Shown here: one piece after another, positions 1 through 64,000 of the stretch
Layout: each line of letters starts with the position of its first letter
How positions within the stretch are numbered: position 1 is the stretch's first letter
From: Nannocystaceae bacterium ST9
Lineage (GTDB): Bacteria; Myxococcota_A; Polyangia; Nannocystales; Nannocystaceae
Assembly: GCA_048320885.1 (NCBI GenBank)
Contig: JBLWFJ010000001.1
Location: forward strand, 1,349,642 to 1,413,641
DNA length: 64,000 bases
Direction: 5' to 3'
Program-made: the position numbers and the translations under genes
The notes under the pieces: generated by a model
Told to the model about the DNA's origin: nothing
The model's input: only the letters and a program-made list of their open reading frames with translations
Databases searched by the model: none

Positions 1-1
1 T

Positions 2-382
2 CAGCTCGGTGACGTCGAGGTTGATGACGTAGTTCTCGTACATCCGCCGGGCCTTCTTGAGGTGCTCGACGTCGTTCGAGAGGTCGTACCAGCGCGTGTA
101 GGCCTGGCCGAGATCGAAGAGCAGCGCGGGCTCCTGCGAGAGCTGGTAGGCGCGCTCGAAGTGGCCGATCGCCTGCTCGTAGTTGCCGAGCGCGTAGGCG
201 TCGCTGGCCAGCCGATACTCGGCCTTGGCCGCCTCGAGATCGATCTCGGCTTCGCCCTCGCCTTCCGCGGCACCGCCCCCACTCGCGGGCGCCTGCTCGA
301 TCGCCCAAGGGCTGAGCGCGCGCGCGTCGAAGGGGGCCATCGACAGGGCGAGGATCGTCACCGCGGCGATCAGTTGGCGCAC
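2..382 (-). CDS. secreted helical-repeat (TPR-like) protein; 3' end lies beyond the left window edge
   Basis: The reverse frame stays open to position 2, so it is absent from the stop-bounded ORF track. GTG at 382-380 is followed by signal-like VRQLIAAVTILALSMAPFDARA. G/C third positions are strong. TPR-like text: ASDAYALGNYEQAIGHFERAYQLSQEPALLFDLGQAY. The start overlaps the upstream stop by 13 nt. Confidence 0.5.
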   Translation of the reverse strand, partial: MRQLIAAVTILALSMAPFDARALSPWAIEQAPASGGGAAEGEGEAEIDLEAAKAEYRLASDAYALGNYEQAIGHFERAYQLSQEPALLFDLGQAYTRWYDLSNDVEHLKKARRMYENYVINLDVTEL

Positions 383-1344
383 GTGAACCAACCCTCGGGC
401 GTCATCCCACAGCCGTTCGTGCAGCCGCTGATCACGACCTTGCCCTGAAAGCAGAGGTGCAGCTCGTTGCCGAAGCAGCCCAGTTGCTCGCCGACGCAGT
501 CGGGAGCCGCGATCGGCTGACAGGCGCAGGCCGCATCCCCGATCCCGCCGCAAGCGTCGACCGGCGCCCCGACGCCCAGGCAGATGTCGCCACAGACCGA
601 GGGGAAGAGGTCGGTCGACTCGAGCTGCATCTGATCGTTGCAGAGCAGCGGGATGCCGGCGTCTTCGGGCTCGGGCGCGCCCGAACAGTAGAAGCCGAAC
701 AGCACCTCGCAGTCGTCGCCGGGCTTGGGTCCAGGCGGATCGCCGGAGGTGTCGGTGGTCTCGCTCGTGTCGGTCGTGTCGGTCGAGGTGTCGAGCGTGT
801 CGCTCGACGACGAGTCCATCGTGTCGCTCGACGACGTGTCGACGTCGTCGCTCGACGTGTCGAGCGTGTCGCTCGACGACGAGTCCAGCGTGGTCTCGAC
901 CGACTCGCCCGACTCGGTGCCCTCGCCGATCAGCTCGGCGCAGTCGGCCGCGAGCTCGCCGAGCACCAAGACCTCGCCGGCATCGGGCACGCCGACCTCG
1001 TCGTAGACCGCGATCGCGTCGGCCTCGGCGATCGGCCCCGCGGCTGGCTCGACGAACCACCCGACCCGAAAGCGGGCTCGCTCGACGTCGCCATGCTTGC
1101 GATAGCCGACCGTCGCGTAGCCGTCGGCGAAGGTGCTGGCCGCGATGTCGTCGAAGGGCACTTCGAAGGTCTCGACCACCGTGCCCTCGCCGTCGTAGCC
1201 GGTGATCTCGACGGTGACCGACTGCGGCTCGATGCCCGCGAACTCGCAGGGGTAGAGTCGGAGCTCGACGAGTTCTTCGGCCCGGCAGCCTGGGAGGGCG
1301 CCAGGCAGCGCGAGCGCGAGCAGTAGGGCCCTGAACCGGCTCAT
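370..1344 (-). CDS. lipoprotein with acidic Ser/Thr/Asp linker and Cys-rich C-terminal domain
   Basis: ORF 370..1560 trimmed to ATG 1344: MSRFRALLLALALPGALPGC (signal plus lipobox). ATGA overlap with the upstream stop. Linker DSSSSDTLDTSSDDVDTSSSDTMDSSSSDTLDTSTDTTDTSETTDTSGD, then a ~110-aa tail with 14 Cys. Confidence 0.8.
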   Translation of the reverse strand: MSRFRALLLALALPGALPGCRAEELVELRLYPCEFAGIEPQSVTVEITGYDGEGTVVETFEVPFDDIAASTFADGYATVGYRKHGDVERARFRVGWFVEPAAGPIAEADAIAVYDEVGVPDAGEVLVLGELAADCAELIGEGTESGESVETTLDSSSSDTLDTSSDDVDTSSSDTMDSSSSDTLDTSTDTTDTSETTDTSGDPPGPKPGDDCEVLFGFYCSGAPEPEDAGIPLLCNDQMQLESTDLFPSVCGDICLGVGAPVDACGGIGDAACACQPIAAPDCVGEQLGCFGNELHLCFQGKVVISGCTNGCGMTPEGWFTCAN

Positions 1345-2633
1345 CGCGAGTCTCGAAGCGAGCGCAACTCTACCAGGCCCGGGCCGAACTCGACACGGAC
1401 CAGGTGGGGGTGCGCCCAGCCGAGCTCGATCGTCCGGGCCTTCGACCCGCTGAACACCTCGATCAACCAACGGCACCAGCCGGGGTGCGGAGCGTCGTTC
1501 CCCGAGCGCGCGGGCTCGAAGCGCACCCACATCCAAGGCAGCTTGTGACGTAGGCTCCACTGCTTGGCGAACTCCCGCATCTGCCGGGCCACCGCGCGCT
1601 GGTTGACGTCGCTGAGGTAGGCCGTGACGTAGGTGTTGTAGGCGATCACCGGGGCGACCGGGTGATCGGGCAGCGCCGATTGGAGGAAGTCGACGAGCTC
1701 GTCGGGCAGCTCCATCGTGCGCAGCTCGGCTGGGACCAGGCTGCGCTCGCGCACGTGGCGGCGATGGACCTCGATGCCCTCGCGCATCCGCTCGAGCCGA
1801 CGTCGCTGATCGCCCCAGACACAGGCTTCGAGGGTGACCTCGGCGTCCGGCTTGCCGAGATCGATCGGGTTGATGTCACCGCCGACCCGCCGCAGCACCT
1901 CGGGTCCGGCTCGCTCGGCCTCGCCGAATTCCTCGAGCGCCGGCTGGGGCCCGCTGCACGGGATCAAGAAGGGCTCGCGCTGACCGCCCTTGCGCGGGTC
2001 GAAGCCACGCCCGAGCCGCAGTCGCGCGCTGCGGCTCCACGCGAGTTCGAACGCACGCTGCTCGGCGTAGAGATTGAGCCCCGCCGCGCATCCGAGCTCG
2101 ACGAGGTACACGGCCTCCGCCCCAACGCACACGGCCGGCAACAACCAAGCGATCCCCCGCGAGGTCTCGTTGCTCTGCACCCGCCAGGTCTTGGCCCGCT
2201 GGAAGAGCTCGTCGCCGAGCCGCTCGGCGGCCCGCAAGAGTCGACCCGCGAACTCGGCATCGAAGGGATCGCGCGCGTCCGGCCCGTCGCCCTCCGGCAC
2301 GGTCGTGTAGTAGGGCCGCAGCTCGACCACGCGCGGGTCGTTTTGCAGCACGTACCAGTGCAGGCAGGCGTGGAGGCGCAAGGTCGGCTCGAGATCGTTG
2401 ATCCACGCGCCTTCGAGGCTGGGGTCGCCGACTTCGAGCAGATCGACCACGCGCTCGGCCGCACGCTGGACCGCCTCGGGGTTGCCGAGCTCGCGCCCTC
2501 GTGCGTCGGGATCGCTCAACCAGCCGACGACCTGCTCGAGCAGAGCGGCGGTCAACGGCGAATAGCCTCGCACGAACAACGCTTGGAGGCGAAGGCTCGA
2601 GCAGTGTCGGTCCCATGCCGGGTCGCGCGGCAT
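1341..2633 (-). CDS. DUF2332-family protein (function unknown)
   Basis: ORF 1341..2858 trimmed to ATG 2633 (MPRDPAWDRH...). Texts GYSPLTAALLEQV, VELGCAAGLNLY and GGDINPIDL...EACVWGDQRRRLERM match my recollection of DUF2332. Divergent from the aminotransferase across a 161-bp spacer. Confidence 0.65.
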   Translation of the reverse strand: MPRDPAWDRHCSSLRLQALFVRGYSPLTAALLEQVVGWLSDPDARGRELGNPEAVQRAAERVVDLLEVGDPSLEGAWINDLEPTLRLHACLHWYVLQNDPRVVELRPYYTTVPEGDGPDARDPFDAEFAGRLLRAAERLGDELFQRAKTWRVQSNETSRGIAWLLPAVCVGAEAVYLVELGCAAGLNLYAEQRAFELAWSRSARLRLGRGFDPRKGGQREPFLIPCSGPQPALEEFGEAERAGPEVLRRVGGDINPIDLGKPDAEVTLEACVWGDQRRRLERMREGIEVHRRHVRERSLVPAELRTMELPDELVDFLQSALPDHPVAPVIAYNTYVTAYLSDVNQRAVARQMREFAKQWSLRHKLPWMWVRFEPARSGNDAPHPGWCRWLIEVFSGSKARTIELGWAHPHLVRVEFGPGLVELRSLRDSR

Positions 2634-2794
2634 GTCGTCCCTGTACCACCAATGTCCCGCATTCCCAACTGCCGCGTCGTCCACGTGACCGACGACCACT
2701 GGTCTTTTCTGCACCGTGAATGCGATTCGAATAGCGCCTGACCCGCGGACGATGGCTTGCGGGGTGAGGGGAGTTCTGAAACCATCCCCCGACC

Positions 2795-3967
2795 GTGAAG
2801 GGCCGGTTGCGACCTGTCGACTATCTGGGCTGGGCGCTGACCGTCCCTGCCCAGGCACGTTTCGACCTCACGGGCAGCGGTGTCCCGGACACCTGCGGAC
2901 CGGGGTCGCTGGTCGGCCGCGAAGGGGTCGGCGAGGACGAGCCGCCCGGGTTGCCCGGTCCGGACTGGGCCCCCGATCTCGCGCTCGCCGATCTCTGCCG
3001 CCGCGATCATCGACCCGAGCTCCACGCCGACTTCCTGCGGGTGGTGGCCGCCCGCTACGGCGTCGCGCCGGAGTGCGTGGTCCCGACGCTGGGCGCCAGC
3101 CAAGCCATCCCGCACGTGCTCTTCGCCCTCGCCCGCCCTGGCGATCACGTGATCGTCGAGCGCCCGACCTACGAACCGCTGCACCGCGTCCCGGAAATGT
3201 TGGGGCTCTCGGTGTCGAGGCTCGAGCGAAAGATCGAGGAGGGTTGGAGTCCGCTCCCCGATCGACTCGCTCGCCTGCTCACGCCCAAGACCCGGGCCGT
3301 GATCCTGACCAACCTCCACAACCCCACGGGCGTCGCCATGCGGACCGAGACCCTGGTCGCGATTGGCGAGATGGCCGCGCGAGTCGGAGCCGCGGTGCTG
3401 GTCGACGAGGTCTACCTCGACTTCGCGTTCGACTCGTCGGGCGAGACCCAGCCCTGGCGACCCGCGGCGGTCGCGATCGACAACGGCGTGAGCTGGTCGT
3501 CGACCACCAAGTGCTTCGGGTTCTCGGCCTTGCGCGCCGGCTGGGTCGTCACCCGCGACCTCGAGCTCGCTCAGGCCCTGCGTGCGTCCGCGCTCTATTT
3601 TCATGTCGACACTCCCCTGGCCTCGCTCGCCTTGGCCACGCGTGTGATGCGACACGCACCCGAGTTGGCGGCCCGCGCCAACCGATCGATCGAGCGTGTG
3701 AGAACGGTCGTCGATCGCTGGATCGCGAGCGAGCCCCGTGTGACCTGGATCCCACCCTCCGCGGGCCAGACCGGCCTCGTCCGCCTGCCCGATCTCATGC
3801 AGGACCTCGTGTTCGCCCAGCACCTGCGCGAGCGCTACGACACCCAAGTCGTCCCCGGCGCAATGTTCGAAGCCCCCGGCGCCGTCCGGCTGAGCTTCAA
3901 CCTCCCGCTCGAGGTGCTCGAGCAAGCGCTCGCAAATTTCTCCGCCGCGCTGGATGACTTGGCATGA
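2795..3967 (+). CDS. PLP-dependent aminotransferase, class I/II
   Basis: GTG start, 390 aa. Motifs LTNLHNPTGV and VLVDEVYLDF, plus the PLP-lysine motif SSTTKCFG. Confidence 0.85.
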   Translation: MKGRLRPVDYLGWALTVPAQARFDLTGSGVPDTCGPGSLVGREGVGEDEPPGLPGPDWAPDLALADLCRRDHRPELHADFLRVVAARYGVAPECVVPTLGASQAIPHVLFALARPGDHVIVERPTYEPLHRVPEMLGLSVSRLERKIEEGWSPLPDRLARLLTPKTRAVILTNLHNPTGVAMRTETLVAIGEMAARVGAAVLVDEVYLDFAFDSSGETQPWRPAAVAIDNGVSWSSTTKCFGFSALRAGWVVTRDLELAQALRASALYFHVDTPLASLALATRVMRHAPELAARANRSIERVRTVVDRWIASEPRVTWIPPSAGQTGLVRLPDLMQDLVFAQHLRERYDTQVVPGAMFEAPGAVRLSFNLPLEVLEQALANFSAALDDLA

Positions 3968-3976
3968 GCTCCAATA

Positions 3977-4001
3977 GGGAGGCCGCGCCGCGCGGCCTCC
4001 C
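3977..4001 (+). terminator. GC-rich hairpin after the aminotransferase stop (outer end of the left arm)
   Basis: GGGAGGCCG-cgccgcg-CGGCCTCCC starts 10 nt after the TGA at 3965-3967. A second hairpin, CCTCAGCTCGC..GCGAGCTGAGG, follows. No U-tract. Confidence 0.4.
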
Positions 4002-4158
4002 CCTCAGCTCGCTCCGCGAGCTGAGGAACCCCCTCCATGCGACCCTGCCTACGTGGGGCATTGCGTGGTTCCCCTGCTCGGGCCGTCTCGCCCTCGCGGG
4101 GAATGGACAACGGGTTCGGCTTCGCCTCCCCTCGCTCCCTGCTTCGGCGAGATCCCTT

Positions 4159-4316
4159 CGCCGAAGCAGAACCAACCTGCGCCGAAGCAGAACCAACCTG
4201 CGCCGAAGCAGAACCAAACTGCGCCGAAGCAGAACCAGCCTGCGCCGAAGCAGAACCAAACTGCGCCGAAGCAGAACCAAACTGCGCCGAAGCAGAACCA
4301 AACTGCGCCGAAGCAA
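4159..4316. repeat. 21-bp tandem repeat, 7 full plus 1 partial copies
   Basis: Head-to-tail units CGCCGAAGCAGAACCA(A/G)(A/C)CTG start at 4159, 4180, 4201, 4222, 4243, 4264 and 4285, with a partial unit at 4306. There are no spacers, so this is not a CRISPR array. Confidence 0.9.
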
Positions 4317-4462
4317 ACGACCCTCCGCCGAAGCGAGCAAGGGGAGCGAAGCGAACCCGCTGTCCATTCCCCGCGAGGGCGAGACGGCCCGAGCAGGGGA
4401 ACCACGCAATACCCCAAGTAGGCAGAGCCGCGTGGAGGGGGTTCCTCGAGCGAAGCTCGAGG

Positions 4463-4485
4463 GGGAGGCCGGCGGACGGCCTCCC
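4463..4485 (-). terminator. GC-rich hairpin after the OMP gene stop (outer end of the right arm)
   Basis: GGGAGGCCG-gcggac-GGCCTCCC mirrors the hairpin at 3977-4001 and lies 11 nt downstream of the minus-strand stop at 4496. Confidence 0.4.
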
Positions 4486-4495
4486 TATTTCAGCC

Positions 4496-5239
4496 TCAGA
4501 ACCGCCACTCGACGATCAGCGGCAAGATCTGGATCGGCAGCGAGAACGCCGGATCCTTGTCGATCCCCTGGTTCGGCGGATGGTTGCGGTGGATCATCAG
4601 GCTCGGCCGAAATTCGACGTCGAGGCCGATCGCAAGCTCGCGCAGCAGGAAGAGCCGCAGGCCGACGCCGGCTTGGAAGCCGAGGGTCCAGCTGAGCTCG
4701 CGGCTCTGCTCGCGGGTGCCGTAGAGGTTCGGGTACTTCCAGAATCCGCCGGCCAGGCCGCCGCGGAAGATCGGGACCAGGAAGGGCGCCTTCTCGATGT
4801 AGAGCTTGTAGGTGTAGCCCAGCCAGACGTCGGCGCCGGCGACCGTGCCGGCGTCGCAGGTGCCGGTCTGGTTGTCCATGCCACACGAGGGCATGCGGAA
4901 GTCCTTGTACCCACCGCGATCGAAGAGCCCGGCGACGCCGATGTGAACCCAGTGCGCGCGGTGGATCTGGCGGTCGTACTGGATCCCGATCCGACCGCGC
5001 GGGACGTAGCCGACGATCCCGACCTGAACGGGCGCGAGCAGCGAGATCGCGTTGCCTCCGTACACGAAGTCCGGCAGCTTGAACCCGGTGTCCTGGCTCG
5101 AGGGGTTGGGCTTGCTGGCCCCGCTCGTCGGCGGCCCGGCGAGCGCCTCCGGGGCGAGCGCGAGCAGGATCATCGCGACGAGCAGAGGAAGGATCCGCTG
5201 GGCACGGGCTCGAAGTGGACGGGGGAGCGGACGTGACAT
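4496..5239 (-). CDS. outer-membrane beta-barrel protein
   Basis: Signal peptide MSRPLPRPLRARAQRILPLLVAMILLALAPEALA. Alternating hydrophobic beta-strand text. C-terminus ...LPLIVEWRF ends in an aromatic residue. Confidence 0.7.
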   Translation of the reverse strand: MSRPLPRPLRARAQRILPLLVAMILLALAPEALAGPPTSGASKPNPSSQDTGFKLPDFVYGGNAISLLAPVQVGIVGYVPRGRIGIQYDRQIHRAHWVHIGVAGLFDRGGYKDFRMPSCGMDNQTGTCDAGTVAGADVWLGYTYKLYIEKAPFLVPIFRGGLAGGFWKYPNLYGTREQSRELSWTLGFQAGVGLRLFLLRELAIGLDVEFRPSLMIHRNHPPNQGIDKDPAFSLPIQILPLIVEWRF

Positions 5240-5283
5240 CGGACGCGACCGAATAAACCACGGGCTGCTATGCTTGGCCAGCC

Positions 5284-5913
5284 GTGTACCCCCTGTTCCT
5301 GCTCGCCGTGCTCACGGTGCTCACGCTCGGACTGGCCCAGCGCCTCGGCCTGCTGGGCGACACGACCCTGATGATCGGGGCCTCGCTGCTCGGCGGCGTG
5401 ACCTTCCTTTCCGTTCACCCCGACCTCGACTGGATCGGCGAAGAACCGCAAGATCAGACCTGCGGACTCGAAGGCGAAGACGAGCTGGCGATCCGGGTCG
5501 AGCGAATTTCGGTCGATGACGCGCAGGCATTGCTGGGCGACGAGACCGTGACCTTCGTCGACGCTCGCAGCGGCGACGACTACGTGGCGGCGCACATCCC
5601 CGGCGCCGTGAGCCTGCCGGCCAGCGACGCGGCCGGGATCCTCGAGATCCAGTCGGTGCCGATCCTGCCCGAGGGGCAGGTCATCACCTACTGCAACGGT
5701 GGCGCCTGCGAGCAGTCCGAGTACCTCGGCGTGCTGCTGCGCGACCGCGAGGTCTGCAAGCAGGTCATGGTGCTCGAGGGCGGCTGGGCGGCGTGGGTCG
5801 AGGCCGCGGCGCCGACGGTCAGCGGCGAGGGCCAAGATGGATCGATCTCGGTCGACGTCGCGAACCCGAGCCCGAGCGAGCCCTGCGAGCCGAGCGAGGC
5901 GGTGCGCGGATGA
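5284..5913 (+). CDS. membrane-anchored rhodanese-domain protein
   Basis: GTG start. Two N-terminal hydrophobic helices, then rhodanese text ISVDDAQALLGDETVTFVDARSGDDYVAAHIPGAVSLP...ITYCNGGACEQS (active-site Cys loop). Confidence 0.8.
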   Translation: MYPLFLLAVLTVLTLGLAQRLGLLGDTTLMIGASLLGGVTFLSVHPDLDWIGEEPQDQTCGLEGEDELAIRVERISVDDAQALLGDETVTFVDARSGDDYVAAHIPGAVSLPASDAAGILEIQSVPILPEGQVITYCNGGACEQSEYLGVLLRDREVCKQVMVLEGGWAAWVEAAAPTVSGEGQDGSISVDVANPSPSEPCEPSEAVRG

Positions 5914-6374
5914 CCACGCTCGACACGACCTCGAAGGATCCCGAGTGGATGCGCGCGGCCGGCTGGATCGGTCGCTTGGTCGCGGGCGGCGTGTTCGTGT
6001 ACGCGGGCGGGCTCAAGCTGCTCGACCCGGCCGCGTTCGCGCAGGACATCGGCAACTATCAGGCCTTCCCCTGGTGGACCTGGAACCTCGCCGCCGCGGT
6101 CGTGCCGATCGCCGAGATCCTCGCCGGGCTCGCCCTGATCAGCGGCATCAAGCGGCGCGCCGGCGCGATCGTGCTCGGCTCGCTGACGGTCGCGTTCCTC
6201 GGCTTGATCGCCTCGGTGATCGTCCGCGGCATCGACTTGAACTGCGGCTGCTTCGGCGACGCGGCCGAGGCCAGCGCCGTCGGCTGGCCGCTCTTCTTCC
6301 GCGATCTCGCGCTGCTGGTCGCGATCGTCGCGGCCTACCTGCCGGCCGAGGCTCGCTCTTCGACCACGCCCTGA
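5910..6374 (+). CDS. MauE/DoxX-family redox-associated membrane protein
   Basis: ORF 5793..6374 trimmed to ATG 5910 (ATGA overlap with the rhodanese stop). Four TM helices and an LNCGCFG motif. The rhodanese-MauE pairing is common. Confidence 0.75.
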   Translation: MTTLDTTSKDPEWMRAAGWIGRLVAGGVFVYAGGLKLLDPAAFAQDIGNYQAFPWWTWNLAAAVVPIAEILAGLALISGIKRRAGAIVLGSLTVAFLGLIASVIVRGIDLNCGCFGDAAEASAVGWPLFFRDLALLVAIVAAYLPAEARSSTTP

Positions 6375-7354
6375 GCGTCCTCGGCCAGCGCCGCCGACTC
6401 GACCCGCGCAGCCGACTCAGACGCCGGCTCGGCCACCGGAGGGGGCCGGCCGATCAGGCTCCGCGCACGCGACCCGAGATCCCGCGCGAGCTTGGTCAGC
6501 GCGGCATAGTCGGAGTCCGACAAGAGCAGCATCTCCGCGCCGATCATGATCACCGCGAAGCTGTTGAGCCCCATGAACGAGAAGATCCCGAGGTGGAAGG
6601 AGATCGCACAGATCACCGCCACCCGACGCGGCCACGGCTTGCCGAAGAAGTAGACCCAGGGGAACGCGAGTTGGAGCATCAGCGGGGCCCAGGTCATCAG
6701 GCCGAGCAGGTAGCGGTTGTTCCAGATCAGCGCCCCGAACCCGGTCATGCCGAAGTCCTCCGAGGCGAGCACGTAGTAGAACGCCGTGCCGTTCTGCCAG
6801 TACTTGCCCGGCACCTTGGCGATGCCGGCGGTGAAGTACATGATCGAGATCTGGATCGCGCAGGCCAAGAGCGCGGCGTTGTGCAGCGTGATCCGAGTCC
6901 GCGACATCGGCTTGCCCTGGGCCGGCGAGTTCCACAGGTCGGCGAAGATCGCGAAGATCATGATGATCTCGGCCAGGTTGTCGCCGCCGTCCCAGAGCGC
7001 CGGACAGCGTGCATGCAGGCTGTGGACGACCCACCAGGCCAAGAGCGTTCCGACGTGGCCGCCCAAGCCGACGGTCCACAGGCCGAGCACGACCAGACCG
7101 GCGAGGTACCCGAACCACTGCCAGGCGTTGCTCCCGGACAGCGCCATGTACGAGTAGTGGATCCGGCCGAAGCTGGCGGCGAAGCCATCGTAGGGAAAGA
7201 TCGACCCCGGGCCCATCAACAGGTCGAACTGGCCGATGAGCATCGTCAACTGCAAGAGCAGCGCGGTGCCGACGATGACGCGGAACAGCACCGCGCCCCG
7301 GAGTTGGCGAGGCTCCTCGCTGAAGGAGTCCAAGACACGCGTGATTTCATTCAT
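6335..7354 (-). CDS. HTTM-domain (vitamin-K gamma-carboxylase-like) polytopic membrane protein
   Basis: 339 aa, multi-TM. N-terminal text LRGAVLFRVIVGTALLLQL, plus ...HARCPALWDGGDNLAEIIMIFAIFADLW... and ...NGTAFYYVLASEDFG... fit HTTM as I recall it. 8-nt overlap with the upstream DUF5819-like gene. Confidence 0.75.
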   Translation of the reverse strand: MNEITRVLDSFSEEPRQLRGAVLFRVIVGTALLLQLTMLIGQFDLLMGPGSIFPYDGFAASFGRIHYSYMALSGSNAWQWFGYLAGLVVLGLWTVGLGGHVGTLLAWWVVHSLHARCPALWDGGDNLAEIIMIFAIFADLWNSPAQGKPMSRTRITLHNAALLACAIQISIMYFTAGIAKVPGKYWQNGTAFYYVLASEDFGMTGFGALIWNNRYLLGLMTWAPLMLQLAFPWVYFFGKPWPRRVAVICAISFHLGIFSFMGLNSFAVIMIGAEMLLLSDSDYAALTKLARDLGSRARSLIGRPPPVAEPASESAARVESAALAEDAQGVVEERASAGR

Positions 7355-8165
7355 GGAAGTCGACCTCGGTCGGAGTCGGCGACGCGATCGGACCCGCTGG
7401 TTCCGTCAGCCCGGCTGCTTTCTGTTCGAAGTAGAGATCGAGGTACTCGCGGGCGCGGACATCGAGATCCTCGATCTCGGCGGGCCGCAGCCACGGCACG
7501 CTGACCGCGGTCGGCTCCTCGACGTGGTCGGGATCGTTGCGGTACGAATAGGGCGTGATCTTGCGGGTGACGATCCGGTAGCGGATGCGATCGACCTCGC
7601 CGACGCCATCCTGCCGACAGTAGTGCCAGATCAGGTGGTAGGCCGTGCGGCTCGAGGCGATGTTCTCGGCGACCTTGTGGGCGATCAGATCGTTGATCGC
7701 GTCGCGCTGCTCGGGCGGGGCCTCGTCGAGGCTGGCGATCAACTGATCGAGCAGGACGTCTTGACCGCCCAAGGTCGCGAGCACCGCGGCTTGCTCGATC
7801 CGGCGCAGGCGACCGGCGGGCCCGAAGCGGCGCCCCGCGTGGCTCTCGAGCAGCTCGTCGCCGCGGCTCAGCCACTCGGTCTCGACGCCGTCGCGATCGC
7901 ACTGGTAGTCGAGCCGGCGATCGAGCAGCGGCGGATCGGGGGCGAACAGAGTCCAGCGCTGACGGAAGAGCGGCTCGAGGTACGCGAGCGCCTCGTTGCG
8001 CCAGTGCAGACCGACGACGCTGACCGAGTTGAGATAGACGGCCGTGATCGTGAAGTGCACGGTCAAGACCGCCAAGCAGGCGACCGTCAGCGCTCGCGTG
8101 CGCCACGAGGGGGCCGCGAGCTGGGGTGGATTCGACGCGACTCGGGGATCGGGTTGGCTCGACAT
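7347..8165 (-). CDS. DUF5819/SdpA-like partner of the HTTM protein
   Basis: 272 aa with one N-terminal TM (ALTVACLAVLTVHFTITAVYL). The motif FRQRWTLFAPDPP matches what I recall for DUF5819 proteins encoded next to bacterial HTTM genes. The call rests partly on position and needs an HMM check. Confidence 0.6.
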   Translation of the reverse strand: MSSQPDPRVASNPPQLAAPSWRTRALTVACLAVLTVHFTITAVYLNSVSVVGLHWRNEALAYLEPLFRQRWTLFAPDPPLLDRRLDYQCDRDGVETEWLSRGDELLESHAGRRFGPAGRLRRIEQAAVLATLGGQDVLLDQLIASLDEAPPEQRDAINDLIAHKVAENIASSRTAYHLIWHYCRQDGVGEVDRIRYRIVTRKITPYSYRNDPDHVEEPTAVSVPWLRPAEIEDLDVRAREYLDLYFEQKAAGLTEPAGPIASPTPTEVDFHE

Positions 8166-8175
8166 GACTCTCGGC

Positions 8176-15969: not shown

Positions 15970-17682
15970 ATGCGACCCCTACTCACGATCTCTTCGTTAT
16001 CGACCCTCGCGCTCGGCCTCGGCCTCGCGCTCGCGCCCACGCCCGCCGACGCCTGCGGCGGGACCTTCTGCGACGGCGGCGGACCGACGGTGATGCCCGT
16101 CGATCAGACCGGCGAGAACATCCTGTTTTGGATCGATCACTCGGGCACGGAGCCGCACACCGAGGCGCACATTCAGATCCAGTACGAGGGCGAGGCGCAG
16201 GACTTCGCGTGGATCATCCCGGTCCAGCAGGTCCCCGAGGTCCTGGTCGGCAACCAGGCGCTCTTCGACAACCTGCTCGCCGCGACCGTCCCGACCTTCA
16301 CGATCACCACCACCAGCCAGACCTGCGACGACGGCTCGGTCGGGCTGTGTGCCGCGCGGGCCGAGGACAGCCAGTTCGCCGACGACGAGGCCGGTGACAT
16401 TGGCGGCGACGAAGGCGACACCGGCGACGGGACCGGCGGGCCCGAGATCCTCGATCGTGGGTTCGCGGGCGCCTTCGAGTACGTCGTGCTGACCGGCGAC
16501 TCCGTCCAGGAGATCGTCGACTGGCTCGACATGGCCGGCTACGCCCAGGACGACGACGCACCCCCGATCCTGCAAGAGTACCTCGACGACGACTTCGTGT
16601 TCGTCGCCGTCAAGCTGCGCGGCGGCGTCGACGTCGACGAGATCCATCCGCTCGCGATCCGCTACCCCGGCGTCGAGCCCTGCATCCCGATCAAGCTGAC
16701 CCGGATCGCCGCCGTCGACGACATGGCCATCCGCGCGTTCTTCCTCGGCGAGTCGCGGGCCGCCCCGATGAACTGGCCGCACGTGGTGCTCAACCCGGTC
16801 GCGTTCGATTGGGTCAACACCGCCAGCAACTACCTCGAGGTCGCCTCGCTGGCGATCGACGAGGCCGGCGGGCGAGCCTTCCTCACCGAGTACGCCGGCA
16901 TCGACGACATCGTCTCGACCAGCGGGGTCGACAGCCCGGCTTGGAACCCGAGCGCGTTCGAGGCGATCGAGCCGGTCGACGTCGTCGACGAGCTGACCAG
17001 CCAAGGCCTGGGCCTGACCTGCGACCCGTTCTCGAACGTGTGCAGCTTCGGCCACCCGCAGGTCGAGCCGCTGCTCGCCAAGTACCTGCCGGCCCCCGAT
17101 GGCGTGGACCCCTACGAATTCTGGGGCTCGCTCGCGTCCTACGAGGGCCTGATCGACCTCGCCGCCTGGTCGGGCACCGGCTTCGCCACCGACTTCGCCG
17201 AGCGGATCTCGACCCCGGGTCAGCACGCGATCGAGATGCTCGAGAGCGCCTCCTACCTGACCCGCCTGATGACCCTGCTCTCCCCGCACGAGATGATCGA
17301 GGACCCGACCTTCCACGAGACCGACTCGCTGCCCACGCTCGGCAACCAGTTCTCGGCCACGCGGACGATCGCCTGCGAGACCAACGACTGGGTCGACCTG
17401 CCCGACGAGCGCCAGGTCGCGCTGACCAACGGCAGCCTCTACCCCAGCATCGAGGGCATGCCCTTCGCCGAACGGATCGAGCAGATCCCGGCCATGGGCC
17501 CTGCCCAGATCACCACCGACAACCGCGCGACGATCGACGACCTGCTCGCCGACTGGAACGCCGGCAAGCTCTCGGGGCCCGAGCCCGGCTGCGCCGTCAC
17601 CCGCCTGCGGGCCGAGGCGCTGCTGACCATGCTCGCGCTGTTCGGGATCGCCGGGGCGACCCGCCGTCGGCGTCGGGGATGA
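15970..17682 (+). CDS. DUF2330-family secreted protein with MYXO-CTERM-like tail, paralog 2
   Basis: ORF trimmed to ATG 15970 (MRPLLTISSLSTLALGLGLALAPTPADACGGTFC). Collinear with paralog 1 along its whole length. Tail GCAVTRLRAEALLTMLALFGIAGATRRRRRG. Confidence 0.75.
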   Translation: MRPLLTISSLSTLALGLGLALAPTPADACGGTFCDGGGPTVMPVDQTGENILFWIDHSGTEPHTEAHIQIQYEGEAQDFAWIIPVQQVPEVLVGNQALFDNLLAATVPTFTITTTSQTCDDGSVGLCAARAEDSQFADDEAGDIGGDEGDTGDGTGGPEILDRGFAGAFEYVVLTGDSVQEIVDWLDMAGYAQDDDAPPILQEYLDDDFVFVAVKLRGGVDVDEIHPLAIRYPGVEPCIPIKLTRIAAVDDMAIRAFFLGESRAAPMNWPHVVLNPVAFDWVNTASNYLEVASLAIDEAGGRAFLTEYAGIDDIVSTSGVDSPAWNPSAFEAIEPVDVVDELTSQGLGLTCDPFSNVCSFGHPQVEPLLAKYLPAPDGVDPYEFWGSLASYEGLIDLAAWSGTGFATDFAERISTPGQHAIEMLESASYLTRLMTLLSPHEMIEDPTFHETDSLPTLGNQFSATRTIACETNDWVDLPDERQVALTNGSLYPSIEGMPFAERIEQIPAMGPAQITTDNRATIDDLLADWNAGKLSGPEPGCAVTRLRAEALLTMLALFGIAGATRRRRRG

Positions 17683-17815
17683 GCCGAGGGCTCTCCGCGG
17701 CGAGCCGCGGAGAGAGCGGCGTTCGCTATCCGTCGCCAGCGCCGTGTGAACGGGCTCTCGCACCTTCGCCGACGCCACTCCCGGACCGCCTCCAACTCCG
17801 ATAGCATCGTGCCGC

Positions 17816-18355
17816 ATGGTCCATCCGGTCCAGAGCGTGGTCGAGTCGCTCTACGCCGCCGGGCGCTGCCCACGGCTGCACGTCAACGCGACGTGCGAGG
17901 GCGTCGTGTGTCCCGACTTCATCCGCGAGCAGTGGCAGGAGCGTCTGATCATCGATCTCGACGCCACCTACCCGCTCGACCTCTCGTTCACCGACGAAGG
18001 CATCGGAGCCGACCTCTCGTTCGGCGGCTACGTGACCCGCTGCGCCTTCCCCTGGAAGGCGATCTACGTGGTCGCCGATCGTGCCACCGGCCGCGGGATC
18101 GTGCTCGACCAGAACATGCCCGAGTCGGTCCGCCGCAGCCGTCACCAGCCCGTGACCGGCCCGCTCCCGCCCGGCGCCGAGCTGCGGCCCGCGCCCGCGC
18201 CCGAGCCCGACATTCGTCCGGCTCGCGTGAAGCCGGCCCAGCCGATCGCCAAGCCCAGCGCCGTCCCGCAGAGCTCCGCGTCGAGCGGCTCCGGGCACGA
18301 AGGCGAGGCTCAGCGCCGCCGGGCCGCGTTCAAAGTCATCGACGGCGGAGGCTGA
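17816..18355 (+). CDS. SspB-like ClpXP adaptor (stringent starvation protein B family)
   Basis: Aligns by eye to E. coli SspB: P.LHVNAT.EGVVCP...LIIDL...LDLSF.DEGI.ADLSFGG....C.FPW.AIYVVADRATGRGIVL. A disordered Pro/Ala linker follows, then a short C-terminal tag, AAFKVIDGGG. Confidence 0.55.
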   Translation: MVHPVQSVVESLYAAGRCPRLHVNATCEGVVCPDFIREQWQERLIIDLDATYPLDLSFTDEGIGADLSFGGYVTRCAFPWKAIYVVADRATGRGIVLDQNMPESVRRSRHQPVTGPLPPGAELRPAPAPEPDIRPARVKPAQPIAKPSAVPQSSASSGSGHEGEAQRRRAAFKVIDGGG

Positions 18356-18358
18356 CGC

Positions 18359-18661
18359 GTGTCCTCGGGCAAGATCGCCGGGCTGATCGTGTCGGGGATC
18401 GCCGTGGCGATCTTCGTGTTTTGGTGGGTGATGGTCCGGGCTCCCAGCCCGCAGGCGATCTGCAAGCACAAGATCCAGCTCGTGCTGAACGAGGTGCCGC
18501 AAGATCAGCAGGTCGGGGCCGACGCGCTGATCATGCAGCTCGAGCTGCGCTGCGTCGAGGCGGCCGAGAAGAAGATCCAGTTTCGCGGCAAGCTCGTGTA
18601 CGCCGAGTATGCCCGCTGCGTCGCGGCGGCCCAGACCCTCGGCGAGGCCGAGCGCTGCTGA
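18359..18661 (+). CDS. small membrane-anchored protein (100 aa, 4 Cys)
   Basis: GTG start 3 nt after the upstream stop. TM IAGLIVSGIAVAIFVFWWVMV. G/C third positions are strong. No family recognised. Confidence 0.5.
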   Translation: MSSGKIAGLIVSGIAVAIFVFWWVMVRAPSPQAICKHKIQLVLNEVPQDQQVGADALIMQLELRCVEAAEKKIQFRGKLVYAEYARCVAAAQTLGEAERC

Positions 18662-18676
18662 GGCATCCTCTCCCGC

Positions 18677-19444
18677 GTGCCCTTCGCCCCTGCCCTGCTC
18701 GCCGCGACGCTCGCGGTGGTGTTCCTCGCCGCGCTGGTCCGCACGACCTGGGGCTTCGGTGACGCGGTCGTGGCGATCCCGCTGCTGAGCTTGCTGGTCA
18801 GCATGCAGGTCGCCTCGCCGATGCTGGTGATGGTCAGCATCGTGCTCTCGCTGCTGCTCTTGCGCCGAGGCATGAGCCTGCTCGACTTCGGCGTGATCGC
18901 CCGGCTCCTGCTCGGAGCGCTGGCCGGCATCCCGCTCGGGCTGCTCGTGCTGACCGACCTGCCCGAGTCGCTCGCGCGCAAGGGCCTGGGCGGCGTGCTG
19001 CTCGGGTTCGCGATCTGGTCGCTGATCCGCGCTCGCCGAGCGAAGCCCGCGCTCGCGCGCGAGCCCACGCCACCGCTCGCGCTGGCCAAGGCGCTCCCGC
19101 TCGACCTCGGGTTCGGCGTGCTGGTCGGCGCATGCAGTGCGGCCTTCGACATCTCCGGCCCGGTCTTGCTGATCCACGCGACCGCCCGGCGATGGACGCC
19201 CGAGCAGCTGCGCATGAACTTGCAGGCCGTGTTCCTGCCGCTCGGGTTGCTGACGATGACCGGCCACGCGCTCTCGGGCCTGTGGACGCGCGACGTGCTC
19301 CTGCTCGCGGCCTGGTGCCTGCCGGTGGTGATGCTCGCGCGAGTGTTCGGCGAGCGGCTGCGGGTCCGACTCGAAGGCCAGCGCGGGGTGGTCGTGCTCT
19401 ACCTGCTGATCTTCGCGCTCGGCGTGCTGATGCTCGCGGTCTGA
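18677..19444 (+). CDS. TauE/SafE (DUF81) family anion exporter
   Basis: 255 aa, 7-8 TM. N-terminal GFGDAVVAIPLL and second-half GACSAAFDISGPVLL repeat text typical of TauE/SafE. Confidence 0.8.
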   Translation: MPFAPALLAATLAVVFLAALVRTTWGFGDAVVAIPLLSLLVSMQVASPMLVMVSIVLSLLLLRRGMSLLDFGVIARLLLGALAGIPLGLLVLTDLPESLARKGLGGVLLGFAIWSLIRARRAKPALAREPTPPLALAKALPLDLGFGVLVGACSAAFDISGPVLLIHATARRWTPEQLRMNLQAVFLPLGLLTMTGHALSGLWTRDVLLLAAWCLPVVMLARVFGERLRVRLEGQRGVVVLYLLIFALGVLMLAV

Positions 19445-19547
19445 GCGGATCTTTATGCGTTCTTGATCCCCGCCGGCCCGCTTCCGCATGCCGGCCCGAC
19501 ACCGCGCCGCCCAGGCCCGACTACGCTGCGCGCCGGAGACCCTGGCC

Positions 19548-19688
19548 ATGCCCGAACTCGAAGTCGTGCTCGAGCGCCTCGTCGGCGTGATCGTGCTCGT
19601 GATGCTCGTGACGCTCGCCCTGCTCGCGACCGTGTCGATCGTCTGGACCCTGGCCAGCGACGATCACGAGCAAGACCGGCTCGGGTGA
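19548..19688 (+). CDS. 46-aa single-TM sORF upstream of the kinase gene
   Basis: Internal ATG of ORF 19488..19688: MPELEVVLERLVGVIVLVMLVTLALLATVSIVWTLASDDHEQDRLG. G/C third positions are strong. Ends 17 nt before the kinase ATG. Confidence 0.4.
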   Translation: MPELEVVLERLVGVIVLVMLVTLALLATVSIVWTLASDDHEQDRLG

Positions 19689-19705
19689 GCGAAGATGGTC
19701 GCGGC

Positions 19706-20821
19706 ATGCCGACGCGCACCCCCGCTCGCGTTCCGCTCGTGCTCGAGTTCGTGCTCGCGTTGGTGGTCGTCGCCGCGGTCAGCCTGGTCGCGCTGCTGCT
19801 CGAGCCCTTCCTCGCGCAGACCGACCACGTGATGCTCTACCTGCTCGGGGTGATCGCGGTCGCGTTCCGAGCCCGGCGTGGCCCGGCCTTGCTCGCCGCG
19901 GTCGCGAGCGTGGCGGCCTTCGACTTCCTGTTCGTCGAGCCGCGCTTCACCTTCGCGATCAGCGACACCCGCTACCTGCTGACCTTCGCGGTCATGGCGA
20001 CGATCGGCGTGGTCGTGGTCTCGCTGGTCGCCGAGGTCCGCAAGCAGGAGCGCGTCGCGTTCGAGCGCGAGGTCGCGGTTCAGGGCGAGCGGCTGCGCTC
20101 GGCCTTGCTGGCCTCGGTCTCGCACGATCTTCGCACGCCGCTCGGGGCGATCCTCGGGGCCGTGACCACGCTCGAGCAAGATCGCGAGAAGCTCGATCCC
20201 GGCGTGCAGACCAGCTTGCTGGCCAGCATCCACGACCAGACCGAGCACCTCAACCGACTGCTGCGCAACCTGCTGGAGATGACCCGGCTCGAGGGCGGCG
20301 CGGTCGTGCTCGCGCGCGAGCTGGCGGCGATCGAGGAGCCGATCGGCACGGTGCTGGCCTCGCTGACCCACCGGATCGGCGATCGGCGGATCGAGGTCGA
20401 GCTCGACGCGGTCGAGGGGCCGCTCTTCGCGACCTTCGATCCGATCGCGGTCGAGCTCGTGCTCAGCAACCTGATCGAGAACGCGCTGCGCTACGGCGGC
20501 GATCCGATCGAGATTCGAGCGGCGCGCGAGGGCGATGCGATCGCCGTGCGCGTGCTCGACCGTGGGCCCGGGCTCGATGAACACACGCTCGCCCACGCGT
20601 TCGAGAAGTTTCAGCGCGGGCTGGTCGGCGAGCGCAAGGGCGGCCCGGGCTCGGGCGGCGCCGGGCTCGGGCTGGCGATCGTCCGCAGCCTGGTCGAGGC
20701 CAGCGGCGGGCGCGTGTGGGCCCGCAACCGCGACGACGGACGGGGAGCCGAATTCGGGTTCACGCTCCCGCGCGCCGAGCTGCCGATCTTGCCCGAGGGG
20801 CTCCCGGAGGACTCGCCATGA
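19706..20821 (+). CDS. kdpD: KdpD-type histidine kinase lacking the N-terminal sensor domains (TM/DUF4118-like + HisKA + HATPase)
   Basis: ORF 19463..20821 trimmed to ATG 19706. Four TM helices (DHVMLYLLGVIAVAF...), H-box SVSHDLRTPL, N/G boxes NLIENALRY and GGAGLGLAIV. ATGA overlap with kdpE. Confidence 0.8.
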   Translation: MPTRTPARVPLVLEFVLALVVVAAVSLVALLLEPFLAQTDHVMLYLLGVIAVAFRARRGPALLAAVASVAAFDFLFVEPRFTFAISDTRYLLTFAVMATIGVVVVSLVAEVRKQERVAFEREVAVQGERLRSALLASVSHDLRTPLGAILGAVTTLEQDREKLDPGVQTSLLASIHDQTEHLNRLLRNLLEMTRLEGGAVVLARELAAIEEPIGTVLASLTHRIGDRRIEVELDAVEGPLFATFDPIAVELVLSNLIENALRYGGDPIEIRAAREGDAIAVRVLDRGPGLDEHTLAHAFEKFQRGLVGERKGGPGSGGAGLGLAIVRSLVEASGGRVWARNRDDGRGAEFGFTLPRAELPILPEGLPEDSP

Positions 20822-21519
20822 CCGAGCTGCGCCCGACCATCCTGGTCGTCGAAGACGAGCCGCAGATGCGCCGCTTCCTGCGGGCGCTGATCGGCAGCCA
20901 CGGCTACGCGCTGGTCGAGGCCGAGACCGGCCGCGAGGCGCTCGCGCTGGCGGCCAGCCATCGCCCCGATCTGATCGTGCTCGACCTCGGCCTGCCCGAC
21001 GTCGACGGGCTCGAGCTGGTCGGCAACCTGCGCGGCTGGACGCAGACGCCGATCATCGTGGTCTCGGCGCGCGGGCAAGAGCAAGACAAGGTCCGCGCGC
21101 TCGATCTCGGCGCCGACGACTACCTGACCAAGCCGTTCGGATCGCACGAGCTGCTCGCCCGGATCCGCGTGGCCCTGCGCCACGCCGCCCACGTCGGCGA
21201 GCAGGACGGCCCGGTGTTTCGCTCGCACGGCCTGATGGTCGACCTCGCGGCCCGCCGAGTCGCGCGCGGCGACGACGAGGTCCACCTGACCCCGCTCGAG
21301 TACAAGCTGCTGACCACGATGATCGAGCACGCCGGCAAGGTGCTCACGCATCGCCAGCTGCTCGAGCGCGTGTGGGGGCCCGCGCACGCCGACGACACCC
21401 AATACCTGCGCGTCTACATGGCCCAGCTGCGCCGCAAGATCGAGGCCGATCCGGCCCGGCCGCGGCTGCTCAAGACCGAGACCGGCGTCGGCTATCGGCT
21501 CGAGGTCGACGAGGGTTGA
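20818..21519 (+). CDS. kdpE: OmpR-family response regulator KdpE
   Basis: ATG 20818. REC domain (ILVVEDEP...LIVLDLGLPDVDG...TKPF) plus winged helix (LTPLEYKLLTTMIEHAGKVLTHRQLL...GVGYRL). Lies next to kdpFABC. Confidence 0.85.
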   Translation: MTELRPTILVVEDEPQMRRFLRALIGSHGYALVEAETGREALALAASHRPDLIVLDLGLPDVDGLELVGNLRGWTQTPIIVVSARGQEQDKVRALDLGADDYLTKPFGSHELLARIRVALRHAAHVGEQDGPVFRSHGLMVDLAARRVARGDDEVHLTPLEYKLLTTMIEHAGKVLTHRQLLERVWGPAHADDTQYLRVYMAQLRRKIEADPARPRLLKTETGVGYRLEVDEG

Positions 21520-21620
21520 GGCTTGCAACTCGCACGATCGCGATCACTGGGGCTCGCGATTCGCAGGGCCTCGCGAACCCGCATCGGCGCGAGACCCAGA
21601 CCCAGCCAGCCGAGCCGCGC

Positions 21621-21636
21621 TGGCACGAGCGATGCA
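21621..21636 (+). promoter_or_regulatory. sigma-54-type promoter upstream of kdpF-kdpABC
   Basis: TGGCACG-AGCG-ATGCA versus the consensus TGGCACG-N4-TTGCW (one mismatch, exact GG/GC spacing). Lies in the 230-bp gap after kdpE. Predicted start near 21647. Confidence 0.45.
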
Positions 21637-21649
21637 CGGCGAGCGGGGC

Positions 21650-21754
21650 ATGCAGATCCTCGTGTTTCTCGCCATCGGCTGGGTCGCCTACGCGGCTTGC
21701 CTGGCCATCCTGCCCGCGATCGATCGCGTCGTTCATGAAGGAGTCGGGCGATGA
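21650..21754 (+). CDS. 34-aa hydrophobic sORF immediately upstream of kdpF
   Basis: MQILVFLAIGWVAYAACLAILPAIDRVVHEGVGR. G/C third positions over the first ~27 codons. Its stop overlaps the kdpF ATG (ATGA). Too short for the ORF track. Confidence 0.25.
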   Translation: MQILVFLAIGWVAYAACLAILPAIDRVVHEGVGR

Positions 21755-21831
21755 CCTGGATCTCCGCCGTGTGTGCCGGGCTGGCGTTCGGCTACCTGCT
21801 CTTCGCGATCTTGCGGCCCGAACGATTCTGA
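21751..21831 (+). CDS. kdpF: K+-transporting ATPase subunit F
   Basis: 26 aa: MTWISAVCAGLAFGYLLFAILRPERF. The C-terminal YLL.A.LRPE(R/K)F is the KdpF signature. GAAGGAG SD upstream. 13 nt before kdpA. Confidence 0.75.
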   Translation: MTWISAVCAGLAFGYLLFAILRPERF

Positions 21832-21844
21832 ACCGGAGACCACC

Positions 21845-23515
21845 GTGCACGACCTCGTCTACGCCTTCGCGCTGCTCGCCGCAGCGCTCGCGCTGTCCTG
21901 GCCGCTCGGGCGAGCCATGGCCGCCATCGCCCAACCTCCACGCAGCCAGCCCGACCGGCTCGATCGCGCGATCGTCCGGGTGCTCGGACCGGCCGCGATC
22001 GCCGAGCAGACCTGGAAGAGCTACGCGCTCGCGCTGCTCGGGTTCAACGCGCTGATGTTCACGATCACCTACGCGATCTTGATCTTGCAGGGCTCGCTGC
22101 CGCTCAACCCGGCCGGCAAACCCGGGCTCGAGCCCTCGCTGGCGTTCAACACCGCGATGTCGTTCGCGACCAACACCAACTTGCAGCACTACTCCGGCGA
22201 GGTCGCGCTGTCCTACTTCTCGCAGCTGTTCGGGCTGACCTGGCTGCAGTTCGTGTCGGCCGCGACCGGCATCGCGGCGTTGGCCGCCATCGCGCGAATG
22301 CTCGGTCCGAGCGGCGCCGTCGGCAACTATGCCCGCGATCTGATCCGCTTCACCCTGCTGATCCTGCTGCCGCTCGCGCTGGTCGTCGGCGCCACGCTGA
22401 TCGTCGCCGGCACACCGATGACCTTCGCCGGGCCGGTCGAGCTGACCACGCTCGAGGGCGACTCGCAGACGATCGCTCGCGGACCGGTCGCGGCGATGGT
22501 CGCGATCAAGCAGCTCGGGACCAACGGCGGCGGCTACTTCGGCCCCAACAGCACGCACCCGCTCGAGAGCCCGAGCTTCTTCACCTGCTCGCTCGAGAAC
22601 CTGTCGATCCTCGTGGTCTCGATGGCCTGCCTGTGGATGTTCGGCCGACTGATCGGGCGGATGCGCGACGCCTGGCTGCTCTTCGCGGTCATGGCCGCGC
22701 TCTTCGTGGCCATGGTGATCCCGGCCGTGCTGCTCGAGGCCCAGCCCAACCCCGGCCTCGCCGATCTGCCGATCGTCGAAGCCCGCGGCAACCTCGAGGG
22801 CAAGGAGCTGCGCTTCGGCAGCGCGGCCGGCCCGGTCTGGGCGGTGACGACGACCGCGACCAGCAACGGCTCGGTCGCGGCCATGCACGACAGCCTCAAC
22901 CCGCTGACCGGGCTGCTGCCGATGATCGGCATGTGGCTCAACGTCAGCTACGGCGGCGTCGGGGTCGGGCTGATCGGCATGCTGCTCTACGTGGTCGTCG
23001 CGGTGTTCATCGCCGGGCTGATGGTCGGGCGCACGCCCGAGTATCTCGGGCGCAAGGTCGAGGTCCGCGAGATGAAGCTGGCCGCGCTGGCCTTGCTGCT
23101 GCATCCCTTGCTGATCCTCGGTGGCACCGCATTGTTCGTGGCCACGCCCCTCGGGACCGAGACCATGTCCAACCCGGGCAGCCACGGGTTCTCGCAGGTG
23201 CTCTACGAGATGAGCTCGGCCGCGGCCAACAACGGCTCGGGCTTCGAGGGCCTGGCCGACAACACCACGCCCTGGAACCTGATCACCGGGCTGTGGATGT
23301 TCCTCGGTCGCTACCTGCCGATCGTGCTGCCGCTTTCGATCGCGGCCTCGCTCGCCCGCAAGCAACGCGTACCCGAGAGCGCCGGCACGCTGCGAACCGA
23401 CTCGCCGACCTTCGCGCTGGTCCTGCTCGGCTGCGTGGTCCTGCTCGGCGCGCTGCTCTTTCTTCCCGCCGCCGTGCTCGGCCCGATCGCCGAACACCTG
23501 GAGATGACCCGATGA
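21845..23515 (+). CDS. kdpA: K+-transporting ATPase subunit A
   Basis: ORF 21773..23515 trimmed to GTG 21845 (556 aa). Texts [36 protein letters not shown]. Polytopic. Confidence 0.9.
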
Positions 23516-25572
23516 ACGAACCCATCACGCGGCGAGCGAAGACTCGCTCGTTGGTCACGCCCGAGCTGGCCCGCGCCGCGCTGCGCGAGTCGGTGATCAT
23601 GCTCGACCCCCGACGAATGGCCCGCAACCCGGTGATGTTCGTGACCGAGGTCGGGGCCCTGCTGAGCACGATCGCGGCCGCGCTCGCGCTCGGCTCGGGC
23701 GACGCCGGCTTCCCGATCACGATCTCGATCGTGCTGTGGCTGACGGTGCTGTTCGCCAACTTCGCCGAGGCGCTGGCCGAGGCGCGCGGCAAGGCGCAGA
23801 CCCAGGCGCTGCGAGCCACTCGCACGCAGACCGAGGCTCGTCGGCGGCGCGACGACGGCACGATCGAGTCGGTCGGGTCGACCGAGCTGCGCAAGGGCGA
23901 CGTGATCGTCGTCGCGCTCGGCGAGCTGATCGCCGCCGACGGCGAGATCATCGAGGGCGTGGCCAGCATCGACGAGTCGGCGATCACCGGCGAGTCGGCG
24001 CCGGTCGTGCGCGAGGCCGGAGGTGATCGCTCGGGCGTGACCGGAGGCACCCGCGTGCTCTCGGACTCGATCGTCGTGCAGGTCACCGCCGCGCCCGGCG
24101 ACTCGTTCCTCGATCGAATGATCGCGCTGGTCGAGGGCGCGCAGCGGCAAAAGACGCCCAACGAGATCGCCCTGACCGTCACGCTCGCCGGGCTCACGCT
24201 GGCGTTCTTGCTGGTCACGGTCTCGCTGGTCCCGATGGCCGCCTACTTCGACGCGACCATCGACATCCCGACCGCGGTCTCCCTGCTGGTCTGCCTGATC
24301 CCGACCACGATCGGCGGGCTGCTGGCGGCGATCGGGCTGGCCGGCATGGATCGGGCGTTGGCCGCCAACGTGCTGGCCAAGTCGGGCAAGGCGGTCGAGC
24401 TGGCCGGCGACATCGACACGGTCCTGCTCGACAAGACCGGCACGATCACCCGCGGTAACCGGCAAGCCACGCATCTGTATGCGGCCGGGACCTTCGAGGA
24501 GCGCGAGCTGGCCGAGGCCGCCATGTTGGCCTCGCTCGCCGACACGACCCCGGAGGGCCGCTCGATCGTCGGGCTCGGCGAGGGCCTGCTCGGGCGGCGG
24601 CCGAGCGAGCCGCTCGGGGCCAAGCCGATCAGCTTCTCGGCCCAGACCCGGCTCAGCGGGATCGACCTCGCCGAGGGCACGAGCATCCGCAAGGGCTCGG
24701 TCGACGCGATCGCCAAGTGGTTGATCGAGCATGGCAGCTCGCTGCCCGACGCGGTCCGCACGATGACCGAGGCGATCGGCCGCGAGGGCGCGACCCCGCT
24801 GGTCGTCGTGAGGGCGCGACCCGGCCAGGCCGCGCACACGCTCGGCGTGGTCCAGCTGACCGACGTGCTCAAGCCCGGGATCGCGGCTCGGCTCGCCCGC
24901 CTGCGCGCGATGGGCCTGCGCGTGGTCATGGTCACCGGCGACAACCCGCTGACCGCCAAGGCGATCGCCGGCAAGGCCGGGGTCGACGACTTCATCGCCG
25001 AGGCCACGCCCGAGGACAAGCTGGCCTACATCCGCCGCGAGCAGGCCGAGGGCCGGCTGATCGCGATGATGGGCGACGGGACCAACGACGCGCCCGCGCT
25101 CGCCCAGGCCGACATCGGCGTGGCCATGAACTCGGGCACCCAGGCGGCCAAGGAGGCCGGCAACATGGTCGATCTCGACAGCGATCCGACCAAGCTGATC
25201 GAGGTGGTCGAGATCGGCAAGCAGCTGTTGATGACCCGCGGCGCGCTGACGACCTTCTCGATCGCCAACGACGTCGCCAAGTACTTCGCGATCGTGCCGG
25301 CGCTCTTCGTCGCCGCGCTGCCGCAGCTGGCCGCGCTCGACGTGATGGCCCTCGGCTCGCCGCGCAGCGCGATCTTGTCGGCGGTGCTCTTCAACGCCAT
25401 CGTGATCCCGCTGCTGGTGCCGATCGCCCTGCGGGGCGTTCGCTACCGGCCCGAGGGCGCCGACAAGCTGCTGCGCCGCAACTTGCTGATCTACGGGCTC
25501 GGCGGGGTCGCGGCGCCCTTCGTCGGGATCAAGCTCTTCGACCTCGCGCTCGCGCTGATCGGGATGCCATGA
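23512..25572 (+). CDS. kdpB: K+-transporting P-type ATPase subunit B
   Basis: ATGA overlap with kdpA. Motifs [55 protein letters not shown]. 686 aa, in frame with the tail of ORF 22633..25572. Confidence 0.95.
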
Positions 25573-26153
25573 CCAGCTTCACGTCCACGCTTCGAATCCT
25601 CTCGGGTCTCACGCTCGGCACGCTCGCGCTGGTCGGCGCCTACGCGCTGATCTTGCTCGGCGTCGGGCTCGGCCTCGCGCCGGCGGCCGCCGAGGGCTCG
25701 CTGATCCGCGGGCCCGAAGGCGAGCTCGTCGGCAGTCGCCTGGTCGGCCAGTCGTTCACCGAGCCCGGCTACCTGTGGCCGCGGCCCTCGGCGGTCGACC
25801 ACGCCGCGGACGCGGCCGGCGGCAGCAACCTCGCGGCCAGCAACCCGGCCCTGCGCGAGCGAGTGCTCGCCGACCTCGCTCGCCATGCGGCCAGCGACGA
25901 GCGACCGATCCCCGCCGATCTCGTGACCGCGTCGGGCTCGGGCCTCGACCCCGACATCACGCTGGCCGGCGCGCTCTACCAGGCCCCGCGGATCGCCGCC
26001 GCACGCCGGGTCGATCGCCACGAGATCGAAGAGCGGCTGCGCTCGCTCGCCCACACGCCCAACCCCTGGTCGCCGCCGCTGATCAACGTGCTCGAGACCA
26101 ACCTCGAGCTCGATCGCACCTTCGGCGCGCTCCCGACGAGGCCGGCGGAATGA
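25569..26153 (+). CDS. kdpC: K+-transporting ATPase subunit C
   Basis: ATGA overlap with kdpB. One N-terminal TM, texts GSRLVGQSF and [12 protein letters not shown]. 194 aa. Confidence 0.9.
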
Positions 26154-27292
26154 GCCCGACGGATCGCGCCGAGGACTTCCTCGCGCTGGTTCGTCGGGCT
26201 CGCCAAGGTCGGCTCAAGCTCTTCCTCGGGCCCGCGCCCGGCGTCGGCAAGACCTACCGGATGCTGCAAGAGGCCCAGCAACTGAGCGCGACCGGGGTCG
26301 ACGTGGTCATCGGCGTGATCGAGACCCACGGACGACCCGAGACCGCGGCGCTGATCGAGGGGCTCGAGCAGGTGCCGATGCGGCGGATCGAGTATCGCGG
26401 GGTCGGCCTCGACGAGCTCGACCTCGACGGCGTCCTCGCCCGCGCGCCCGAGATCGCGCTGATCGACGAGCTCGCGCACACCAACGCGCCCGGCAGCCGC
26501 AACCGCAAGCGTCACCAGGACGTGCTCGATCTGCTCGAGGCCGGGATCCACGTGTTCGCCACGCTCAACGTCCAACACCTCGAGAGCCTCAACGACCTGG
26601 TCTCGCGCAGGGTCGGCGTGCAGGTCCGCGAGACCGTGCCCGACGTGTTCCTGCGCCGCGCCGATCAGATCGTCAACATCGATCTGCCGGCCGAGGATCT
26701 GCTCACCCGCCTGCGCGCGGGTCGGATCTATCCGCTCGAGCGGGTCGAGCGGGCGCTCGCCAACTTCTTTCAGGCCGGCAAGCTCGAGAGCCTGCGCGAG
26801 CTGGCCTTGCGCGAGGTCGCCGAGTCGATCGAGCGGGCCCAGCAGCGCGAGCGCGAGGTCAGCGGAGAGCGTGTGGGCCGAGTCGCGCTCAGTCGGCTGA
26901 TGGTCGGGCTCTCGAGCTCGCCGAACGCCGCGGCGCTGCTGCGTCGCGCGTCGCGACTGGCCGGTCGACTCAACGCGCATTGGTTCGCGGTCCATGTCCA
27001 GACCCGACGCGACGCGCCCGATCGGATCAGCGCGACCGACCAGCGCCGCCTGTTCGAGGCCCAACAGCTGGCGGTCGACCTCGGCGCGGAGGTCCAGGAG
27101 CTCGAGAGCGACGACGTGATCGCGGCGCTGATCGACTTCGCCAGCGCGCATGGGGTCTCGGACATCGTGATCGGGGCTCCGCCGCCGACCCACCCGATCC
27201 TGGCGTGGTTCACCCGCAGCGTCGCCCGGCGAATGCTCGACCACGCCAACCGCTTCAACCTCCACGTGCTGGCCACGGAGGTCTCGCCATGA
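26150..27292 (+). CDS. stand-alone KdpD N-terminal sensor domain plus Usp-like domain (no TM, no kinase)
   Basis: ATGA overlap with kdpC. LKLFLGPAPGVGKTYRML (P-loop), ALIDELAHTNAPGSRNRKRHQDV, TLNVQHLESLND, then Usp-like LMVGLSSSPNAAALLRRASRLA...DIVIG. 380 aa. Confidence 0.85.
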   Translation: MSPTDRAEDFLALVRRARQGRLKLFLGPAPGVGKTYRMLQEAQQLSATGVDVVIGVIETHGRPETAALIEGLEQVPMRRIEYRGVGLDELDLDGVLARAPEIALIDELAHTNAPGSRNRKRHQDVLDLLEAGIHVFATLNVQHLESLNDLVSRRVGVQVRETVPDVFLRRADQIVNIDLPAEDLLTRLRAGRIYPLERVERALANFFQAGKLESLRELALREVAESIERAQQREREVSGERVGRVALSRLMVGLSSSPNAAALLRRASRLAGRLNAHWFAVHVQTRRDAPDRISATDQRRLFEAQQLAVDLGAEVQELESDDVIAALIDFASAHGVSDIVIGAPPPTHPILAWFTRSVARRMLDHANRFNLHVLATEVSP

Positions 27293-29109
27293 CGCTGCGG
27301 ATCAAGCTCTTGCTCGCCCAGCTGCCCATGCTGCTGGCGACCGCGCTGACGATCGCGGTCGCGATGCTGGCCGCGCGTCGCTTGGGCGGCGAGCCGGACG
27401 CGATCATCGAGGAGAACTTTCGCAGCTTCGATGCCGCACGCGCGATGCTCACCGCGCTCGAGCGGATCGACGCCGAGCTGACCCGCGGCGCGCTGGTCGG
27501 TGAGCCGCCCGATCCCGCGAGCGTCGACGCGGCGGTGGCCGAGTTCGAGGCGCCGCTGGCGATTCAGCGGGACAACGTCACCGAGCCCGGCGAGCACGAG
27601 GCGACCGCCGAGCTGGTCGCGGCTTGGCAGCGCTACCGAGCCGAGCTGCCGCTCGAGCCCGGCGCGAGCCTCGAGGATCACCGCGCCCGCTCCGACCAGC
27701 TGCGCGATCGAATCGAGGTGATCTTCGCGATCAACCGCGCTGGCATGCGCAGCAAGGCGGACGCGGCTCGCGTCGAAGCTCGCCGCGAGACGATCGTGAT
27801 CGCGGCGACCGGACTGATCGCGCTGGCCGTCGCGCTGCCCTTCGGCGTCGTCCTGGTCCGTCGACTGCTGCGCCCGGTCAAGGTCATGGCCGCGACCGTG
27901 GCCCGGCTCGCCAGCGGCGACTTCGACGTCCGAGTTCGGCTCGAGGGTCGCGGCGACGACGAGGTCCATCGCTTGGCGCTCGCGTTCAACGAGATGGCCG
28001 AGCGGCTCGGGGCCTATCGCGCCAGCTCGCTCGGTGATCTGCTCGAGGCCAACCTGCGCATGCAGTCGGTCGTCGACAGCCTGCCCGAGGCCGTGCTGGT
28101 CTGCGACACCGCCGGGGTCGTGGTTCAGGCCAATGTTTCGGCGCATCGGCTCTTCGGTGAGCCGACCAGCCTCGCGCGCCTGCCCAGCTCGATCGCCGGC
28201 CCGGTCCGCGCGGTGTTCGATCGCGTGGTCCGAACCGAGCGGGCCAGCGAGTGGGCCGGGATCGCCGACGCGCTGGCCTTCCCGCGCGGGACCGAGGTCG
28301 TGTGGCTGGCCGTCGGCGCGACCCCGGTGCTGCGTGACCAACGGTTGGCCGCGGTCACGCTCGCGCTGCGCGACGTCAGCCAGGCCCGTCGACTCGAGGG
28401 CTTTCGCGGCGACCTGGTCTCGGCCGCCGCCCACGAGCTGCGGACCCCGCTGACCTCGCTGCACATGGCCGTGCATCTGTGCCTGGAGGAGGCCGCCGGC
28501 CCACTCGACGATCGCCAGAAGGATCTGCTGACGGCCGCGCGCTCCGACTGCGAGCGCCTGCAGTCGGTCGTCGACGAGCTCCTCGATCTCGCGCGGGCCG
28601 AGGCCGGCACGATCCGGCTCGAGCTGCGCCCGCTGGTCGTGCAGTCGGTCCTGCACGAGGCGCTCGCCCGCCACGAGCTCGACGCCGAGCGCCAGGGCGT
28701 CACGATCGTCGTGGTCACGCCCGAGGCCGGCCTGCGCGTGCTCGCCGATCGCTCGAGGCTCGCGCAGGTGTTCGACAACCTGATCACCAACGCGCTGCTG
28801 CACGCCGCGGGCGTCCGGCGGATCGAGCTGGGCGCCGAGCAGGTCGGCGAGCGAGTCCACTTCCGGGTCGACGACGACGGCCCCGGCATCCCGCTCGAGC
28901 TTCGGCCCCGCGTGTTCGACAAGTTCGTGCGCGGACCCGCGACCGAGGCCGAGGGCACCGGGCTCGGGCTCAGCATCGTTCGCGATCTCGTGCGAGCGCA
29001 TCGCGGCGAGGTCGGGGTCGACGACGCGGCGATCGGCGGCGCGCGAGTGTGGTTCGAGCTGCCGACCGCCGCGGACGGCGGACCGATCCACGACATGCTC
29101 GCGCCGTGA
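27289..29109 (+). CDS. sensor histidine kinase (2 TM, HAMP, PAS-like, HisKA, HATPase)
   Basis: ATG 27289 overlaps the upstream stop (ATGA). HAMP text VRRLLRPVKVMAATVARLASGDFDVRV...EVHRLALAFNEMAERL, H-box SAAAHELRTPL, G-box GTGLGLSIVRDLV. Confidence 0.85.
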   Translation: MTLRIKLLLAQLPMLLATALTIAVAMLAARRLGGEPDAIIEENFRSFDAARAMLTALERIDAELTRGALVGEPPDPASVDAAVAEFEAPLAIQRDNVTEPGEHEATAELVAAWQRYRAELPLEPGASLEDHRARSDQLRDRIEVIFAINRAGMRSKADAARVEARRETIVIAATGLIALAVALPFGVVLVRRLLRPVKVMAATVARLASGDFDVRVRLEGRGDDEVHRLALAFNEMAERLGAYRASSLGDLLEANLRMQSVVDSLPEAVLVCDTAGVVVQANVSAHRLFGEPTSLARLPSSIAGPVRAVFDRVVRTERASEWAGIADALAFPRGTEVVWLAVGATPVLRDQRLAAVTLALRDVSQARRLEGFRGDLVSAAAHELRTPLTSLHMAVHLCLEEAAGPLDDRQKDLLTAARSDCERLQSVVDELLDLARAEAGTIRLELRPLVVQSVLHEALARHELDAERQGVTIVVVTPEAGLRVLADRSRLAQVFDNLITNALLHAAGVRRIELGAEQVGERVHFRVDDDGPGIPLELRPRVFDKFVRGPATEAEGTGLGLSIVRDLVRAHRGEVGVDDAAIGGARVWFELPTAADGGPIHDMLAP

Positions 29110-29164
29110 TCGTCCGGCCACGGATCCCTTTACGGCGTGCACCTCGCTCAGTAGCCTCGCCCGC

Positions 29165-30514
29165 GTGGACGAGCTCGAGCCGCCGCTGACCAAGACCCAT
29201 CGCGCCGCGCTGGCCATCCACGCCGAAAAACGCCCGGGTCGACTGAAGCTGCGCTTGGTCGACGGGCCGAGCGGGTCGACCGACTTCGAGCTGACCAAGC
29301 CGACGATTCAGGTCGGCCGAAGCCCGATGGCCGACCTCGTGATCGACGAGCGCTCGATCAGCAAGATCCACTTCGAGCTGCGCCTGGCCGGGGGCGGCGT
29401 CGACCTGCGCGACCGCGAGAGCACCAACGGTTGCTGGCTGCAGGGTTGTCGAGTCTTCCACGCGCGCTTGCGGGTCGGCGACTCGTTCCGCGCCGGCGAC
29501 CTCCAGTTCATGATCGTCGGCGTCGACGAGGTCGACGTCGTGGTCACCTTGGCCCCGCGCTGCGGCGCGCTGCAAGGCGCGAGCGTGGTGATGCGCGAGC
29601 TGTTCGCGTCGATCGACGCGCTCTCGCTCGCGCCGCTCGACATCCTGATCCTCGGCGAGACCGGCACCGGCAAGGAGCTGACCGCCCGCACGCTTCATCA
29701 GCTCTCCGAGCGCCGATCCAAGCCCTTCGTGACCCTCGACTGCGGCGCGATCTCGGCCTCGCTCGCCGAGGGCACGCTCTTCGGGTTTCGCAAGGGCGCG
29801 TTCACGGGCGCCGACCATGATCAGCCGGGCGTGTTCGAGGAGGCCAACCGCGGGACCATCTTCCTCGACGAGATCGGCGAGCTCGTGCCCGAGCTGCAAG
29901 TCAAGCTGCTGCGAGTGCTCGAGCGACGCGAGGTCACCCGCATCGGCGAGCCGGCCAAGCCGCGAGCGCTCGACATCCGGGTCGTCGCGGCCACGCATCG
30001 CGACTTGCGGCGCGAGGTGGCCGAGGGCCGCTTCCGCGAGGATCTGTTCTATCGCTTGGCCCGCGGCCTGATCACGCTCCCACCCCTGCGCGAGCGTGGC
30101 GAGGACATCCTCATGCTCGCCGACGATTTCCTGGGCAAGCTGCGCGACGAGTTCGGCCGCGACGTCCGAATGAGCGCCGCGTGCAGGGACGCGATGCTGC
30201 GGCATCCCTGGCCCGGCAACGTCCGCGAGCTGCGGAACTGCATCGAGCAGGCCTTCCACATCAAGCGCTCGGGCGAGCTCGCGGCGAGCGACCTGCGACT
30301 CGGCACCCTGGCGTGGAAGAGCCAAGGCACGTCCGAGCTGGCCGACGCGACCAAGACCTACGCCGACGCCCACGTCGCGCTGGACAAGGTGTTCTTGGCC
30401 AAGGTGCTCGAGAGCACGAGCGGCAACCTCTCGGAGGCGGCCCGCCGACTCGGCCTCAGCCGCGACACGCTGCGAGTCAAGCTGAAGGCCGCTCGGCTCT
30501 ACCCCGACGGCTGA
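29165..30514 (+). CDS. FHA-domain sigma-54-dependent transcriptional activator
   Basis: GTG start. FHA-like [25 protein letters not shown]...STNG, then AAA+ [18 protein letters not shown] (GAFTGA loop), [18 protein letters not shown], and a C-terminal Fis-type [19 protein letters not shown]. Confidence 0.85.
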
Positions 30515-31255
30515 GGGATTCTCGTCACCTGTCGCGCCGTCATGGTTCCGGCACGATCGTGAGCCAGACATCGACCGGTTCGTGCAACACGTCGACGCGC
30601 CAGACCCCCGAGTGCTCGAAGTCCACGATCGAGTAGTCGTCGACCAGCGTGAAGAACACCGGCTGGCGAACTCGCTCATCGAGGGCCTCTTGCTCGGTCG
30701 CTGGGTTTTCGGCCAGACAGCGCTCGTACCAGATCACCAGCCCCTCGGAGCGCTCCAGCCGGTAGGTCCCGGGCTCGGGCATGTCGATCAGGAAGCTCTG
30801 ATACATGTCCGTGGAGCCGTTGGCCTCGTTCTGATTGGTCTTCTCGTAGGGCCCGAGCGTGGCCTCGTCCTCACAGTCGAACTTCGCCTCGAACACCCAG
30901 CCACCTTCCGCTCGGGCCTCGAGCAGCAGCATGTCGGCGCACTGCCGATGTTGAATCCACATCGCCGGCGACTGGCTCGCGTAGTCCGTCGCCAGCGACG
31001 CTCCATACGCGGACTCCATGGCCGACCAGACGCCCTCGTCGTAGGTCGCGGTCCGGTAGAGCGCCGCAAATTCCTCCGGGCCCAATTGCTCGGCCAGCCA
31101 ACGCGTGAAGTGGCCTGCACGAGAATAGAAGGGGCCGAAGTCGCTCGAGTGGACCTCGGAAAACTCTCGCGGATCGGACAGCGATTCGTTGATCGAAGGC
31201 TCGAAGCTGACGGCGAGGCCCTCGGCCAAGATCGAGGGGGCACCGGTTCGAATCT
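30507..31255. repeat. segmental duplication, copy A (~750 bp)
   Basis: Matches 31837-32593 with few differences, including ~328 nt that look identical by eye (30578-30905 versus 31916-32243) and a 6-nt indel near the 3' end of the gene. It also covers the stop codon of the upstream activator gene. Confidence 0.85.
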
Positions 31256-31673
31256 CGCATGCGACTCCGTGCGCGAGCTCGTGGTATGCGGTCCATGGCG
31301 TCGCGAACACGACCCCGTCGCGGCTGGTACATGCCGCCGCATCGGGGTTGGAGCAGTAGTCTTCGATGTCTTTGATCGCGTAGACCGGCACTCGCCTCTG
31401 AACGTCGATCCCGAGTTGGTCGGCCACGTACTGCACGTGGCGCTCGTAGTCGATCACCGACCCGGCACAGAGGAAGCGGTTTGGACCGATGTGGACATCG
31501 AGGTGCTCGGTCTCGTAGCTCACCGGGAGGTCCGGCACGTCCGAGACGATCTCCTCGAAGTCCAGACAAGTGAGCGGTCCCTCGGGCTCCGGGTCATGAG
31601 TCTCGTTGCATGCCAGGCTCAGCGCTCCCGCCAGTCCAAGGCTGACACGTCGGATGCAGTGGCGTTCGAGCAT
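30540..31673 (-). CDS. lipoprotein with HExxH motif (putative zinc metallopeptidase)
   Basis: ORF trimmed to ATG 31673: MLERHCIRRVSLGLAGALSLAC (lipobox). Contains AYHELAHGVAC (HExxH). No family recognised beyond that. Confidence 0.6.
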   Translation of the reverse strand: MLERHCIRRVSLGLAGALSLACNETHDPEPEGPLTCLDFEEIVSDVPDLPVSYETEHLDVHIGPNRFLCAGSVIDYERHVQYVADQLGIDVQRRVPVYAIKDIEDYCSNPDAAACTSRDGVVFATPWTAYHELAHGVACEIRTGAPSILAEGLAVSFEPSINESLSDPREFSEVHSSDFGPFYSRAGHFTRWLAEQLGPEEFAALYRTATYDEGVWSAMESAYGASLATDYASQSPAMWIQHRQCADMLLLEARAEGGWVFEAKFDCEDEATLGPYEKTNQNEANGSTDMYQSFLIDMPEPGTYRLERSEGLVIWYERCLAENPATEQEALDERVRQPVFFTLVDDYSIVDFEHSGVWRVDVLHEPVDVWLTIVPEP

Positions 31674-31836
31674 GACCGCTCCAGTAAAGCACGCCCTTCT
31701 GGGCATCCTCCATCGCCATCCTCACGTCGAACATGCTGCGAGTCGAGCTGAAGCCCGAGGGATTCTTGGTCGGAGGCTGACGAACGACTCGTCGACCTTC
31801 GTTGTTCGGACCAGATGCGCCGCGCGAGCGCCCGAG

Positions 31837-32593
31837 CGGCGAGGGATTTCTCGTCACCTGTCGTGCCGTCATGGTTCTGGCACGATCGTGAACCAGACAT
31901 CGACCGGCGGCCCATGTTCGTGCAACACGTCGACGCGCCAGACCCCCGAGTGCTCGAAGTCCACGATCGAGTAGTCGTCGACCAGCGTGAAGAACACCGG
32001 CTGGCGAACTCGCTCATCGAGGGCCTCTTGCTCGGTCGCTGGGTTTTCGGCCAGACAGCGCTCGTACCAGATCACCAGCCCCTCGGAGCGCTCCAGCCGG
32101 TAGGTCCCGGGCTCGGGCATGTCGATCAGGAAGCTCTGATACATGTCCGTGGAGCCGTTGGCCTCGTTCTGATTGGTCTTCTCGTAGGGCCCGAGCGTGG
32201 CCTCGTCCTCACAGTCGAACTTCGCCTCGAACACCCAGCCACCCTCCGCTCGGGGTTCGAGCAGCGGCATGTCGGCGCACTGCCGATGTTGAATCCACAT
32301 CGCCGGCGATTGGCTCGCGTAGTCCGTCGCCAGCGACGCTCCGTAGGCGGACTCCATCGCCGACCAGACCCCCTCGTCGTAGGTCGCGGTCCGGTAGAGC
32401 GCCGCAAACTCCTCCGGGCCCAATTGCTCGGCCAGCCAACGCGTGAAGTGGCCTGCGCGATCGTAGTAGGGGCTGAATTCGTCCAAATGGACCTCGGAAA
32501 ACTCTCGAGGATCGGACGGCCACTCGTTGATCGAGGGCTCGAAGCTGACGGCGAGGCCCTCCGTCAAGATCGAGGGCGCCCCGGTTCGAATCG
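31837..32593. repeat. segmental duplication, copy B
   Basis: See copy A. Similarity ends abruptly after CCGGTTCGAATC (32581-32592). Confidence 0.85.
31869..32593 (-). pseudogene. 5'-truncated duplicate of the HExxH lipoprotein gene (C-terminal ~240 codons only)
   Basis: The tail of ORF 31869..32771, from ...IRTGAPSIL onward, is nearly identical to the paralog at 30540..31673. The signal peptide, lipobox and HExxH are missing. The listed N-terminus is antisense to a plus-strand coding frame. Confidence 0.6.
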
Positions 32594-33135
32594 AGCCCTT
32601 CGTGCCGCAGCCCGACCAAGCCTGCGACTCGACGCCCAACATCCCGCTGGTCGACGACGAATCGAGCACGCATGGCATCGCGGCCGCGGGCGCGGTCACG
32701 ATGTTCGGGCCCAACGATGACGCGGTCACCGAGCTCTCGAACATCAGCTTCGAGGTCCGCGAGGTGTTCAAGCGCGACGGCTCGATCGACGTCCACCTCG
32801 CGGGCTTCGACGCCGACGCCGACGAGGGCGGCTACGGCTCGCTCTCGTTCCTCGATCCGCACATCCACCTCGCCGCGCCGGTCAGCGCCCCGCTCGTCGC
32901 CGACACCGTCCGCTTCCCCGCGGGCTCGCTGCGCATGGAGGTCTCCGGCGTGGTCGTCTCGAACGGCGAGGTCGCGTTTGGGGGTCAGCGCTCGTCCGGC
33001 ATCTACGTCAACACCGGCACGGCCACGCTCGCCCGCACGCCGGACGGCGGCTTCGCGTTCGTGGACGCGCCCTTCGAAGCGGGCGGCTACCTGTTCGTGC
33101 TGAACACCGAGCAAGCGAGCGCGCAGGCCGAGTGA
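32594..33135 (+). CDS. hypothetical protein, probably 5'-truncated at the duplication junction (possible restart at ATG 32701)
   Basis: The frame of ORF 32527..33135 shows strong G/C third positions from the junction (32594) to the TGA at 33135 and is followed by a perfect 16-bp terminator hairpin. No signal peptide and no credible native start. Confidence 0.4.
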
Positions 33136-33140
33136 GCGAC

Positions 33141-33177
33141 CGGAGACGTCGGCGGCGAGCTGCCGCCGACGTCTCCG
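33141..33177. terminator. bidirectional terminator-like hairpin between convergent genes
   Basis: CGGAGACGTCGGCGGC-gagct-GCCGCCGACGTCTCCG is a perfect 16-bp stem. It lies 6 nt after the plus-strand stop and 7 nt after the minus-strand stop. Confidence 0.6.
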
Positions 33178-33183
33178 CATCGA

Positions 33184-34521
33184 TCACTCGCCGGACTCGA
33201 AGCGCTTGAGCCGACGCCAGAGCGTCGAAGGGTTGATCCCGAGGATCTTCGCCGCCTGCTCGCGAGTCTCGCACTCGGCCAGTACGCCGAGGATGTGGCG
33301 CTGCTCGATCGCCGCGAGCGTGGTTCGACTGCCGAGCTCGGGCCCTCGCTCGACCCGGGCGCGCACGCGCTGCGAGAGCTGCTCGGCGGCGATGGTGGGT
33401 CCGCGCGCCAGGACCAGCGCGCGCTCCATCTCGTTGCGAAGCTCGCGGACGTTGCCCGGCCAGGCGTGGCCGCGCAGGGTCGCCTCGGCCTCGTGGCTCA
33501 GGCTCGGCGTCGGTCGATTCGCTCGCATCGCCGCGCGGGCCAGGAAGTGGCGGGCGAGCTCGGGAATGTCGGCCGCTCGCTCGCGCAGCGAAGGGACCTC
33601 GACCTCGATCACGTTGAGCCGGTAGAGCAGGTCGAGGCGCATGCGACCGGCGGCGACCTCGAGGTCGACGTCGCGGTTGGTCGCCGACACGATCCGCAGG
33701 TCGGCCCGCCGCGTCCGCGCCTCGCCGACCCGCTCGAACTCGAAGTCCTGGACGAAGCGCAGCAGCTTGGCCTGCGCGCCGCTGCCGATCTCGGCGATCT
33801 CGTCGAGGAACAAGGTCCCGCCCTCGGCCTCCTCGACGCGGCCGACCTGATCGCGGACCGCCCCGGTGAACGCCCCGCGGACATGACCGAAGAGCTCGCT
33901 GGTCAGCAGCTCGTCGCCGAGCGTCGGGCAGTTGATCGTGACCAGCGGACGCTCGGCTCGCGCGCTGCCGCGGTGAAGCAGGCGAGCGAGCACGCCCTTG
34001 CCGGTCCCGCTCTCGCCTCGCAGCAGCACGGGCGCGTCGCTGCTCGCGGCTTGCCGGATCGTATCGATCGCCGCCTGCATCGCGGCCGAGTGGGTGTGCA
34101 GCAGGACCTGGTCGGGATCGCCGGCCTCGGCTCGCCCGCCGACGTCGAGGACGTCGAGCTCGACGCGCGCTCGCTCGACGACCTCGCGGACCTGCGCCGG
34201 CGTGAAGGGCTTGGCCAGGTAGTCGCGCGCGCCTCGACGGATCGCCTCGACCGCGGTCGCGATGCTCGCGTAGGCCGTGATCAGCACGGCGTAGAGCTGC
34301 GGGTGATCGTGCACGAGCGAGGCGGTCAGCGCGATCCCGTCGTCGCAGCCGAGCCGGAGATCGACGAACGCGAGATCGAAGGCCTTGCTCTGCGCGGCCG
34401 CTTGCGCCTCGGCGGCACTGGCCGCGCGATGGACCGCGCAGCCGATCGCCTCAAGGCACATCCCGAGCGTCGCGCGAATGTTGGGCTCGTCGTCGACGAC
34501 CAGCACCCGAAGCCCGCTCAT
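33184..34521 (-). CDS. NtrC-family sigma-54-dependent response regulator
   Basis: REC (RVLVVDDEP...DLAFVDLRLG...AKPF), AAA+ ([36 protein letters not shown]) and a C-terminal HTH (AAKILGINPSTLWRRL). Confidence 0.85.
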   Translation of the reverse strand: MSGLRVLVVDDEPNIRATLGMCLEAIGCAVHRAASAAEAQAAAQSKAFDLAFVDLRLGCDDGIALTASLVHDHPQLYAVLITAYASIATAVEAIRRGARDYLAKPFTPAQVREVVERARVELDVLDVGGRAEAGDPDQVLLHTHSAAMQAAIDTIRQAASSDAPVLLRGESGTGKGVLARLLHRGSARAERPLVTINCPTLGDELLTSELFGHVRGAFTGAVRDQVGRVEEAEGGTLFLDEIAEIGSGAQAKLLRFVQDFEFERVGEARTRRADLRIVSATNRDVDLEVAAGRMRLDLLYRLNVIEVEVPSLRERAADIPELARHFLARAAMRANRPTPSLSHEAEATLRGHAWPGNVRELRNEMERALVLARGPTIAAEQLSQRVRARVERGPELGSRTTLAAIEQRHILGVLAECETREQAAKILGINPSTLWRRLKRFESGE

Positions 34522-34997
34522 GCCTCGCCTCGCAAGATCGCGAGCACTTCGCTCGCTCGCTCGGCCGCCGAGATCCGATCGATCGTGCTCGGATCGGCGA
34601 ACCAGCGGCTCACGCTCGCCAGCGCCCGCAGGTGCTCGCTGGGCTGCATCGACGAGACCAGCGCGACGAACACTCGGACCGGCCGATCGTCGGGGGCCCC
34701 GAACGCGATCCCCTGCGCCGCGATCCCGAGCACCGCTCGCGACCCGGTGATCTCGGCCTTGGTGTGCGGCAACGCCAGTCCGCGACCGATCGCCGTCGAG
34801 CCCAACGCCTCGCGCTCGCGCAGCCCGCTCGCGAGCTTCGCCGACGACAGCCCGGTCTGCTCGGCCAGCGCGAGCGCGAGCTCGCCGAGCACCTCGTCGG
34901 CCTCGCGTGCGCGCAGCGTCACGATCGCGGATTCGCCGGAGAGCAGGTCGTCGATCGGCACGCCGGCGATATAGCCAGGGTCGGGCCGCGAGGGCAT
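34518..34997 (-). CDS. PTS EIIA-Ntr (PtsN)-like protein, paralog 2
   Basis: EIIA type-2 text: ...REREALGSTAIGRGLALPHTKAE... (phospho-His site), VRVFVALVSS. ATGA overlap with the NtrC-like gene. Start set at ATG 34997; the track uses TTG 35000. Confidence 0.75.
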   Translation of the reverse strand: MPSRPDPGYIAGVPIDDLLSGESAIVTLRAREADEVLGELALALAEQTGLSSAKLASGLREREALGSTAIGRGLALPHTKAEITGSRAVLGIAAQGIAFGAPDDRPVRVFVALVSSMQPSEHLRALASVSRWFADPSTIDRISAAERASEVLAILRGEA

Positions 34998-35024
34998 CAA
35001 GAAGCCATAAAGAGGCGCGGCGGT

Positions 35025-35486
35025 TCAGGCCTCGCCGCGCAGGATCGCCAGCACGCTCGCCGGCTGCCCGGCGGCGGCGACGACTCGATCGATCACGCGC
35101 GGATCGACGAAGCTCCGGCCGACCGTCGCCAGCGCCCGCAGGTGCTCGTTGGGCTGGGTCGACGAGATCAACGCGACGAACACACGCACCGGCCGATCGT
35201 CGAGCGCCGCGAACGAGATCCCCTCGGGCGCGATGCCCAGCACGCCTCGCGATCCGCTGATCTCGGCGGCCTTGGCATGCGGCAGCGCGAGCCCGTGGCC
35301 GAGCCCGGTCGAGCCCAGCGCCTCGCGCTCGCGCAGCCCGGCTTCGATCGCGATCGCCGAGAGCCCGGTCTCACGGGCGAGCGCGAGAGCCAGCTCGGCG
35401 AGCACCTCGTCGGCGCTGCGGGCCGCGAGCATCACGATCGCGGACTCCCCGGACAGGATGTCGTCGAGCGGCACGGCCGAGCTCAC
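35025..35486 (-). CDS. PTS EIIA-Ntr (PtsN)-like protein, paralog 1
   Basis: Tail of ORF 35025..36845. GTG 35486 overlaps the upstream TGA (GTGA). ...REREALGSTGLGHGLALPHAKAAE..., VRVFVALISS. Collinear with paralog 2. Confidence 0.75.
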   Translation of the reverse strand: MSSAVPLDDILSGESAIVMLAARSADEVLAELALALARETGLSAIAIEAGLREREALGSTGLGHGLALPHAKAAEISGSRGVLGIAPEGISFAALDDRPVRVFVALISSTQPNEHLRALATVGRSFVDPRVIDRVVAAAGQPASVLAILRGEA

Positions 35487-36406
35487 TTCTTTTTCTTCTT
35501 CGCCTTCTTCTTCTGGAATTTCTTGGCGTGCGCGACGTTGCGGTTGGCCTTCTCGATCACCCGGCCGTCTTGCTGCATGCGCTGCGGGGCCTCGCCGACC
35601 TCTTGGATCAGCTGGCCCTCGGCGAGCTGAAGCAGCTGGAGCTGGCTGGCGTAGGCGAAGGGCGAGAGCCCGAGCGCCATCCGGCGATCGAGCTGGGTCA
35701 GCGCGACCTGGGCCCGGATCGGGATGCGGATGTTGACGACCTGGACCTCGGCGTGGCGCTCGTGACGAGGATCGGCCAGCGCCTTGTCGCCGCGGGTGAA
35801 GTGCTGCCGGCAACACGAGGGCCGGACCTCCCAGATCCGACAGCGCCCCTTGGCCTGATCGAGGAAGGGGCAGGGCAGGCCGCGCTCGGCGAACTGCTTG
35901 CGACCGAGGCCGGCGGCCTTGCTGGTCATGCGGATCTTCTCGGGATCCTTGCCGGTGTGCAGCGCCTGGATGTCCTTGAACTGCTGCTCGCCGAGCTCGC
36001 CGAGCTTCTGAGCGACCTGCGGAAAGTCCTTCCAGGTTCGGATGGTCCGGTAGATCAGCAGCGACTCGGGGCCGCTGACGCCGAAGGGCCCGGCGAAGCA
36101 GGCACCCTTGCCCTCGGGGGTCCCGGCCGCCGCAGCGTCGTCGAGCCCGAGGCTGGCGCGGACCGACTCGATGTAGCGGTCGTGCGCGGCGTGAAAGGTT
36201 TCGACCTGCTCGAAGAACCCCTTGGGCAGACGCTTGAGCTTGCTGACGTCGGCGATCCCCGGCAGCCCGGCGAGCACGTCGACCGCCTTCTGCATGGCGG
36301 CGGTGTGCGGCTGGGCGGCCTTGCGTGCGGCACGAGGGATTCGCGTGACCCGGTCGCGCGGCAGCTTGATGCGCGAACCGAACAGGGCGGCGAGGAAGTC
36401 GAGCAC
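35483..36406 (-). CDS. Cys-cluster (YkgJ/CxxCxxCC-like) protein with poly-lysine C-terminus
   Basis: The text LPCPFLDQAKGRCRIWEVRPSCCRQHF fits the C-terminal half of the YkgJ zinc/iron-chelating domain. The tail is AKKFQKKKAKKKKK. The start is uncertain: GTG 36406 was chosen and ATG 36295 is possible. The ORF track N-terminus overlaps the divergent lipoprotein gene. Confidence 0.5.
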   Translation of the reverse strand: MLDFLAALFGSRIKLPRDRVTRIPRAARKAAQPHTAAMQKAVDVLAGLPGIADVSKLKRLPKGFFEQVETFHAAHDRYIESVRASLGLDDAAAAGTPEGKGACFAGPFGVSGPESLLIYRTIRTWKDFPQVAQKLGELGEQQFKDIQALHTGKDPEKIRMTSKAAGLGRKQFAERGLPCPFLDQAKGRCRIWEVRPSCCRQHFTRGDKALADPRHERHAEVQVVNIRIPIRAQVALTQLDRRMALGLSPFAYASQLQLLQLAEGQLIQEVGEAPQRMQQDGRVIEKANRNVAHAKKFQKKKAKKKKK

Positions 36407-36542
36407 GGCGGCTCGGCTTGTAGCAGGCGCCCGCGAGACCCGAAAGCAGCGCGGGCGAAGTGAGCGAAGGCCCCCGCGAGCCCGGTCGGGGACGGCTTGC
36501 GTGGTGTTGATACCGCCGGCTGCGCAAGTCATCCTCGCGGCC

Positions 36543-37475
36543 ATGCATCGCCGTGCCGTCTCGCTCTCGCTTCCTCGCTTCGCCCGCGGCCTCGTGCTCG
36601 CGGCTCTGGTCCTCGCGGTCCCGGCCGGCTGCGACAAGTCGGGCGGCACCAGTGATCCCGGCGGCGGTACGGACAAGCCGAGCAAGGCCGGCGGCATCGA
36701 GTTCGCCTACGCCGAGAGCTTCGCGATCGACGGCCAGGTCAGCGTCGAGATCGAGAGCGACAGCCCCGAGGGCAAGGGCGCGGCCAAGATCGTGGCCAAG
36801 ACCCGACTCGACGCCGCGCCGGCGGCCGGCAAGACCAAGATCCACGCCAAGGTGCTCGAGCTGGTCGAGTTCAACGGCAGCGGCTCGCTCGATCCCGAGT
36901 TCATCAAGCAGCAGATGGTCACGGCCGGCACCGCCGACTTCGATCTGCTCGCCACGCTGAAGACCGCCGAAGAGTGGTCGATCGTCGACGCCCGCGGCGA
37001 GACCGACGACGACGCCACCAAGGCGCTGGCCGAGAACGCCAACCCCAAGCCGATGGGCGGCGACCAGTTCGGGCTCTTCGTCCTGCCCGACCTGCCGAGC
37101 GTCCCGCTGGAGATCGGCAAGCAGGTCAAGCTCCCGACCGAGTCGGAGGAGCAGGACATGTTCGGTCAGCCGGTCCCGACCGAGTCCGACGTCACCTGGA
37201 CGCTGGTCTCGATCGGCGACGTCGGCGGGCGCAAGGTCGCCAAGCTCGAGGTCCTGCTCGAGACCTCGGGCGCGGCCGAGCTGCAGGGCGGCCAGGCGAT
37301 GCTCTCGATCGCCTCCGAGGCCAGCTTCACGATCGAGTTCGACGTCGACGCCAAGCTGCCGATCTCGCTGACCGGCGAGTCGACCCAGGAGCTCGCGTTC
37401 GAGAGCGCGGGCCAGAGCGGCAGCGTGCAGAACACGACCAAGTTCGCCGCCACCTACACGCCCGCGGGCGTCTAA
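36543..37475 (+). CDS. lipoprotein (310 aa), function unknown
   Basis: ORF 36222..37475 trimmed to ATG 36543: MHRRAVSLSLPRFARGLVLAALVLAVPAGC (lipobox), then a Gly/Ser/Asp/Lys linker. Confidence 0.7.
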   Translation: MHRRAVSLSLPRFARGLVLAALVLAVPAGCDKSGGTSDPGGGTDKPSKAGGIEFAYAESFAIDGQVSVEIESDSPEGKGAAKIVAKTRLDAAPAAGKTKIHAKVLELVEFNGSGSLDPEFIKQQMVTAGTADFDLLATLKTAEEWSIVDARGETDDDATKALAENANPKPMGGDQFGLFVLPDLPSVPLEIGKQVKLPTESEEQDMFGQPVPTESDVTWTLVSIGDVGGRKVAKLEVLLETSGAAELQGGQAMLSIASEASFTIEFDVDAKLPISLTGESTQELAFESAGQSGSVQNTTKFAATYTPAGV

Positions 37476-37481
37476 CCTGGC

Positions 37482-38015
37482 TCAGAGCCCGGTGTAGCTC
37501 AGGTACGAGGTCGTCTGCCCGTCCTTGCCGGGCCCGCAGACGACCGTGTACGAGTACTCGCCGGTCTTGCCTTGCAGGGTCATCCGCCCCTTGTCGCCGG
37601 CGACCGGCTCGACCACGTCGGGCACGGTCTCGAGCATCGTGGCCCGCACCGCGGCGATGCAGTCTTGCGGCGTGGTCCCGGGCTGCATCTCGAGCAGCAT
37701 CGCGGTCGCCATGCTGGTTCCGACCTTGGCCTGGTTCTTGGCCTGCAAGATCTTCGCATGATCGATCTTGGCCGTGTCGAACCAAGCCGGAGTCGCCGGC
37801 TCGGAGATCGCTCCCTCGGAGGCCGACGGCTCGGCGCGGGTCGGAGGCTCGAACTCGATCGGCTTGGCCGGCTCGCTCGGTGGTTTTTGCTCGCCACCCT
37901 GCGAGGCTTTTCCCTCCGACTTTCCTTCCTTCTTAATGTCGGCCTTGGTCGGGGTCGGAGCGGAGGGGCAGCCGGTGAGCAGGCCGAGGATCGACAGCGT
38001 GGCAAAAAGTCGCAT
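37482..38015 (-). CDS. lipoprotein (177 aa), function unknown
   Basis: MRLFATLSILGLLTGC lipobox. Lys/Glu/Pro-rich linker followed by a small globular C-terminal domain. Confidence 0.7.
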   Translation of the reverse strand: MRLFATLSILGLLTGCPSAPTPTKADIKKEGKSEGKASQGGEQKPPSEPAKPIEFEPPTRAEPSASEGAISEPATPAWFDTAKIDHAKILQAKNQAKVGTSMATAMLLEMQPGTTPQDCIAAVRATMLETVPDVVEPVAGDKGRMTLQGKTGEYSYTVVCGPGKDGQTTSYLSYTGL

Positions 38016-38039
38016 GACAGCGAGCGAGGATACGTCAGC

Positions 38040-38320
38040 TGGACTGCGCGGTCGCCCCGGGGGAGCTCGATCTCGACGATCGGCGATCGGTCCTCGCCGG
38101 CCGCGAGGATGTCAGCCCGGCGTACAGGTTGTGCTCGGCGTAGTCCCAGGTGAGTCGCTCGCCGGTCGAGCCGGGTCTCGCCATGGTTCGCGAACCCGGC
38201 CAGGGTCCCGCCGAAGATCCTCCGAGCCTCGGCCTGCAGATTGGAGTGGCGTCCGGCGAGACCCTGGTATGCTCCGCGGAGTGAAGCCGTTCGCTCGCCG
38301 TCGAGCACGAGGTCCAGCAC
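38040..38320 (-). pseudogene. possible decayed ORF with SET-like motifs (frameshifted)
   Basis: The best G/C third-position signal jumps between two reverse frames: ...RRIFGGTLAGFANHGE.. then ..TGERLTWDYAEHNLYAGL.. then back. FANHGE and GERLTWDY resemble the SET NHSC and GEELxxDY motifs but lie only ~6 aa apart. Very tentative. Confidence 0.2.
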
Positions 38321-38561
38321 CCGCTGGACTCACACGATCGCTCCGCCCGGGAGCGGCTTCATCGAGCGACCCCGACCTGCGAGTTCGGGGTGGATTCTCG
38401 GCGCGGGGATCCTATATATGTCGTCGGGTCGGTGCATCCTCTCGGACGCCCGCGGCTCCAAGCCAGTGGCGACCCGCCCCCTCAGGAAGCAGACGTTCTC
38501 CAGCCGAAGACATCGCCCGCGGCCCGTGGCGCTCACCCGGGCCCGATCCCACCGAGAACAA

Positions 38562-39161
38562 GTGAACCCACGACCATCCTGCTGGATCGCACCAACCCTC
38601 ATCGGCCGTCCCCACCCCCACAAAGGTGGTCATGCGGTCTTCGCTCGCCGGTCCATCGGAGCCGGTGAACTGTTGGCAGTGTTCGGCGGTGACGTCGTGC
38701 CTGGGCAAGAGCTCACCCGGGCCGCGCCCGAGCTGCGTCGACTCTCCCTGCAGATCGACGAAGACCTCTATGTGGTCTCGGGCGTCGAGGGTCCCGGCGA
38801 CTGGTTCAATCACTCGTGCGAGCCCAACGCGGGCCTGCGAGGCCAGCTCTCGCTGGTGGCGTTGCGACCGATCAAGCGCGGCGAAGAGGTCTGCTACGAC
38901 TACGCCATGAGCGACGGCTCGTCCTACGACGAGTTCTCGTGCGCGTGCGGGGCCAGCCTGTGTCGGCGGCGAGTGACCGGCGACGACTGGCGACTGCCCG
39001 AGCTCTGGTCCCGCTACGAGGGCTACTTCTCGCCCTACCTGCAGGCCCGAATCGAGCGGTTGGTCGCCAGTCGCATGATCGAGCTCGAGGAGCCGATGAC
39101 CCGCATGCGGGTTCGTTCGCTGCCGACCCCCGAGGCCACACCGATCCGGCTCGGGCCATGA
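38562..39161 (+). CDS. SET-domain protein with post-SET Cys motif (putative lysine methyltransferase)
   Basis: Tail of ORF 38241..39161: GHAVFARRSIGAGELL..., WFNHSCEPNA, IKRGEEVCYDYA, FSCACGASLCRRRV. Start GTG 38562 is a guess and ATG 38418 is possible. The 5' part has more A/T-ending codons than neighbouring genes. Confidence 0.75.
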   Translation: MNPRPSCWIAPTLIGRPHPHKGGHAVFARRSIGAGELLAVFGGDVVPGQELTRAAPELRRLSLQIDEDLYVVSGVEGPGDWFNHSCEPNAGLRGQLSLVALRPIKRGEEVCYDYAMSDGSSYDEFSCACGASLCRRRVTGDDWRLPELWSRYEGYFSPYLQARIERLVASRMIELEEPMTRMRVRSLPTPEATPIRLGP

Positions 39162-39186
39162 TCGGTGGAGGGTCGACGCTCGACGC

Positions 39187-40050
39187 TCACTTCTTGAACA
39201 GGTCGATCGGCAGCTTCAAGTAGCGCCGACCCTTGGCGTGGGCCGCAGGAAGCCGGCCCGCGTCGACGTTGACCTGCACGCTCTGGAAGAGCAGCCGCGG
39301 GGCAGCCAAGCTGCGATCGCGGGCCTGCCGAAATTCGATGAACTCGGCCGCGCTGGTCTCGGCCCGCAGCTGCGGGTTGGCCAGCTTCGACTTGCCGATC
39401 GTCGTCTCCCAGCGGACCTCGCGACCGCCGGGCTGATAGTCGTGACCGACGAACACTCGGGTCGCGTCGGGCAGCGCGTAGAGCTTGGCGTGGATCGACT
39501 CGTAGAGCGCGGCCGCGCTGCCGCGCGGGAAGTCGCAGCGCCCGGTCCCGTAGTCGTCCATGAACAGCGCGTCGCCGGTGAACAGCGCGTCGTCGATCAG
39601 GTAGCTGACGCAGGCCGGCGTGTGCCCGGGCGTGGCGATCACCCGCACGGCGAGCGTACCGGCCTGCAGCAGCTCGCCGTCCTTCAGCAGCCGATCGAAC
39701 TGGCTGCCGTCGGTCGGGAACTCGTCGCCGAGATCGAACACCGGCTTGAAGGTCTGCTGGACCTCGGTGATCCGCTCGCCGATCGCGACCGGGGCGTCGT
39801 AGCGGCCGCGCAGCACCTGCGAGCTGCTCAGGTGATCGGCGTGCGCGTGGGTCTCGAGCACGAAGCGCAGGCGCAGGCCCTCGCTCGTGATGATCGCCGC
39901 GAGCTGCTCGACCGACGCCTCGCCGATCTGCGAAGCCAGCGGGTCGTAGTCGAGGACGGGATCGATGACCACCGCGTCCTTGCTCTGCGGATCCCAGACC
40001 AGGTAGGTCAGCGTGTAGGTGGCTTGATCGAAGAGCGCTCGAATTTCCAT
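39187..40050 (-). CDS. MBL-fold metallo-hydrolase, persulfide-dioxygenase (ETHE1/Blh)-like
   Basis: ORF trimmed to ATG 40050, preceded by [62 protein letters not shown]...[21 protein letters not shown]. Confidence 0.75.
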
Positions 40051-40194
40051 GGGTCCTCCTGCTCGACTCGATTGCATGCGTCGGGCCAGCGCCGGATCGC
40101 GTCGCGCGGGCGAGATTCGGGCTTGCCACGTTTCAGCCTCGTCGCGCCGGGTTGCAGGCCCGCGCAACACGGCAATCTCTGCGATGCTGGGCGA

Positions 40195-40479
40195 GTGAGC
40201 GAGCCCCGACTCGAGATCCACTACTGCACCCGCTGTCGCTGGCTGCTGCGCGCCGCGTGGCTGGCCCAAGAGCTGCTCACCACCTTCGATCAAGGCGAGC
40301 TCGGCGAGCTCGCGCTCGTGCCCGTGCGCGAGCCGGCCGGGACCCTGAAGGTCGTGCTCGCGGGCGAGACGATCTTCGATCGAGCGGCGCTCGGGCGCTT
40401 CCCCGAGGCCAAGGAGCTCAAGCAGCTCGTGCGCGATCGAGTCGCGCCGCAGCGCGAGCTCGGCCACTCCGATCGCTGA
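40195..40479 (+). CDS. SelW/SelT-like Rdx-family CxxC protein
   Basis: GTG 40195 in the tail of ORF 39238..40479: [26 protein letters not shown]...[25 protein letters not shown]. 94 aa. Confidence 0.7.
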
Positions 40480-40481
40480 GG

Positions 40482-41000
40482 CTAGCGATAGGGATTCGGC
40501 GGCGTCTGCATGCGCTCCTCGAACAGCCGCAGCTCGCCGACGATCGCCCGCAGGCGATCCCGCAGCGGCGGCTGGCCCGGGTTGCGCTTGCGCTCGAACG
40601 ACCAGTCTTCGACCTCGAAGAGCGAGCGGATGCGATCCGGCTCGGCGCCGAGATCGGCGACGTAGTCACGATCGACCGGCGGCAGACGATCGAGCTCGCG
40701 CAACCACTCGCCGAGCTCGCGGGCCGCGTCGCGCAGGCGTTGCTGGAGCTCGTCGTACTCGCCGAGCATCGGCGAGCTCGGGGTCTCTTCGAGCTCGCGC
40801 AGCGGACCTTCGAGGCCGAGCCGCAGCGCTCGCGTGCCGCGGACCAGCGCCTGCAGCGAGCGCGAGAGGTGCGAGAGCTGGAGCGGGCTCTCGTCCGGGC
40901 TGCCCTCGAGATAGCGGCGGCCGCGAGCCTGCGAGCGGACGGTCTGGGCCAGGCCGATCGCCGCGAGCCCGGCCACGACGAGGTAGATCACCGTCGTCAC
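40482..41000 (-). CDS. hypothetical N-terminally anchored protein (172 aa)
   Basis: GTG start. [17 protein letters not shown], then helical Arg/Glu/Leu-rich text. Codon bias is good. No family recognised. Confidence 0.5.
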
Positions 41001-41032
41001 GGGCGGCAGTGTAGCAAGGTAAGGTTGCGGCG

Positions 41033-41800
41033 ATGACCCGCCTCTTGCTCGCCGGCCTGCTGCTCGGCCCGCCCGCCTCCGAGCCCGCCTCGGCGCCCGA
41101 GTACGACGAGGCGATCGTCATCGAGCCCGCGCCCGTGGTCGCCGAAGCGCCACCACCGACCTCGGTCGAGATCGAAGCCGAGCCGCTCGCGCTGCCCGAA
41201 GGCCCGACGACGATCGGCTTGCCGCCGCTGCCACCACCGCCGCCGCCTCCCGATGGATCGGGTCGACTGGTCGGCGGCTCGCTGGCGCTCGGCCTGGGCG
41301 TCGCCGCGTTCGTGACCGTCAGCCAAGAGGCCCAGCGCGTCGGCGGCAACACGACCTACGTCGCCGCGACCTTCGTGCCGCTCGGCCTCGCCAGCCTCGG
41401 GATCGGCACCTACTTGCTGGTCAAGGGCGGCCAGGCGCGCGCCAACTTTCGCCACTGGAAGCAGTACACCGGCTACGAGGTCCCGCCGCAGGGCGCCGGG
41501 CTGCTGGTCGGCGGCACGATGATCACGGCGATCGGCGGTGTCGTGCTGATCGCCGGCGCGTCGCGGTCGGCTCGCGGCGAGCAAGACACGCTGACCACCG
41601 CGCTGCTCTCGTTCGGCGGCGCCGGTCTGGTCGCGGGCGGCATTCAGCTCGCGCTCGGCTTCGTTCGGCGCGAGCGTCATCGTCGCTGGCGGCACAACAG
41701 CTTGTTCGTGCTCGGCCCTCCGACGATCGCACCGCTCGCGCCGATCGGCGCGCGCGCTCGCGTGGACGGGCTCGCGCTCGGCCTCTCGGGCAGGTTCTGA
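41033..41800 (+). CDS. hypothetical membrane protein with Pro-rich N-terminal region
   Basis: Signal-like MTRLLLAGLLLGPPA, a PPLPPPPPPP tract, then 4 hydrophobic segments. Ends ...GLSGRF. Confidence 0.55.
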   Translation: MTRLLLAGLLLGPPASEPASAPEYDEAIVIEPAPVVAEAPPPTSVEIEAEPLALPEGPTTIGLPPLPPPPPPPDGSGRLVGGSLALGLGVAAFVTVSQEAQRVGGNTTYVAATFVPLGLASLGIGTYLLVKGGQARANFRHWKQYTGYEVPPQGAGLLVGGTMITAIGGVVLIAGASRSARGEQDTLTTALLSFGGAGLVAGGIQLALGFVRRERHRRWRHNSLFVLGPPTIAPLAPIGARARVDGLALGLSGRF

Positions 41801-41824
41801 GCGCGTCGTGCTATCAACGATCTC

Positions 41825-42637
41825 GTGCCCTTCGCCCAAGGAGCCCGAGATCACCGCATCCACTATCGCGACGTCGGCGAGCGCGGCCCGGCGCTCGTGC
41901 TGGTCCAAGGCATCGGGCTCGACGGGCGGTTCTGGTTCGACACGCCCGAGCGGCTCGCCGCCGACCTCGACAACCCCTGGCGCGTGCTGGTCCCCGACAA
42001 CCGCGGCGTCGGTCGCAGCGATCTTCCGAGTCGGCCCTGGTCGATGGCCGACATGGCCGACGACGTCGCGGCCGTGCTCGATCACGCCGGCGTTCGCCAA
42101 GCCGTGATCGTCGGGATCTCGATGGGTGGCATGATCGCCCAGCACGTCGCGCTGCGCCACCCCGAGCGCGTGAACGGCCTGGTCTTGATGGCGACCACGC
42201 CCGGACTCCCGCACGGCAAGCTGCCCGAACTCGACACCCTCGGCGCGCTGCTCAGCGCTCCGCTGCGCAAGGCCGGCCACCTGCAGACGCTGGCCAAGCT
42301 GGTCTTGCCCGAGCACGCGCACGATCGTGCGTCCGAGCTGCTCGCTGGTTGGATCGGATTGATGCGCGAGCATCAGCCGCGCAAGCCGGCGTTCTTCGGG
42401 CAGCTCGGCGCCGTGCTCGGTCACTCGACCGGCCGCCGGCTCGCGCGGATCCGCGTGCCGACTCGCGTGGTCACGGGCGATCGCGACAGCCTGGTCCCGC
42501 CGGCCAACAGCAAGCTGCTCAGCGAGCGGATCCCCAACGCCACGCTCGAGATCCTGACCGGCGTCGGGCATGGGATCCCGCTCTTGGATCGCGAGGTCGT
42601 GCTGCGCAACGCCAACCTCGTGCGGCCCGCGAACTGA
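41825..42637 (+). CDS. alpha/beta-fold hydrolase
   Basis: GTG start. VLVQGIGLDGRFW, nucleophile elbow VGISMGGMIA, late GDRDSLVP and GVGHG. Confidence 0.8.
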   Translation: MPFAQGARDHRIHYRDVGERGPALVLVQGIGLDGRFWFDTPERLAADLDNPWRVLVPDNRGVGRSDLPSRPWSMADMADDVAAVLDHAGVRQAVIVGISMGGMIAQHVALRHPERVNGLVLMATTPGLPHGKLPELDTLGALLSAPLRKAGHLQTLAKLVLPEHAHDRASELLAGWIGLMREHQPRKPAFFGQLGAVLGHSTGRRLARIRVPTRVVTGDRDSLVPPANSKLLSERIPNATLEILTGVGHGIPLLDREVVLRNANLVRPAN

Positions 42638-42656
42638 TCCGCGATCGGATCCGCGA

Positions 42657-43511
42657 TCACGCCGGTCGCAGCAGCGCGCCCTCGCGGACGAGCTCGCCTT
42701 CGCGGATCAGCTTGCGCAGGTGAGCCTCGACCGACATCGCGGCCAGCGGCCACGGAGCGCTCGGCGAGTCGGCGTAGGCCAGCCGGACCACCGCCGCGAA
42801 CTCGCGTGCACCCTGCTCGACGATCGCTGCGCGCACCTTCTGTTCGCGCGCCAACCTATGGGAGACATAGTATCGAGTGATGGCAATCGAATCGCGCAGC
42901 ACGGGTCCATGCGCCGGCACGAAGATCGGCGGCGCCCCGCGCTCGACCACGCTGCGCTCCGCCAGCGCCTGCATGCGCCGCAGCGAGTCGAGATAGAGGC
43001 CCATGTCGCCGTCGTCGCTCGGATCGACCAGGATCGTGCCTTCGCCCGCGACCAGATCGCCGACGTGCGCGACGTTGCTGGCCCGCTCCCACACGACCAG
43101 GTGGCCGGGCGCGTGCCCGGGCGTGTGCACGAGCTCGACTCGGTGACCGCCGCCGAGCTCGAGCGACCAGCCCTCGTCGACGTGCTCGTCGACCGCGAAG
43201 CCCAGCCGCGCCGCCGTGGCCGAATGGGCCCAGATCGGCACGCCAAGCCGCTCGCGCAGGCCTTCGGCATGGCCGACGTGATCGCCGTGATGATGCGTCA
43301 GCAAGATCCCGACCACCTCGCGGCCCTCGGCCTGAAGGCCGGTGATCAAGCCCGCCAGTCGAGCTTGCTCGTCCGGTCGCGGCGTCGCGGGCTCGACGAT
43401 CACCAGGCGCTCGTCGCCGAACACCACGGTGTTGGTGCTCGTCGCCGGCGGCAGGGTCGGAGTTCGCAGGGCCAGTGACCAGACCCCCTCGGCCAGCTTG
43501 GGCTCGTCCAC
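42657..43511 (-). CDS. MBL-fold metallo-hydrolase
   Basis: ILLTHHHGDHVGH, VHTPGHAPGHL, HVGDLV. A C-terminal helical domain follows. Confidence 0.8.
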   Translation of the reverse strand: MDEPKLAEGVWSLALRTPTLPPATSTNTVVFGDERLVIVEPATPRPDEQARLAGLITGLQAEGREVVGILLTHHHGDHVGHAEGLRERLGVPIWAHSATAARLGFAVDEHVDEGWSLELGGGHRVELVHTPGHAPGHLVVWERASNVAHVGDLVAGEGTILVDPSDDGDMGLYLDSLRRMQALAERSVVERGAPPIFVPAHGPVLRDSIAITRYYVSHRLAREQKVRAAIVEQGAREFAAVVRLAYADSPSAPWPLAAMSVEAHLRKLIREGELVREGALLRPA

Positions 43512-43669
43512 CTCCCGAGCATAGCCGCTCAGCTCACCTCTCGGGCAAGCTCACCCCTCGGGGGAATGTCGACGGTTGCCGTCACCATGCCGAAACGCGA
43601 AACTCGCTAGTCTTCGCGAAGCGTCGCAATTTCCTCGCGCTCGTTCCTCACACTGTCGAGTCCGCGCCC

Positions 43670-44503
43670 ATGGCCGAAGAACCCTACTTCAAGAAGAATC
43701 CCGGTGACCTGATCCGCAGCAAGGACTGGAACGACCTCCAGATCACGCTGCGCACCGAGGTCGTCACCGTCCAACAGACCGCCGCCGCGCTGCAAGCCGC
43801 GCTGCAGACCGTGCAGCAGGCCGCGACCGCGACCACGCAGCAGGTCACGGGTCTGCAGACCGCGGTCGCGAGCGCGGCCAAGGCCGCGCCCACGCAGGCG
43901 AAGGTGCTGGCGATCATGTCCAGCCACGGACCCTACTCGCAGACGGCCCTCGATCCCGGCAGCGAGTTCGACATCGCCCACCTGCGCTTCGGCATCCGCG
44001 TCGACTTCGACGAGCTGCCCGACCTCGACGCGATGGCGCTGCGCCGGCTCTGCGAGGTCCAGGTGCTGGTCCCCTACCCGCTCGGCGCCAACGTTCCGTT
44101 TCAGGCGCCCGACAGCTTCGGCTTGCAGTGGCTGACGGTCCGCGCGGGCGTGACCCGAGTCGGCAACAGCGTGGTATGGACCGCCAACCCCGTCGAGCTG
44201 TTCCGGCTCGGCGAATCCATCTTCGCCTCGATGGTCCGCAACTCGCACGACACTCGCTTCCAAGCCCGGCTGATCGTCCACGCCGACTTCATCGGCTCGA
44301 CCACCGAGGTCCCCGGTCGGATCACGCCGAACTTCGTCGCCGCCGATCAGCTCGGCGTCGGCGAGTTCGAAGTGCCCTTCCGCGTGACCGTGCCGGTCGC
44401 GACCTTCAACCCCTACACGTTCAGCTACCCCCACCCCTACTGGCCCTGGTCGTACACGAGCTACGTCGGCAACTTCCAAGGCATCGGCGGAGGTCTGCTC
44501 TAG
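43670..44503 (+). CDS. hypothetical protein with N-terminal Q/A/T coiled-coil-like segment
   Basis: ORF 43475..44503 trimmed to ATG 43670: MAEEPYFKKNPGDLIRSKDWNDLQITLRTEVVTVQQTAAALQAALQTVQQAATATTQQVTGLQTAV.... The aromatic-rich tail is PYTFSYPHPYWPWSYTSYVGNF. Confidence 0.55.
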   Translation: MAEEPYFKKNPGDLIRSKDWNDLQITLRTEVVTVQQTAAALQAALQTVQQAATATTQQVTGLQTAVASAAKAAPTQAKVLAIMSSHGPYSQTALDPGSEFDIAHLRFGIRVDFDELPDLDAMALRRLCEVQVLVPYPLGANVPFQAPDSFGLQWLTVRAGVTRVGNSVVWTANPVELFRLGESIFASMVRNSHDTRFQARLIVHADFIGSTTEVPGRITPNFVAADQLGVGEFEVPFRVTVPVATFNPYTFSYPHPYWPWSYTSYVGNFQGIGGGLL

Positions 44504-45399
44504 TGAAGGCCCTGTGGTCGCTGTGGACCAAGCCGGCCCTGCGACCCGGGAGCGCGCGCTGGCTGAGCGAGCGCCATCACCTGCTGGCCTGGGCGCTCTC
44601 GTTCGCCCGGGCCCGCGAGTTCTACCCTCGCACCGCGCTGATCACCGACAGCCTCGGCAAGCGCTGGTTGGTCGACGAGCTCGGCCTGCCCTTCGACGAG
44701 GTCTCGACCGAGCTCGACGCGCTGGCCGACGCCGACCCGCGCTTCTGGGCGCTCGGCAAGCTCTACGCCTACCGAGCGCAGACCGAGCCCTTCGTGCACC
44801 TCGACAACGACGTGTTCTTGTGGAAGCGCCTGCCCGCCGCGCTCGAGCAGGCCGCCGTGCTCGCGCAGAACCCCGAGTACTTCACGCCCGGCGATCCGAT
44901 GGCCTACTACCAGCCGACGATGCTGAGCTCGGCCTTGCTCGAGCACGGCGACGATCCTTGGTTGCCCGAGCCCTGGCGCTGGGCCGTCGAGCGACCCGGC
45001 GTGCACACGGCCGCGTGCTGCGGGATCTTCGGCGGCAACGATCATGCCTTCATCCGTCGCTACGCCGAGCAGGCGATCCGCATGGCCGAGCACCCCGGCA
45101 ACCGCTCGGGCTGGGCGGCGTTCGACAGCCACTTCGATCCCAACGTCCACTTCGAGCAGTACCTGCTCTCGGCCTGCCTCGATCACCAGCGCCACCACGG
45201 GACCGAGGTCGAGATCGCGTATCTCTTCCCTACCCACGACGCGCCCTTCGTCGCCGACGAGGCCGCGCGGGTCGGCTACACCCACTTGATCGGGAACGCC
45301 AAGCAGAACCCCGAGCTTATGGAGCGGCTCGATCGTCGCGTGCTCAGCGAGCACCCGCAGCTGCACGAGCGGGCCGCGGCCTGTTCGAAGCTGGCCTGA
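44503..45399 (+). CDS. hypothetical protein (DxD-containing, possibly glycosyltransferase-like)
   Basis: GTG 44503 overlaps the upstream TAG by 1 nt and is in frame with the tail of ORF 44128..45399. Texts FWALGKLYAYRAQTEPFVHLDNDVFLW and CCGIFGGND. No firm family call. Confidence 0.5.
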   Translation: MKALWSLWTKPALRPGSARWLSERHHLLAWALSFARAREFYPRTALITDSLGKRWLVDELGLPFDEVSTELDALADADPRFWALGKLYAYRAQTEPFVHLDNDVFLWKRLPAALEQAAVLAQNPEYFTPGDPMAYYQPTMLSSALLEHGDDPWLPEPWRWAVERPGVHTAACCGIFGGNDHAFIRRYAEQAIRMAEHPGNRSGWAAFDSHFDPNVHFEQYLLSACLDHQRHHGTEVEIAYLFPTHDAPFVADEAARVGYTHLIGNAKQNPELMERLDRRVLSEHPQLHERAAACSKLA

Positions 45400-45412
45400 G
45401 GCGGCTCGAAAC

Positions 45413-45448
45413 GCGCCACGGCTTGCTCGCGAGAGCGAGCCATGGCGC
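45413..45448. other. imperfect hairpin shared by convergent transcripts (after sORF-1 and after the 44503..45399 gene)
   Basis: GCGCCA..GCTCGC-gaga-GCGAGC..TGGCGC. It shares the CCATGGC and GCTCGC cores with the hairpin at 45564-45602. Confidence 0.4.
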
Positions 45449-45461
45449 ACCGGACTCGGCC

Positions 45462-45515
45462 TCAGAGGCCGGACACGTTGAGGCCGCCTGCCTTCACCTT
45501 GGTCTTGGTCTTCAT
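45462..45515 (-). CDS. 17-aa sORF-1 (MKTKTKVKAGGLNVSGL)
   Basis: Preceded by AAAGGAGGAG, 7 nt upstream of the ATG. This is the strongest SD seen in the window. The N-terminus is shared with sORF-2. Confidence 0.4.
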   Translation of the reverse strand: MKTKTKVKAGGLNVSGL

Positions 45516-45563
45516 GGTTCGCTCCTCCTTTCTCGGCCGCGCGACGCGGCTCGACCGAAGTGA

Positions 45564-45602
45564 ACCACACCATGGCTCGCTCGCGCGAGGCCATGGTGTG
45601 GT
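45564..45602. other. strong hairpin between the two sORFs
   Basis: ACCACACCATGGC + TCGC / loop tcgc / GCGA + (g) + GCCATGGTGTGGT gives 13 + 4 bp. No U-tract. Confidence 0.55.
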
Positions 45603-45618
45603 GGAAGCGAGCCGGGCC

Positions 45619-45672
45619 TCACTGGCCGGTCGGGAGACCGGAGCCGGCCTTGATCTTGGTCTTGGTCTTCAT
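45619..45672 (-). CDS. 17-aa sORF-2 (MKTKTKIKAGSGLPTGQ)
   Basis: Starts 13 nt after the CYP51 stop. The first 10 codons are nearly identical to sORF-1 at the DNA level. SD is weak. Confidence 0.3.
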   Translation of the reverse strand: MKTKTKIKAGSGLPTGQ

Positions 45673-45685
45673 GCGGACGAGCCTA

Positions 45686-47092
45686 TCAAGCCGCGCGCAC
45701 GAAGGTCCGGCTCTTTCGCCGCCGATAGCGAAGCCGGCAAGGATGCCGCGGCCCGACCAGCAGACGCGAGTAGTCCGGCTCGTAGACGTCGCCCTCGACC
45801 AGCTCGAAGTCGAAGTTGCGCAGCACGTGGCTCCACAGCGCGCGCAGCTGCAGCTGGGCGAACACGATGCCCATGCAGCGGTGCCGGCCGGCGCCGAAGG
45901 GGATGAACGCCATCGGGTTGGCCTTGTCCTCGCTGCGCGGGGCCAGGAAGCGGGTCGGGTCGAAGCGGTGCGGCTCGGGGAACACCTCGGCGATGTAGTG
46001 CGAGACCGCGGGCGACGAGAAGATCATCGAGCCATGCGGGAAGTCGTAGCCGGCGTACTCGAAGTCGTTCATCACCTTGCGCATCATGATGATGATCGGC
46101 GGGTACATGCGCAGGACCTCCTTGATCGTCGCTTCGAGCTTGGGCATCGAGCGCAGATCGTCGAGGGTCAGGTCGTCGCGGTTGCCGAGCAGCTCGGCCT
46201 GCTCGGCGCGCAGCTCGGCCGCCCACTCGGGGTGCTGGGCGAGCAGGATGCCCGTCCACGAGAAGGTCACGCCGCTGGTGTGATGGCCGGCGAACATGAT
46301 CGTCAGCAGCAGGCCGGTGATCTCGTCTTCGCTGAGCGCTCGGCCGTCCTTGTAGTGGGCCTCCATCAGCGACTGCAACATGTCGTCGCCGACGTGGCCG
46401 CGAGCGCGGCGGTCGGCGACGATGCCCTTGATCAGCTCGACCAGGCGCACGCGGGCCTGATCGCGGCGGCGAAACGCCGGGACCAGCGGCAGGTCGGGGT
46501 TCAAGAACGCCAGCACGTTCAGCCCGCCCTCCATCTCCTGATAGAGCTTGGCGAACTCGCCCGAGAGCTTCTGGCGAAACTCGTTGCCGAGCAGCGAGCG
46601 GCTCGACGTGTAGATCGTCAGCTCGTTGCCGACGTCGTACATGTCGACGATCCCCGAGTCCTGCCAGCTCCCGAAGTACTGCTCGGCCTCCTCGATGAAG
46701 CCCTGCGCGTAGGTCCGCATCCGCTGCTCGCGGAGCGCCTCGTGGAAGAAGCCCAGCTGCTCGCGCATGATCGGCGGCGGCGCGTCGTAGGCGATGCCCT
46801 TGCCGAAGATCGGCGTCATCAGCCGGTACGACTCGGCCTGGCTGACGTCCTCGTCGCTCATGCGGAAGAACTTCTCTTGCGCCTTGGGTCCCGTCATCAC
46901 GATCGCGTCGGCGCCAGGCAGCGCCATCGTGAACAGGTCGCCGTAGAAGGCTCGCCCGCGCTCGAGCAGGCGGACCGGGTTGCTGCGCATCTCGAGCGCG
47001 TGGCCGAGCAGCGGAAGCCCGCCTTCGAGCCGCGGCGGCAGCTTGGCGGCCCCCTTCGAGGGTTGGGACGGAGCGCTGAAGAGCGTGACCAT
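45686..47092 (-). CDS. cyp51: cytochrome P450, CYP51-like sterol 14-alpha-demethylase
   Basis: Collinear by eye with M. tuberculosis CYP51: YRLMTPIFGKGIAYDA, ELTIYTSS, FAKLYQEME, FRRRDQAR, EITGLLLTIMFAGHHTSG, and the heme loop FIPFGAGRHRCMG. Ends ...CRLRYRRR. Confidence 0.85.
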   Translation of the reverse strand: MVTLFSAPSQPSKGAAKLPPRLEGGLPLLGHALEMRSNPVRLLERGRAFYGDLFTMALPGADAIVMTGPKAQEKFFRMSDEDVSQAESYRLMTPIFGKGIAYDAPPPIMREQLGFFHEALREQRMRTYAQGFIEEAEQYFGSWQDSGIVDMYDVGNELTIYTSSRSLLGNEFRQKLSGEFAKLYQEMEGGLNVLAFLNPDLPLVPAFRRRDQARVRLVELIKGIVADRRARGHVGDDMLQSLMEAHYKDGRALSEDEITGLLLTIMFAGHHTSGVTFSWTGILLAQHPEWAAELRAEQAELLGNRDDLTLDDLRSMPKLEATIKEVLRMYPPIIIMMRKVMNDFEYAGYDFPHGSMIFSSPAVSHYIAEVFPEPHRFDPTRFLAPRSEDKANPMAFIPFGAGRHRCMGIVFAQLQLRALWSHVLRNFDFELVEGDVYEPDYSRLLVGPRHPCRLRYRRRKSRTFVRAA

Positions 47093-47180
47093 GGCGCGTC
47101 GACGCTACCCGCTCGCATGCTGGCTCGAAAGCCGCGCGAGCGCAGGTGTGGCCGGGATCACCGGGGGCCGCTCACGCGCA

Positions 47181-48374
47181 TCACGGCTCGTCACAGCGCG
47201 GATCGAGCACCGGGACTGGTTGCACCTGCGTGATGCTCGGGTCCAGCCCAATCACGTCTTCGCCTCCATAGCCAAGACCGCCGCTCCAACAGTATACGGA
47301 ACCCGACTCCCCCAGAGCGCACGCGGAGCCATAACCAACGCTGATCGTCACGGCCGGCTCCGGCAAGGGAATGGGATCGACCACGAGCGGATCGAGAACA
47401 TCTTCGCCCCATGGATCGAGTGGCGTCGCTACCGGAGCGCCCCCCCAGCAACGGACCGAGCCATCGGCCGCGAGTAGGCACGCAGCACCTGTCCCCACGT
47501 CGACCTGCTCGACGCCTTGGTCGAGGGCGAGCGGCGGCAACGAAGCAGGTGTTTCATCGTCACCGATGTTACCTCCACCCGCCCCTCGACCCACCAATCG
47601 CTCGTCGCCCCAACAAGTGAAAGATCCCCCTTCCAGACGAGCGCATGCCGCCAACGTTCCAACGCTGACCTCGAGCGCGGCAGTGGGCATCTCGATCAGC
47701 TTGGGCGTCGATGACTCCAAGCTGCCGGGAACCCCCAGGATTCCACATGGTTCGTCCAGCTCACATTGTGGATCCGACCCCCAACAAGCCACTTGACCAT
47801 CGTCCAACACCGCACAAGCGCTATCGAAGCCGAGCGCCACTCCGATCACCGCCCCCGGTAACACCACCGTCGAGGGCTCGTCGTCGTCGCCCAGAGGTTC
47901 GTTGGTTTCTACGCCGACGATGCTCCGGTTTCCCCAACAGCGAAGCGTGCCGTCGTCCAACACCGCGCACGCACCGGAGTGTCCGACGGCGACGCTGGCG
48001 ACCGGTCGTCCGAAGTCGAAGCCGTCGATGACGGGGTCACCCTCGTACTTCGAGAACGGCTCCAGACAGCCGAGCCTGCCCTGTGCACGGCCGCACACGT
48101 CCAGTCCAACCGATACCGAGTCGAGCTCGAGATTCAGCCACTCGGCCATCCATGCCGGTTCGTCGTCACCGATGATCTCGCCATCGAGTTGCTCGCCCCA
48201 ACAGCGGACGCGTCCGGTCGACGCGCGAGCGCAGGTCCGGAGATCGGCGACGGCCGTCTCGACCTCGACGATCTCGACGCACTCCTGCGCGGGATCGAAG
48301 TCGTCGGGCGGCACGAGAGGCTCCGGCCCACATGCGGGGCACAGGAGCACGATGAATGGCAAGCGACGTGTCAC
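47181..48374 (-). CDS. RCC1-repeat (beta-propeller) secreted protein/lipoprotein
   Basis: GTG 48374 overlaps the upstream TGA (GTGA). N-terminus VTRRLPFIVLLCPACG. Recurrent units ...ACAVLDDG.(V/L)(A/R)CWG.... Confidence 0.75.
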   Translation of the reverse strand: MTRRLPFIVLLCPACGPEPLVPPDDFDPAQECVEIVEVETAVADLRTCARASTGRVRCWGEQLDGEIIGDDEPAWMAEWLNLELDSVSVGLDVCGRAQGRLGCLEPFSKYEGDPVIDGFDFGRPVASVAVGHSGACAVLDDGTLRCWGNRSIVGVETNEPLGDDDEPSTVVLPGAVIGVALGFDSACAVLDDGQVACWGSDPQCELDEPCGILGVPGSLESSTPKLIEMPTAALEVSVGTLAACARLEGGSFTCWGDERLVGRGAGGGNIGDDETPASLPPLALDQGVEQVDVGTGAACLLAADGSVRCWGGAPVATPLDPWGEDVLDPLVVDPIPLPEPAVTISVGYGSACALGESGSVYCWSGGLGYGGEDVIGLDPSITQVQPVPVLDPRCDEP

Positions 48375-49390
48375 TTGCACTTGTCGTCGTCGGCCACGCA
48401 GGCGAAGCGCACGTGCAGATGATCGTCGTGCTTGGGCTCGTGACGCACGATCCCGTGCTTGGCCCACTGCCCGTCGGGGTACTGAAACACGTCGACCAGC
48501 TTCTTCTTCGACCAGCCGCGCTTGCGGGCCTCGGCGTAGAGCCAGCCTTGCAGCTCGTAGTCGACGAACACCTTCTCGACCCCGCCCGGCTTGCCGGCGG
48601 TGGTCAGCAGGGCCTCGAGCAGCGCCCAGGTCGCGGCGGCGTCGAAGCTCGACTTGGTCGCGACCACGAACTCCTGCGGGTACTCGGCGGGCAGCTCGCG
48701 ATAGAAGAGCCCGAGGTCGATGTCGCGGCCCGACTGGTGCGAGGCGTGGCCCGAGAGCGCGCCGCCGTCCTCGTCGGACAGGTCGCCGATCGCCAGGCGA
48801 TGGGCCTTGGGGAAGCGCTCGTGCACGGCCGCGATCGCGTTGAGCGTGTGGTCGATCAGGTGGGCGGCGGCGTAGGTCCGCTCGACCCGTCGCCGGTAGT
48901 ACTGGCTCGAGCGCGGCAGTCGAGTCGGCTTGCGCAAGTAGCCATGATCGGGCCGGCCGATGCTCTGCCCGGCGATCGCTCGGATCGTCCGCTCACTCGA
49001 GCCCGGCAAGCGCAGCGTCTGGCCAACGCGGATCAGGCTGCCCTCGATGTCGTTGAGCTCGCGCAGCTCGTCGACGCTGGTCGCGTGGCGCTCGGCGATG
49101 CTGGCCAAGGTGTCGCCCGACTTGACCACGTACTCGCGCGAGCTCGCCCCGCCTCCGCCCTCGCAGCTCGACACGTCGAGCTCGCGCCCGACCACGAGCG
49201 GCTCGTCGGGCTCGAGCTCGTTGGCCTCGCGCAGGCTGCTGATCGAGCAGCCGTGCTCCTGCGCCAGGTCCCAGAGCGTGTCGCCCGGCTGAACCACGAC
49301 CGTGCGGCTCGCCCCCCGAGCGGGCTCGATCCCGACCGCCAGCGACAGCCAGCAGGCGCTCAGGATGCAAATCGGGCGAGACCAGCGCAT
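48371..49390 (-). CDS. LysM x2 plus MepA-like (peptidase M74) murein endopeptidase
   Basis: ORF trimmed to ATG 49390 (MRWSRPICILSACWLSLAVG). LysM texts VVQPGDTLWDLAQEHG and YVVKSGDTLASIAERH. Catalytic texts SGHASHQSGRDIDL and HDDHLHVRF. Confidence 0.8.
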   Translation of the reverse strand: MRWSRPICILSACWLSLAVGIEPARGASRTVVVQPGDTLWDLAQEHGCSISSLREANELEPDEPLVVGRELDVSSCEGGGGASSREYVVKSGDTLASIAERHATSVDELRELNDIEGSLIRVGQTLRLPGSSERTIRAIAGQSIGRPDHGYLRKPTRLPRSSQYYRRRVERTYAAAHLIDHTLNAIAAVHERFPKAHRLAIGDLSDEDGGALSGHASHQSGRDIDLGLFYRELPAEYPQEFVVATKSSFDAAATWALLEALLTTAGKPGGVEKVFVDYELQGWLYAEARKRGWSKKKLVDVFQYPDGQWAKHGIVRHEPKHDDHLHVRFACVADDDKCK

Positions 49391-49502
49391 CGATCTCCAC
49401 CCTCCGCCATGTCGCGCGAGCGAGCAAGTTTTCGGCGTCAGCGAGGGTCGAGTCGGCGACCTGTGGTCCAAGCCATGCCCACGCATGCTAGGTTTGGAGG
49501 GC

Positions 49503-50246
49503 ATGAGCGTGGGCACCCGGCGTCCGCGACTGCTCGACGGTCATCCGCCCGAGCTGCTGGTCTACGACGAGGACACCAACTGTCCCTACCTCGACGCCAA
49601 GATCGCCCGCCTGCCGATGCGCCTGCCGACCCGGCCGCTGACGGCCGCCGAGTTCAGCGAGCGCCTGCACGTCGGCGATCGTCGGCAGGGGCTCGTGCTC
49701 TACCGGCCCTCGTGCGCCGAGTGCAACGCCTGCGAGGCGATCCGGCTCGACATCCAGAGCTTCCAGCCGAGCAAGACCCAAAAGCGAATCTTCAAGCGTG
49801 GCGAGGCCGAGCTGCGCGTCGAGATCGGCGAGCCGCGGCTGAGCAGCGAGAAGGTCCAGCTCTACAACAAGCACAAGGTCGGCCGCGAGCTGATGGGTGA
49901 AGGCGACCCGATCGACGAATCGGGCTACGGCGCGTTCCTGGTCGACTCGTGCACCGAGAGCTTCGAGATCCGCTACCTGTTCGGCGAGCGGCTGATCGGC
50001 GTGGCGATCGTCGACCGGGGCACCGACGCGCTCTCGGCCGTGTACACCTACTTCGATCCCGAGTTCGGCCAGCTCAGCCCGGGCGTGTACTCGATCATGA
50101 AGCAGCTCGACCTGTGCCGGCAGTGGGGGCTTCGCTGGCTGTATCTCGGGCTCTACGTGCGCGACTGCTCGTCGATGGCCTACAAGGCCAAGTACTTGCC
50201 CCACGAGCGGCTGCGCGAGGGCAAGTGGGTGCTCTTCGACGAGTAG
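49503..50246 (+). CDS. bpt: arginyl/aspartyl/glutamyl-tRNA--protein transferase (ATE/Bpt family)
   Basis: ORF 49302..50246 trimmed to ATG 49503. CPYLDAKIARLPM, YRPSCAECNACEAIRL, PSKTQKRI, SAVYTYFDPEF...SPGVYSI, YLGLYV..C..MAYKAKY. Confidence 0.8.
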   Translation: MSVGTRRPRLLDGHPPELLVYDEDTNCPYLDAKIARLPMRLPTRPLTAAEFSERLHVGDRRQGLVLYRPSCAECNACEAIRLDIQSFQPSKTQKRIFKRGEAELRVEIGEPRLSSEKVQLYNKHKVGRELMGEGDPIDESGYGAFLVDSCTESFEIRYLFGERLIGVAIVDRGTDALSAVYTYFDPEFGQLSPGVYSIMKQLDLCRQWGLRWLYLGLYVRDCSSMAYKAKYLPHERLREGKWVLFDE

Positions 50247-50258
50247 TACACTCGGCGA

Positions 50259-52961
50259 GTGTCTGGCTTGGTCCTGCCCGACTTCGTCTTGCCCTTCTTC
50301 GCGATCGATCGTGACTCGATCGCGGTCGTCGGCGGCAAGGCGGCCAAGCTCGGCGCGATGGCTCGAGCCGGCTTCCCGGTCCCGCCCGGCTGCTGCGTGA
50401 CCACCGAGGCGTTTCGTCGCTTCATGATGATCTCGCCCGCGCTCGCCGGGCTGTTCGAGCGGCTCGCCGCGCTCGCACCCGACGACCTCCCGGCCGTCCG
50501 CGAGCTCGGCGAGGCCCTGCGCTCGCACCTGCTCGGGCTGCCGATCCCGAGCGAGGTCGAGGTCGCGATCGTCGAGGCCTGGCGCGCGCTCGGGGACTCG
50601 CACGCCTACGCGGTCCGCTCGAGCGCGACGGCCGAGGATCTGCCCGGAGCCTCGTTCGCCGGCCAGCAAGACACCTACCTCGCCGTGGTCGGCCGCGCGG
50701 CGCTGCTCGAGCGCGTGCGCGCCTGCTGGGCCTCGCTCTTCACCGATCGGGCGATCCTCTACCGCGCCCGGCAGGGCTTCGATCACCGCCGAGTCGAGCT
50801 CGCGGTGGTGATCCAGCGGATGGTCCGCCCGCAGACCTCGGGCATCCTGTTCACCGCCCACCCGATCGACGGACGCCGACACGTGCTGACGATCGACGCC
50901 GGGTTCGGGCTCGGCGAGGCGCTGGTCTCGGGCCTGGTCAACGCCGATCTCTACGAGGTCGACAAGCGCTCGGCGACGATCCTGCGCAAGACCATCGCCG
51001 ACAAGCGGCTCGCGATCGTGCCGCTCGCCGAGGGCGGCACCGAGCAGGTCGAGCTCGACGAGACCCGCCGGCACGCCCAGGTGCTCACCGACGAGCAGAT
51101 CCTCGCGCTCGCCGAGCTCGGTCGGCGGATCGAGGCCGACTTCGGCGAGCCGCAGGACATCGAGTGGTGCATCGAAGACGGCGAGCTGTGGTTGGTTCAG
51201 GCCCGGCCGATCACCACGCTCTATCCCCTGCCGGCGCATCCGCTCGACGACCAGCTGCGGCTCTACGTCTCGCTCGGTCACGTCCAGGTCATGACCGACG
51301 TCATGACCCCCTTCGCCCATGGGATCTGGAAGCGCTTCATCCCGATCGATCGCGATCCGCAGGGGCGCGCGCGAGTGCTGCACTCGGCCGGCGGTCGACT
51401 CTTCATCGACCCCAGCGACTTGCTCCGGCTGCCGCGGCCCGCCGCGTTGATGCCCGAGGTGCTCGGCCTGGTCGATCCGCGGACCGCCGAGGCGGTCCGG
51501 CAGATCGTCGCGCGGCCCGAGTTTCGAGCGGCGCCGCGGCGCGTCGGTCGAATGCGGCTCGCTCACGGGATCGCGTGGTTCGCCCAGCGGATCATCCCGC
51601 GCGTGCTGTGGCGGCTCTGGTTCACGCGCACGCTCGGCATCGCCGCTCGCACGCGCGCGCGCATGGACAGGTTGCTCGAGCAGACCCGCGCTCGCCTCGA
51701 CGACGAACGAGTCGCGCCCGATGCCGGCGCCCGCCTGCGCGAGGCGATCGCGACGGTCTCGCGGCTCTTCGTCGACATGTTCTTCCCGATCGTGCCTTCG
51801 ATCATGGCCGGGGGCTTGGCCGGCGTGCTGCTGCGCAAGCTGACCCGCGTGTCCGACGACGACCTCGCCGCGCTCAAGCGCGGGCTCGAGGGCAACGTGA
51901 CCACGCAGATGGACCTGCGGATCGGCGATCTGGCCGACCTCGCCCGCGAGTCGAGCGAGCTGGTCGCCTGGCTGCGCGCGCAGGACCACCCCACCCGCGC
52001 GGACCTGGCCGCGCGCGCCGACACTGGCCCGCTGCTGGTCGCGCTCGATCGCTTCTTGGCCGAGTACGGCATGCGCGGCGGCTCGGAGATCGACATCGGC
52101 CGACCTCGCTGGCGCGACGATCCCAGCCTGCTCTTGCAGGTGCTGCGAGGCAACGTCGCCCGCGAGCAGGCCGGGGCCCACCGCGTGCATCACCAACGCA
52201 TGACACTCGAGGGCGAGGCCGCGGCCGCGCGGGCGGTCGCGTCGGCCCGGCCCTGGGCGCGGCCGCTGGCGCGTCGACTGGTCCGGGTCTACCGCGATCT
52301 CTCGGCCCTGCGCGAGCACCCGAAGTTTCAGCTCGTCCGCGTGCTCGGGTTGATCCGCGAAGCCGCGCTGGCCTACGCCGCCGAGTTGGTCGCGGCCGGC
52401 CGACTCGAGCGCGCCGACGACATCTGGATGCTCGAGATCGACGAAGTGCTCGCGACGATCGCCGCGGATCCGAACGACGATCCACTGCCGCTCGCGACGA
52501 TCGTCGGCGAGCGCCGAGCCGCGTGGGCCCACTTCGCCCGGCTCGCGCCGCCGCGGGTGATGACCAGCGAAGGCGAGATCGTCGGCGGCGAGCAGGTCCG
52601 CACCGATCTACCCGCGGGCGCCCTGCATGGCACCGCGGCCTCGGCCGGCGTGGTCGAGGGCCTCGTCCGGGTCGTCCTCGATCCCCACCGCGAGGTCCTG
52701 CACGCCGGCGAGATCCTGGTCGCGCCCTTCACCGATCCCGGCTGGACCCCGCTCTTCATCAACGCCGCCGGACTGATCATGGAGGTCGGCGGATTGATGA
52801 CCCACGGCTCGGTCGTCGCCCGCGAGTACGGGATCCCGGCCGTGGTCTCGGTCGACGCCGCGACCACGCGCCTGCGCACCGGCCAGCGCGTGCGCCTCGA
52901 CGGCACCCGGGGAATCATCGAGGTGATCGACGACCCCGAGTCGAAGTCGACCGAGCGCTAG
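50259..52961 (+). CDS. PEP-utilizing enzyme (PEP synthase / rifampicin-phosphotransferase-like architecture)
   Basis: GTG start, 900 aa. N-terminal ATP-grasp text VGGKAAKLGAM...GFPVPPGCCVTT. C-terminal swivel domain GEILVAPFTDPGWTPLF..AAGLIMEVGGLMTHGSVVAREYGIPAV. Confidence 0.8.
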   Translation: MSGLVLPDFVLPFFAIDRDSIAVVGGKAAKLGAMARAGFPVPPGCCVTTEAFRRFMMISPALAGLFERLAALAPDDLPAVRELGEALRSHLLGLPIPSEVEVAIVEAWRALGDSHAYAVRSSATAEDLPGASFAGQQDTYLAVVGRAALLERVRACWASLFTDRAILYRARQGFDHRRVELAVVIQRMVRPQTSGILFTAHPIDGRRHVLTIDAGFGLGEALVSGLVNADLYEVDKRSATILRKTIADKRLAIVPLAEGGTEQVELDETRRHAQVLTDEQILALAELGRRIEADFGEPQDIEWCIEDGELWLVQARPITTLYPLPAHPLDDQLRLYVSLGHVQVMTDVMTPFAHGIWKRFIPIDRDPQGRARVLHSAGGRLFIDPSDLLRLPRPAALMPEVLGLVDPRTAEAVRQIVARPEFRAAPRRVGRMRLAHGIAWFAQRIIPRVLWRLWFTRTLGIAARTRARMDRLLEQTRARLDDERVAPDAGARLREAIATVSRLFVDMFFPIVPSIMAGGLAGVLLRKLTRVSDDDLAALKRGLEGNVTTQMDLRIGDLADLARESSELVAWLRAQDHPTRADLAARADTGPLLVALDRFLAEYGMRGGSEIDIGRPRWRDDPSLLLQVLRGNVAREQAGAHRVHHQRMTLEGEAAAARAVASARPWARPLARRLVRVYRDLSALREHPKFQLVRVLGLIREAALAYAAELVAAGRLERADDIWMLEIDEVLATIAADPNDDPLPLATIVGERRAAWAHFARLAPPRVMTSEGEIVGGEQVRTDLPAGALHGTAASAGVVEGLVRVVLDPHREVLHAGEILVAPFTDPGWTPLFINAAGLIMEVGGLMTHGSVVAREYGIPAVVSVDAATTRLRTGQRVRLDGTRGIIEVIDDPESKSTER

Positions 52962-54751
52962 TCCTCGTCGGGATCTTTCGGCATCTGACTCGGACCCTTG
53001 AACACCGGCTCGGGCTCGTCCTCGGTCTCGCTGCCCTCGTCCTCGTCGTCCTCGTCCTCGTCGTCCTCCGAGCCCTGCGCGGCCTCCTTGGCCTCCTCCT
53101 CGGCCATGATCTCGGCCATGGTCTTCACCTTCTTGCCGGTCGGTCCGACGGTCGGCACCGGCGGGGCCTGGAAGGCGTCGCCGACGACGTCTTCGTCGCT
53201 GTCCTCGTCGTCGACCATCACGTGGACCTCGCGGGCCTCGGGGAAGGGCTCGTAGAAGTCCTTCTCGCGCATGACCTTGTTGACCGGACCGAGCGCGATG
53301 CTCGGTACGTAGGTGACCGCGACCAGCCCGATCAGCATCATGCCGATGAAGGGCACGACGCCGCGGGTGACCTCGCCGAGCGGCTGGCGGAACACCGACG
53401 ACGACACGAACAGGTTGATGCCGATCGGCGGGGTCAGGTAGCCGATCTCGAGGTTGACGATGAAGATGATGCCCAGGTGGATCGGGTCGATGCCGAGCTC
53501 GACCCCGATCGGGGCGAGCAGCGGCGCGATGATCAGGATCGCGCTGATCGAGTCCATCAGCGCGCCGACGATCAACAAGAAGATGTTGACGATCAGCAGG
53601 AAGGTGACCGGGGTCAGGTCCTTGTCGAGGATCCAGGCCACGACCTTCTGCGGGATCATCTCCTCGACCAAGAACGCGTTGAGGCCGAAGGCCAGCAACA
53701 TGATGATCAGGATCGTCCCCATGTTGACGACCGACTCGGTCAGGATCTTGGGGATGTCCTGCGGGCTGATGTCGCGGTGGATCAGCAGCTCGATGATCAG
53801 CGAGTAGACCACCGAGATCGCCGCGGCCTCGGTCGGCGTGAACACGCCGGTGTAGATGCCGCCGAGGATCACCGCCGGCAGGCTCAGCGACCAGATGCCG
53901 TCGCGGATCCGCTGGAGCACGACCTTGAACTCGAAGGTCTCGCGCGCGACCTTCTTGGCGTTGAAGGGCGCGAGCAGGGCGAGCAGCAGGCCGATCATCA
54001 GGCCCGGCAGCACGCCGGCCAAGAACAGCTCGGCGACGTCGATCGGCTTCGAACCCGACGCGACGATCGCGTAGACCAACATCGGGATCGAGGGCGGGAT
54101 CAAGATGCCCAGCGAGCCGCCCGCGGTGACCAGCCCGAGCGAGAAGCGGCGCTCGTAGCCGGCCTCGACCAGGCGCGGGTACATCATCGAACCGATCGCG
54201 ATCACGGTGACCGGGCTCGAGCCCGAGATCGCCGCGAAGATCACACACGCGCCGACGGCCGCGATCGCCAGGCCGCCCGGCATCCAGCCGACCAGGGCCC
54301 GCGCGACGTCGACCAGGCGGCGAGCGATGCCACCCGCGCTCATGATCGCCCCGCTCGCGACGAAGAAGGGGATCGCCAGCAAGACGTCCTTCGTCATCAT
54401 CTCGGCGCCGGTGTCCGAGAGCCGATCGAGGGTCAGGAGCCCGTCGAAGTTCTCGCTCAGGAACAAGAAGCACGAGGTCGCGATCAACCCGATGATCACG
54501 AAGAGCGGCATGCCGAGCACGACCGCGAGCGCGAGCGTGGCGAAGAGCACGGCCAGGCCGGCGCCGAGGCTGAGCACGGGGCCGTTTTGACTGATGCCGC
54601 CTTCGGCCATCGCGGTCGCGGCCAAGAGCAGCACGAACGCGAACACGCAGACGCTGCCGAACAGCGTCGCGCGCTTGCGGACTTGCGCCGAGGGGGCCGG
54701 GGCGAGCAGGCTGGGCCCACGATCGCGCTTGGACTGGTTGGAGTTGCTCAC
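52958..54751 (-). CDS. dctM: TRAP transporter large permease with N-terminal extension and ~110-aa acidic C-terminal tail
   Basis: GTG 54751 (GGAGGTG SD) overlaps the dctQ TGA (GTGA). DctM text LLAIPFFVASGAIMSAGGIARRL, GGLAIAAVGACVIFAAISGSS, GILIPPSIPMLVY. The tail is ...EDDEDEDDEDEGSETEDEPEP. Confidence 0.85.
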   Translation of the reverse strand: MSNSNQSKRDRGPSLLAPAPSAQVRKRATLFGSVCVFAFVLLLAATAMAEGGISQNGPVLSLGAGLAVLFATLALAVVLGMPLFVIIGLIATSCFLFLSENFDGLLTLDRLSDTGAEMMTKDVLLAIPFFVASGAIMSAGGIARRLVDVARALVGWMPGGLAIAAVGACVIFAAISGSSPVTVIAIGSMMYPRLVEAGYERRFSLGLVTAGGSLGILIPPSIPMLVYAIVASGSKPIDVAELFLAGVLPGLMIGLLLALLAPFNAKKVARETFEFKVVLQRIRDGIWSLSLPAVILGGIYTGVFTPTEAAAISVVYSLIIELLIHRDISPQDIPKILTESVVNMGTILIIMLLAFGLNAFLVEEMIPQKVVAWILDKDLTPVTFLLIVNIFLLIVGALMDSISAILIIAPLLAPIGVELGIDPIHLGIIFIVNLEIGYLTPPIGINLFVSSSVFRQPLGEVTRGVVPFIGMMLIGLVAVTYVPSIALGPVNKVMREKDFYEPFPEAREVHVMVDDEDSDEDVVGDAFQAPPVPTVGPTGKKVKTMAEIMAEEEAKEAAQGSEDDEDEDDEDEGSETEDEPEPVFKGPSQMPKDPDED

Positions 54752-55686
54752 GACACCACCTCCGCCTGCTCTGCCTTCTCGAGCTCGCGCAGCTCCGGCA
54801 GCGTCTCGTCGAGCTCGCCGCGGAACGCCAGCACCCCGGTACCGATGAAGCGCATCGCCATGATCACCCAGGCGACCGGGACGACCATGAAGCTGGCCCA
54901 AAACGGGATCGGCGTGGAGTCGTGCAGGGCCCCGAGGTGATTGGACAGATCCCACTCCTCGTATTTGACCACGCAGTAGCGGTAGCCGAGGTAGGCGAGC
55001 AGCAGGCAGAAGCTCGCGGTCAGGATGCCGGCGAGCAGGCCGGTGATCTTGCGCAGCTTCTCGGGCAGCGCCTTGTTGGCGGCCTCGAGCTTGAGGTGGA
55101 GGTTGTCGCGGGTCGCCATCGAGGCGCCGAGGAACGAGACCCAGAGCATCAAGACCAGCGAGAACGAGGCCGCCCACTGCAGGCCGGCCGGAAACATGCC
55201 GCAGGCGAGGTCGGTCTCGCCGGCGAGGTCGAGCTCGATGCACTCGGACTGCTCGATCGAGCCGGTCCCGAACAGCAGGATCATCAGGCCCCAGCAGCCG
55301 AGCGAGGTGACGACCGTGTAGATCAGGCACTTGACGTGCGGCAGCGGCTCGCCGTGGATCTCGGCCAGCGTGGCCCCGGGCTTGGGCGTGGGCCGGTTCC
55401 ACAAGGGTCGGCGCGAGGCGGTGCGGAAGCCCAGGTAGACCAGGATCACCAGACCGAGCGGGACGGCCCAGTCGGCGACCCCCTGCATCGACTGCCAGGT
55501 CGCATCGTCGCGCTCCGCCCCGAGCAGGGTCGAAGCGAGCTTTCCGAACAGGACGCTGTCTTCGTCGGCGTAGCTCCGATGCAGCACGGCCAAGAACATG
55601 ACCAGCGACATCACCAGGAGCGAGCTGACGACGATGAAACGCTCGACCTGGTACACCCAGCCGTTGAGCTTCTTGAGGAACTCCAC
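54748..55686 (-). CDS. dctQ: TRAP transporter small permease, unusually long (312 aa)
   Basis: GTG start. DctQ-like ends (VERFIVVSSLLVMSLVMFLAVLHR and SMATRDNLHLKLEAANKALPEKL) are separated by an extra ~100-aa segment. Confidence 0.6.
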   Translation of the reverse strand: MEFLKKLNGWVYQVERFIVVSSLLVMSLVMFLAVLHRSYADEDSVLFGKLASTLLGAERDDATWQSMQGVADWAVPLGLVILVYLGFRTASRRPLWNRPTPKPGATLAEIHGEPLPHVKCLIYTVVTSLGCWGLMILLFGTGSIEQSECIELDLAGETDLACGMFPAGLQWAASFSLVLMLWVSFLGASMATRDNLHLKLEAANKALPEKLRKITGLLAGILTASFCLLLAYLGYRYCVVKYEEWDLSNHLGALHDSTPIPFWASFMVVPVAWVIMAMRFIGTGVLAFRGELDETLPELRELEKAEQAEVVS

Positions 55687-55808
55687 CCGCGCATCCTAAC
55701 CCTGGAGCCGGCCACGCCCCAAGCCGGAAAGCAGGCACCCGACGTGCTCGACGAGCAGGTCGGGTGCGCCGAGGCCGGGAAGACCTCGCGGGTCCGCGAA
55801 CGACGGAC

Positions 55809-56834
55809 TCAGACGTGCTTGATGATGGCGTCGTAGAGCGTCGAGCCGTACTTGTCGGTGAACAGCTTGTGGGTCGGCTCGGTGGCCTTCTTGAACGCCG
55901 CGGTCTCCGAGGACGTGGACGTGTGCAGCTGGATCCCGAGCGCCGTGAAGTTGTCGAGCAGGCCCTGCTTGAGCGCGCGGACCTTCTTGCGGCCCCACTC
56001 GGACTCGACCTGGATGTCGCCGATCAGCGCGGCCTGGGTGGCGGCGTCGAGCGAGTTCCAGATGTCCTTGTTCATGACCGCGACCGCCGGCTGGTAGCTG
56101 TGCTCGGTCAGCGTGAAGTGGGTGATCGCCTGCGACCACGAGGCGGCGAAGGTGAAGAGCGGGGTGTTGTCGAACCCGTCGACCACGCCGGTCTGCAGGG
56201 CCGGAAGCACCTCGGTGACCGCGATCGGCTGGGGCGAGGCACCCAGCGCGCGCCAGGTGTTGGTGTGCACGTCGCCCTGCTGCGAGCGCATCTTCTTGCC
56301 CTTGAGGTCGGCGGTGCTCTTGACGAACCCGAAGTTGCTGCCGATCGAGCGGTAGCCGTTCTCGGCGAAGAAGAGCAGCACGAAGCCGGCCTTGTCGAGA
56401 ATCTTGATCACATCGGCCTTGATGTGATTGTCGAGGATCTCGTCGGCCTTCTTCTCGCTCGGGAACAGGTAGGGCAGCCCGAACACGGCCAGCTCGGGGA
56501 CGATGCTGGCGAGCGCTTCGAAGGTGCCGGCCCAACCAGCGATCGCGCCCTTGCGGCAGCGGCTCGCGGTCGAGTTCTCGTCACCGAGCGCGCCGCCGAG
56601 GTAGGCCTTGACGCGGACCTTGCCGCCCGTCTCGTCCTTGACCCGCTTCTTGAGCCGATCGACATGCTTCGACCAGGGCGTGTCGGGCGGGGCGACGGTC
56701 GCGAACTTGAGCGTGATCTCGGCGTCTCCGGCATGCGCTCGCGGGCGACCAATGAAAAAGGTCGACACCGCTGCCGCGGTACCGACCATGAAGTTTCGGC
56801 GATTGGTCTCGAGGGGCTTCTTGAAGTCGGTCAT
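55809..56834 (-). CDS. dctP: TRAP transporter substrate-binding protein with Tat signal
   Basis: NRRNFMVGTAAAVSTFFIG twin-arginine signal. DctP text LKFATVAPPDTPW, GLPYLF, KMRSQQ, GVVDGFDNTP. Confidence 0.85.
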   Translation of the reverse strand: MTDFKKPLETNRRNFMVGTAAAVSTFFIGRPRAHAGDAEITLKFATVAPPDTPWSKHVDRLKKRVKDETGGKVRVKAYLGGALGDENSTASRCRKGAIAGWAGTFEALASIVPELAVFGLPYLFPSEKKADEILDNHIKADVIKILDKAGFVLLFFAENGYRSIGSNFGFVKSTADLKGKKMRSQQGDVHTNTWRALGASPQPIAVTEVLPALQTGVVDGFDNTPLFTFAASWSQAITHFTLTEHSYQPAVAVMNKDIWNSLDAATQAALIGDIQVESEWGRKKVRALKQGLLDNFTALGIQLHTSTSSETAAFKKATEPTHKLFTDKYGSTLYDAIIKHV

Positions 56835-56874
56835 GACAGCAGGCCTTCTGACGGGTGCTTCGAGGTGGTCTTCA

Positions 56875-56900
56875 CACGTGGATCCACTTCATCTCACGTG
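56875..56900. promoter_or_regulatory. pair of CACGTG-core palindromes upstream of dctP
   Basis: caCACGTGGATCCACtt (GTGGATCCAC is a perfect 10-bp palindrome, 56878-56887) and TCACGTGA (56894-56901). The CACGTG cores are 20 bp apart and lie 40-70 bp upstream of the dctP ATG. Confidence 0.3.
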
Positions 56901-57053
56901 AATGTCCGGTCGTACCGGAGGGTGCGTGGCGCAAACCAGAACCCTGGGAGAGCGCTCGATAACGTCGTTTGATGATGATTCGAGGAGCGGTGCGAGTCTG
57001 CGAAGGGCGCTGCGCACCGATTGTTCGTTCAGGCTCGGACACGGCCCGGCGGC

Positions 57054-58016
57054 TCAGAAGAGCTCGTCGTCGACCTTCTTCTTCTGCAGCTCGCGGGCCT
57101 TCACCTGCTCGGACTGCATCTCGGGGAGGATCTCCTCGGGCACGGTCGAGAGATCGGCCGCGAGGACTTCTTCGAGCAGCTTGTCGAACAGCGCCTCGTC
57201 GTCGGCCTTGGTCGCGTAGTTCTCGGCCATCAACACCTTGGTGCCGATGAAGTAGGGCGCGATCTCCAGCGACTTCTCGTAGTGCTCGCGCGACTTGTTG
57301 AGGTCGCCGCCGGCGAAGTCGGGCGCGACCGAATAGAAGGTGCCGAAGTAGCGGTGCGGGCCGCCGTGATAGAAGTTGGGATCGAGCTCGAGCAGGCGAG
57401 TCATCGTCGCCTTGATCTTGTCCTTGTTGCCGACCAGCACGGCGAAGCCCTTGACGCGGGCCCACTTGCCGAGCGCGCTCGCGTACCAGTAGGCCCCGGG
57501 CACCGCCGGCGCCCCGATCGTGACGATCGCCTCTTCGAACTTGGCCTTGTCGCGCATCTTCTCGGCGAACTCGGGCGAAGCCGCGATCACGGCCCGCTCG
57601 CCCCACCAGACCGCGCGATCCATGTAGTCGAGGTAGCCCTCTTCGTCGCCGCGCAGGAAGGCGTCCGCGTAGTAGTAGTTGGCCCGCGTGACCATGGCGA
57701 GCAGATCGATCTGATCGGCCCCGGTCGCGACTTCGGTGCAGCGGACCGAGGGCGCGCTGGTGCCCTCCTTGCAACCCGCGAGCTGCTCGAACGCGGCGAT
57801 GGCCTTCAGCGCGCCGGCCTTGTCGCCGCGGCCCTTCCAGGTCTCCATCGCGCTCTCCAGGCTGGCCGGAGCCGCCGCCGTGTCGCCACCGTCCTTGGTC
57901 GCGTCCGGGGTCTTGGTCGGCTTCTCTTCCCACGCCGACGTGCGGCCCTTGCATGCGCTCGCTCCGAGCGTGAGGGCGAGTGCCAATACCAACCGTTCGA
58001 TCGATCGCGTGCTCAT
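57054..58016 (-). CDS. TatT-family TPR lipoprotein (TRAP T-component)
   Basis: ORF trimmed to ATG 58016 (MSTRSIERLVLALALTLGASAC). The text LELDPNFYHGGPHRYFGTFYSVAPDFAGGDLNKSREHYEKSLEIAP fits TatT as recalled. Lies upstream of dctPQM. Confidence 0.7.
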   Translation of the reverse strand: MSTRSIERLVLALALTLGASACKGRTSAWEEKPTKTPDATKDGGDTAAAPASLESAMETWKGRGDKAGALKAIAAFEQLAGCKEGTSAPSVRCTEVATGADQIDLLAMVTRANYYYADAFLRGDEEGYLDYMDRAVWWGERAVIAASPEFAEKMRDKAKFEEAIVTIGAPAVPGAYWYASALGKWARVKGFAVLVGNKDKIKATMTRLLELDPNFYHGGPHRYFGTFYSVAPDFAGGDLNKSREHYEKSLEIAPYFIGTKVLMAENYATKADDEALFDKLLEEVLAADLSTVPEEILPEMQSEQVKARELQKKKVDDELF

Positions 58017-58132
58017 GGGCGGTACCTGGTAGTTCGATATCCCGGTCGGTGGGTCGGGGTCAACCACGAGCAGCATGAGAGCCATCCTCTCGTCGCGGCC
58101 CGACCGCGTGAGACTCGGATATCCTGACACTC

Positions 58133-59401
58133 GTGCCCGCTCGCGAGGTCACCCGCATCCGCACCGGTTGGCTGGTCGCCTGGGCGGTCGCGGCCGCCTT
58201 CTCGGCGTACTTCTGCATGTACGCGTTCCGCAAGCCCTTCGCGGCCGGGACCTATCCGGGCGAGGTGTTCGAGATCCAGCTCAAGATCGCCTTGGTCGTC
58301 AGCCAGGTGATCGGCTACGCGCTCTCGAAGTTCATCGGCATTCGACTGGTCAGCGAGACCGCTCGCTCGCGGCGTGCGATCACGCTCCTGGGCCTGATCG
58401 CGATCGCCGAGCTGGCCCTGGTCGCGTTCGGCCTGCTGCCGCCCGCCGGCCAGGTGGTCGCGATGTTCTTCAACGGCCTGCCGCTCGGCGCCGTCTGGGG
58501 GCTGGTGTTCGGGTTCCTCGAGGGCCGCAAGACCACCGAGCTGCTCGGAGCCGGCCTCTCGACCGCCTACATCGTGGCGAGCGGCGTCGTGAAGTCGATC
58601 GGTCGCGCGCTGATCGACGCGGGCGTGCCCGAGGTCTGGATGCCGGCGCTGACCGGGGCGCTGTTCTTCCCGCCCTTCCTGCTCGCGGTCTGGGCCCTGA
58701 GTCGACTGCCGCCGCCCAGCTCCGAAGACGTCGCCGCGCGAGTCGAACGCGAGCCGATGGACGGCCCGCAGCGGCGCGCGTTCTTTCGTCGCTTCGCGCC
58801 CGGCCTGATCGCGCTCACGGCCCTGCACGTGTTCGTGACCGCCTACCGAGACTTCCGCGACAACTTCCAGGCCGAGATCTTCGCCGAGCTCGGCCAGCTC
58901 GACGCCGGCGTGTTCGCGCGCAGCGAGGGCGTGGTCGCGATCTGCGTGCTCGGCCTGCTCGCCGCGATCTTCCTGATCCGCGACAACCGACGCGCGCTGC
59001 TGATCCTGCATGGCCTGATGATCGCCGGGCTCGGCTTGATCGCCGTGTCGACCCTGATGATGCGGGCCGGCTGGATCGACGGCCTGACCTGGATGATCCT
59101 CGACGGCATCGGGCTCTACCTGGCCTACGTGCCCTACGGCAGCGTGCTCTTCGATCGCCTGATCGCCGCGACCGGCGTGGTCGGGACCTCGGTGTTCATG
59201 ATCTACGTGAGCGACGCGTTCGGCTACGTCGGCTCGATCAGCGTCACGCTGGTCAAGAATTTCTCCGACGTCGAGCTGAGCTGGCTCGACTTCTTCGTCG
59301 GGTTCTCGTGGGTGACCGTGGCGGTCGGCGTGCTCGGTTTCGTGATCAGCGGGGTCTACTTCGCCAGGATCACCCGCGATGGACCGGCAACGCCTGCGTG
59401 A
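58133..59401 (+). CDS. MFS-like 12-TM membrane protein (recalled as DUF5690 family)
   Basis: GTG start. N-terminal AAFSAYFCMYAFRKPFAAGTY. 422 aa, polytopic. Confidence 0.55.
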   Translation: MPAREVTRIRTGWLVAWAVAAAFSAYFCMYAFRKPFAAGTYPGEVFEIQLKIALVVSQVIGYALSKFIGIRLVSETARSRRAITLLGLIAIAELALVAFGLLPPAGQVVAMFFNGLPLGAVWGLVFGFLEGRKTTELLGAGLSTAYIVASGVVKSIGRALIDAGVPEVWMPALTGALFFPPFLLAVWALSRLPPPSSEDVAARVEREPMDGPQRRAFFRRFAPGLIALTALHVFVTAYRDFRDNFQAEIFAELGQLDAGVFARSEGVVAICVLGLLAAIFLIRDNRRALLILHGLMIAGLGLIAVSTLMMRAGWIDGLTWMILDGIGLYLAYVPYGSVLFDRLIAATGVVGTSVFMIYVSDAFGYVGSISVTLVKNFSDVELSWLDFFVGFSWVTVAVGVLGFVISGVYFARITRDGPATPA

Positions 59402-59479
59402 GCGCGACGCGTACCCGGCAGCTCTTGCGGGCCCACGCCGGTTGCCGAGCCCGGCGTGGATCCACATCGTGATGGACTC

Positions 59480-59899
59480 ATGAAGCGCAACGAGCCCGTC
59501 AGCCACATCATGACCCGCGACCTCCAGACCGTCCACGTCGGGCAGAAGCTCAGCGAGGTCCGGCGACTGCTGGCCAACAATCCCTATCATCACGTGCCGG
59601 TCGTGAGCGGCGACAAGCTGATCGGACTGATCAGCTCGACCGACATCGTCCGGTTGAGCCTGGCGATCTTCGGCGTCGACGAGCGAGCCGTCGACGCCAT
59701 GCTCGACAGCCAGCACACGATCGAGAGCGTGATGACCCGCAACCTGACCACGATCGCCGTCAAGGACACGGTCCGGCAGGCGGCCGAGCTGCTCGCCGAG
59801 GGCAAGTATCACTCGCTGCCGGTCGTCGACGAGCAGGGCAAGCTGCTCGGCCTGGTCACCAGCACCGATGTGATCCGCTATCTGCTCGCGCAGTACTGA
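59480..59899 (+). CDS. CBS-pair domain protein
   Basis: Two CBS units: IMTRDLQTVHVGQKLSEV...HHVPVVSGDKLIGLISSTDI and VMTRNLTTIAVKDTV...HSLPVVDEQGKLLGLVTSTDV. Start at ATG 59480; the track uses GTG 59456. Confidence 0.8.
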   Translation: MKRNEPVSHIMTRDLQTVHVGQKLSEVRRLLANNPYHHVPVVSGDKLIGLISSTDIVRLSLAIFGVDERAVDAMLDSQHTIESVMTRNLTTIAVKDTVRQAAELLAEGKYHSLPVVDEQGKLLGLVTSTDVIRYLLAQY

Positions 59900-60672
59900 G
59901 ACCGAGCCCGAGACCGAGACCGAGACTGGTCGATTTTCTCCCCACGGCCCGGCGACCGCTGCTTCGAGAGCGGACGCCGGGCCGAGCTGCGCTTGGAACT
60001 CACCGCCGCATCGCCACCCAGCACGCCGAAGCGATCGGGGTGGCTACCGCAATTCCCGAGCATCAATCTCCACGACGACCCCGCAGCCATCCTCGAGTTC
60101 GACAGACCTGCGGGCCGATGGCGTCGAGGCCCGCATTCATTACTTTCGTTCGCGCGCACCTTCGTGTTCGCGAGCGCCGATCTCGGCCGCACCGCACAAT
60201 GCCGATTCGTAGGTGTCGACACGACATCCATGGTTTGGGGGACGCCGAGTAGGCATCGACATGACTCCTGGCAGGTTGTCGGAGTGCGATGTACCGCCCG
60301 GAGCACCTCGAAAGGACTCTTTTGGTACCTCTCCCCATGCGCATGCCACTCACTTCCGCTTGCTACACCTGCATCGGGCTCGGTGGAGCCTCTCGCATCG
60401 TGAGTTCGCGTACACGCACGAGAAAAACGCGACGGCCAAATGGCCGGATGCCCAAAAGGCCAGTGGCATGAGTCATAGCGAAGAATCGCATTTCCGCGCC
60501 GGTCATTTTCAATACACACGGCGCGAGCGCATGCCCGTGTACGTCTGTACAAATCGCGGCAGAGTGGATTTGCGTTTTCAGCGACCCTGCAATTAACGAC
60601 GCATCGCGAATCGCATCATTGCGTGAACCCTCGGCTGCTTGCCACGACACATCCTCGTGGCAGGTTGCAATC
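59900..60672. other. ~770-bp lower-GC stretch without a credible ORF
   Basis: All six frames give short or compositionally odd ORFs with no G/C third-position periodicity. A hairpin TGCCACGA-cacatcc-TCGTGGCA (60639-60661) abuts the GGCAGG just upstream of ATG 60673. Confidence 0.5.
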
Positions 60673-62028
60673 ATGATCGCACGTTCGACATCGACGATGG
60701 CCTTCGCACTGCTCTTGACCGCCGGTTGTGATGGCGAGCCGATCGACGAGCTCCGCTCGTCGCAAGGCCATCACGGTGGCGGGCACGGCCATGGCGGAGG
60801 CCATGGCGGGCACGGCCACGGCCATCATCACGGCAATCACGGTCATCATCACGGCAATCACGGTCATCATCACGGCAATCATCATGGCCATCATGGCCAT
60901 CATGGCCACTGCACGCAGCTCGACATCGGCGATCTACTCGAGGGTTACGACGAATCGACCAATCCTTATACCGATCCGGCGATGTGGCTCAGCGGCCCCG
61001 ATTCGAGCGACGATTTCGTACTTTCCGTGAACTTGGATACCACGATCGTCCATCCAGACCTCTCGACCGAGGTGATTCATCCCGAGCGGCCCGAGGACCC
61101 CGACCTCGACATCTTCTTCGTCCACCCCACGGTCAACTTGAGCCCGGCGCTCGGCAACGATGATTTGTCCGATCTGGCCAACACCAAGGCGTTCGTGGCC
61201 GAGAGCGTCGCGCGCTTCTCGACGATCGGCCGGGTGATCACGCCGCTCTATCACTCGGCGACCGCCGGGGCGTTCCTGCCTGGAAATCGTGCCGTCCGCG
61301 ACGCTTACTTCGAAATCGCGTACCAGGACGTCGAGGACGCCTTCACCCACTATCTGGCCAATCACTGGAACGGGCGAAAGCTCGTGCTGATGGGGTTCTC
61401 GCAGGGCAGCATCATGACTCGAATGCTGCTCCAGCGCTTCATCGCGGGCCACCCCGACTTGATGAGCCGAGTCGTGGTGGTGATGCCGCTGAGCGGCGAT
61501 TTCCAGGTCGACTCGGTCGACTTCGTGCCGCCCTGCGAGGACGACGATCAGACCGGCTGCTACGTCACCTATCATGCGTTCGTGGACGGATTTGGGCCGA
61601 GCGACACGCCCCCGTCCACGGTCGGGGAATGGGTATGCAGCGACACGGCGGCCTGCACCCCCGTGACCGACGATGGCGTGCTCTCGATGTCCTATTTCTC
61701 GCTTCCGCAGGTCCCGGGCGCGCTGCCGGGCGACGCGCTGGCGGACATCCCGATCGAAATCGACACGCCCTTCATGGCATTCCCCGAGTTCTACGCCGCC
61801 GATTGCGTCGACGAGGGTGGCGAGTACCTCCAGGTCCAGCAAGCGGACCTCGACGACGAGCGCTGGACGCCGATCGACTACACGCACCCCTTCGCGTCGA
61901 ACGCCCCGCCCTTCGGCCTGGGATTGCACATCTTCGACTTCAGCCTGGGCATGGGTGACCTGCTCGAGCTCGTCGAGGACAAGGCCGACGAGCTCGACGA
62001 CGAATCGGCCTTCTGTGTGCTGAAGTAG
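60673..62028 (+). CDS. lipoprotein with 47-residue His/Gly tract plus DUF3089-like alpha/beta-hydrolase domain
   Basis: ORF trimmed to ATG 60673: MIARSTSTMAFALLLTAGC (lipobox). HHGGGHGHGGGHGGHGHGHHHGNHGHHHGNHGHHHGNHHGHHGHHGH. Then DIFFVHPT, ITPLYHSAT and LMGFSQGS (GxSxG). Confidence 0.7.
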   Translation: MIARSTSTMAFALLLTAGCDGEPIDELRSSQGHHGGGHGHGGGHGGHGHGHHHGNHGHHHGNHGHHHGNHHGHHGHHGHCTQLDIGDLLEGYDESTNPYTDPAMWLSGPDSSDDFVLSVNLDTTIVHPDLSTEVIHPERPEDPDLDIFFVHPTVNLSPALGNDDLSDLANTKAFVAESVARFSTIGRVITPLYHSATAGAFLPGNRAVRDAYFEIAYQDVEDAFTHYLANHWNGRKLVLMGFSQGSIMTRMLLQRFIAGHPDLMSRVVVVMPLSGDFQVDSVDFVPPCEDDDQTGCYVTYHAFVDGFGPSDTPPSTVGEWVCSDTAACTPVTDDGVLSMSYFSLPQVPGALPGDALADIPIEIDTPFMAFPEFYAADCVDEGGEYLQVQQADLDDERWTPIDYTHPFASNAPPFGLGLHIFDFSLGMGDLLELVEDKADELDDESAFCVLK

Positions 62029-62061
62029 CGCGTGCTGAAGTAGCGCGTGCTGAAGTAGCGC
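62017..62061. repeat. 15-bp tandem triplication that contains the stop codon
   Basis: GTGCTGAAGTAGCGC x3 (62017, 62032, 62047). The first copy encodes the terminal V-L-K-stop of the His-rich lipoprotein. Confidence 0.9.
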
Positions 62062-62071
62062 CGAAGTCCGC

Positions 62072-63544
62072 TCAGCGCGTGCGAATGCAGCGAACCAAGA
62101 GCGCCGGGTCGGCCGCGGGCTCGACCGCCTCCCACTCGGCGGTCTGGGTGTCGACGAAGGTCTGCTCGGCCGCGCCCTCGCTGGTCCAGAAGGGGCCGGG
62201 ACCCGCGAACCACAGGTAGGTCGCGCGGATCTCCGCGAGCGAGGGCAGGCGCCAGCCGGTCTCGCCCTGCTCGGGATCCCCGGGCACGCGCAGCGCCTTG
62301 CAGAACGCCTCGGCCTCGCGGCGATCGACGGCCTCGGCCACGCCGAGGAAGAGCTCGTAGTTGCCGTCCTGGCGGAGCAAGGGCAAGCGGACGGCCGGCT
62401 TGGGCGAGCTCAGGATCGTGTCTTCGCCGGCGAGGTCCTGCGCGCAGCGAAACCCGACCAGCGAGTGCTGGGCGAGCGCCCGCGTCCGCTCGAAGCTCTC
62501 TTTGGGCAGCGTGCTGGCCAGCGTGACGCCGGCCGGGAAGTCGTAGGCGCCGCCGCGCTGACCCGCGCGGCCGCCCTTGATGACGTGGCGCTTGCCGAGC
62601 TCCCCGATCACGCAGGTCGGATCGGCGGCGCGCTCGGGCCCGCACACCAAGGTCCGCAGGTAGGTCTGCTCGGCGCGCGCGAGCGGGCCGTCGGCGGCCC
62701 GGAATTCGCCGCGCAGGTAGACCTTCAAGTTGGCCTCGGGATCGAACTCGTCGGCGACCCACTCCATCGAGTTGCCGCCGAAGCCCTTGAGCCCCCAGTA
62801 GCTGATGTCGAGCGGATCGTAGCCGACCGGGCCGATGGTCTGGCCGATCTCGTCGCGCAGCTCGTTGCCCCACGGGAACGCCCAGGCCTCGGGCCCGCGC
62901 GCGGCGAACTCCCACTCGGCCTCGCTCGGCAGGCGAGCGCCTCGCCACTCGCAGTAGTCGGCGGCCTGCGAGTGCGTCACGCAGGTCTGCGGGAAATTTT
63001 CGAGATCCTGGCGGCCGATCTCGCGATCGGGACGACCGTCGCTGCCGTCGAGGCACTTGGCCTCGCCGCACTCGCCCGCGGCCACGCACTCGGCGTAGGC
63101 GCGCCGGCTGATCTCGAACCCGTCGATCCAGAAGCTCGGCAACGCGTCCTCGCGCAGCGGCTGACCCGACCAGTGGATGTAGGGGAATTCGCGGTTGGCG
63201 TCGGCGTCGTAGCGGACCGGGATGTCGCCGCGCAGGAACGCACCGGCCGGGATCTGGACCATGCCGCCGTAGGGCAGCTTGCGGGTGTTCAACACCACGC
63301 ACGCGCCCTCGGGATCGATCCCGCGACCGCGTCCGCACTCGTCGCTCGGCTCGGCCGGCTTGGTCTCGATCTCGGTCTGCTCGCCGACGTAGGGCGAGCC
63401 GGCCGGGAACGAGTGCGGATGATCGTAGAAGGCCAGCGCGGGATCGTGGCCGCCCTCGGCTTCGCAGCCGAAGGGTACGCAGCCGAACGAGGCGATCGTG
63501 AAGAGGACCAGGGCCCGAGGGGCTCGCGGCGATTGGGTGGTCAT
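62072..63544 (-). CDS. FGE-sulfatase (SUMF1/EgtB/PvdO)-domain lipoprotein
   Basis: N-terminus MTTQSPRAPRALVLFTIASFGC. THSQAADYCEWRGARLPSEAEWEFAARG, FPWGN, GNSMEWV. A second partial FGE-like unit lies at the C-terminus (EAEAFCKALR...GWRLPSLAE). Confidence 0.8.
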   Translation of the reverse strand: MTTQSPRAPRALVLFTIASFGCVPFGCEAEGGHDPALAFYDHPHSFPAGSPYVGEQTEIETKPAEPSDECGRGRGIDPEGACVVLNTRKLPYGGMVQIPAGAFLRGDIPVRYDADANREFPYIHWSGQPLREDALPSFWIDGFEISRRAYAECVAAGECGEAKCLDGSDGRPDREIGRQDLENFPQTCVTHSQAADYCEWRGARLPSEAEWEFAARGPEAWAFPWGNELRDEIGQTIGPVGYDPLDISYWGLKGFGGNSMEWVADEFDPEANLKVYLRGEFRAADGPLARAEQTYLRTLVCGPERAADPTCVIGELGKRHVIKGGRAGQRGGAYDFPAGVTLASTLPKESFERTRALAQHSLVGFRCAQDLAGEDTILSSPKPAVRLPLLRQDGNYELFLGVAEAVDRREAEAFCKALRVPGDPEQGETGWRLPSLAEIRATYLWFAGPGPFWTSEGAAEQTFVDTQTAEWEAVEPAADPALLVRCIRTR

Positions 63545-64000
63545 GACTCGAAGCGGCGCAGCAGCTCGGCCGAGGGCCGAGGTCCCGCGAGCGAGAAGCT
63601 GACCATGCCGACCACGTTCACGACAAGCCCGATCAGCCCGATCTCCAGCTCGAGCGGGTTGAGCGTGGCCGCGAGCGTCGGCGCGATGCGCTGAACCAGG
63701 AAGAGCGCGACGATCGTGACCAAGCCCGCGCCGAGCCCGACCTCCGCGCCAACTCGGTTGGCACGCTTCCAGTAGAGCCCGAAGAGCACGATCGGCAGGA
63801 ACTGGATCGGCACCGCGTAGGCCAGCAGCAGCAGATCGACGATCGAGGTCCCGCCCGCGGCCTCGAGCACGACGAACGCGACCAGCAGCAGCGCGACGAT
63901 CGTCACGCGGATCGCCCGAGTCTGGCCGGCGTCGTCCTGGCGCAGCGACGCGCTCGGCGTGGGCGGTCGCGGCAGCACCCGCGAGCGTCGCAGCGCGCGG
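63541..64000 (-). CDS. C-terminal part of a sodium:solute-symporter-like membrane protein; 5' end beyond the right window edge
   Basis: The frame is open to position 64000 upstream of the listed GTG 63978. TM text ...LLLLAYAVPIQFLPIVLFGLYWKRANRVGAEVGLGAGLV.... Its stop overlaps the FGE gene ATG (ATGA). Confidence 0.5.
   Translation of the reverse strand, partial: RALRRSRVLPRPPTPSASLRQDDAGQTRAIRVTIVALLLVAFVVLEAAGGTSIVDLLLLAYAVPIQFLPIVLFGLYWKRANRVGAEVGLGAGLVTIVALFLVQRIAPTLAATLNPLELEIGLIGLVVNVVGMVSFSLAGPRPSAELLRRFES

Follow-up and report, generated by a model that had tools for sequence, protein, structure and literature searches.

Much is known about small structured repeats interspersed in the genomes of enterobacteria, pneumococci, and neisseriae. 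REPs are single hairpins of 20 to 40 nt, present in hundreds of copies and served by a dedicated RAYT transposase. The ends of MITEs are short (~20 to 30 bp) and match those of a parent IS, and their target duplications can be demonstrated. Several such systems have been linked to the fate of transcripts. BOX (boxA-boxB(n)-boxC) is a modular non-coding intergenic repeat whose complementary end modules fold into a long stem, whereas its internal short module forms a variable-copy tandem array that is barely included in this stem; it is over-represented between convergent genes and is thought to act via co-transcribed mRNA structure (PMC3049150). A role as a 3' hairpin has been proposed for both BOX and SPRITE (PMC3049150). 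For REPs, attenuation of read-through and stabilization of the upstream mRNA have been demonstrated, and a REP located between two convergent genes is correlated with a higher expression of both (bioRxiv 10.64898/2026.03.23.713779). No description of such a repeat in myxobacteria was found in the literature searched.

Here, we analyzed a 64-kb stretch of the genome of Nannocystaceae bacterium ST9 (hereafter the window), in which a preliminary description had pointed out a 517-bp composite palindrome (positions 3973 to 4489). We consider it rather probable that this element corresponds to two tail-to-tail copies, inserted between two convergent genes, of a non-coding repeat, rich in hairpins, that is interspersed in genomes of the Nannocystaceae.

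Architecture of the 517-bp element

The two arms had been described as reverse complements of each other, and proper alignment found them near-complementary rather than weakly so: when the element was compared with the window by blastn, the left arm (3973-4149) and the right arm (4326-4489) were 86.5% complementary over 178 aligned columns (E 5e-48), with an ungapped core of 96 nt (4023-4118 and 4352-4447) at 94% and an identical stretch of 50 nt (4060-4109 and 4361-4410). The runner-up inverted repeat of the whole 64 kb (parts at most 800 nt apart) reaches merely 28 nt at 82%, which, together with a fold z score of about -24, rules out a chance palindrome. An assembly artifact was set aside because the arms differ at many positions.

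Both arms share the same outer start (AATAGGGAGGCCG...CGGCCTCCC), which contains a first hairpin, HP1, with a second one, HP2, directly inward of it (Table 1). The outer hairpins were thus correctly recognized in the preliminary description, apart from their placement immediately after the stop codons, since each arm begins 7 to 8 nt beyond the stop. The module measures ~165 to 200 bp: the two GC hairpins are followed by a conserved core of several hairpins and then by a GCTTCGGCG tail. The two ST9 arms diverge strongly in the HP1 loop and in HP2, the left-arm HP2 being unlike that of all other copies in sequence and nevertheless forming a perfect hairpin.

Table 1. Features of the element and of its flanking genes (window positions)
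Feature	Positions	Strand	Description and evidence
Left flank: class I/II aminotransferase	2795-3967	+	Pfam PF00155, E 2e-38; stop TGA at 3965-3967
Left arm	3973-4150	+	Outer to inner; blastn; nhmmer E 3e-37 with 7-arm profile; alignment A3
Left HP1	3977-4001	+	GGGAGGCCGCGC-C-GCGCGGCCTCCC; predicted -23.9 kcal/mol
Left HP2	4002-4026	+	11-bp stem variant CCTCAGCTCGC-TCC-GCGAGCTGAGG
Left HP3	4035-4068	+	Variable hairpin; ST9-specific sequence, common to the right arm; fold and per-segment identities
Left HP4	4069-4103	+	TTCCCC..GGGC-loop-GCCC..GGGGAA
Junction hairpin	4139-4169	.	Left-arm tail CTGCTTCGGCGA pairs with last right-arm array unit TCGCCGAAGCAG
21-bp array	4155-4334	-	Unit GCTTCGGCGCAGTTTGGTTCT; 7.5 good and 2 degenerate copies grading into the right arm
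Right arm	4325-4489	-	Second module copy, outer to inner; blastn, nhmmer
Right HP4	4367-4401	-	Same sequence as left-arm HP4
Right HP2	4444-4462	-	CCTCGAGC-UUCG-GCTCGAGG
Right HP1	4463-4485	-	GGGAGGCCG-TCCGC-CGGCCTCCC; predicted -18.8 kcal/mol
Right flank: hypothetical protein	4496-5239	-	Ends ...WRF*; stop at 4496-4498

Between the arms, Tandem Repeats Finder delimited an array with a period of 21 bp, 8.6 copies, and 93% matches, and a pattern search found seven units with at most one mismatch (4159-4305; chance expectation 0) followed by a half unit, in agreement with the 7.5 repeats counted previously. The hairpin reported to the left of the array is exact, its two sides (4139-4150 and 4158-4169) matching at 100% over 12 nt. 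The array does lie between the arms; its view as the neutral center of the palindrome does not hold. Within 4159-4334, the GCTTCGGCG motif occurs nine times, always on the minus strand and in the orientation of the right-arm tail, and the sole plus-strand motif (4141-4149) is part of the left arm. Because all nine motifs share this orientation, we assign the array to the right arm, of which it is the amplified tail. In different copies of the module, the tail units number 1, ~3, or ~8. An exact scan of viral contigs with the 17-mer of the repeat unit gave eight single matches, all attributable to chance, and a sigma-54 promoter in the unit was set aside by reading the sequence, as only the GG-N10-GC spacing fits.

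The element is non-coding: the ORFs that cross it had no Pfam match, and none of its six reading frames, used as pseudo-proteins, matched any of 5.8 billion proteins at E <= 1. Computational folding, which the preliminary description had proposed for both RNA and DNA, resulted in energies of -390 (plus strand) and -432 kcal/mol (minus strand) as RNA and of -226 kcal/mol as DNA, each with a z score of about -24 against shuffles.

Insertion and dispersal of the module

The same convergent gene pair was found in three relatives, with gaps of merely 7, 10, and 4 bp where ST9 carries 517 bp, which shows that the element is an insertion. The right-flank (outer membrane protein [OMP]-like) protein shows 75 to 82% identity in these relatives; it is 100% identical to P0001 of Nannocystaceae bacterium ST9 and has no Pfam match itself, and a distant homologue (P0085) carries PF13505 (OMP beta-barrel). 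The left-flank orthologues (L001, L013, and L014) end with the same final residue as the ST9 aminotransferase. The ends of the aminotransferase gene and of the OMP-like gene mark the left and right boundaries of the insertion.

The element is not unique, as was revealed by looking for the arm in other genomes. Scanning 185,579 species genomes for exact HP1 matches led to five contigs of a single MAG of another Nannocystaceae (ST_AS_metabat.41, JAMHUH01), which bear at least six arms: L018 (an inverted pair), L025, L026, L015/L027, and a truncated L020 (E 1e-29 to 1e-52 by blastn and nhmmer). The module therein occupies at least four loci besides that of ST9, these copies belonging to one fragmented assembly in which several apparent alleles represent one ArsC-linked locus. 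Further copies came from metagenomes (L012, L030, L031, and L033). By blastn and nhmmer, the 64-kb window holds no arm beyond the two described here. The MAG contains a single inverted pair (L018), its other copies being single, and solo arms with intact outer ends (L015, L025, L026, and L033) are more numerous than pairs; none of these four has an inverted partner or a short inverted repeat at its inner end. Terminal inverted repeats are therefore found at ST9 and L018 and not at the solo arms.

The ST9 right arm shares 92% DNA identity with the MAG copies, more than with the left arm (86.5%), and the protein identity of the ArsC/Spx orthologue is only 74%; the arm is thus better conserved than the genes of its hosts. 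All five independent loci have a convergent gene context, and convergent pairs make up ~8 of the 37 neighboring pairs of the window (hand count on the gene list). The genes flanking the loci are functionally unrelated. Each locus has a tandem repeat of its own on the tail side: 21 bp x8 in ST9, ~19 bp x3 at L026 (homologous tail units with the same GCTTCGGCG motif), 26 bp x4 at L025, 16 bp x3.5 at L018, and TCTGA x0 to 6 at L015, L012, L030, L031, and L033, with a number that varies between close strains. At L018, 82 nt of the flanking gene is duplicated as well, and some inverted pairs may hence stem from a fold-back duplication and not from two insertions.

Several other candidate copies were rejected or searches remained empty. 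Seven HP1-pattern matches outside the Nannocystaceae (L019, L021 to L024, L028, and L029) consist of the hairpin alone and are due to chance. A degenerate second arm in L025 did not exceed shuffles (local alignment score of 20 versus a shuffle mean of 18 and maximum of 28). Exact scans of viral contigs with a core 20-mer and the HP1 pattern gave 0 matches, and the plasmid and phage collections gave no blastn match. Searched as a pseudo-protein, the arm had one true match in metagenomes among the matches listed (L012), and a match at 35% in the viral collection (L011) was spurious; the lack of matches in the same scan of genome contigs is a false negative, as the exact HP1 scan found copies there.

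Could the whole 517-bp unit be mobile as a classical MITE, with TIRs of ~177 bp and a DDE transposase encoded elsewhere? Such an enzyme could be of the IS630/Tc1 type that targets TA, from a parent IS with TAGGGAGGCCG-type ends, and solo arms would then be decayed halves. The element is indeed non-coding, structured, insertion-polymorphic, and dispersed, with several copies in one genome (the MAG), and both inverted pairs are of near-equal length and flanked by TA: ...CCAA-TA-GGGAGG...CCTCCC-TA-TTTC (517 bp) in ST9 and ...CTGA-TA-GGGAGG...CCTCCC-TA-TGAC (520 bp) at L018. Nevertheless, L026 has AA instead, and TA is self-complementary and may belong to the arms; no clear target-site duplication was seen, and the empty sites of the relatives are too diverged to show one. 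Moreover, solo arms with intact outer ends exceed pairs, the interiors of the two pairs have only their tails in common (a GC-rich 21-bp versus an AT-rich 16-bp array), and the two ST9 arms are strongly unlike in the HP1 loop and HP2. In line with the preliminary description, a Pfam screen of 43 ORFs of the window, 38 of them chosen by third-position GC content, revealed no transposase domain, and no RAYT gene was found in these 64 kb. A classical MITE is thus unlikely. Of the candidates suggested previously, a MITE/REP-like dispersed element is the one that our results support, given the unrelated MAG loci and the empty sites in three relatives, although the strict MITE definition does not apply because of the solo arms, the lack of a demonstrable target duplication, and the lack of a partner transposase. 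We infer the mobility of the element from its distribution alone.

Predicted RNA structure and possible role at gene 3' ends

Under another explanation, the arm would be a conserved structured RNA, i.e., an sRNA gene, a 3'-untranslated region (3'-UTR) regulatory domain, or a guide-RNA-like scaffold of a mobile element. It would be transcribed either together with the gene upstream or from the side of the array toward HP2-HP1, which would serve as its terminator. The 10 predicted HP4 stem pairs are all invariant in seven aligned arms from two genomes, across two genera, one unpaired interior position being variable and the change of L030 falling in the loop. The differences in HP3 between the ST9 arms are mostly G-U compatible on the sense strand. 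cUUCGg tetraloops are present in HP2 of five of the seven aligned arms, including the right arm of ST9, and in the tail motif, exclusively on the sense strand of the adjoining gene; they favor this strand as the functional one, yet the minimum free energy is slightly lower for the antisense strand, on which HP1 is followed by UAUU(U). Pairing was high on both strands by RNAalifold and pair counting (94%), but covariation was not significant, 133 of 500 shuffles equaling or bettering the observed value. No Rfam family matched the window at gathering thresholds, the best sub-threshold scores (8 to 25 bits versus thresholds of 44 to 100) being noise, e.g., Pxr with 16 bits versus 80; ARAGORN found no tRNA or tmRNA gene in the window, and no sigma-70-like promoter was found. 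In addition, the position of the module shifts from genome to genome and orthologous sites are empty, unlike what is expected of a single-copy RNA gene, and we regard this explanation as quite unlikely.

A more daring hypothesis could be that the arm is the RNA or DNA moiety of a mobile system that homes to gene 3' ends, with its enzyme encoded elsewhere. The arm would be a terminator-carrying module or a guide-RNA-like scaffold, and its copying would leave variable tail repeats, as target-primed or slippage-prone synthesis does for eukaryotic SINEs. This would explain at once why HP4 is invariant, why the UUCG loops are strand-specific, why the outer end TAGGGAGG is constant next to stop codons, and why each copy has an array of its own, and it is nonetheless very doubtful in our view.

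The preliminary description had also considered a bidirectional terminator enlarged by repeat expansion. That the array expanded locally agrees with our results, GC-rich hairpins do lie 7 to 8 nt past both stops, and a simple terminator scan called the array units on the minus strand as weak hairpins, each followed by a U-rich stretch. An origin in place, by local duplication and expansion, is highly improbable and as an account of origin largely refuted: another genome carries this 165-nt sequence at loci unrelated to the present one, 4 to 10 bp suffices between these genes in three relatives, and the right arm is nearer to foreign copies than to its own partner. Furthermore, HP1 and HP2 do not have the form of an intrinsic (Rho-independent) terminator, i.e., a GC stem with a direct U-tract; they have no U-tract in the sense direction, where HP1 is followed by CCCUC, and the scan called neither of them.

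A protein-binding array (an iteron-like origin, a partition site, or a regulatory site), to which seven to eight near-identical units of two helical turns that would place sites on one helix face might point, is hardly credible because the sister copies have arrays of 5, 16, ~19, and 26 bp with unrelated sequences, and there is neither an AT-rich unwinding region, nor a replication or partition gene nearby, nor a match in the plasmid and phage collections. Other mobile or structured elements were set aside: integron attC sites (copies not arrayed and no R'/R'' core visible by reading the sequence), a retron (no reverse-transcriptase gene nearby), an IS91/Helitron-type end (no constant flanking tetranucleotide), and an IS200/IS605-type PATE (no tetranucleotide common to the flanks CAA, AAA, TGA, TCA, AAG, TTC, and TGA before (T)AGGGAGG).

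Returning to two inserted copies of an interspersed repeat, we propose a model in which the convergent genes were originally separated by a few base pairs and both copies were placed in this gap. Each copy comprises (i) an outer HP1 starting with TAGGGAGG, (ii) HP2, (iii) a ~90-nt core with the variable HP3 and the near-invariant HP4 enclosed by a GAACCC/GGGTTC stem, and (iv) a tail made of GCTTCGGCG and a G/T-rich linker, which is amplified ~8-fold in the right copy, most likely by replication slippage. The family behaves as would a selfish or neutral element whose copies persist solely where no gene is cut off from its promoter, i.e., at convergent 3' ends. Upon transcription of the flanking genes, HP1 and HP2 would become very stable 3' hairpins shortly past the stop codons, which would obstruct 3' exonucleases as well as transcription running on into the opposing gene. 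By analogy with REP, SPRITE, and BOX, the element thus probably acts as a 3' hairpin or as a read-through barrier.

On the practical side, this repeat breaks short-read assemblies (contigs L012, L016, and L031 end inside it), marks synteny breakpoints (L020 and L033 versus L015), and can seed spurious ORFs, and its hypervariable tandem arrays could be used for strain typing. A natural test case is also at hand, since one convergent gene pair exists in two forms, its members being separated either by a double hairpin of 517 bp or by a few base pairs. It raises the question of whether convergent transcription is insulated by such elements in an organism of high GC content, in which canonical U-tract terminators are scarce. 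Beyond these uses, the element is an ordinary kind of feature.

Comparison with known repeats

Altogether, the family is best read as an interspersed repeat restricted to this lineage and comparable in nature to BOX, SPRITE, and REP. It is a previously undescribed repeat of a familiar kind, the bacterial "junk/3'-end" repeat, and not a new kind of system. As in BOX, end modules surround a variable tandem array, a likeness found in the architecture only, as a sequence relationship is not expected between different phyla (69% GC here versus an AT-rich host). The end modules of ST9 are units of 165 nt with several hairpins, which are found alone as well, and the array corresponds to the amplified tail of such a module rather than to a separate box, with units that vary from copy to copy. 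SPRITE is likewise a dispersed repeat that resembles a strong hairpin at gene 3' ends; it is made of a single 18-bp stem with a long U-rich tract, whereas the ST9 arm has four hairpins and no sense U-tract after HP1 and HP2.

With MITEs such as Correia elements, RUP, and Nezha, the element shares its small size, non-coding nature, high degree of base pairing, inverted ends, insertion polymorphism, and frequent TA flanks, but its "ends" are whole 165-nt modules that exist alone, and we could demonstrate no target duplication and no parent IS. Finally, the REP, BIME, and REPIN sequences of enterobacteria and pseudomonads are likewise extragenic palindromes, found singly, as inverted pairs, or clustered in tandem within 3' UTRs; the unit of 165 to 200 nt with four hairpins nevertheless sets the present module apart from the single imperfect palindrome of 20 to 40 nt that defines a REP.

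Insertion of a self-pairing element between native stop codons

The element lies in a window of ~69% GC, exactly where two convergent genes meet, encoding an aminotransferase and an OMP-like protein (see table). The same convergent pair occurs in three metagenomic relatives, with 79, 82, and 75% identity for the right-flank OMP-like protein, where the stop-to-stop spacers are merely TCCGCGA, CGGTGACGGT, and CGGA, and both flanking genes terminate at the same residues in ST9 and in these relatives. Given these short spacers and common gene ends, ~520 bp was inserted between the native stop codons in the ST9 lineage. The outlying genes (DUF2332, rhodanese, acyl-CoA dehydrogenase, DUF2330) have an order common to a relative. 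A second synteny difference lies near the element (ST9 6335-10866 versus 2896-3350 of L001, one of the relatives): the rhodanese-acyl-CoA dehydrogenase interval of ST9 (~4.5 kb) holds an unknown ORF, a DUF5819 gene, and the gene of an 896-aa CarboxypepD_reg-repeat protein, whereas that of L001 holds a MauE/DoxX gene alone.

The preliminary description regarded the arms as reverse complements with scattered differences and named, as a refuting outcome, much lower complementarity in a proper alignment. This did not occur, as blastn of 3960-4500 against the window aligned 3973-4149 and 4326-4489 over 178 columns (86.5%, E = 5e-48), the ungapped core (4023-4118/4352-4447) being 94% complementary and including an identical stretch of 50 nt (4060-4109/4361-4410). 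The runner-up among inverted repeats no more than 800 nt apart in the whole 64 kb measures only 28 nt, at 82%. The computational folding that it had called for gave -390 (+ strand) and -432 kcal/mol (- strand) as RNA and -226 kcal/mol as DNA, each with a z score of about -24. Predicted proteins overlapping the element in any frame, Rfam families, and tRNAs gave no match. Transposase, integrase, and RAYT domains were likewise absent from the 43 ORFs screened in the window (38 chosen by third-position GC content), in agreement with the earlier statement of no transposase.

Features of the ST9 window, arm copies elsewhere, and parts of the module
Feature	Location	Position	Strand	Details
Left flanking gene	ST9	2795-3967	+	class I/II aminotransferase
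Right flanking gene	ST9	4496-5239	-	OMP-like; ends ...WRF*
21-bp array	ST9	4155-4334		8.6 copies, 93% matches (Tandem Repeats Finder)
CarboxypepD_reg gene	ST9	8176-10866	-	
Two adjoining short arrays	ST9	11690-11777		12 bp x5.2 and 14 bp x2.4
Acyl-CoA dehydrogenase gene	ST9	12024-13232	+	
DUF3089 gene	ST9	60619-62028	+	
His/Gly-rich coding repeat	ST9	60760-60900		21 bp x3.1, 97%, roughly HGHHHGN
15-bp tandem repeat	ST9	62017-62061		perfect, x3, GTGCTGAAGTAGCGC
FGE-sulfatase gene	ST9	62072-63544	-	
Arms, inverted pair	L018	1904-2072 and 2257-2423		blastn, nhmmer; tail-side repeat 16 bp x3.5
Arm	L025	2673-2836		blastn, nhmmer; tail-side repeat 26 bp x4.1
Arm	L026	4624-4790		blastn, nhmmer
Arm	L015/L027			blastn, nhmmer
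Truncated arm	L020			blastn, nhmmer
ArsC-linked copy, further alleles	L030, L031, L033			other metagenomes; tail-side repeat of the ArsC-linked copy, TCTGA microsatellite
Outer end and HP1	module			opens (A)TAGGGAGG; GC stem 9-12 bp, loop variable
HP2	module			next after HP1; mostly CCUCGAGC-UUCG-GCUCGAGG
Closing stem	module			GAACCC/GGGTTC; encloses variable HP3 plus HP4
Tail	module			innermost; ...CCCCTYG..CTNGCTTCGGCG, then G/T-rich linker

Dispersed copies and anatomy of the module

A pseudo-protein scan of metagenomes recovered at least one contig, L012, which begins with TAGGGAGG and has one arm, adjoining an ArsC/Spx gene. An exact scan for the outermost predicted hairpin (HP1; pattern AGGGAGGCCG-N(1-9)-CGGCCTCCCCCTC, one genome per species) matched five contigs, all from one metagenome-assembled genome (MAG), Nannocystaceae ST_AS_metabat.41; seven further matches in other phyla were dismissed as chance, the hairpin alone being matched. 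The peptide-pattern scan missed these five contigs in the same genome collection, so pattern-scan negatives, those on metagenomes included, are not proof of absence. The comparison of the arm with relatives advocated in the preliminary description was carried out by blastn and an nhmmer profile, which confirmed full arms in the MAG, one locus bearing an inverted pair; phage, plasmid, and viral sequence collections yielded no arm copy. The MAG copies and the ST9 right arm share 92% identity, although between the same two organisms the ArsC/Spx orthologues match at only 74% of residues; the arm thus either moves between lineages or is strongly constrained.

The anatomy of the module was read from an alignment of seven arms from two genomes and from the folds. 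HP2 of the ST9 left arm has a different sequence forming an equally perfect 11-bp hairpin. All predicted stem pairs of HP4 are invariant across the seven arms, and the changes seen in any allele are confined to one unpaired interior position (C/T) and, in L030 only, the loop. Segment by segment, the arm identities form a mosaic: in HP1/HP2 the ST9 right arm sides with the MAG copies (91 to 95%) and not with its ST9 partner, whereas in HP3 the two ST9 arms pair up (88%, versus 68 to 80% to the MAG copies). This mosaic rules out a fresh fold-back duplication as the origin of the ST9 pair, which is either two insertions or an old, partly homogenized pair. At L018, the flanking membrane-protein gene has its final 82 nt duplicated in inverted orientation outside the arms (1823-1904 and 2458-2539, 95%), with 35 additional nt on one side; fold-back duplication that takes in a gene end and its arm may be the origin of some inverted pairs. 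At L033, a second, shorter hairpin immediately outside the arm (849-879, TAGGGAGGACGCC-C-GGCGTCCTCC) also starts with TAGGGAGG; the neighboring gene uses the TAG of this hairpin as its stop codon. Such hairpins may constitute a separate, smaller repeat class.

Tail-side arrays and other repeats

The 21-bp tandem repeats noted earlier are real: besides the Tandem Repeats Finder result, seven units of CGCCGAAGCAGAACCAAMCTG with at most one mismatch occupy 4159-4305, and shuffled sequences gave none. The hairpin described as bounding them on the left is exact (4139-4150/4158-4169) and is now reread as two arm tails meeting head-on. Among the 10 occurrences of GCTTCGGCG in the element, nine are on the - strand within 4159-4334, running into the right arm, and the tenth lies where the left arm ends (4141-4149, + strand). 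Read on the - strand, the array unit is GCTTCGGCGCAGTTTGGTTCT, and L026 has three homologous units of ~19 bp (GCTTCGGCGCAGGTGGGGTC...) at the equivalent position. This orientation and this homology show the ST9 array to be the right arm's own tail, amplified. Every other copy has a tail-side tandem repeat too, with a different unit.

Arrays adjoining the element change copy number quickly, as directly evidenced at the ArsC-linked sister locus, though not for the ST9 21-mer: among closely related strains, with their ArsC proteins in one cluster (≥90% identity), TCTGA units number 0 in L031, ~3 in L030, ~4 in L012 and L033, and 5 to 6, interrupted, in L015. This microsatellite separates the arm tail from the ArsC stop codon, out of which it grows (CTC TGA). 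The window has a comparable tandem duplication exactly at a convergent 3′ end, where the perfect 15-bp repeat spans the DUF3089 stop codon and takes up the greater part of the 43 nt separating DUF3089 from the FGE-sulfatase gene. Near the N terminus of the DUF3089 protein, the His/Gly-rich repeat is possibly a metal-binding tract. The CarboxypepD_reg and acyl-CoA dehydrogenase genes are separated by a divergent promoter region of ~1.1 kb, unusually poor in GC, which contains the two adjoining short arrays; repeated operator sites may be present there.

Placement, proposed function, and relation to known repeats

All five independent loci (ST9, L018, L025, L026, and the ArsC locus) place the element between convergent genes. 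Since only ~8 of 37 adjacent gene pairs in the window are convergent (hand count on a rough gene list), such a result would rarely arise by chance (about 5e-4 on a crude estimate). The neighboring genes are unrelated (aminotransferase, OMP-like protein, GST, type III pantothenate kinase, ArsC/Spx, membrane protein), and the outer end of the arm lies 0 to 35 nt from a stop codon, the element's TAG even doubling as the stop in L015. Moreover, the arms mark sites of rearrangement. In L020, the outer 103 nt and the pantothenate kinase gene are preserved, with a different gene on the opposite side; L033 keeps the ArsC side, with a different outer-side gene; L016 and L032 are without the arm, and their neighbor is different again; in L030, HP2 is gone, as is half of HP1. 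Three short-read contigs (L012, L016, and L031) end in or at the arm. TA stands on both sides of both inverted pairs (ST9 and L018); neither a target duplication, as already noted in the preliminary description, nor a conserved target or a partner enzyme could be shown.

As a dispersed module, the element is non-coding, pairs strongly with itself, is polymorphic for insertion, and has a tail that can expand; it occurs only in convergent 3′ regions. We propose that it persists there since no gene would lose its promoter. Upon transcription of the flanking genes, HP1 and HP2 (predicted at -19 to -24 and -13 to -20 kcal/mol) would form just past the stop codon, where they could protect the mRNA 3′ end and hinder read-through into the opposing gene, as shown for REP325 (bioRxiv 10.64898/2026.03.23.713779) and proposed for SPRITE and BOX (PMC3049150). 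As to the earlier idea of a bidirectional terminator, HP1 and HP2 are not canonical intrinsic terminators, because in the sense direction they lack a following U-tract. Two features favor the sense strand (relative to the adjacent gene), namely the cUUCGg loops of HP2 and the tail and the HP3 differences compatible with G-U pairing; minimum free energies are slightly in favor of the opposite (antisense) strand; covariation was uninformative (133 of 500 shuffles equally good).

Tests of membership in MITE, REP-RAYT, intrinsic terminator, PATE, and Rfam groups failed or were uncompleted, and we file the element, by general class only, as a new lineage-restricted small structured interspersed repeat. 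Of the earlier MITE/REP-like candidate, the dispersed repeat is retained, and MITE or REP-RAYT membership is not established. The literature consulted contained no account of such repeats from myxobacteria. Though unsurprising in kind, the element is a clear example, tidy in form and of use to Nannocystaceae genomics, and the gene pair with and without it offers a natural experiment on convergent transcription. In architecture, it is closest to the pneumococcal BOX, in which complementary end modules enclose a variable array of tandem repeats, and in placement to SPRITE and REP/BIME.

Follow-up and report, generated by a model that had tools for sequence, protein, structure and literature searches.

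The kdp locus of Nannocystaceae bacterium ST9 combines a single kdp operon with two complete signalling systems, which flank the operon and are apparently wired together. This combination is the new part of the arrangement; the stand-alone front half of KdpD that it includes is old, widespread and already described in the literature. We consider it fairly probable that the operon is controlled in three layers, namely by a serine kinase, by the kinase HK2 acting with an NtrC-type regulator and sigma-54, and by the kinase KinC acting with KdpE. The features concerned are listed in Table 1, with positions counted in the window, that is, the whole stretch of 64,000 nucleotides that was analysed. 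Loci of other genomes are referred to by L numbers, L081 and L087 being those of the closest relative.

Table 1. Features of the ST9 kdp locus and its surroundings, in order of position in the window.
Feature	Position	Strand	Remarks
KdpE-box-like tandem repeat TCTTTATGCGTTCTTGA	19450..19466	+	upstream of the operon of 46-aa ORF, KinC and kdpE
46-aa single-TM small ORF	19548..19688	+	upstream of the DUF4118 kinase; GC3 0.90 in frame
KinC, DUF4118 (4-TM)-HisKA-HATPase_c kinase, KdpD C-half-like	19706..20821	+	Pfam domains
KdpE, OmpR-family response regulator	20818..21519	+	ATGA-coupled to KinC
Putative upstream activator site CTTGCAACTCGCA for the NtrC-type regulator	21522..21534	+	conserved TTGCA-N2-3-YGCA
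Sigma-54-type promoter TGGCACGAGCGATGCA, TGGCAC-N5-ATGCA (-24/-12)	21621..21636	+	precedes kdpF
34-aa TM small ORF	21650..21754 (alternative start 21632)	+	ATGA-coupled to kdpF; conserved in relatives
kdpF (26 aa)	21751..21831	+	PF09604, 33.7 bits (cut-off 21.2); TIGR02115, 28 bits (cut-off 26.85)
kdpA	21845..23515	+	Pfam KdpA, E 2e-214; putative GTG start
kdpB, P-type ATPase subunit	23512..25572	+	S162-equivalent motif conserved
kdpC	25569..26153	+	Pfam domain match
Stand-alone KdpD-N + Usp protein (380 aa)	26150..27292	+	PF02702, E 1.7e-91; predicted KdpB serine kinase
HK2, KinB-like sensor kinase	27289..29109	+	TM, ~135-aa periplasmic helical domain, TM, HAMP, PAS (PAS_4), HisKA, HATPase_c
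Insertion of ~4.1 kb relative to closest relative	29110..33183		synteny break against L081; GC 65% vs ~71% in flanks
NtrC-type response regulator (REC, sigma-54 AAA+, HTH_8)	33184..34521	-	Pfam; 4 kb downstream of HK2
PtsN-like EIIA (PTS_EIIA_2)	34518..34961	-	PF00359, E 1.2e-23; ATGA-coupled to the NtrC-type regulator gene
Second KdpE-box-like repeat TCTTTATGGCTTCTTGA	34997..35013	-	upstream of the EIIA/NtrC-regulator operon

An earlier note on this DNA had described the interval 19548-29109 as a kdp locus with a divided KdpD and a second, coupled kinase, and every gene, domain and ATGA overlap on its list was found again. Gene order and domains are borne out by Pfam and NCBIfam profile matches, the locus proteins are identical to the NCBI annotations of the ST9 genome, and all five overlaps (kinase/kdpE, kdpA/kdpB, kdpB/kdpC, kdpC/KdpD-N and KdpD-N/HAMP-PAS kinase) are present in the sequence. 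Its view that KdpD functions are spread across separate polypeptides, and that two histidine kinases are encoded within one transcription-coupled cluster, is supported. That a single kdpD gene was broken by a frameshift or an assembly artefact, which the note named as the alternative, is a notion with next to no probability: a distance of 5.3 kb separates the parts, one at each end of the operon, full-length orthologues of matching architecture are numerous for both (>100 homologues), and the same arrangement recurs on independent contigs. Nothing was found in its favour, and the conservation data refute it. Nor is the idea of a KdpD split in place supported. The KdpD-N/Usp lineage is old, stand-alone and found in several phyla, and the DUF4118 kinase/KdpE pair lies elsewhere in the closest relative; the two KdpD "halves" are therefore independent modules brought together rather than products of local fission.

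The pump genes are conserved. KdpB shares with its E. coli counterpart an identical stretch of 12 residues around S162, the serine of the TGES motif, and kdpA most likely starts at the GTG codon at which the alignment to kdpA of L081 begins. The kdpF of the earlier gene order exists, and its assignment required correction in that only the 26-codon ORF of Table 1 passes the KdpF models (PF09604, TIGR02115). The slightly longer ORF in front of it was rejected as kdpF; it is a different small TM ORF that fails these models and has no match in Pfam or NCBIfam. The earlier gene list did not contain this 34-aa ORF, whose homologues are found at the same place in L081, L090 and L118; L092 and L001 have ORFs that resemble it. 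The 46-aa ORF at the upstream end likewise has no significant family match in Pfam or NCBIfam; its TM core and C-terminal DRLG are kept in L090, and shorter TM ORFs take its position in L092, L117 and L118.

The protein encoded directly downstream of kdpC consists of a KdpD N-terminal domain (PF02702, residues 19-227) and a Usp domain (residues 249-367); Pfam detects neither TM nor DHp or CA domains in it. It is 47% identical to residues 22-345 of E. coli KdpD and matches PDB 2R8R. The catalytic residues are kept, namely the Walker A motif GPAPGVGKT, the Walker B residues D109/E110 (IDELAH) and R190; in the adenine pair W39/R190, a Y, aromatic too, stands in place of W39. In NCBIfam, the protein scores best against NF038185, "KdpD-like non-kinase potassium sensor", with 349 bits, below the cut-off of 550; this "exception" model was probably trained on a narrower clade. 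In the Usp domain, the sequence GLSSSPNAA agrees only in part with the published c-di-AMP motif (A/G/C)xSxSxxN(Y/F). All of the best 120 homologues are stand-alone, and stand-alone proteins also occur where no kinase is nearby, as in Pedobacter loci.

The KdpD N-domain alone has been described as a serine kinase that phosphorylates S162 of KdpB and thereby inhibits it, and the stand-alone class of KdpD-N proteins was described in the same work (Silberberg, 2024; PMC11018627). Because the N-domain is itself a serine kinase, a sensor reconstituted from two polypeptides, as had been proposed for ST9, is not needed to explain the gene. The background given in the earlier note, that proteins with only the N-terminal half of KdpD are known from cyanobacteria, is correct as far as it goes and yet incomplete, as forms with a separate kinase are also known from Deinococcus, Alicyclobacillus and D. 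vulgaris (DVU3334-3336). A survey of 5495 species documents stand-alone KdpD-N/Usp chains alongside a separate kinase.

HK2, the kinase encoded next, has a periplasmic domain with no detectable match among solved structures. Of 72 loci surveyed across phyla, 42 have a kinase ORF immediately after KdpD-N/Usp, and 42 of 80 contain an NtrC-type regulator; the DHp helix of HK2 is identical in its L081 and L118 orthologues. Among kdp operons of this type, HK2 represents the conserved and ancestral partner kinase. The "nearby NtrC-like regulator" that had been put forward as a phosphotransfer target is an FHA-domain protein (29165-30514), and it was rejected as a partner of HK2 for want of a receiver domain in Pfam. 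Together with ORFs that have no family matches, this FHA-sigma54 activator, on the plus strand, makes up the ~4.1-kb insertion, which probably does not belong to the kdp system. The true NtrC-type regulator is encoded beyond the insertion. It shares 80% identity with the regulator adjoining HK2 in L081 and is the predicted cognate partner of the kinase.

The promoter region points in the same direction. The sigma-54-type element ahead of kdpF is the sole match in the window (0.03 expected by chance), although its -12 element reads ATGCA, not TTGCA, and leaves a leader of only ~2-3 nt before the 34-aa ORF. Eight of eight Myxococcota loci have a similar element in the 450 nt ahead of kdpA (background 0.07); in L081 and L118 it takes the corresponding position, in the latter between kdpE and kdpF, and in L001-L006 it lies upstream of kdpA. 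The motif TTGCA-N2-3-YGCA, the putative activator site, precedes the element by 65-147 nt in eight of nine Myxococcota kdp loci. L090 has lost four elements in concert, namely the kinase H-box and CA domain, the regulator gene, the activator site and the spacing of the promoter, which points to a possible dependence of kdp transcription on RpoN and the regulator.

The second system lies at the other end of the operon. KinC contains no KdpD_N, Usp or GAF domain according to Pfam, and only ~10 residues separate DUF4118 (16-120) from HisKA (131-198); this GAF-less variant is common among its homologues. Its best NCBIfam match is KdpD, with 47% identity to residues 403-509 and 36% to residues 609-889 of the E. 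coli protein, and orthologues of equal length are 78-89% identical. KdpE and its E. coli counterpart share 54.5% identity over the full length, and D52, R193, R200 and T215 are conserved, including the residues that contact DNA in E. coli; among NCBIfam models the KdpE equivalog fits best, at 286 bits slightly under the cut-off of 325. The residues of DHp helix 1 differ between the KinC and HK2 families, and each set is conserved within its own family. As a rule of thumb, this would insulate the two kinases from each other, and we infer that KinC and KdpE form a genuine Kdp-type pair and a second, insulated system.

Candidate targets of KdpE are marked by boxes of the form TTTATG-N5-TTGATS (S = C or G). 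The first, TCTTTATGCGTTCTTGA, has the half-sites TTTATG-N5-TTGATC with an 11-bp period, and the second, TCTTTATGGCTTCTTGA, precedes the EIIA gene; these two are the only exact matches in the 64-kb window, and both stand at predicted operon starts. The E. coli KdpE site, TTTATA-N5-TTTACA (PMC3264566), has the same geometry. Among relatives, the motif recurs ahead of the kinase orthologue in L087, L090, L092, L116, L117 and L118 and ahead of the gene for EIIA in L087, L088, L089, L115 and L116, with almost no other matches in 527 kb. By position, geometry and conservation, the boxes are thus putative KdpE sites, though they could also be sites of another factor or core promoter elements. The EIIA protein has the ALPH motif, and its best NCBIfam match, PtsN TIGR01419, reaches 66 bits against a cut-off of 139. 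Within the window, no box lies directly upstream of kdpF. A simple scan, which is insensitive in DNA of 70% GC, found no terminator-like site between kdpE and kdpF, and because no terminator intervenes the KinC-kdpE operon is proposed to read through into kdp.

The relatives differ in what they have kept: both systems, both but unlinked, or, in one case, a decayed sigma-54 branch. L118 keeps the dual architecture at 59% kinase identity, and KinC/KdpE adjoins kdp there and probably in L092. In L081, the module of HK2, regulator and sigma-54 element is colinear with that of ST9, the regulator gene abutting HK2. In this closest relative (L081/L087), the KinC/KdpE pair is found at a locus unrelated to kdp, and L081 has no KdpE box, so that KdpE may act on kdp there only indirectly or not at all.

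These differences bear on two other readings of the locus. It is clearly improbable that KinC/KdpE is a PtsN-linked system for K+ or stress with other targets that lies upstream of kdp by chance, leaving kdp to HK2, the NtrC-type regulator and sigma-54 alone. The pair lies among genes of the arginine deiminase pathway in L087, L115 and L116, where the EIIA gene is its only conserved neighbour, and near TrkH/TrkA rather than kdp in L117, and the missing box ahead of kdpF fits such a role. Against it stand the adjacency to kdp kept in L118 and probably L092, the close match to E. coli KdpE with its DNA-contact residues, the interval free of terminator-like sites, and L090, which retains KinC-KdpE-kdpFABC-KdpD-N despite its decayed sigma-54 branch and shows no other visible input to kdp besides the KinC/KdpE operon.

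The earlier note's own suggestion, that KdpD-N/Usp docks onto the DUF4118 kinase as a KdpD-like sensor and also modulates the HAMP-PAS kinase, and so serves as a shared input module, is less remote but still unlikely. The halves of E. coli KdpD reportedly complement each other in trans, which would favour it. So would the KdpD-type TM domain retained by KinC (47% identity), the translational coupling of the KdpD-N and HK2 genes in ST9 and relatives, and the adjacency of KdpD-N and kinase in the 42 loci counted above. Moreover, the N-terminal region of E. coli KdpD is reported as a scaffold for KdpE and DNA, and the D. vulgaris pair is read as one kinase "split into two ORFs" (Rajeev, 2011; PMC3333781). 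However, KdpD-N/Usp also stands in kinase-free surroundings, KinC/KdpE is unlinked from it in the closest relative (L081/L087), and in L090 it is intact while HK2 decays. A shared input module could hold alongside a serine-kinase role.

Among the known systems closest to the three-layer arrangement proposed here is a split class in Deinococcus, Anabaena and Alicyclobacillus, in which a KdpD/Usp serine-kinase chain is accompanied by a separate TM/GAF/DHpCA kinase (Silberberg, 2024; PMC11018627). ST9 shares with it the KdpD_N + Usp protein directly after kdpC, the separate membrane kinase of KdpD C-terminal type paired with KdpE, and the conserved Walker residues and TGES serine. It differs in that KinC, with DUF4118 and DHp/CA, lacks the GAF domain, in the second, unrelated HAMP-PAS kinase coupled to the KdpD/Usp gene, and in the sigma-54 promoter and NtrC-type regulator.

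The kdp operon of D. vulgaris Hildenborough (DVU3334-DVU3339) comprises a KdpD-sensor/Usp protein (DVU3336), a kinase (DVU3335) and a regulator (DVU3334) that binds the promoter of its own operon, and kdp is a target of several regulators (PMC3333781). It offers an experimental precedent for KdpD-N/Usp with a separate kinase and its own response regulator. In ST9, in contrast to the D. vulgaris operon, the NtrC-type regulator is encoded at a distance of 4 kb, on the other strand and behind the PtsN-like gene, and an extra KdpD-C-like/KdpE pair lies upstream in the same direction of transcription. DVU3334 itself is reportedly sigma-54 dependent.

With E. coli, ST9 shares an orthologue-level KdpE with the same DNA contacts, the predicted 6+5+6 direct-repeat geometry of the box and a conserved KdpFABC. 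Unlike in E. coli, KdpD is divided among separate polypeptides, the pump genes come after the regulator genes instead of before them, and the box lies before the regulator operon rather than kdpF. E. coli PtsN (EIIA-Ntr) is said to interact with and stimulate KdpD; in ST9, the association of a PtsN-like EIIA with the kinase/KdpE pair is a genomic link only. HK2 resembles KinB/AlgB in its domain layout and in its pairing with an NtrC-family regulator, a likeness at the level of annotation only, KinB being the JGI name for HK2 homologues; its context is kdp and not alginate, and its periplasmic domain has no detectable match among solved structures.

Taken from genes, domains, motifs and their conservation, the following activities, partner specificities and promoter use would explain the locus. 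The operon of this Nannocystaceae myxobacterium would encode a high-affinity K+ pump, from the small TM ORF and kdpF through kdpABC. Post-translationally, KdpD-N/Usp, translationally coupled to kdpC, would phosphorylate the TGES serine of KdpB and switch the pump off when K+ is sufficient, a function for which fusion to a histidine kinase would not be needed. At the level of transcription, HK2, translationally coupled to KdpD-N, would represent the ancestral system and phosphorylate the NtrC-type regulator, which would bind the TTGCA..GCA site and activate the sigma-54 promoter just upstream of kdpF. The third layer would be KinC and KdpE, with KdpE binding the boxes before its own operon and before the EIIA/NtrC-regulator operon. 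As boxes precede both operons, the two systems would therefore form a feed-forward cascade. This two-tier scheme is tentative and its chances are modest: KdpE would induce its own operon and that of EIIA and the NtrC-type regulator, the regulator, once phosphorylated by HK2, would fire the sigma-54 promoter, and KdpD-N/Usp, as the common hub, would act as a brake on the pump and perhaps adjust one kinase or both. If true, such a cascade has not previously been described for Kdp, and the relatives of ST9 would capture the evolutionary turnover between its two systems.

Translation and Pfam scans of the plus strand of the window (GC ~70%), whose proteins are identical to the entries of Nannocystaceae bacterium ST9 on a 6.98 Mb contig, confirm the gene order, the domains and all five ATGA overlaps described in the earlier note, with three corrections. 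The ORF previously read as kdpF (21632-21754) does not match any KdpF model, whereas 21751-21831 does; kdpA probably starts at GTG 21845; and the neighboring "NtrC-like regulator", proposed as a phosphotransfer target, is an FHA-sigma54-HTH protein, which cannot serve this role because it has no receiver domain. An Rfam search of the whole window revealed no c-di-AMP riboswitch and no other Rfam family, and a riboswitch in the leader was rejected on this basis. For sORF46, the 46-aa ORF preceding the kinase KinC, a function as SafA-like connector was rejected, as the Pfam match covers just the TM region and is not significant (E 0.04). Another single-TM ORF of 26-35 aa, located between the sigma-54 promoter and kdpF and overlapping the kdpF start, is conserved in myxobacterial kdp operons; it has no match in a family search and might be an additional small subunit of the pump or act as a leader peptide. 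In L118, a more distant kdp locus, a 105-aa TPR-like ORF (13941-14258) is called between kdpA and kdpB and overlaps both gene ends.

Features of the ST9 kdp locus (window positions), with the small ORF before kdpF in relatives
Feature	Position	Strand	Basis or remark
KdpE-box-like repeat, copy 1	19450-19466		exact match; upstream of sORF46-KinC-kdpE operon
sORF46, single TM	19548-19688	+	translation/Pfam scan
KinC, 371 aa, only DUF4118, HisKA and HATPase_c	19706-20821	+	Pfam
KdpE	20818-21519	+	Pfam
Putative activator site, CTTGCAACTCGCA	21522-21534		immediately after kdpE stop codon
Sigma-54-like element, TGGCACGAGCGATGCA	21621-21636
34-aa TM ORF	21650-21754	+	ATGA overlap with kdpF; kept in relatives
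Same small ORF in relatives	L081 5462-5566; L090 ~9850-9955; L118 ~12080-12160; L001 ~5185
kdpF	21751-21831	+	sole ORF passing KdpF models
KdpA, KdpB, KdpC		+	Pfam; in this order, before KdpD-N/Usp
KdpD-N/Usp, 380 aa	26150-27292	+	PF02702, E 1.7e-91, plus Usp
HK2, 606 aa, TM-HAMP-PAS-HisKA-HATPase	27289-29109	+	Pfam
FHA-sigma54-HTH gene	29165-30514
Candidate ORFs in insertion	30540-31751, 31869-32831, 32470-33135	both	overlapping; none with Pfam match
NtrC-type regulator, REC-sigma54-HTH_8	33184-34521	-
PtsN-like EIIA, downstream paralogue	34518-34961	-	ATGA-coupled to NtrC-type regulator gene
KdpE-box-like repeat, copy 2	34997-35013	-	exact match; upstream of PtsN-like EIIA gene, between both paralogues
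PtsN-like EIIA, second paralogue	~35023-35480	-

The kinase KinC and the regulator KdpE are predicted to constitute a true Kdp-type system, though a minimal one. KdpE shares 54.5% identity with its E. coli counterpart, and D52 is preserved in it, as are the residues that contact DNA (R193, R200 and T215). KinC shares 47% identity with E. coli KdpD residues 403-509 in its DUF4118 domain and 36% with residues 609-889 in its core; it has no room for a GAF domain. A metagenome scan with this kinase recovered one close relative only, on a 1.8 kb contig. The window contains exactly two perfect copies of an AT-rich tandem repeat, TCTTTATG-N3-TCTTGA. One is upstream of the KinC/kdpE operon, the other upstream of the downstream copy of two tandem PtsN-like EIIA (PTS_EIIA_2) genes that are 71% identical to each other. 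The predicted box, TTTATG-N5-TTGATS (S = C or G), shares the 6+5+6 direct-repeat geometry and the leading TT with the E. coli KdpE site TTTATA-N5-TTTACA, in which the leading TT is invariant (PMC3264566). In homologous loci the motif precedes the kinase (L087, L090, L092, L116, L117, L118) and the EIIA gene (L087, L088, L089, L115, L116), and the other hits on both strands of 527 kb are two variants with one mismatch (at the EIIA and TrkH genes of L117) and a single stray hit with two. The sole terminator-like structure detected in 19300-21900 lies after the upstream TauE gene, and none separates kdpE from kdpF. From the shared predicted boxes, the lack of a terminator-like structure between these two genes and the lack of another visible input to kdp in the relative L090 (see below), we infer that KdpE would autoregulate its own operon, with transcription continuing into kdp. 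The box before the EIIA/NtrC-regulator operon suggests that in ST9 KdpE may also drive this operon, which would create a feed-forward arrangement. In L117 (14454-17849), KinC/KdpE lie close to genes of a PtsN-like EIIA, TrkH, TrkA and another NtrC-type regulator/kinase pair instead of kdp, which suggests a wider K+ homeostasis gene neighborhood.

The second system involves the KinB-like kinase HK2. We surveyed 80 genome loci encoding a stand-alone KdpD-N/Usp protein, annotated with the window proteins, and counted downstream kinases in the 72 loci with sufficient downstream sequence. A histidine-kinase ORF, mostly a full-length HK2 homologue, immediately follows KdpD-N in 42 of these 72, and in 16 further ones a kinase lies upstream of kdpA. 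NtrC-type regulators (REC plus sigma-54 AAA+) are present in 42/80 loci and OmpR-type regulators in 14, suggesting that a KinB-like HAMP-PAS kinase, usually together with an NtrC-type regulator, is found in most of the stand-alone KdpD/Usp kdp loci surveyed. The pairing of KdpD-N with such a kinase extends over Myxococcota, Bacteroidota, Binatota, Verrucomicrobiota and others, and by this genomic context HK2 appears to be the conserved partner kinase of KdpD-N/Usp kdp loci. Homologues of HK2 carry the JGI label "NtrC-family sensor histidine kinase KinB", and some have a 4HB_MCP_1 match in the periplasmic region; a sequence search with the periplasmic domain of the window's HK2 returned no match among solved structures. 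In four Verrucomicrobiota loci (L029, L036, L039 and L040, ~900-5200), an HK2-like kinase is placed between NtrC-type and OmpR-type response regulators, upstream of kdpABC and KdpD-N, and could constitute a branched pathway.

The closest relative's kdp locus, L081, points to the regulator that HK2 would address. Its order is small ORF, kdpF, kdpABC, KdpD-N and HK2, linked by ATGA overlaps, followed by a convergent NtrC-type regulator gene. The window is colinear with L081 over 21623-29085 and again over 33193-34537, where the minus-strand REC-sigma54-HTH_8 regulator is 80% identical to its L081 counterpart. The intervening 29110-33183 is an insertion of ~4.1 kb relative to L081 (GC ~65%), containing the FHA activator and ORFs without family matches. 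The FHA-sigma54 protein was rejected as HK2 partner: besides lacking a receiver domain, it shares only 41% identity with the kdp-linked L081 regulator, compared to 80% for the gene at 33184-34521, and it resides in the insertion absent from L081.

A putative target of this regulator is located before kdpF. The sigma-54-like element there is the sole match to TGGCAC-N5-WTGCW in 64 kb, with 0.03 expected by chance. Similar elements are found at the corresponding site in L081 (TGGCATGACCGATGCA) and L118 (TGGCACACACATTGCT) and, in L001-L006, no more than 450 nt before kdpA. In total, all 8 Myxococcota loci scanned carry such an element upstream of kdpA, where the background is 0.07 per 450 nt. The putative activator site, a TTGCA-N2-3-YGCA element, is found 65-147 nt further upstream in 8 of 9 loci. 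At the same threshold and within 450 nt of kdpA, non-myxobacterial loci show sigma-54 matches only in L054, L075 and L077; outside Myxococcota, sigma-54 dependence of kdp would thus be deduced only from the NtrC-type regulators. Scans for sigma-70 consensus promoters found nothing and are uninformative in 70% GC DNA.

The relatives connect these elements. L090 (kinase 78% identical) retains the window's gene order from TauE through KdpD-N, with KinC, KdpE, pump and KdpD-N all intact. Its HK2 gene (15494-16747) encodes a 417-aa remnant which keeps TM-HAMP-PAS, but in which the H-box HELRTPL has become LEQLRPPL, with loss of the phospho-histidine, and the CA (ATP-binding) domain is missing. The NtrC-type regulator gene and the activator site are also gone, the promoter has a shortened GG-GC spacing, and no other input to kdp is visible. 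As a natural "knock-out", L090 links HK2, regulator, activator site and sigma-54 promoter together. In L118 (kinase 59% identical), a single kdp operon is surrounded by both systems, each of them intact; therefore, the dual architecture appears not to be specific to ST9 but conserved within Nannocystaceae. A BBP2-family porin gene is located beside kdp or K+ regulatory genes in L081 (3798-5279), L092 (10093-11026), L117 (13077-14258) and L118 (19896-21134) and is missing from the window's kdp locus.

The histidine kinases themselves are probably insulated from each other. Positions in the DHp helix set the partner specificity of two-component systems, as described by Skerker, Capra and Laub. 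After the phospho-histidine, this helix reads TSLHMAVHLCLE in HK2 of the window, L081 and L118 alike, and G[AT]ILGAVTTLE in KinC orthologues. Because these positions differ between the kinase families, the predicted pairs are KinC with KdpE and HK2 with the NtrC-type regulator.

The stand-alone KdpD-N/Usp protein had been interpreted as one part of a split KdpD. Separate genes are indeed present, and a frameshift or assembly artefact, which the earlier note had considered, is excluded by homologue conservation and gene positions: each of the best 120 homologues (Polyangia, Pirellulales, "Deltaproteobacteria" and others) is a stand-alone protein, 372-419 aa long, KinC has orthologues of the same length with 76-89% identity, and 5.3 kb separate the two genes, which occupy opposite ends of the operon. 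A recent fission of one gene does not fit the relatives. The L081 kdp operon (KdpD-N 84% identical) has neither a DUF4118 kinase nor kdpE alongside, and the orthologous kinase and kdpE genes (87% identical), which come from the same metagenome sample (L087), are found elsewhere, between arginine-deiminase-pathway genes, as they are in L115 and L116. On these neighborhoods, KinC and KdpD-N/Usp are not a recent split. Longer KdpD-N/Usp ORFs of 540-592 aa, with ~180 additional C-terminal residues, occur in L007, L009, L011, L028, L044, L046 and L049 (Syntrophales, Aminicenantes and some others), and Bacteroidota loci such as L052-L068 (~8800-10000) contain 1.1-1.5 kb between kdpC and KdpD-N that is unmatched by the query proteins.

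According to Silberberg et al. (2024; PMC11018627), the N-terminal domain of KdpD acts as an atypical serine kinase: it phosphorylates KdpB at S162, which inhibits the pump, and this activity is better conserved than that of the histidine kinase. In some species both activities reside on separate chains, the commonest arrangement being KdpD/Usp plus TM/GAF/DHpCA. Deinococcus, Anabaena and Alicyclobacillus keep the serine-kinase chain downstream of the pump and have a separate histidine kinase; a KdpD/Usp-only protein of D. geothermalis is stimulated by c-di-AMP (PMC11018627). KdpD-N/Usp of ST9 is 47% identical to E. coli KdpD over residues 22-345 and keeps Walker A GPAPGVGKT, Walker B IDELAH (= D109/E110) and R190, with W39 replaced by tyrosine. 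KdpB shares 59% identity with the E. coli protein, and the two are identical around S162. The Usp segment GLSSSPNAA matches only in part the published c-di-AMP motif (A/G/C)xSxSxxN(Y/F), and the best family match is the NCBI curated model "KdpD-like non-kinase potassium sensor". A predicted serine-kinase role fits these features.

We consider it fairly probable that the pump is controlled in three layers, by a serine-kinase brake and two insulated two-component systems. The earlier proposal that KdpD-N/Usp is a shared module, in complex with one or both kinases, finds support in the fact that KdpD-N and HK2-type kinase genes are strongly linked across phyla, as neighbors and by translational coupling. 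Such a complex does not seem necessary, however: several Pedobacter loci carry a stand-alone KdpD-N without a kinase, L090 keeps KdpD-N while its HK2 decays, and an autonomous serine-kinase function would account for the retention of the gene. We regard a shared module as rather unlikely.

The split KdpD itself is not new, because stand-alone KdpD-N/Usp proteins and split sensors are already in the literature, as are kdp operons that have a separate kinase and a regulator of their own; in D. vulgaris, DVU3334, the regulator encoded together with kdp, binds to the operon that encodes it (Rajeev et al., 2011; PMC3333781). Apparently new are the convergence of KdpE and sigma-54/NtrC systems on a single kdp operon, the recurrent association of KinC/KdpE with PtsN-like EIIA genes, the predicted box tying KdpE to PtsN-like EIIA and the NtrC-type regulator, the relatives that record turnover between both systems, and the breadth of the KdpD-N/KinB-like kinase pairing across phyla. 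In many organisms with stand-alone KdpD/Usp no histidine kinase was identified by Silberberg et al. (PMC11018627), and our survey suggests a candidate there. The findings are relevant to specialists in Kdp and two-component systems and, in principle, unsurprising. The relatives form a natural series in which one regulatory system is replaced by the other, and the locus thus offers a tractable case of two-component systems being swapped without loss of control over an essential homeostatic pump.

Follow-up and report, generated by a model that had tools for sequence, protein, structure and literature searches.

A probable sigma-54 promoter and a conserved small hydrophobic peptide at the head of a kdp operon in a Myxococcota-like genome

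Kdp is the textbook emergency K+ pump under two-component and sigma-70 control, and the kdpFABC operon is classically driven by KdpE acting at a sigma-70 promoter. The closest described alternative is the DVU3334-DVU3339.1 cluster of Desulfovibrio vulgaris Hildenborough, a sigma-54 kdp regulon established by experiment (Rajeev et al. 2011, PMC3333781; Kazakov et al. 2015, PMC4641369). The sigma-54 regulon of D. vulgaris includes kdp (PMC4641369), and binding of the DVU3334 regulator to its palindrome, published as CGTTACATTTTGTAACG at -149 of DVU3339.1, was shown by DAP-chip (PMC3333781). According to a 2024 preprint, a system that reacts to K+ limitation independently of KdpDE had yet to be described (10.1101/2023.07.05.547876).

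In this study, the kdp locus within a 64-kb stretch of DNA (64,000 nucleotides, hereafter the window) was compared with 160 other kdp loci, giving a survey of 161 loci from many phyla. The source genome is high in GC (70%) and Myxococcota-like. The locus shares with kdpFABC-kdpDE of E. coli the order kdpF, A, B, C, a KdpE ortholog and the KdpD domains, and differs from it in a predicted -24/-12 element instead of -35/-10, a split KdpD, a kdpE gene placed upstream rather than downstream and an extra first cistron, here termed X. The features shared with D. vulgaris are a probable sigma-54 promoter ahead of the kdp operon, a KdpD split between a kinase and a distinct K+-sensor/Usp protein, and a GAFTGA-bearing response regulator of the NtrC type; in Desulfovibrio-type loci X is likewise present, with a KdpF-like ORF behind it. 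The window differs from D. vulgaris in phylum and in its 70% GC, in an activator gene that lies about 4 kb off the kinase gene and is paired with a PtsN-like EIIA gene, in an FHA-type activator gene inserted after the kinase gene, and in a KdpD-C/KdpE pair directly upstream. The coordinates of all features are collected in Table 1. Start/stop overlaps of 4 nt join X to kdpF and run from kdpA through the kinase gene, and a gap of 13 nt separates kdpF from kdpA. The kdpF product was recognised by the KdpF profiles and aligns to the KdpF chains of the E. coli KdpFABC structures.

Table 1 Position, strand and basis of assignment of the features at the kdp locus of the window
Feature	Position	Strand	Basis
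KdpD C-terminal half, DUF4118-HisKA-HATPase kinase	19463-20821	+	Domain and NCBIfam searches
kdpE, OmpR-family response regulator, adjoining the promoter region on its 5' side	20818-21519	+	Pfam; NCBIfam KdpE
Candidate activator site TTGCAACTCGCAC	21523-21535		TGCA-N3-TGCA with one mismatch
Probable sigma-54 -24/-12 element TGGCACGAGCGATGCA	21621-21636	+	Consensus match, conservation and co-occurrence with enhancer-binding protein (EBP) genes
Predicted transcription start	21646-21648	+	11-13 nt 3' of the -12 GC (21634-21635), sigma-54 geometry
sORF X, 34-aa single-helix peptide, divergent family member	21650-21754	+	Similarity to X of L001, L002 and L020
kdpF, 26 aa	21751-21831	+	PF09604, E=3e-8; TIGR02115, 28 bits vs cutoff 26.85
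kdpA	21845-23515	+	PF03814, E=2e-214
kdpB, P-type ATPase	23512-25572	+	Start overlaps kdpA stop
kdpC	25569-26153	+	PF02669
KdpD N-terminal sensor + Usp, kinase-less	26150-27292	+	PF02702 + PF00582; NF038185
HAMP-PAS histidine kinase	27289-29109	+	Pfam
FHA-AAA+-HTH EBP	29165-30514	+	Pfam; intact GAFTGA AAA+
Receiver-AAA+(GAFTGA)-HTH EBP, proposed kdp activator	33184-34521	-	Pfam REC, Sigma54_activat, HTH_8; identity to kdp-linked activators
PtsN-like EIIA gene	34518-35000	-	PF00359; best NCBIfam match PtsN, under cutoff; overlaps start of activator gene

The gap that is flanked by the kdpE stop (21517-21519) and the kdpF ATG (21751) on the plus strand contains TGGCACGAGCGATGCA, which departs from TGGCACG-N4-TTGCW by a single mismatch (A for T at position 12) and keeps the canonical GG/GC spacing. 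The original prediction had reported a near-consensus sigma-54 site with one mismatch in this gap, and its sequence and coordinates agree with ours. The element is the sole site of this kind in the whole window. Taken by itself and window-wide, the motif is not significant and is compatible with chance: one match stood against 0.36 expected, and at least one match arose in 30 of 100 shuffles. The window-wide expectation for TGGCAC-N6-TGCW was 0.10, and motifs scoring 7/8 had a background rate of 0.006 per kb per strand. The site gains its significance because it lies in a co-oriented intergenic gap of 130 nt, from the kdpE stop (21519) to the sORF ATG (21650) with the first operon gene nearby, and because its orthologous position is conserved in relatives.

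The final scan for association between motif and activator was run 5' of the first operon gene in each locus, which covered loci starting F-B-X-A-C. A GGCA-N7-TGC block occurs at the orthologous position in L001, L002, L020, L070, L082, L085 and L110, which together with the window make up the eight Myxococcota-type loci. This block is the sole conserved one in the flanks when loci are anchored on the motif, and is present in all related kdp loci that combine an intergenic gap with a linked activator of the NtrC type. Motifs with a score of 5/8 or more were located 29-91 nt ahead of the first small ORF in the window, L001, L002, L020, L070, L082, L015, L089, L094 and L096, 71 nt 5' of kdpF in L110, and 126 nt 5' of kdpF in L085, a short contig. 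The loci with such a motif, L085 and L110 included, are those having an NtrC-type activator or its kinase nearby, and about 100 loci with kdpDE only had no motif or isolated, chance-level matches scoring 5. The conservation of the -24/-12 element upstream of kdp in relatives, which the original prediction had put forward as a check, was thus found at the orthologous position.

Transcription from sigma-54 promoters starts about 11-13 nt downstream of the -12 GC. By this arithmetic the predicted start would leave a leader of 2-4 nt before the ATG at 21650, in line with the nearly leaderless message, starting just 5' of this ATG, that had been proposed earlier. The kdp operon of the window very probably starts at this sigma-54 promoter, given the match, its position and its conservation. 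No rpoN gene was found within the 64-kb window, and the two EBP genes encoded there imply the presence of sigma-54. A riboswitch or leader RNA was also considered for the gap and rejected, as the Rfam scan of 20500-22500 returned none that was relevant, and the gap and the sORF mRNA, folded separately, gave unremarkable z-scores of -1.5 and +1.6.

Upstream of the -24/-12 element, 4 nt past the kdpE stop and about 97 nt 5' of the -24 element, lies the palindrome TTGCAACTCGCAC, which is present in the window as a single copy with one mismatch. The conserved form of this palindrome is TTGCA-N3-YGCA, and the same palindrome precedes the motif by 95-112 nt in L001, L002, L020 and L082, with several copies in L070. 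TGCA-N3-TGCA sites numbered 12 against 0.6 expected, at a conserved distance. The architecture agrees with that of the DVU3334 site CGTTACATTTTGTAACG: D. vulgaris has a comparable 5-N3-5 palindrome (TTACA-TTT-TGTAA, against TTGCA-ACT-CGCAC in the window) at about 120-150 nt upstream, whereas the half-site is TACA there and TGCA here. On these grounds the palindrome is a candidate site for the activator, and we infer their pairing.

The activator of the kdp promoter is likely the receiver-domain protein encoded at 33184-34521. This protein is 70% identical to the kdp-linked activator of L001, the nearest relative, and 63% identical to that of L002, and it carries GAFTGA and the conserved C-terminal helix ..ILGINPSTLWRRLKRF. 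Its gene lies 11.5 kb from the promoter on the opposite strand, and the roughly 4 kb separating it from the kinase gene include the FHA-type activator gene; the pairing of EIIA and activator genes recurs in L001 and L110. The best NCBIfam match of the kinase-less sensor gene, NF038185 (KdpD-like non-kinase potassium sensor), scores 349 bits and stays below the cutoff of 550. A HAMP-PAS kinase gene following the KdpD-N gene is also found in L002, L020, L070, L082 and L094 (45-48% identity), and the kinase of the window is presumed to be the partner of the NtrC-type regulator. The window thus contains a DVU3334-type module, composed of a kinase-less KdpD-N/Usp sensor and a separate kinase 3' of kdpC and of an orthologous NtrC-type regulator.

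The original prediction had named a different activator, the FHA-domain EBP, which would tie K+ uptake to Ser/Thr-kinase signalling. Its gene begins 55 nt past the kinase gene in the same orientation, co-transcription with kdp is possible, and its product has an HTH and an intact GAFTGA AAA+ domain. However, no FHA-type activator was found beside kdp in the 160 other loci, and the C-terminal helix of the protein differs from the conserved helix ..LGIDPSTLWRRLKRY of the kdp-linked activators, though the window shares its upstream site type with those loci; the ortholog of the conserved activator is, moreover, encoded nearby. This protein was rejected as the kdp partner on its window-only adjacency and its different DNA-binding helix. 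It probably stands outside the kdp circuit, and its activation of the kdp promoter appears very improbable.

A second alternative follows the E. coli model, in which the -24/-12 match would be fortuitous or vestigial and transcription of the operon would come either from a sigma-70 promoter in the gap that depends on KdpE or from kdpD-C/kdpE read-through. In favour of this model, a bona fide kdpE, whose best NCBIfam match is KdpE (286 bits; cutoff 325), lies on the sORF strand with its end 130 nt upstream, and neither a convincing terminator nor a stable hairpin was seen behind it. The window-wide motif statistics are weak, and other loci of the KdpD-C, KdpE, X, F, A order lack the sigma-54 motif. 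Against this model, the motif, its position and the palindrome are kept across the eight Myxococcota-type loci and Desulfovibrio-type loci, and the full sigma-54 module, with non-kinase sensor, kinase and orthologous activator, is present here. Scanning of the gap returned no sigma-70 consensus or terminator, and no T-rich KdpE-box-like repeats were detected in the window, unlike in KdpE-type loci, where they are visible; both scans are weak in DNA of 70% GC. We regard this model as quite improbable as the sole explanation of kdp transcription. The window unusually retains the KdpD-C kinase/KdpE pair just 5' of the operon, which makes dual control, or transcription reading through from kdpE, possible; the KdpE and sigma-54 routes are compatible, dual input is plausible, and KdpE occurs together with the sigma-54 module in 2 of the 161 loci. 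The sigma-54 input to kdp proposed in the original prediction is supported by the conserved block, its position, the upstream site, the EBP-carrying relatives and the D. vulgaris precedent.

The cistron that would be transcribed first is the 34-codon ORF opened by the ATG at 21650 (MQILVFLAIGWVAYAACLAILPAIDRVVHEGVGR), whose TGA (21752-21754) overlaps the kdpF ATG as ATGA, a coupling found likewise in L001. X was present in 114 of the 161 kdp loci and in three gene orders, always adjoining kdpF or kdpA, directly 5' of one or the other and on the same strand; most loci have both X and KdpF. Strong family members occur, for example, in Mesorhizobium, Rhizobium and Ochrobactrum, where the order is F-B-X-A-C. 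Members are 22-35 aa long and form one hydrophobic helix, in which a near-invariant Gly is followed four positions on by an aromatic residue, with [DE][RK] where the helix ends. When the profile came from one gene order, it recovered members of the others (L002 at E=9e-9, L001 at 1.5e-4). The pN/pS ratio was 0.60 in frame, whereas the two alternative frames gave 1.08 and 1.44; close pairs gave 0.19-0.30. By this measure the X family is under purifying selection. X is absent from Pfam, NCBIfam and PDB, and is named "hypothetical" where it has been called. Fusions were not found: the 125 profile matches among 1.84 billion representative proteins were, where true, all free-standing small ORFs. 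The RefSeq plasmid kdp loci that were retrieved are of the F-A-B or F-B-A-C type and lack X.

The existence of an extra hydrophobic sORF whose stop overlaps the kdpF ATG had been predicted, and homologs at the same position under purifying selection bear it out, including in relatives upstream of kdpF. Its description as KdpF-like holds for the architecture: X and KdpF (PF09604/TIGR02115) share the size class, a hydrophobic helix, a charged C-terminal end and a place next to kdpA. It does not hold for the sequence, where the motif of X (..LGL..F..L..LT....DR) differs from that of KdpF (..YL..A..RPE.F) and X leaves the KdpF models unmatched. The window sORF had no Pfam or NCBIfam KdpF match at E up to 10, and profile-profile alignment of X with KdpF (hhalign) gave a probability of 48% with negative similarity. 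Consequently, the sORF as a KdpF paralog was not supported.

The window copy is the most divergent of the family, and it resembles the X peptides of the nearest relatives. Compared with X of L001, L002 and L020, its pairwise scores were 57, 56 and 51, with shuffles averaging about 20 +/- 4 (z about 8), and it ranked first among 1161 sORFs of the window. Its summed score to the four closest X peptides was 195, whereas architecture-preserving shuffles reached 92.6 +/- 13.3 and 221 KdpF decoys at most 128. A copy so divergent might instead be a decaying, untranslated remnant of X, with translation beginning at kdpF from the AAGGAG (21738-21743) that lies inside the 3' end of X ahead of kdpF. Leave-one-out family profiles, in which the window sORF was not a seed, miss it (E about 2-17; 1.7 in one case, 17 in another, and one beneath the reporting threshold of E about 10). 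The helix contains a proline, no Shine-Dalgarno sequence was found ahead of the ATG, while L001, L002, L020, L070 and L082 have one, and the spacer falls about 10 nt short of that in L001. The conserved E-G residues of the tail coincide with the kdpF ribosome-binding site. Some kdp loci also do without X, such as the sphingomonad F-B-A-C type. Against decay, the frame is intact, the length is typical of the family and the ATGA coupling to kdpF is kept. The near-invariant Gly (G10), the aromatic position (Y14, Phe in most members) and D25-R26 after the helix are retained, and the similarity to the nearest relatives lies far above shuffles. GC3 is about 89% over the first 27 codons, which is typical of coding sequence here, and leaderless initiation is possible at an ATG lying 2-4 nt from the 5' end. 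A decaying remnant is, in our judgement, possible but somewhat unlikely, and we infer that the window copy of X is translated.

X most likely adopts an N-out/C-in orientation and is most likely, like KdpF, an accessory subunit of the pump. Alternatively, X may be translated without being a pump subunit, modulating sensor kinases instead, or its translation itself may couple ribosomes onto kdpF or kdpA. Among known cases, MgrB modulates PhoQ, and mycobacterial KdpF was reported to act on KdpD. Kinases are frequent targets of small membrane peptides (review PMC12648545), overproduction of KdpF reportedly affects mycobacterial physiology (PMC3618439), and X is start/stop-coupled to the following gene in several loci. 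However, X accompanies both regulator types, KdpDE and NtrC-type, and it abuts kdpA or kdpF-kdpA, never kinase genes, even within F-B-X-A-C. Amino-acid conservation and pN/pS below 1 further indicate that the peptide sequence itself is selected. A role outside the pump is therefore unlikely in our estimate, and association with the pump is the preferred reading.

This reading has parallels among other very small proteins. The literature yielded no usable account of a second small Kdp peptide or of kdpG; the cyanobacterial kdpG is said to have been described by Ballal and Apte in Anabaena as a small ORF within kdp operons, between kdpB and kdpC. Both kdpG and X are additional small hydrophobic kdp ORFs. 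AcrZ, CydX and MgtS/MgtR (review PMC12648545) resemble X in being very small, often unannotated and encoded beside a membrane complex, which in their case they bind; they have no sequence relationship to X. The E. coli structures (e.g. 5mrw, 6hra) are of a four-subunit KdpFABC in which no counterpart of X was found, and that pump works with four subunits.

Considered as a whole, we find it likely that the locus combines a sigma-54 promoter, a circuit built on the receiver-type EBP, and X as a first cistron associated with the pump. In such a mechanism, the receiver-domain NtrC-type EBP would bind the palindrome upstream of the promoter and activate sigma-54 RNA polymerase through ATP hydrolysis. 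Its phosphorylation would be set by the HAMP-PAS kinase together with the KdpD-N/Usp potassium sensor, both encoded at the 3' end of the same operon. X, the first cistron on this nearly leaderless message, would be translated and would join the pump.

A wider reading can be offered only tentatively, and we hold it at somewhat less than even confidence: X may be a fifth Kdp membrane component in most non-enterobacterial phyla, binding KdpA beside or instead of KdpF, and two sensory routes (KdpD-C/KdpE, and the HAMP-PAS kinase with the NtrC-type activator, possibly modulated by EIIA) may be integrated at one kdp promoter region. If the fifth-component reading is true, X would have been overlooked because all structures and biochemistry of the pump come from E. 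coli, where X is missing, and because gene callers skip ORFs of 25-35 codons. For much of bacterial diversity, the E. coli-based picture of KdpFABC as four subunits would then be incomplete. As a conserved peptide of 22-35 aa beside kdpA, X would require a new small-protein model in annotation pipelines. Apart from this wider reading, the comparison points to control of kdp by sigma-54 and NtrC-type activators, whose earlier documentation was limited to D. vulgaris, as a recurrent alternative in Myxococcota-type loci, Desulfovibrio-type loci and several unassigned metagenomic loci, and the combined signature of promoter and binding site can be used for predicting the sigma-54 kdp module elsewhere.

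The genes of the kdp region (GC content about 70%) were mapped using Pfam and NCBIfam scans together with inspection of start codons. Neighbouring genes from X, the 34-codon sORF, through the HAMP-PAS kinase gene are joined by 4-nt overlaps, except that 13 nt separate kdpF from kdpA. A pair of adjacent DUF2330 paralogs, an SspB-like gene and a TauE-family gene lie upstream of the kdp regulator genes.

Features of the kdp region and further sites in the window
Feature	Position	Strand
TGGCACTTCGATGGCA, possible -24/-12-like site	11577-11592	-
DUF2330 paralogs	13531-15930; 15934-17682	
SspB-like gene	17816-18355	
TauE-family gene	18677-19444	
KdpD C-terminal kinase half	19463-20821	+
kdpE	20818-21519	+
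Gap, 130 nt	21520-21649	
TGCA-N3-TGCA palindrome	21523-21535	
Nested repeats	21544-21599	
Sigma-54 -24/-12 element	21621-21636	+
Predicted transcription start	~21647	
X (34-codon sORF)	21650-21754	+
kdpF	21751-21831	+
kdpA	21845-23515	+
kdpB	23512-25572	+
kdpC	25569-26153	+
Kinase-less KdpD-N/Usp sensor	26150-27292	+
HAMP-PAS kinase	27289-29109	+
FHA-type sigma-54 activator	29165-30514	+
Unassigned ORFs, ~2.6 kb	30540-33135	
Receiver-AAA+-HTH sigma-54 activator	33184-34521	-
PtsN-like EIIA gene	34518-35000	-
Metallo-beta-lactamase-fold gene	39187-40050	-
TGGCCCGACGCATGCA, second sigma-54-like motif	40073-40088	-

The -24/-12 element, the sORF and its ATGA overlap with kdpF were found exactly as the original prediction described them. 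The element occurs once in the window (0.36 expected; at least one match in 30 of 100 shuffles); these statistics by themselves are not compelling, and the weight is supplied by context. The comparison set comprised 160 kdpA loci from other genomes (L-numbers), 80 of them from species-representative genomes and 80 from metagenomes. Loci were annotated using the window's proteins and small-ORF profiles, and the 300 nt preceding the first gene of each operon were scanned for GG-N10-GC plus at least 5 of the 8 remaining consensus positions. The motif lies 29-91 nt 5' of the first small ORF in the window, L001, L002, L020, L070, L082, L015, L089, L094 and L096, 71 nt 5' of kdpF in L110, and 126 nt 5' of kdpF in L085, a short contig; additional candidates occur in L142, L153, L155, L157 and L160. 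The motif-bearing loci are those with an NtrC-type activator, or its kinase, close by, and approximately 100 kdpDE-only loci have no motif or isolated score-5 matches at the background rate (0.23 per kb per strand). When eight Myxococcota-type loci were stacked on the motif, GGCA-N7-TGC was the sole conserved block and the flanks had diverged. Conservation in relatives, proposed earlier as a check, was observed upstream of kdp in loci with a linked NtrC-type activator or kinase; the predicted kdp promoter is conserved and tracks an activator gene.

Elsewhere in the window, TGGCCCGACGCATGCA lies 22 nt (AGGAGG included) before the ATG at 40050 that starts the downstream metallo-beta-lactamase-fold gene, and TGGCACTTCGATGGCA may be a further site; it is located in a gap (about 10867-11930) that is fairly rich in AT and apparently non-coding. 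In L002 (~7300-7540), L020 (~7300-7590) and L072 (~7300-7805), the gene just upstream of the kdp promoter region encodes a product that ends in ..TAWF, a C-terminus typical of outer-membrane beta-barrel proteins; this product may be a kdp-linked porin.

A TGCA-N3-TGCA palindrome (at most one mismatch; TTGCAACTCGCAC in the window) is present 95-112 nt upstream of the motif in the window, L001, L002, L020 and L082, and L070 carries five copies; 12 palindrome sites were observed against 0.6 expected. Desulfovibrio-type loci have TTACATTTTGTAA in the equivalent position. The site of DVU3334, the kdp activator of Desulfovibrio vulgaris, is CGTTACATTTTGTAACG at -149 of DVU3339.1 (supplement of Rajeev et al. 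2011, PMC3333781), and in this species kdp has been placed in the sigma-54 regulon and KdpD is split (Rajeev et al. 2011, PMC3333781; Kazakov et al. 2015, PMC4641369). Given the conserved palindrome and the published DVU3334 site and regulon, the window therefore has a circuit recognisably homologous to one with experimental support. Nested direct and inverted repeats, GGGC(C)TCGCGA / TCGCGA(A/G)CCC, follow the palindrome, upstream of the -24 element; their stability as RNA is not unusual (z = -1.5), and they could conceivably be protein-binding sites, possibly those of KdpE.

The kdp-linked activators of L001, L002, L020, L070, L015, L003, L004 and L058 all contain receiver, AAA+ and HTH domains and share the C-terminal helix ..EEAARVLGIDPSTLWRRLKRY. 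Using the L001 and L002 activators as tblastn queries, an ortholog was identified in the window (70% and 63% identity), with a receiver domain, GAFTGA and the helix ..ILGINPSTLWRRLKRF. The FHA-type protein, named in the original prediction as an activator just downstream of the locus, has a different C-terminal helix, and no FHA-type activator adjoins kdp in the 160 other loci; these findings and the ortholog argue against it as the kdp activator. In L002, L020, L070 and L082 the receiver-type activator gene comes immediately after the kinase gene, on the other strand; in the window ~4 kb, FHA-type gene included, separates the two. We infer that the receiver-AAA+-HTH activator is paired with the palindrome. 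In the window, a PtsN-like EIIA gene and the start of the activator gene overlap, a pairing also seen in L001 and L110; L107 was grouped with these loci as regards a link between the EIIA gene and kdp. An EIIA gene also follows kdpE in many alphaproteobacterial loci (L013, L025, L047, L057, L065, L076, L077, L106, L112), which suggests that EIIA of the PTS-Ntr type is widely linked in genomes to kdp regulators of either kind. The window's EIIA gene, in an apparent operon with the activator gene, recalls the control of KdpD by PtsN in E. coli and rhizobia (summarised in 10.1101/2023.07.05.547876).

Conservation of the sORF, likewise put forward for checking, was confirmed: in L001, L002, L020 and L070 a homologous small ORF comes before kdpF, and profile searches of all small ORFs of the loci detected this single-helix family, X (consensus MxxxYLLLGLxxFALLFxLTxAxDRx), in 114 of 161 loci. 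With F, A, B and C denoting kdpF, kdpA, kdpB and kdpC, the gene order is B-X-A in 63 loci, X-F-A in 38 and F-X-A in 8. The hosts include Alphaproteobacteria, Planctomycetota, Verrucomicrobiota, Gemmatimonadota, Nitrospirota, Hydrogenedentota and Myxococcota, as well as relatives of Desulfovibrio and Bilophila. A profile from B-X-A members alone finds X of both other orders, down to E=9e-9 (search space 1161 ORFs). Across 49 genes, pN/pS is 0.60 in frame versus 1.08 and 1.44 in the other frames, and it is 0.19-0.30 in close pairs. Judged from these comparisons, X is a real family under selection. It matched nothing in Pfam or NCBIfam (E up to 10) or among PDB chains. Matches numbered 87 (E<=0.001) in a word-indexed search of 5.8 billion proteins and 125 in a HMMER search covering 1.84 billion representatives; every true match in both is a free-standing short ORF that has no name or is called "hypothetical protein". 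No description of X was found in the literature searched, and one may exist outside it, cyanobacterial kdpG in particular being a candidate. X is apparently a family that has gone undescribed in a well-studied operon, and is not demonstrably related to KdpF.

Small hydrophobic ORFs also precede kdpF in L134, L138, L139 and L142 (~100 nt 5' of kdpF) and in L152, L153, L155 and L157; they end in ..KCVDWFEKI, or start with MNLEFWLPAMF.. and end in ..CEKI, and look like distant X variants. Because such variants score weakly or go undetected with the X profile, the true family size probably exceeds the count. Among the nearest KdpA relatives (many of L005-L080 and L084-L122), two orders other than that of E. 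coli are common, F-B-X-A-C and F-X-A-C-B; a Sphingobium plasmid (L161) is RefSeq-annotated as F-B-A-C without X.

Membership of the window copy requires caution. Its 56-bit HMM score is circular, the sORF having been among the seeds of that model, and three profiles built without it failed to detect it (E=1.7; unlisted; E=17). Several tests nevertheless tie it to the X peptides of the closest relatives. It aligns to those of L001, L002 and L020 with scores of 57, 56 and 51 (shuffle means ~20 +/- 4), and the summed score against the four closest peptides is 195 versus 92.6 +/- 13.3 for shuffles keeping the helix-DR-tail layout; 221 KdpF decoys reached at most 128, and the sORF ranked first of 1161 window small ORFs. 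It has kept the Gly, aromatic residue and D-R, is of family length, and has the ATGA junction with kdpF as in L001. Unlike its relatives, it has no Shine-Dalgarno sequence; its promoter-to-ATG spacer is ~10 nt shorter, and the predicted leader is 2-4 nt versus roughly 12-24 nt in L001, L002, L020 and L070. Translation of the window copy is reasonably probable, and it may alternatively be inactive. Whether or not X is translated, kdpF has its own AAGGAG within the tail of the sORF.

The pair upstream of the promoter is true KdpD-C/KdpE by best family match. The two halves of KdpD are encoded apart, the kinase half upstream of kdpE and the sensor/Usp half after kdpC; L012, L123, L135 and L152 show this split too, with no sigma-54 motif, and it is therefore an arrangement of its own rather than an assembly artefact. 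KdpE is combined with an NtrC-type activator only in the window and L136 (161 loci, window included). No T-rich KdpE box, as seen in KdpE-type loci, was found in the window, and the kdp gap showed neither a sigma-70 consensus nor a terminator. KdpE may act here from a second promoter, by read-through or on another target.

The best supported mechanism for kdp here is a route from sensor and kinase through the NtrC-type regulator to sigma-54. K+ limitation would be sensed by the KdpD-N/Usp protein and the HAMP-PAS kinase, which would phosphorylate the NtrC-type regulator; the latter would bind the palindrome and remodel sigma-54 polymerase at the -24/-12 element. The resulting transcript would encode X, KdpF, KdpA, KdpB, KdpC, the sensor and the kinase, and would thereby give positive feedback. 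X would insert N-out/C-in, following the positive-inside rule with its C-terminal D-R and charged tail, and may associate with KdpA, as suggested solely by its invariable position next to kdpA or kdpF-kdpA.

The promoter and regulator of the window represent a further member of the DVU3334 type, which is known but little-known, with local variations in that KdpE coexists and the activator is displaced.

Follow-up and report, generated by a model that had tools for sequence, protein, structure and literature searches.

A PtsN-like EIIA pair and an NtrC-type regulator as the probable regulatory end of a Kdp island in Nannocystaceae bacterium ST9

Two tandem EIIA genes followed by the gene for an NtrC-type regulator, close to a kdp operon, raise the question of which process these proteins control and whether they belong to the potassium-uptake (Kdp) system encoded nearby. 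We analysed the 64-kb stretch of DNA that holds both loci (hereafter the window), together with related loci, which are cited by L numbers. The source organism, Nannocystaceae bacterium ST9, is a marine-type myxobacterium. We read the region as the regulatory end of a Kdp island, and the full reading, including modulation by the EIIA proteins, appears moderately probable from the genomic comparisons. The wiring of the EIIAs to a sigma-54 activator and a split Kdp sensor, put forward in the original prediction, is backed by conserved gene neighbourhood.

The four-gene unit

The regulator gene is the last of four minus-strand genes:

35483-36406, minus strand: YkgJ-family Cys-cluster protein gene (GTG start, 307 aa)
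35025-35486, minus strand: EIIA-1, PtsN-like PTS_EIIA_2 protein gene (GTG start, 153 aa)
34518-34997, minus strand: EIIA-2, PtsN-like PTS_EIIA_2 protein gene (ATG start, 159 aa)
33184-34521, minus strand: NtrC-type response regulator gene (ATG start, 445 aa)

The predicted junctions were all recovered: a GTGA overlap at 35483-35486 between the start of EIIA-1 and the stop of the Cys gene, a 27-nt gap (34998-35024) between the EIIA genes, and an ATGA overlap at 34518-34521 between the stop of EIIA-2 and the start of the regulator. GC3 of the four ORFs is of coding type (0.90-0.92). The NCBI products of 307 aa (Cys) and 153 aa (EIIA-1) for ST9 agree with the ORF calls, and EIIA-2 is annotated there as 147 aa, starting 12 codons downstream of the ATG. 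We favour the ATG start, and with it the 27-nt gap, because the N-terminal extension PGY(T/I)AGVP is kept in several homologues. Neither a sigma-70-like promoter nor an intrinsic terminator was found inside the unit; this absence of predicted signals and the spacing suggest that the four genes are co-transcribed. As predicted, the unit ends about 4 kb from the kdp locus: 4.1 kb separate the regulator stop from the end (29109) of a kinase gene, beyond which relatives conserve no further kdp-operon gene. The 4-kb insertion between kinase and regulator in ST9 is lineage-specific and has a lower GC content (0.652).

In Pfam profile searches both EIIA proteins match PF00359 (PTS_EIIA_2; E = 2e-19 for EIIA-1 and 1e-23 for EIIA-2), and their best solved-structure matches are four PtsN entries, which upholds the predicted EIIA calls. 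The narrower assignment to EIIA-Ntr stands at the level of the PTS_EIIA_2 family and not at that of the PtsN equivalog, where model TIGR01419 gives 66-68 bits (68 for EIIA-1) against a cut-off of 138.7 bits. The phospho-His motif is intact in both proteins (GHGLALPH with His70 in EIIA-1, GRGLALPH in EIIA-2), and its His aligns with the 'AIPH' His of E. coli PtsN, the phosphorylation site His73. Residues R54, E55, G58, T60, P69, H70 and H115 are kept in the clade and are common to E. coli PtsN. The two paralogues are 71% identical; EIIA-1 is the more divergent, with database matches no closer than ~70%, the level of its own paralogue, and EIIA-2 clusters phylogenetically with metagenomic EIIAs linked to NtrC or KdpE genes. 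The clade is distinct (~44 proteins at E < 1e-30, with the next matches only at E ~1e-18), PtsN-like and Nannocystaceae-specific.

The kdp locus and its predicted sigma-54 control

The kdp locus on the opposite strand comprises the following features:

19739-20821, plus strand: DUF4118-HisKA-HATPase kinase, corresponding to the KdpD C-terminal half without GAF (Pfam)
20818-21519, plus strand: KdpE, OmpR-type regulator (Pfam)
21524-21534, plus strand: candidate site for activator binding, TGCAACTCGCA, which departs from TGCA-N3-TGCA at one position and lies 97 nt upstream of the -24 element
21621-21636, plus strand: predicted sigma-54-type promoter TGGCACGAGCGATGCA, with the small ORF 14 nt downstream
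21650-21754, plus strand: conserved small hydrophobic ORF, 34 aa (read from sequence)
21751-21831, plus strand: kdpF, its start overlapped by the 34-aa small ORF
21845-23515, plus strand: kdpA (Pfam KdpA)
23551-25572, plus strand: kdpB (Pfam E1-E2_ATPase/Hydrolase)
25569-26153, plus strand: kdpC (Pfam KdpC)
26150-27292, plus strand: stand-alone KdpD N-terminal sensor with Usp, 380 aa (PF02702, E = 2e-91; PF00582)
27289-29109, plus strand: HAMP-PAS-HisKA-HATPase histidine kinase, 'KinB-like' (Pfam), last conserved kdp-operon gene

The original prediction held that the window lacks a kinase, EI-Ntr or NPr gene. No HPr/NPr or Enzyme I homologue was found within the 64-kb window, where the sole PEP-utilizer domain belongs to a PPDK_N protein (50268-52961), but two histidine kinases are encoded in the kdp locus, at 19739-20821 and 27289-29109, and the cognate kinase of the regulator is most likely among the window's own genes. 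The regulator combines Response_reg, Sigma54_activat, AAA_lid_14 and HTH_8 domains (Pfam) with the motif RGAFTGA, and D54, T82 and K104, read in its translation, are the receiver-domain signature residues. Orthologues of the HAMP-PAS kinase (39-79% identity), for which JGI gives the name NtrC-family kinase, KinB, directly follow the KdpD-N gene of the kdp operon in all eight distinct loci. Near seven of these eight (L094/95, L096, L097, L098, L099, L091 and L058) lies a REC-sigma54-HTH regulator 55-80% identical to that of ST9, adjacent or within ~1.3 kb in six loci and upstream of kdpA in L096. These regulator orthologues flank kdpFABC-KdpDn-kinase operons of other Myxococcota and of one Binatia MAG; the kinase and regulator genes of L094, the nearest complete relative, converge and overlap at their 3' ends. 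In L003 the regulator is absent and the kinase is truncated to 417 aa. We infer from these neighbourhoods that the kinase at 27289-29109 is the cognate partner of the NtrC-type regulator, and that the latter is a sigma-54-dependent activator of kdpFABC.

The promoter region is consistent with this assignment. Small ORFs occupy the equivalent position in L003, L094, L065, L096, L097, L098 and L099 (sequence similarity was judged by eye, for L003 and L094 only). Allowing up to one mismatch, the window holds two sigma-54 matches against a chance expectation of 0.83, so the match at 21621-21636 takes its weight from positional conservation in relatives: GG-N10-GC sites lie just upstream of the small ORF or kdpF in the window, L094, L065/63, L096, L097, L098 and L099. 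They match 8-11 of the 11 sigma-54 consensus positions; sites that match 9 or more have a background of 0.046 per kb per strand. No such site was found upstream of kdp in L003, the locus without the regulator. An exact TGCA-N3-TGCA occurs at -55 to -121 in five of seven kdp promoters, and of its 17 copies in 1.41 Mb six are located no more than 121 nt upstream of kdp sigma-54 promoters. Taken in the window alone, TGCAACTCGCA is mismatched and not above chance.

In the proposed scheme the NtrC-type protein (33184-34521) would be paired, as response regulator, with the HAMP-PAS kinase (27289-29109), which would act jointly with the stand-alone KdpD N-terminal/Usp sensor (26150-27292). The phosphorylated regulator would bind upstream of the promoter at 21621-21636 and activate transcription of the small ORF, kdpFABC, kdpDn and the kinase gene, as in the DVU3334-3336 scheme. 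The DUF4118 kinase and KdpE form a second, classical-type Kdp two-component pair (19739-21519), also present upstream of kdpF in L003, and this pair may be the main kdp regulator of ST9.

Potassium linkage of the EIIA clade and alternative readings

In all 11 distinct loci, and in several different arrangements, the EIIA gene of this clade is linked to potassium genes, its neighbours being kdp, trkH/trkA, KdpE with a DUF4118 kinase, or the kdp-type NtrC regulator. It lies within the kdp operon directly 3' of the kinase in L058 and directly upstream of the kdp promoter in L063/L065; in L006 one loss took the whole stretch that runs from the kdp regulators through the EIIA, leaving a 14-codon EIIA stub. 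No EIIA was found within 8-10 kb of the kdp, kinase and regulator genes in L094, L096, L097, L098 and L099, and the EIIA is thus optional for the Kdp system. We propose that the two EIIAs are PtsN-like modulators that would tune kdp output, most likely by binding a kinase transmitter or a sensor piece, by analogy with E. coli and rhizobial PtsN, and that this binding would vary with the phosphorylation state of the conserved His.

It is unlikely, though the best placed of the alternatives, that the EIIAs regulate the potassium transporters (KdpFABC or Trk) post-translationally and share the regulator operon only for co-expression. The trkH-trkA genes directly follow the EIIA gene in L002 and L092, and TrkA and the exporter YcgO are among the binding partners of E. 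coli PtsN; however, in most loci the EIIA is linked to regulators rather than transporter subunits, and in the window the ORFs covered by the Pfam scans showed no trk gene. In E. coli the two occur side by side, so this mode of action is compatible with kinase binding.

Direct action of the EIIAs on the NtrC-type activator, gating its ATPase or DNA binding instead of the kinase, seems slightly less likely still. Such control would resemble that of the LevR-type sigma-54 activators of Firmicutes, which are controlled by PTS domains. The ATGA overlap couples EIIA-2 and the regulator translationally, and an EIIA immediately adjoins the kdp-type NtrC regulator in L001, L062, L091 and L058. In contrast, closely related EIIAs in L090, L092, L003 and L061 adjoin KdpE/DUF4118-kinase pairs or TrkH/TrkA and have no kdp-type NtrC regulator next to them, the sole NtrC-type regulator near the EIIA of L002 is only 42% identical and ~4 kb away, and the phylogeny leaves NtrC-linked and KdpE-linked EIIAs unseparated. 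Moreover, the documented PtsN targets in potassium control are all kinases or transporters.

The Cys-cluster gene bears on a further alternative, namely that its product and the EIIAs are a functional pair (e.g. a metal or redox sensor feeding the EIIA) and the four genes a true signalling operon. This we consider improbable. The four genes are not a conserved unit: homologues of the Cys protein (48-90% identity) occur in 55 Nannocystales genomes, and their commonest partner is a divergent lipoprotein-like gene (36501-37475 in ST9), detected in 38 of the 55. In 53 of them no EIIA or kdp gene lies within 10 kb of the Cys gene, the exceptions being L058 and L006 (the stub). Close spacing speaks for such a pair (GTGA overlap in ST9, 13 nt in L003-L005), as does L058, which independently sets a kdp/EIIA/NtrC module beside the div324-Cys pair, on its other side; however, most loci of the EIIA clade lack the Cys gene, and L006 keeps it intact after losing the EIIA. 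The Cys gene opens the predicted transcription unit, yet it looks like an unrelated neighbour and is probably not a member of the potassium module. Finally, a fortuitous juxtaposition, by rearrangement, of general PtsN proteins of the organism, with pleiotropic roles as PtsN has in Proteobacteria, is very improbable: the ST9 layout does include the lineage-specific insertion of lower GC content, but 11 of 11 independent EIIA loci are potassium-linked in several arrangements, and L006 lost its kdp block and EIIA together.

On the preferred reading, the 4-kb insertion would have moved the regulator away from the kinase in ST9, and the tandem EIIAs would stem from a gene duplication. The Cys-cluster gene would have been at the site already, and its promoter probably now serves all four genes.

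Comparison with known systems

The ST9 unit newly combines two modes of control that each have a precedent elsewhere in bacteria; both precedents, a sigma-54 Kdp regulator and a ptsN2 gene within the rhizobial kdp cluster, went uncited in the original prediction. In Desulfovibrio vulgaris the sigma-54-dependent regulator DVU3334 binds upstream of kdpF, at an experimentally mapped TACA-N3-TGTA site, and KdpD is split into a K+ sensor/Usp ORF and a kinase ORF (Rajeev et al. 2011, PMC3333781). By its published description, the Hildenborough operon (DVU3334-DVU3339) resembles that of ST9 in that distinct ORFs for a KdpD K+-sensor/Usp protein and a sensory-box kinase come after kdpFABC, and in placing kdp under a sigma-54-dependent response regulator, as proposed for ST9. 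The sites are alike as dyads with a 3-nt spacer (TGCA-N3-TGCA in relatives of ST9), and the half-sites of the ST9 candidate are spaced as in the DVU3334 site CGTTACATTTTGTAACG. In contrast, the D. vulgaris regulator is reported to belong to the same operon, whereas the regulator gene of ST9 and its relatives is mostly convergent and, for ST9, displaced by 4 kb; no EIIA is mentioned in the described operon, whereas ST9 has two and a KdpE-type pair. Orthologues of the D. vulgaris system were reported only in two other Deltaproteobacteria (PMC3333781), whereas the ST9-type system is present in Nannocystaceae, a Polyangiaceae MAG and a Binatia MAG.

In rhizobia (Sinorhizobium fredii, Rhizobium leguminosarum) the extra PtsN paralogues keep the phospho-His and one of them, ptsN2, is likewise encoded within the kdp regulatory cluster; PtsN1 and PtsN2 bind KdpD and aid low-K+ adaptation (PMC13104625, PMC9239096). 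Their partner is a one-piece classical KdpD, bound via its GAF domain and acting with KdpE, whereas in ST9 KdpD is in pieces with no GAF detected, the adjacent regulator is sigma-54 dependent, the paralogues are tandem, and the EIIA clade forms its own lineage, with scores under the cut-off of the PtsN equivalog model. E. coli PtsN, which binds KdpD and TrkA (PMC13104625, PMC9239096), shares with the ST9 proteins the fold, the phospho-His motif and a link to K+ uptake, the last suggested in ST9 by gene neighbourhood. However, E. coli ptsN is a single copy in the rpoN operon, unlinked to kdp or trk, whereas the EIIA genes of ST9 have no rpoN, NPr or EI gene near them and are physically tied to potassium loci.

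The Cys-cluster protein scores 30.3 bits against PF03692 (CxxCxxCC; Pfam cut-off 23), and its AF2 model (pLDDT 84) is without a PDB relative. It has four invariant Cys (C103, C179, C189, C199), and the C-terminal half of the YkgJ/PF03692 motif (C-P-F-L ... C-R-I-W ... R-P-x-x-C-R) matches. It differs from that family in that the CxxCxxCC cluster gives way to a long, helical N-terminal region holding just one invariant Cys, in its length of ~307 aa with a poly-Lys C-terminal tail, and in its restriction to Nannocystales.

Gene content of the four-gene unit and the kdp island

Codon-position GC analysis of the window, which has a GC content of ~70%, delineated four minus-strand genes at 33184-36406:

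35483-36406, minus strand, Cys-cluster protein
35025-35486, minus strand, EIIA-1
34518-34997, minus strand, EIIA-2
33184-34521, minus strand, NtrC-type regulator

The gene junctions read in the sequence agree with the original prediction, namely a GTGA overlap at 35483-35486, a 27-nt gap from the EIIA-1 stop codon to the ATG at 34997, and an ATGA overlap at 34518-34521. The predicted gene identities were confirmed by Pfam, which recognized two PTS_EIIA_2 proteins, a REC-AAA+(GAFTGA)-HTH regulator and, for the 307-aa Cys protein, a modest PF03692 match. No sigma-70 promoter or terminator was predicted within the unit, a result that is uninformative at 70% GC. A complete kdp island is located upstream of the unit on the plus strand:

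19739-20821, plus strand, DUF4118-HisKA-HATPase kinase (Pfam)
20818-21519, plus strand, KdpE, OmpR-type (Pfam)
21650-21831, plus strand, 34-aa small ORF and kdpF (sequence reading)
21845-26153, plus strand, kdpA, kdpB and kdpC (Pfam)
26150-27292, plus strand, stand-alone KdpD N-terminal/Usp protein (Pfam)
27289-29109, plus strand, HAMP-PAS-HisKA-HATPase kinase (Pfam)
29165-30514, FHA-sigma54(GAFTGA)-HTH activator

The classical one-polypeptide KdpD (KdpD-N, Usp, TM, GAF, HisKA and HATPase) is not found here, as KdpD-N/Usp (26150-27292) and DUF4118-HisKA-HATPase (19739-20821) are encoded by separate genes, and Pfam gave no GAF domain match in the latter. The Kdp sensor is thus multi-piece, as had been proposed. 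The accompanying statement that the window encodes no kinase, EI-Ntr or NPr holds for the two phosphotransferase proteins, but two kinases are present in the kdp locus. Searches of the 64-kb window by tblastn and Pfam detected no homologues of HPr/NPr, Enzyme I or RpoN; apart from a PPDK-type protein of the window, the tblastn probes matched nothing but one metagenomic locus (L070), which is unrelated. Elsewhere in the window (14221-17682, plus strand), two tandem DUF2330 paralogues of ~570 aa each lie upstream of an SspB-like gene.

A PtsN-like clade associated with potassium genes

Both EIIAs, which share 71% protein identity, exceed the PF00359 cut-off of 27 bits with scores of 84.3 and 70.3 (E = 1e-23 and 2e-19), and the alignment spans positions 3-142 of the 144 in the profile, as expected for a full-length EIIA type 2 fold. 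Their original assignment to EIIA-Ntr stands at the level of the Pfam family but not at that of the PtsN equivalog TIGR01419, whose cut-off of 138.7 bits lies above their scores of 66.1 and 68.3. Both proteins still have PtsN as their top-ranked NCBIfam model, above the fructose and mannitol EIIAs. A homologue search placed them in a discrete clade of Nannocystaceae proteins (~44 at E < 1e-30), ordinary PtsN proteins appearing only from ~1e-18, and a metagenome scan with the clade alignment retrieved just five clade loci on short contigs, the remaining matches being distant EIIAs. Among solved structures the clade profile is closest to PtsN (2a0j, 1a6j, 4gqx and 3urr, E = 1e-22 to 4e-18, vs 2e-9 for a mannitol EIIA). 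The phospho-His motif G-x-G-(I/L)-A-(I/L)-P-H and a second His are present, with H70 and H115 invariant in 27 clade members; these align with the 'AIPH' and 'HL' histidines, respectively, of E. coli PtsN, which has the motif and further residues in common with the clade.

The genomic context of the clade differs from that of an rpoN operon. A PtsN gene would be expected in the rpoN operon, together with hpf, rapZ and ptsO. The EIIA genes instead have kdp/trk and two-component genes as neighbours, and neither the window nor any of the clade loci has a homologue of RpoN, NPr or HPr. Eleven distinct clade loci, from the window and from other genomes or metagenomic contigs, were read.

Arrangement of EIIA genes in the clade loci (L numbers denote homologous loci used for comparison)
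Window: tandem EIIA pair and regulator, kdp 4 kb away
L001: EIIA, then a regulator fragment of 78% identity
L062, L091: EIIA and regulator divergent; in L091 EIIA adjoins kdp
L058: EIIA after the kinase, within the kdp operon
L063-65: EIIA immediately upstream of the kdp sigma-54 promoter
L003, L061: EIIA and kdp convergent
L090: EIIA adjoins KdpE and a DUF4118 kinase
L002, L092: EIIA flanked by a KdpE pair and trkH-trkA

Every one of the eleven loci combines the EIIA with genes for K+ uptake or for its regulators, and the arrangements are of several kinds. An additional case is provided by L006, a MAG encoding the Cys protein most similar to that of ST9 (89%). Its Cys gene is intact and the entire kdp/regulator/EIIA island is missing; the gene that follows the Cys gene is TauE, which in ST9 is located beyond the kdp island. 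Between the two, and immediately behind the Cys stop codon, there is a 14-codon remnant of the EIIA N-terminus (VVLDDIVADESAIS, L006 10927-10968), which indicates that the kdp genes, regulators and EIIA were deleted as one block. The varied arrangements of the eleven K+-tied loci together with this co-deletion argue, at the level of genome comparison, for a functional link between EIIA and the K+ genes over an inherited gene order. Thus the expectation that the EIIAs are wired to a sigma-54 activator or a Kdp sensor appears broadly right, given the K+-linked loci, whereas its extension to the four genes as a unit does not hold, the unit being a lineage-specific assembly.

The Cys protein scores 30.3 bits with PF03692 (CxxCxxCC; cut-off 23), but the match is limited to positions 19-69 of the 85 in the profile; the N-terminal CxxCxxCC cluster is absent, and C103, C179, C189 and C199 are the only invariant cysteines. 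A genome scan detected homologues of ~307 aa (48-90% identity, with the four invariant cysteines and a poly-Lys tail) in 55 genomes of Nannocystales, among them Enhygromyxa, Plesiocystis, Nannocystis and Paraliomyxa. According to tblastn synteny analysis, the commonest neighbour of the gene is the divergent gene 36501-37475 (38 of the 55 loci), and an EIIA within 10 kb was found in L058 only; the four genes together are not a conserved unit. In three metagenomic contigs (L003-L005) encoding a Cys protein ~86% identical to that of ST9, a single EIIA gene comes after the Cys gene and adjoins the kdp operon. A role of the Cys protein in the EIIA/Kdp pathway is the less likely reading, and the Cys gene is probably a neighbour of the EIIA and regulator genes rather than their partner. 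The 'operon' is composed of a resident Cys gene, a duplicated K+-linked PtsN-like gene and a displaced sigma-54-type Kdp regulator. AF2 modelled the Cys protein with confidence (pLDDT 84, pTM 0.80), and the model has no relative among solved structures. In Nannocystales (window 35483-37475; loci L006-L060), the Cys gene is paired with the divergent gene 36501-37475, whose 324-aa product has a lipoprotein-like N-terminus.

A probable sigma-54-type Kdp system

The 445-aa regulator combines PF00072, PF00158 (E = 4e-60), PF25601 (AAA_lid_14) and PF02954 (HTH_8), with D54, T82, K104 and RGAFTGA in its translation, and is thus an NtrC-family sigma-54 enhancer-binding response regulator. Since it scores under every NCBIfam equivalog cut-off, it does not belong to NtrC, ZraR, AtoC or any other of the named types. 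The HAMP-PAS kinase has homologues that JGI annotates as 'NtrC-family kinase KinB'; they were compared in eight distinct loci (L094/95, L096, L097, L098, L099, L091, L058 and L065), where the kinase gene always comes directly after a stand-alone KdpD-N/Usp gene that closes the kdpFABC series. In seven of them, the kinase has near it a REC-sigma54-HTH regulator that shares 55-80% identity with the one in the window, being directly convergent with it in five, separated by a porin-like gene in L091, and located upstream of kdpA in L096. Taxa with such loci include Nannocystaceae, a Polyangiaceae MAG and a Candidatus Binatia MAG. On this comparative evidence, the NtrC-type regulator is presumed to control the kdp operon as the partner of the HAMP-PAS kinase. 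In ST9 the two genes are ~4 kb apart, separated by the FHA activator and lower-GC genes; because they overlap tail to tail in L094, the ST9 stretch looks like an insertion.

This stretch (29165-33135) has several further features. The FHA activator is kdp-linked in no relative, and GC is 0.652 over 30-32 kb. A lipoprotein-like protein with an HELAH motif is encoded at 30540-31673, and two candidate ORFs overlap, one on the minus strand (31869-32771) and one on the plus strand (32527-33135). Even with a lenient threshold, Pfam recognized no domain in the genes that separate the kdp operon from the regulator, nor in gene 36501-37475.

Sigma-54-type sites with -24/-12 elements immediately precede the small ORF/kdpF in seven loci, against a background of 0.046 sites with at least 9/11 matches per kb per strand.

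Sigma-54-type sites upstream of kdp operons (matches to consensus)
Window: TGGCACGAGCGATGCA, 10/11
L094: TGGCATGACCGATGCA, 9/11
L065/63: TGGCACGTCGATTGCT, 10/11, scored against ...TTGCA
L097: TGGCACGCATATTGCA, 11/11
L098: GGGCACGCCGGTTGCG, 9/11
L096 and L099: weaker versions, 8/11

A TGCA-N3-TGCA dyad, of which only 17 copies occur in the 1.41 Mb of sequence searched, is exact in five of the seven loci, 55-121 nt upstream of the -24 element. The window has a candidate dyad at the same position with one mismatch (TGCAACTCGCA), which on its own is not above chance. Ahead of the Cys/EIIA operon, neither a sigma-54 promoter (the nearest -24/-12 candidate is without the GG) nor a TGCA-N3-TGCA site was found as a good match. 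The sole other sigma-54-like site of the window with at most one mismatch (TGGCACTTCGATGGCA, 11577-11592, minus strand) precedes a pair of small ORFs on that strand (11200-11460 and 10889-11191).

Literature searches revealed nothing direct on PtsN in myxobacteria, and only a Desulfovibrio precedent for sigma-54 control of kdpFABC. In a mapping of Desulfovibrio vulgaris response regulators by Rajeev et al. (2011), the sigma-54-dependent DVU3334 binds upstream of kdpF in an operon with a split sensor composed of DVU3336 (K+ sensor and UspA) and DVU3335 (kinase), with orthologues in two other Deltaproteobacteria only (PMC3333781). The DVU3334 site CGTTACATTTTGTAACG has the same 3-nt spacer architecture as the dyad described here. 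The linkage of regulator, kdpFABC and split KdpD recurs in the window and in L058, L091, L094/95, L096, L097, L098 and L099, and the promoter resembles that of DVU3334 in its -24/-12 elements (seven loci) and dyad (exact in five of seven, one mismatch in the window). In view of the DVU3334-3336 precedent, the window kinase and regulator belong to a known kind of system, and by analogy we infer that the kdp promoter of the window is a target of the regulator, activated at low K+. The sigma-54 Kdp system, formerly mapped by experiment in D. vulgaris only and thought to be nearly confined to that group, is, judged by gene linkage and a conserved promoter architecture, much more widespread, now including Myxococcota and Binatia.

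One lineage (L003, 10448-11701 and 17245-17410; L061) has, of the kinase, only the HAMP-PAS part (417 aa; a cluster of 7 member sequences). It retains KdpE, with no NtrC-type regulator nearby and no sigma-54-type site at the homologous position before kdpF, so the sigma-54 branch looks co-lost.

A hydrophobic 34-aa small ORF (MQILVFLAIGWVAYAACLAILPAIDRVVHEGVGR, window 21650-21754) lies between the sigma-54 promoter and kdpF, its stop codon overlapping the kdpF start. Small ORFs occupy the equivalent position in L003, L094, L065, L096, L097, L098 and L099, with similarity clear by eye for L003 and L094; the product may be a leader peptide of these kdp operons or an additional small subunit that has escaped annotation.

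Proposed role of the EIIA proteins

The partners bound by PtsN in E. coli are TrkA, YcgO and the transmitter of KdpD. Rhizobia have PtsN1 and a paralogue encoded in the kdp cluster, PtsN2; both bind KdpD and promote growth when K+ is low (PMC13104625, PMC9239096). By analogy, the ST9 EIIAs would most likely target either or both of the Kdp kinases, or else the detached sensor; binding would depend on the His70 state and adjust kdp transcription, with the regulator in the EIIA operon as the sigma-54 output of the EIIA-kinase pathway. Alternatively, the EIIAs may act directly on the regulator, whose gene overlaps that of EIIA-2, or on transporters, as the TrkA precedent and the trkH-trkA neighbours in L002 and L092 illustrate. 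Each ingredient of the four-gene assembly has a published precedent, and their combination is new, as are the PtsN-like clade that accompanies K+ loci, by gene content, wherever it was read, and the broader taxonomic range of the sigma-54 Kdp system.

A more specific scenario, which we consider rather improbable, is that the Nannocystaceae PtsN-like EIIA left the rpoN operon to become a dedicated component of K+ homeostasis travelling with kdp/trk, and that in ST9, the only locus seen with both KdpE-type and sigma-54-type Kdp systems, each duplicate tunes one system. If true, the sigma-70 and sigma-54 controls of one pump would each receive their own input of PEP/nitrogen status. ST9 alone has two Kdp two-component systems and two EIIAs, a correlation of counts based on one example. 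The assignment of one EIIA paralogue to each two-component system is not supported by a neighbour-joining tree (without bootstrap values), which does not separate NtrC-linked from KdpE-linked EIIAs: it joins L002 with L091 as sisters and places the two ST9 copies together in a single subclade.

The purpose of PTS-Ntr is debated, with K+ homeostasis as one proposed unifying theme. A PtsN-like gene kept attached to Kdp/Trk and lost with them, in a lineage far from the model Proteobacteria, provides independent evolutionary support for this theme, and if the clade EIIAs are the only PtsN homologues of the lineage, it would be a natural case in which the primary job of PTS-Ntr is K+ control. Because sensor domain, membrane kinase and transmitter are separate proteins here, the locus is a compact system suited to establishing which piece of a naturally split KdpD an EIIA contacts.

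Other candidate K+ genes were observed beside these loci. A gene for a putative beta-barrel porin (BBP2, PF07642), which might be an outer-membrane K+ entry route, is located beside kdp, EIIA or regulator genes in four unrelated loci (L002 8624-9805, L091 7197-8435, L094 2659-4140 and L098 724-1890), with none noticed in the ST9 window. As a further case of K+ clustering, a Kup-type K+ transporter gene (K_trans, L098 11221-13116) directly adjoins the kdp-linked NtrC-type regulator.
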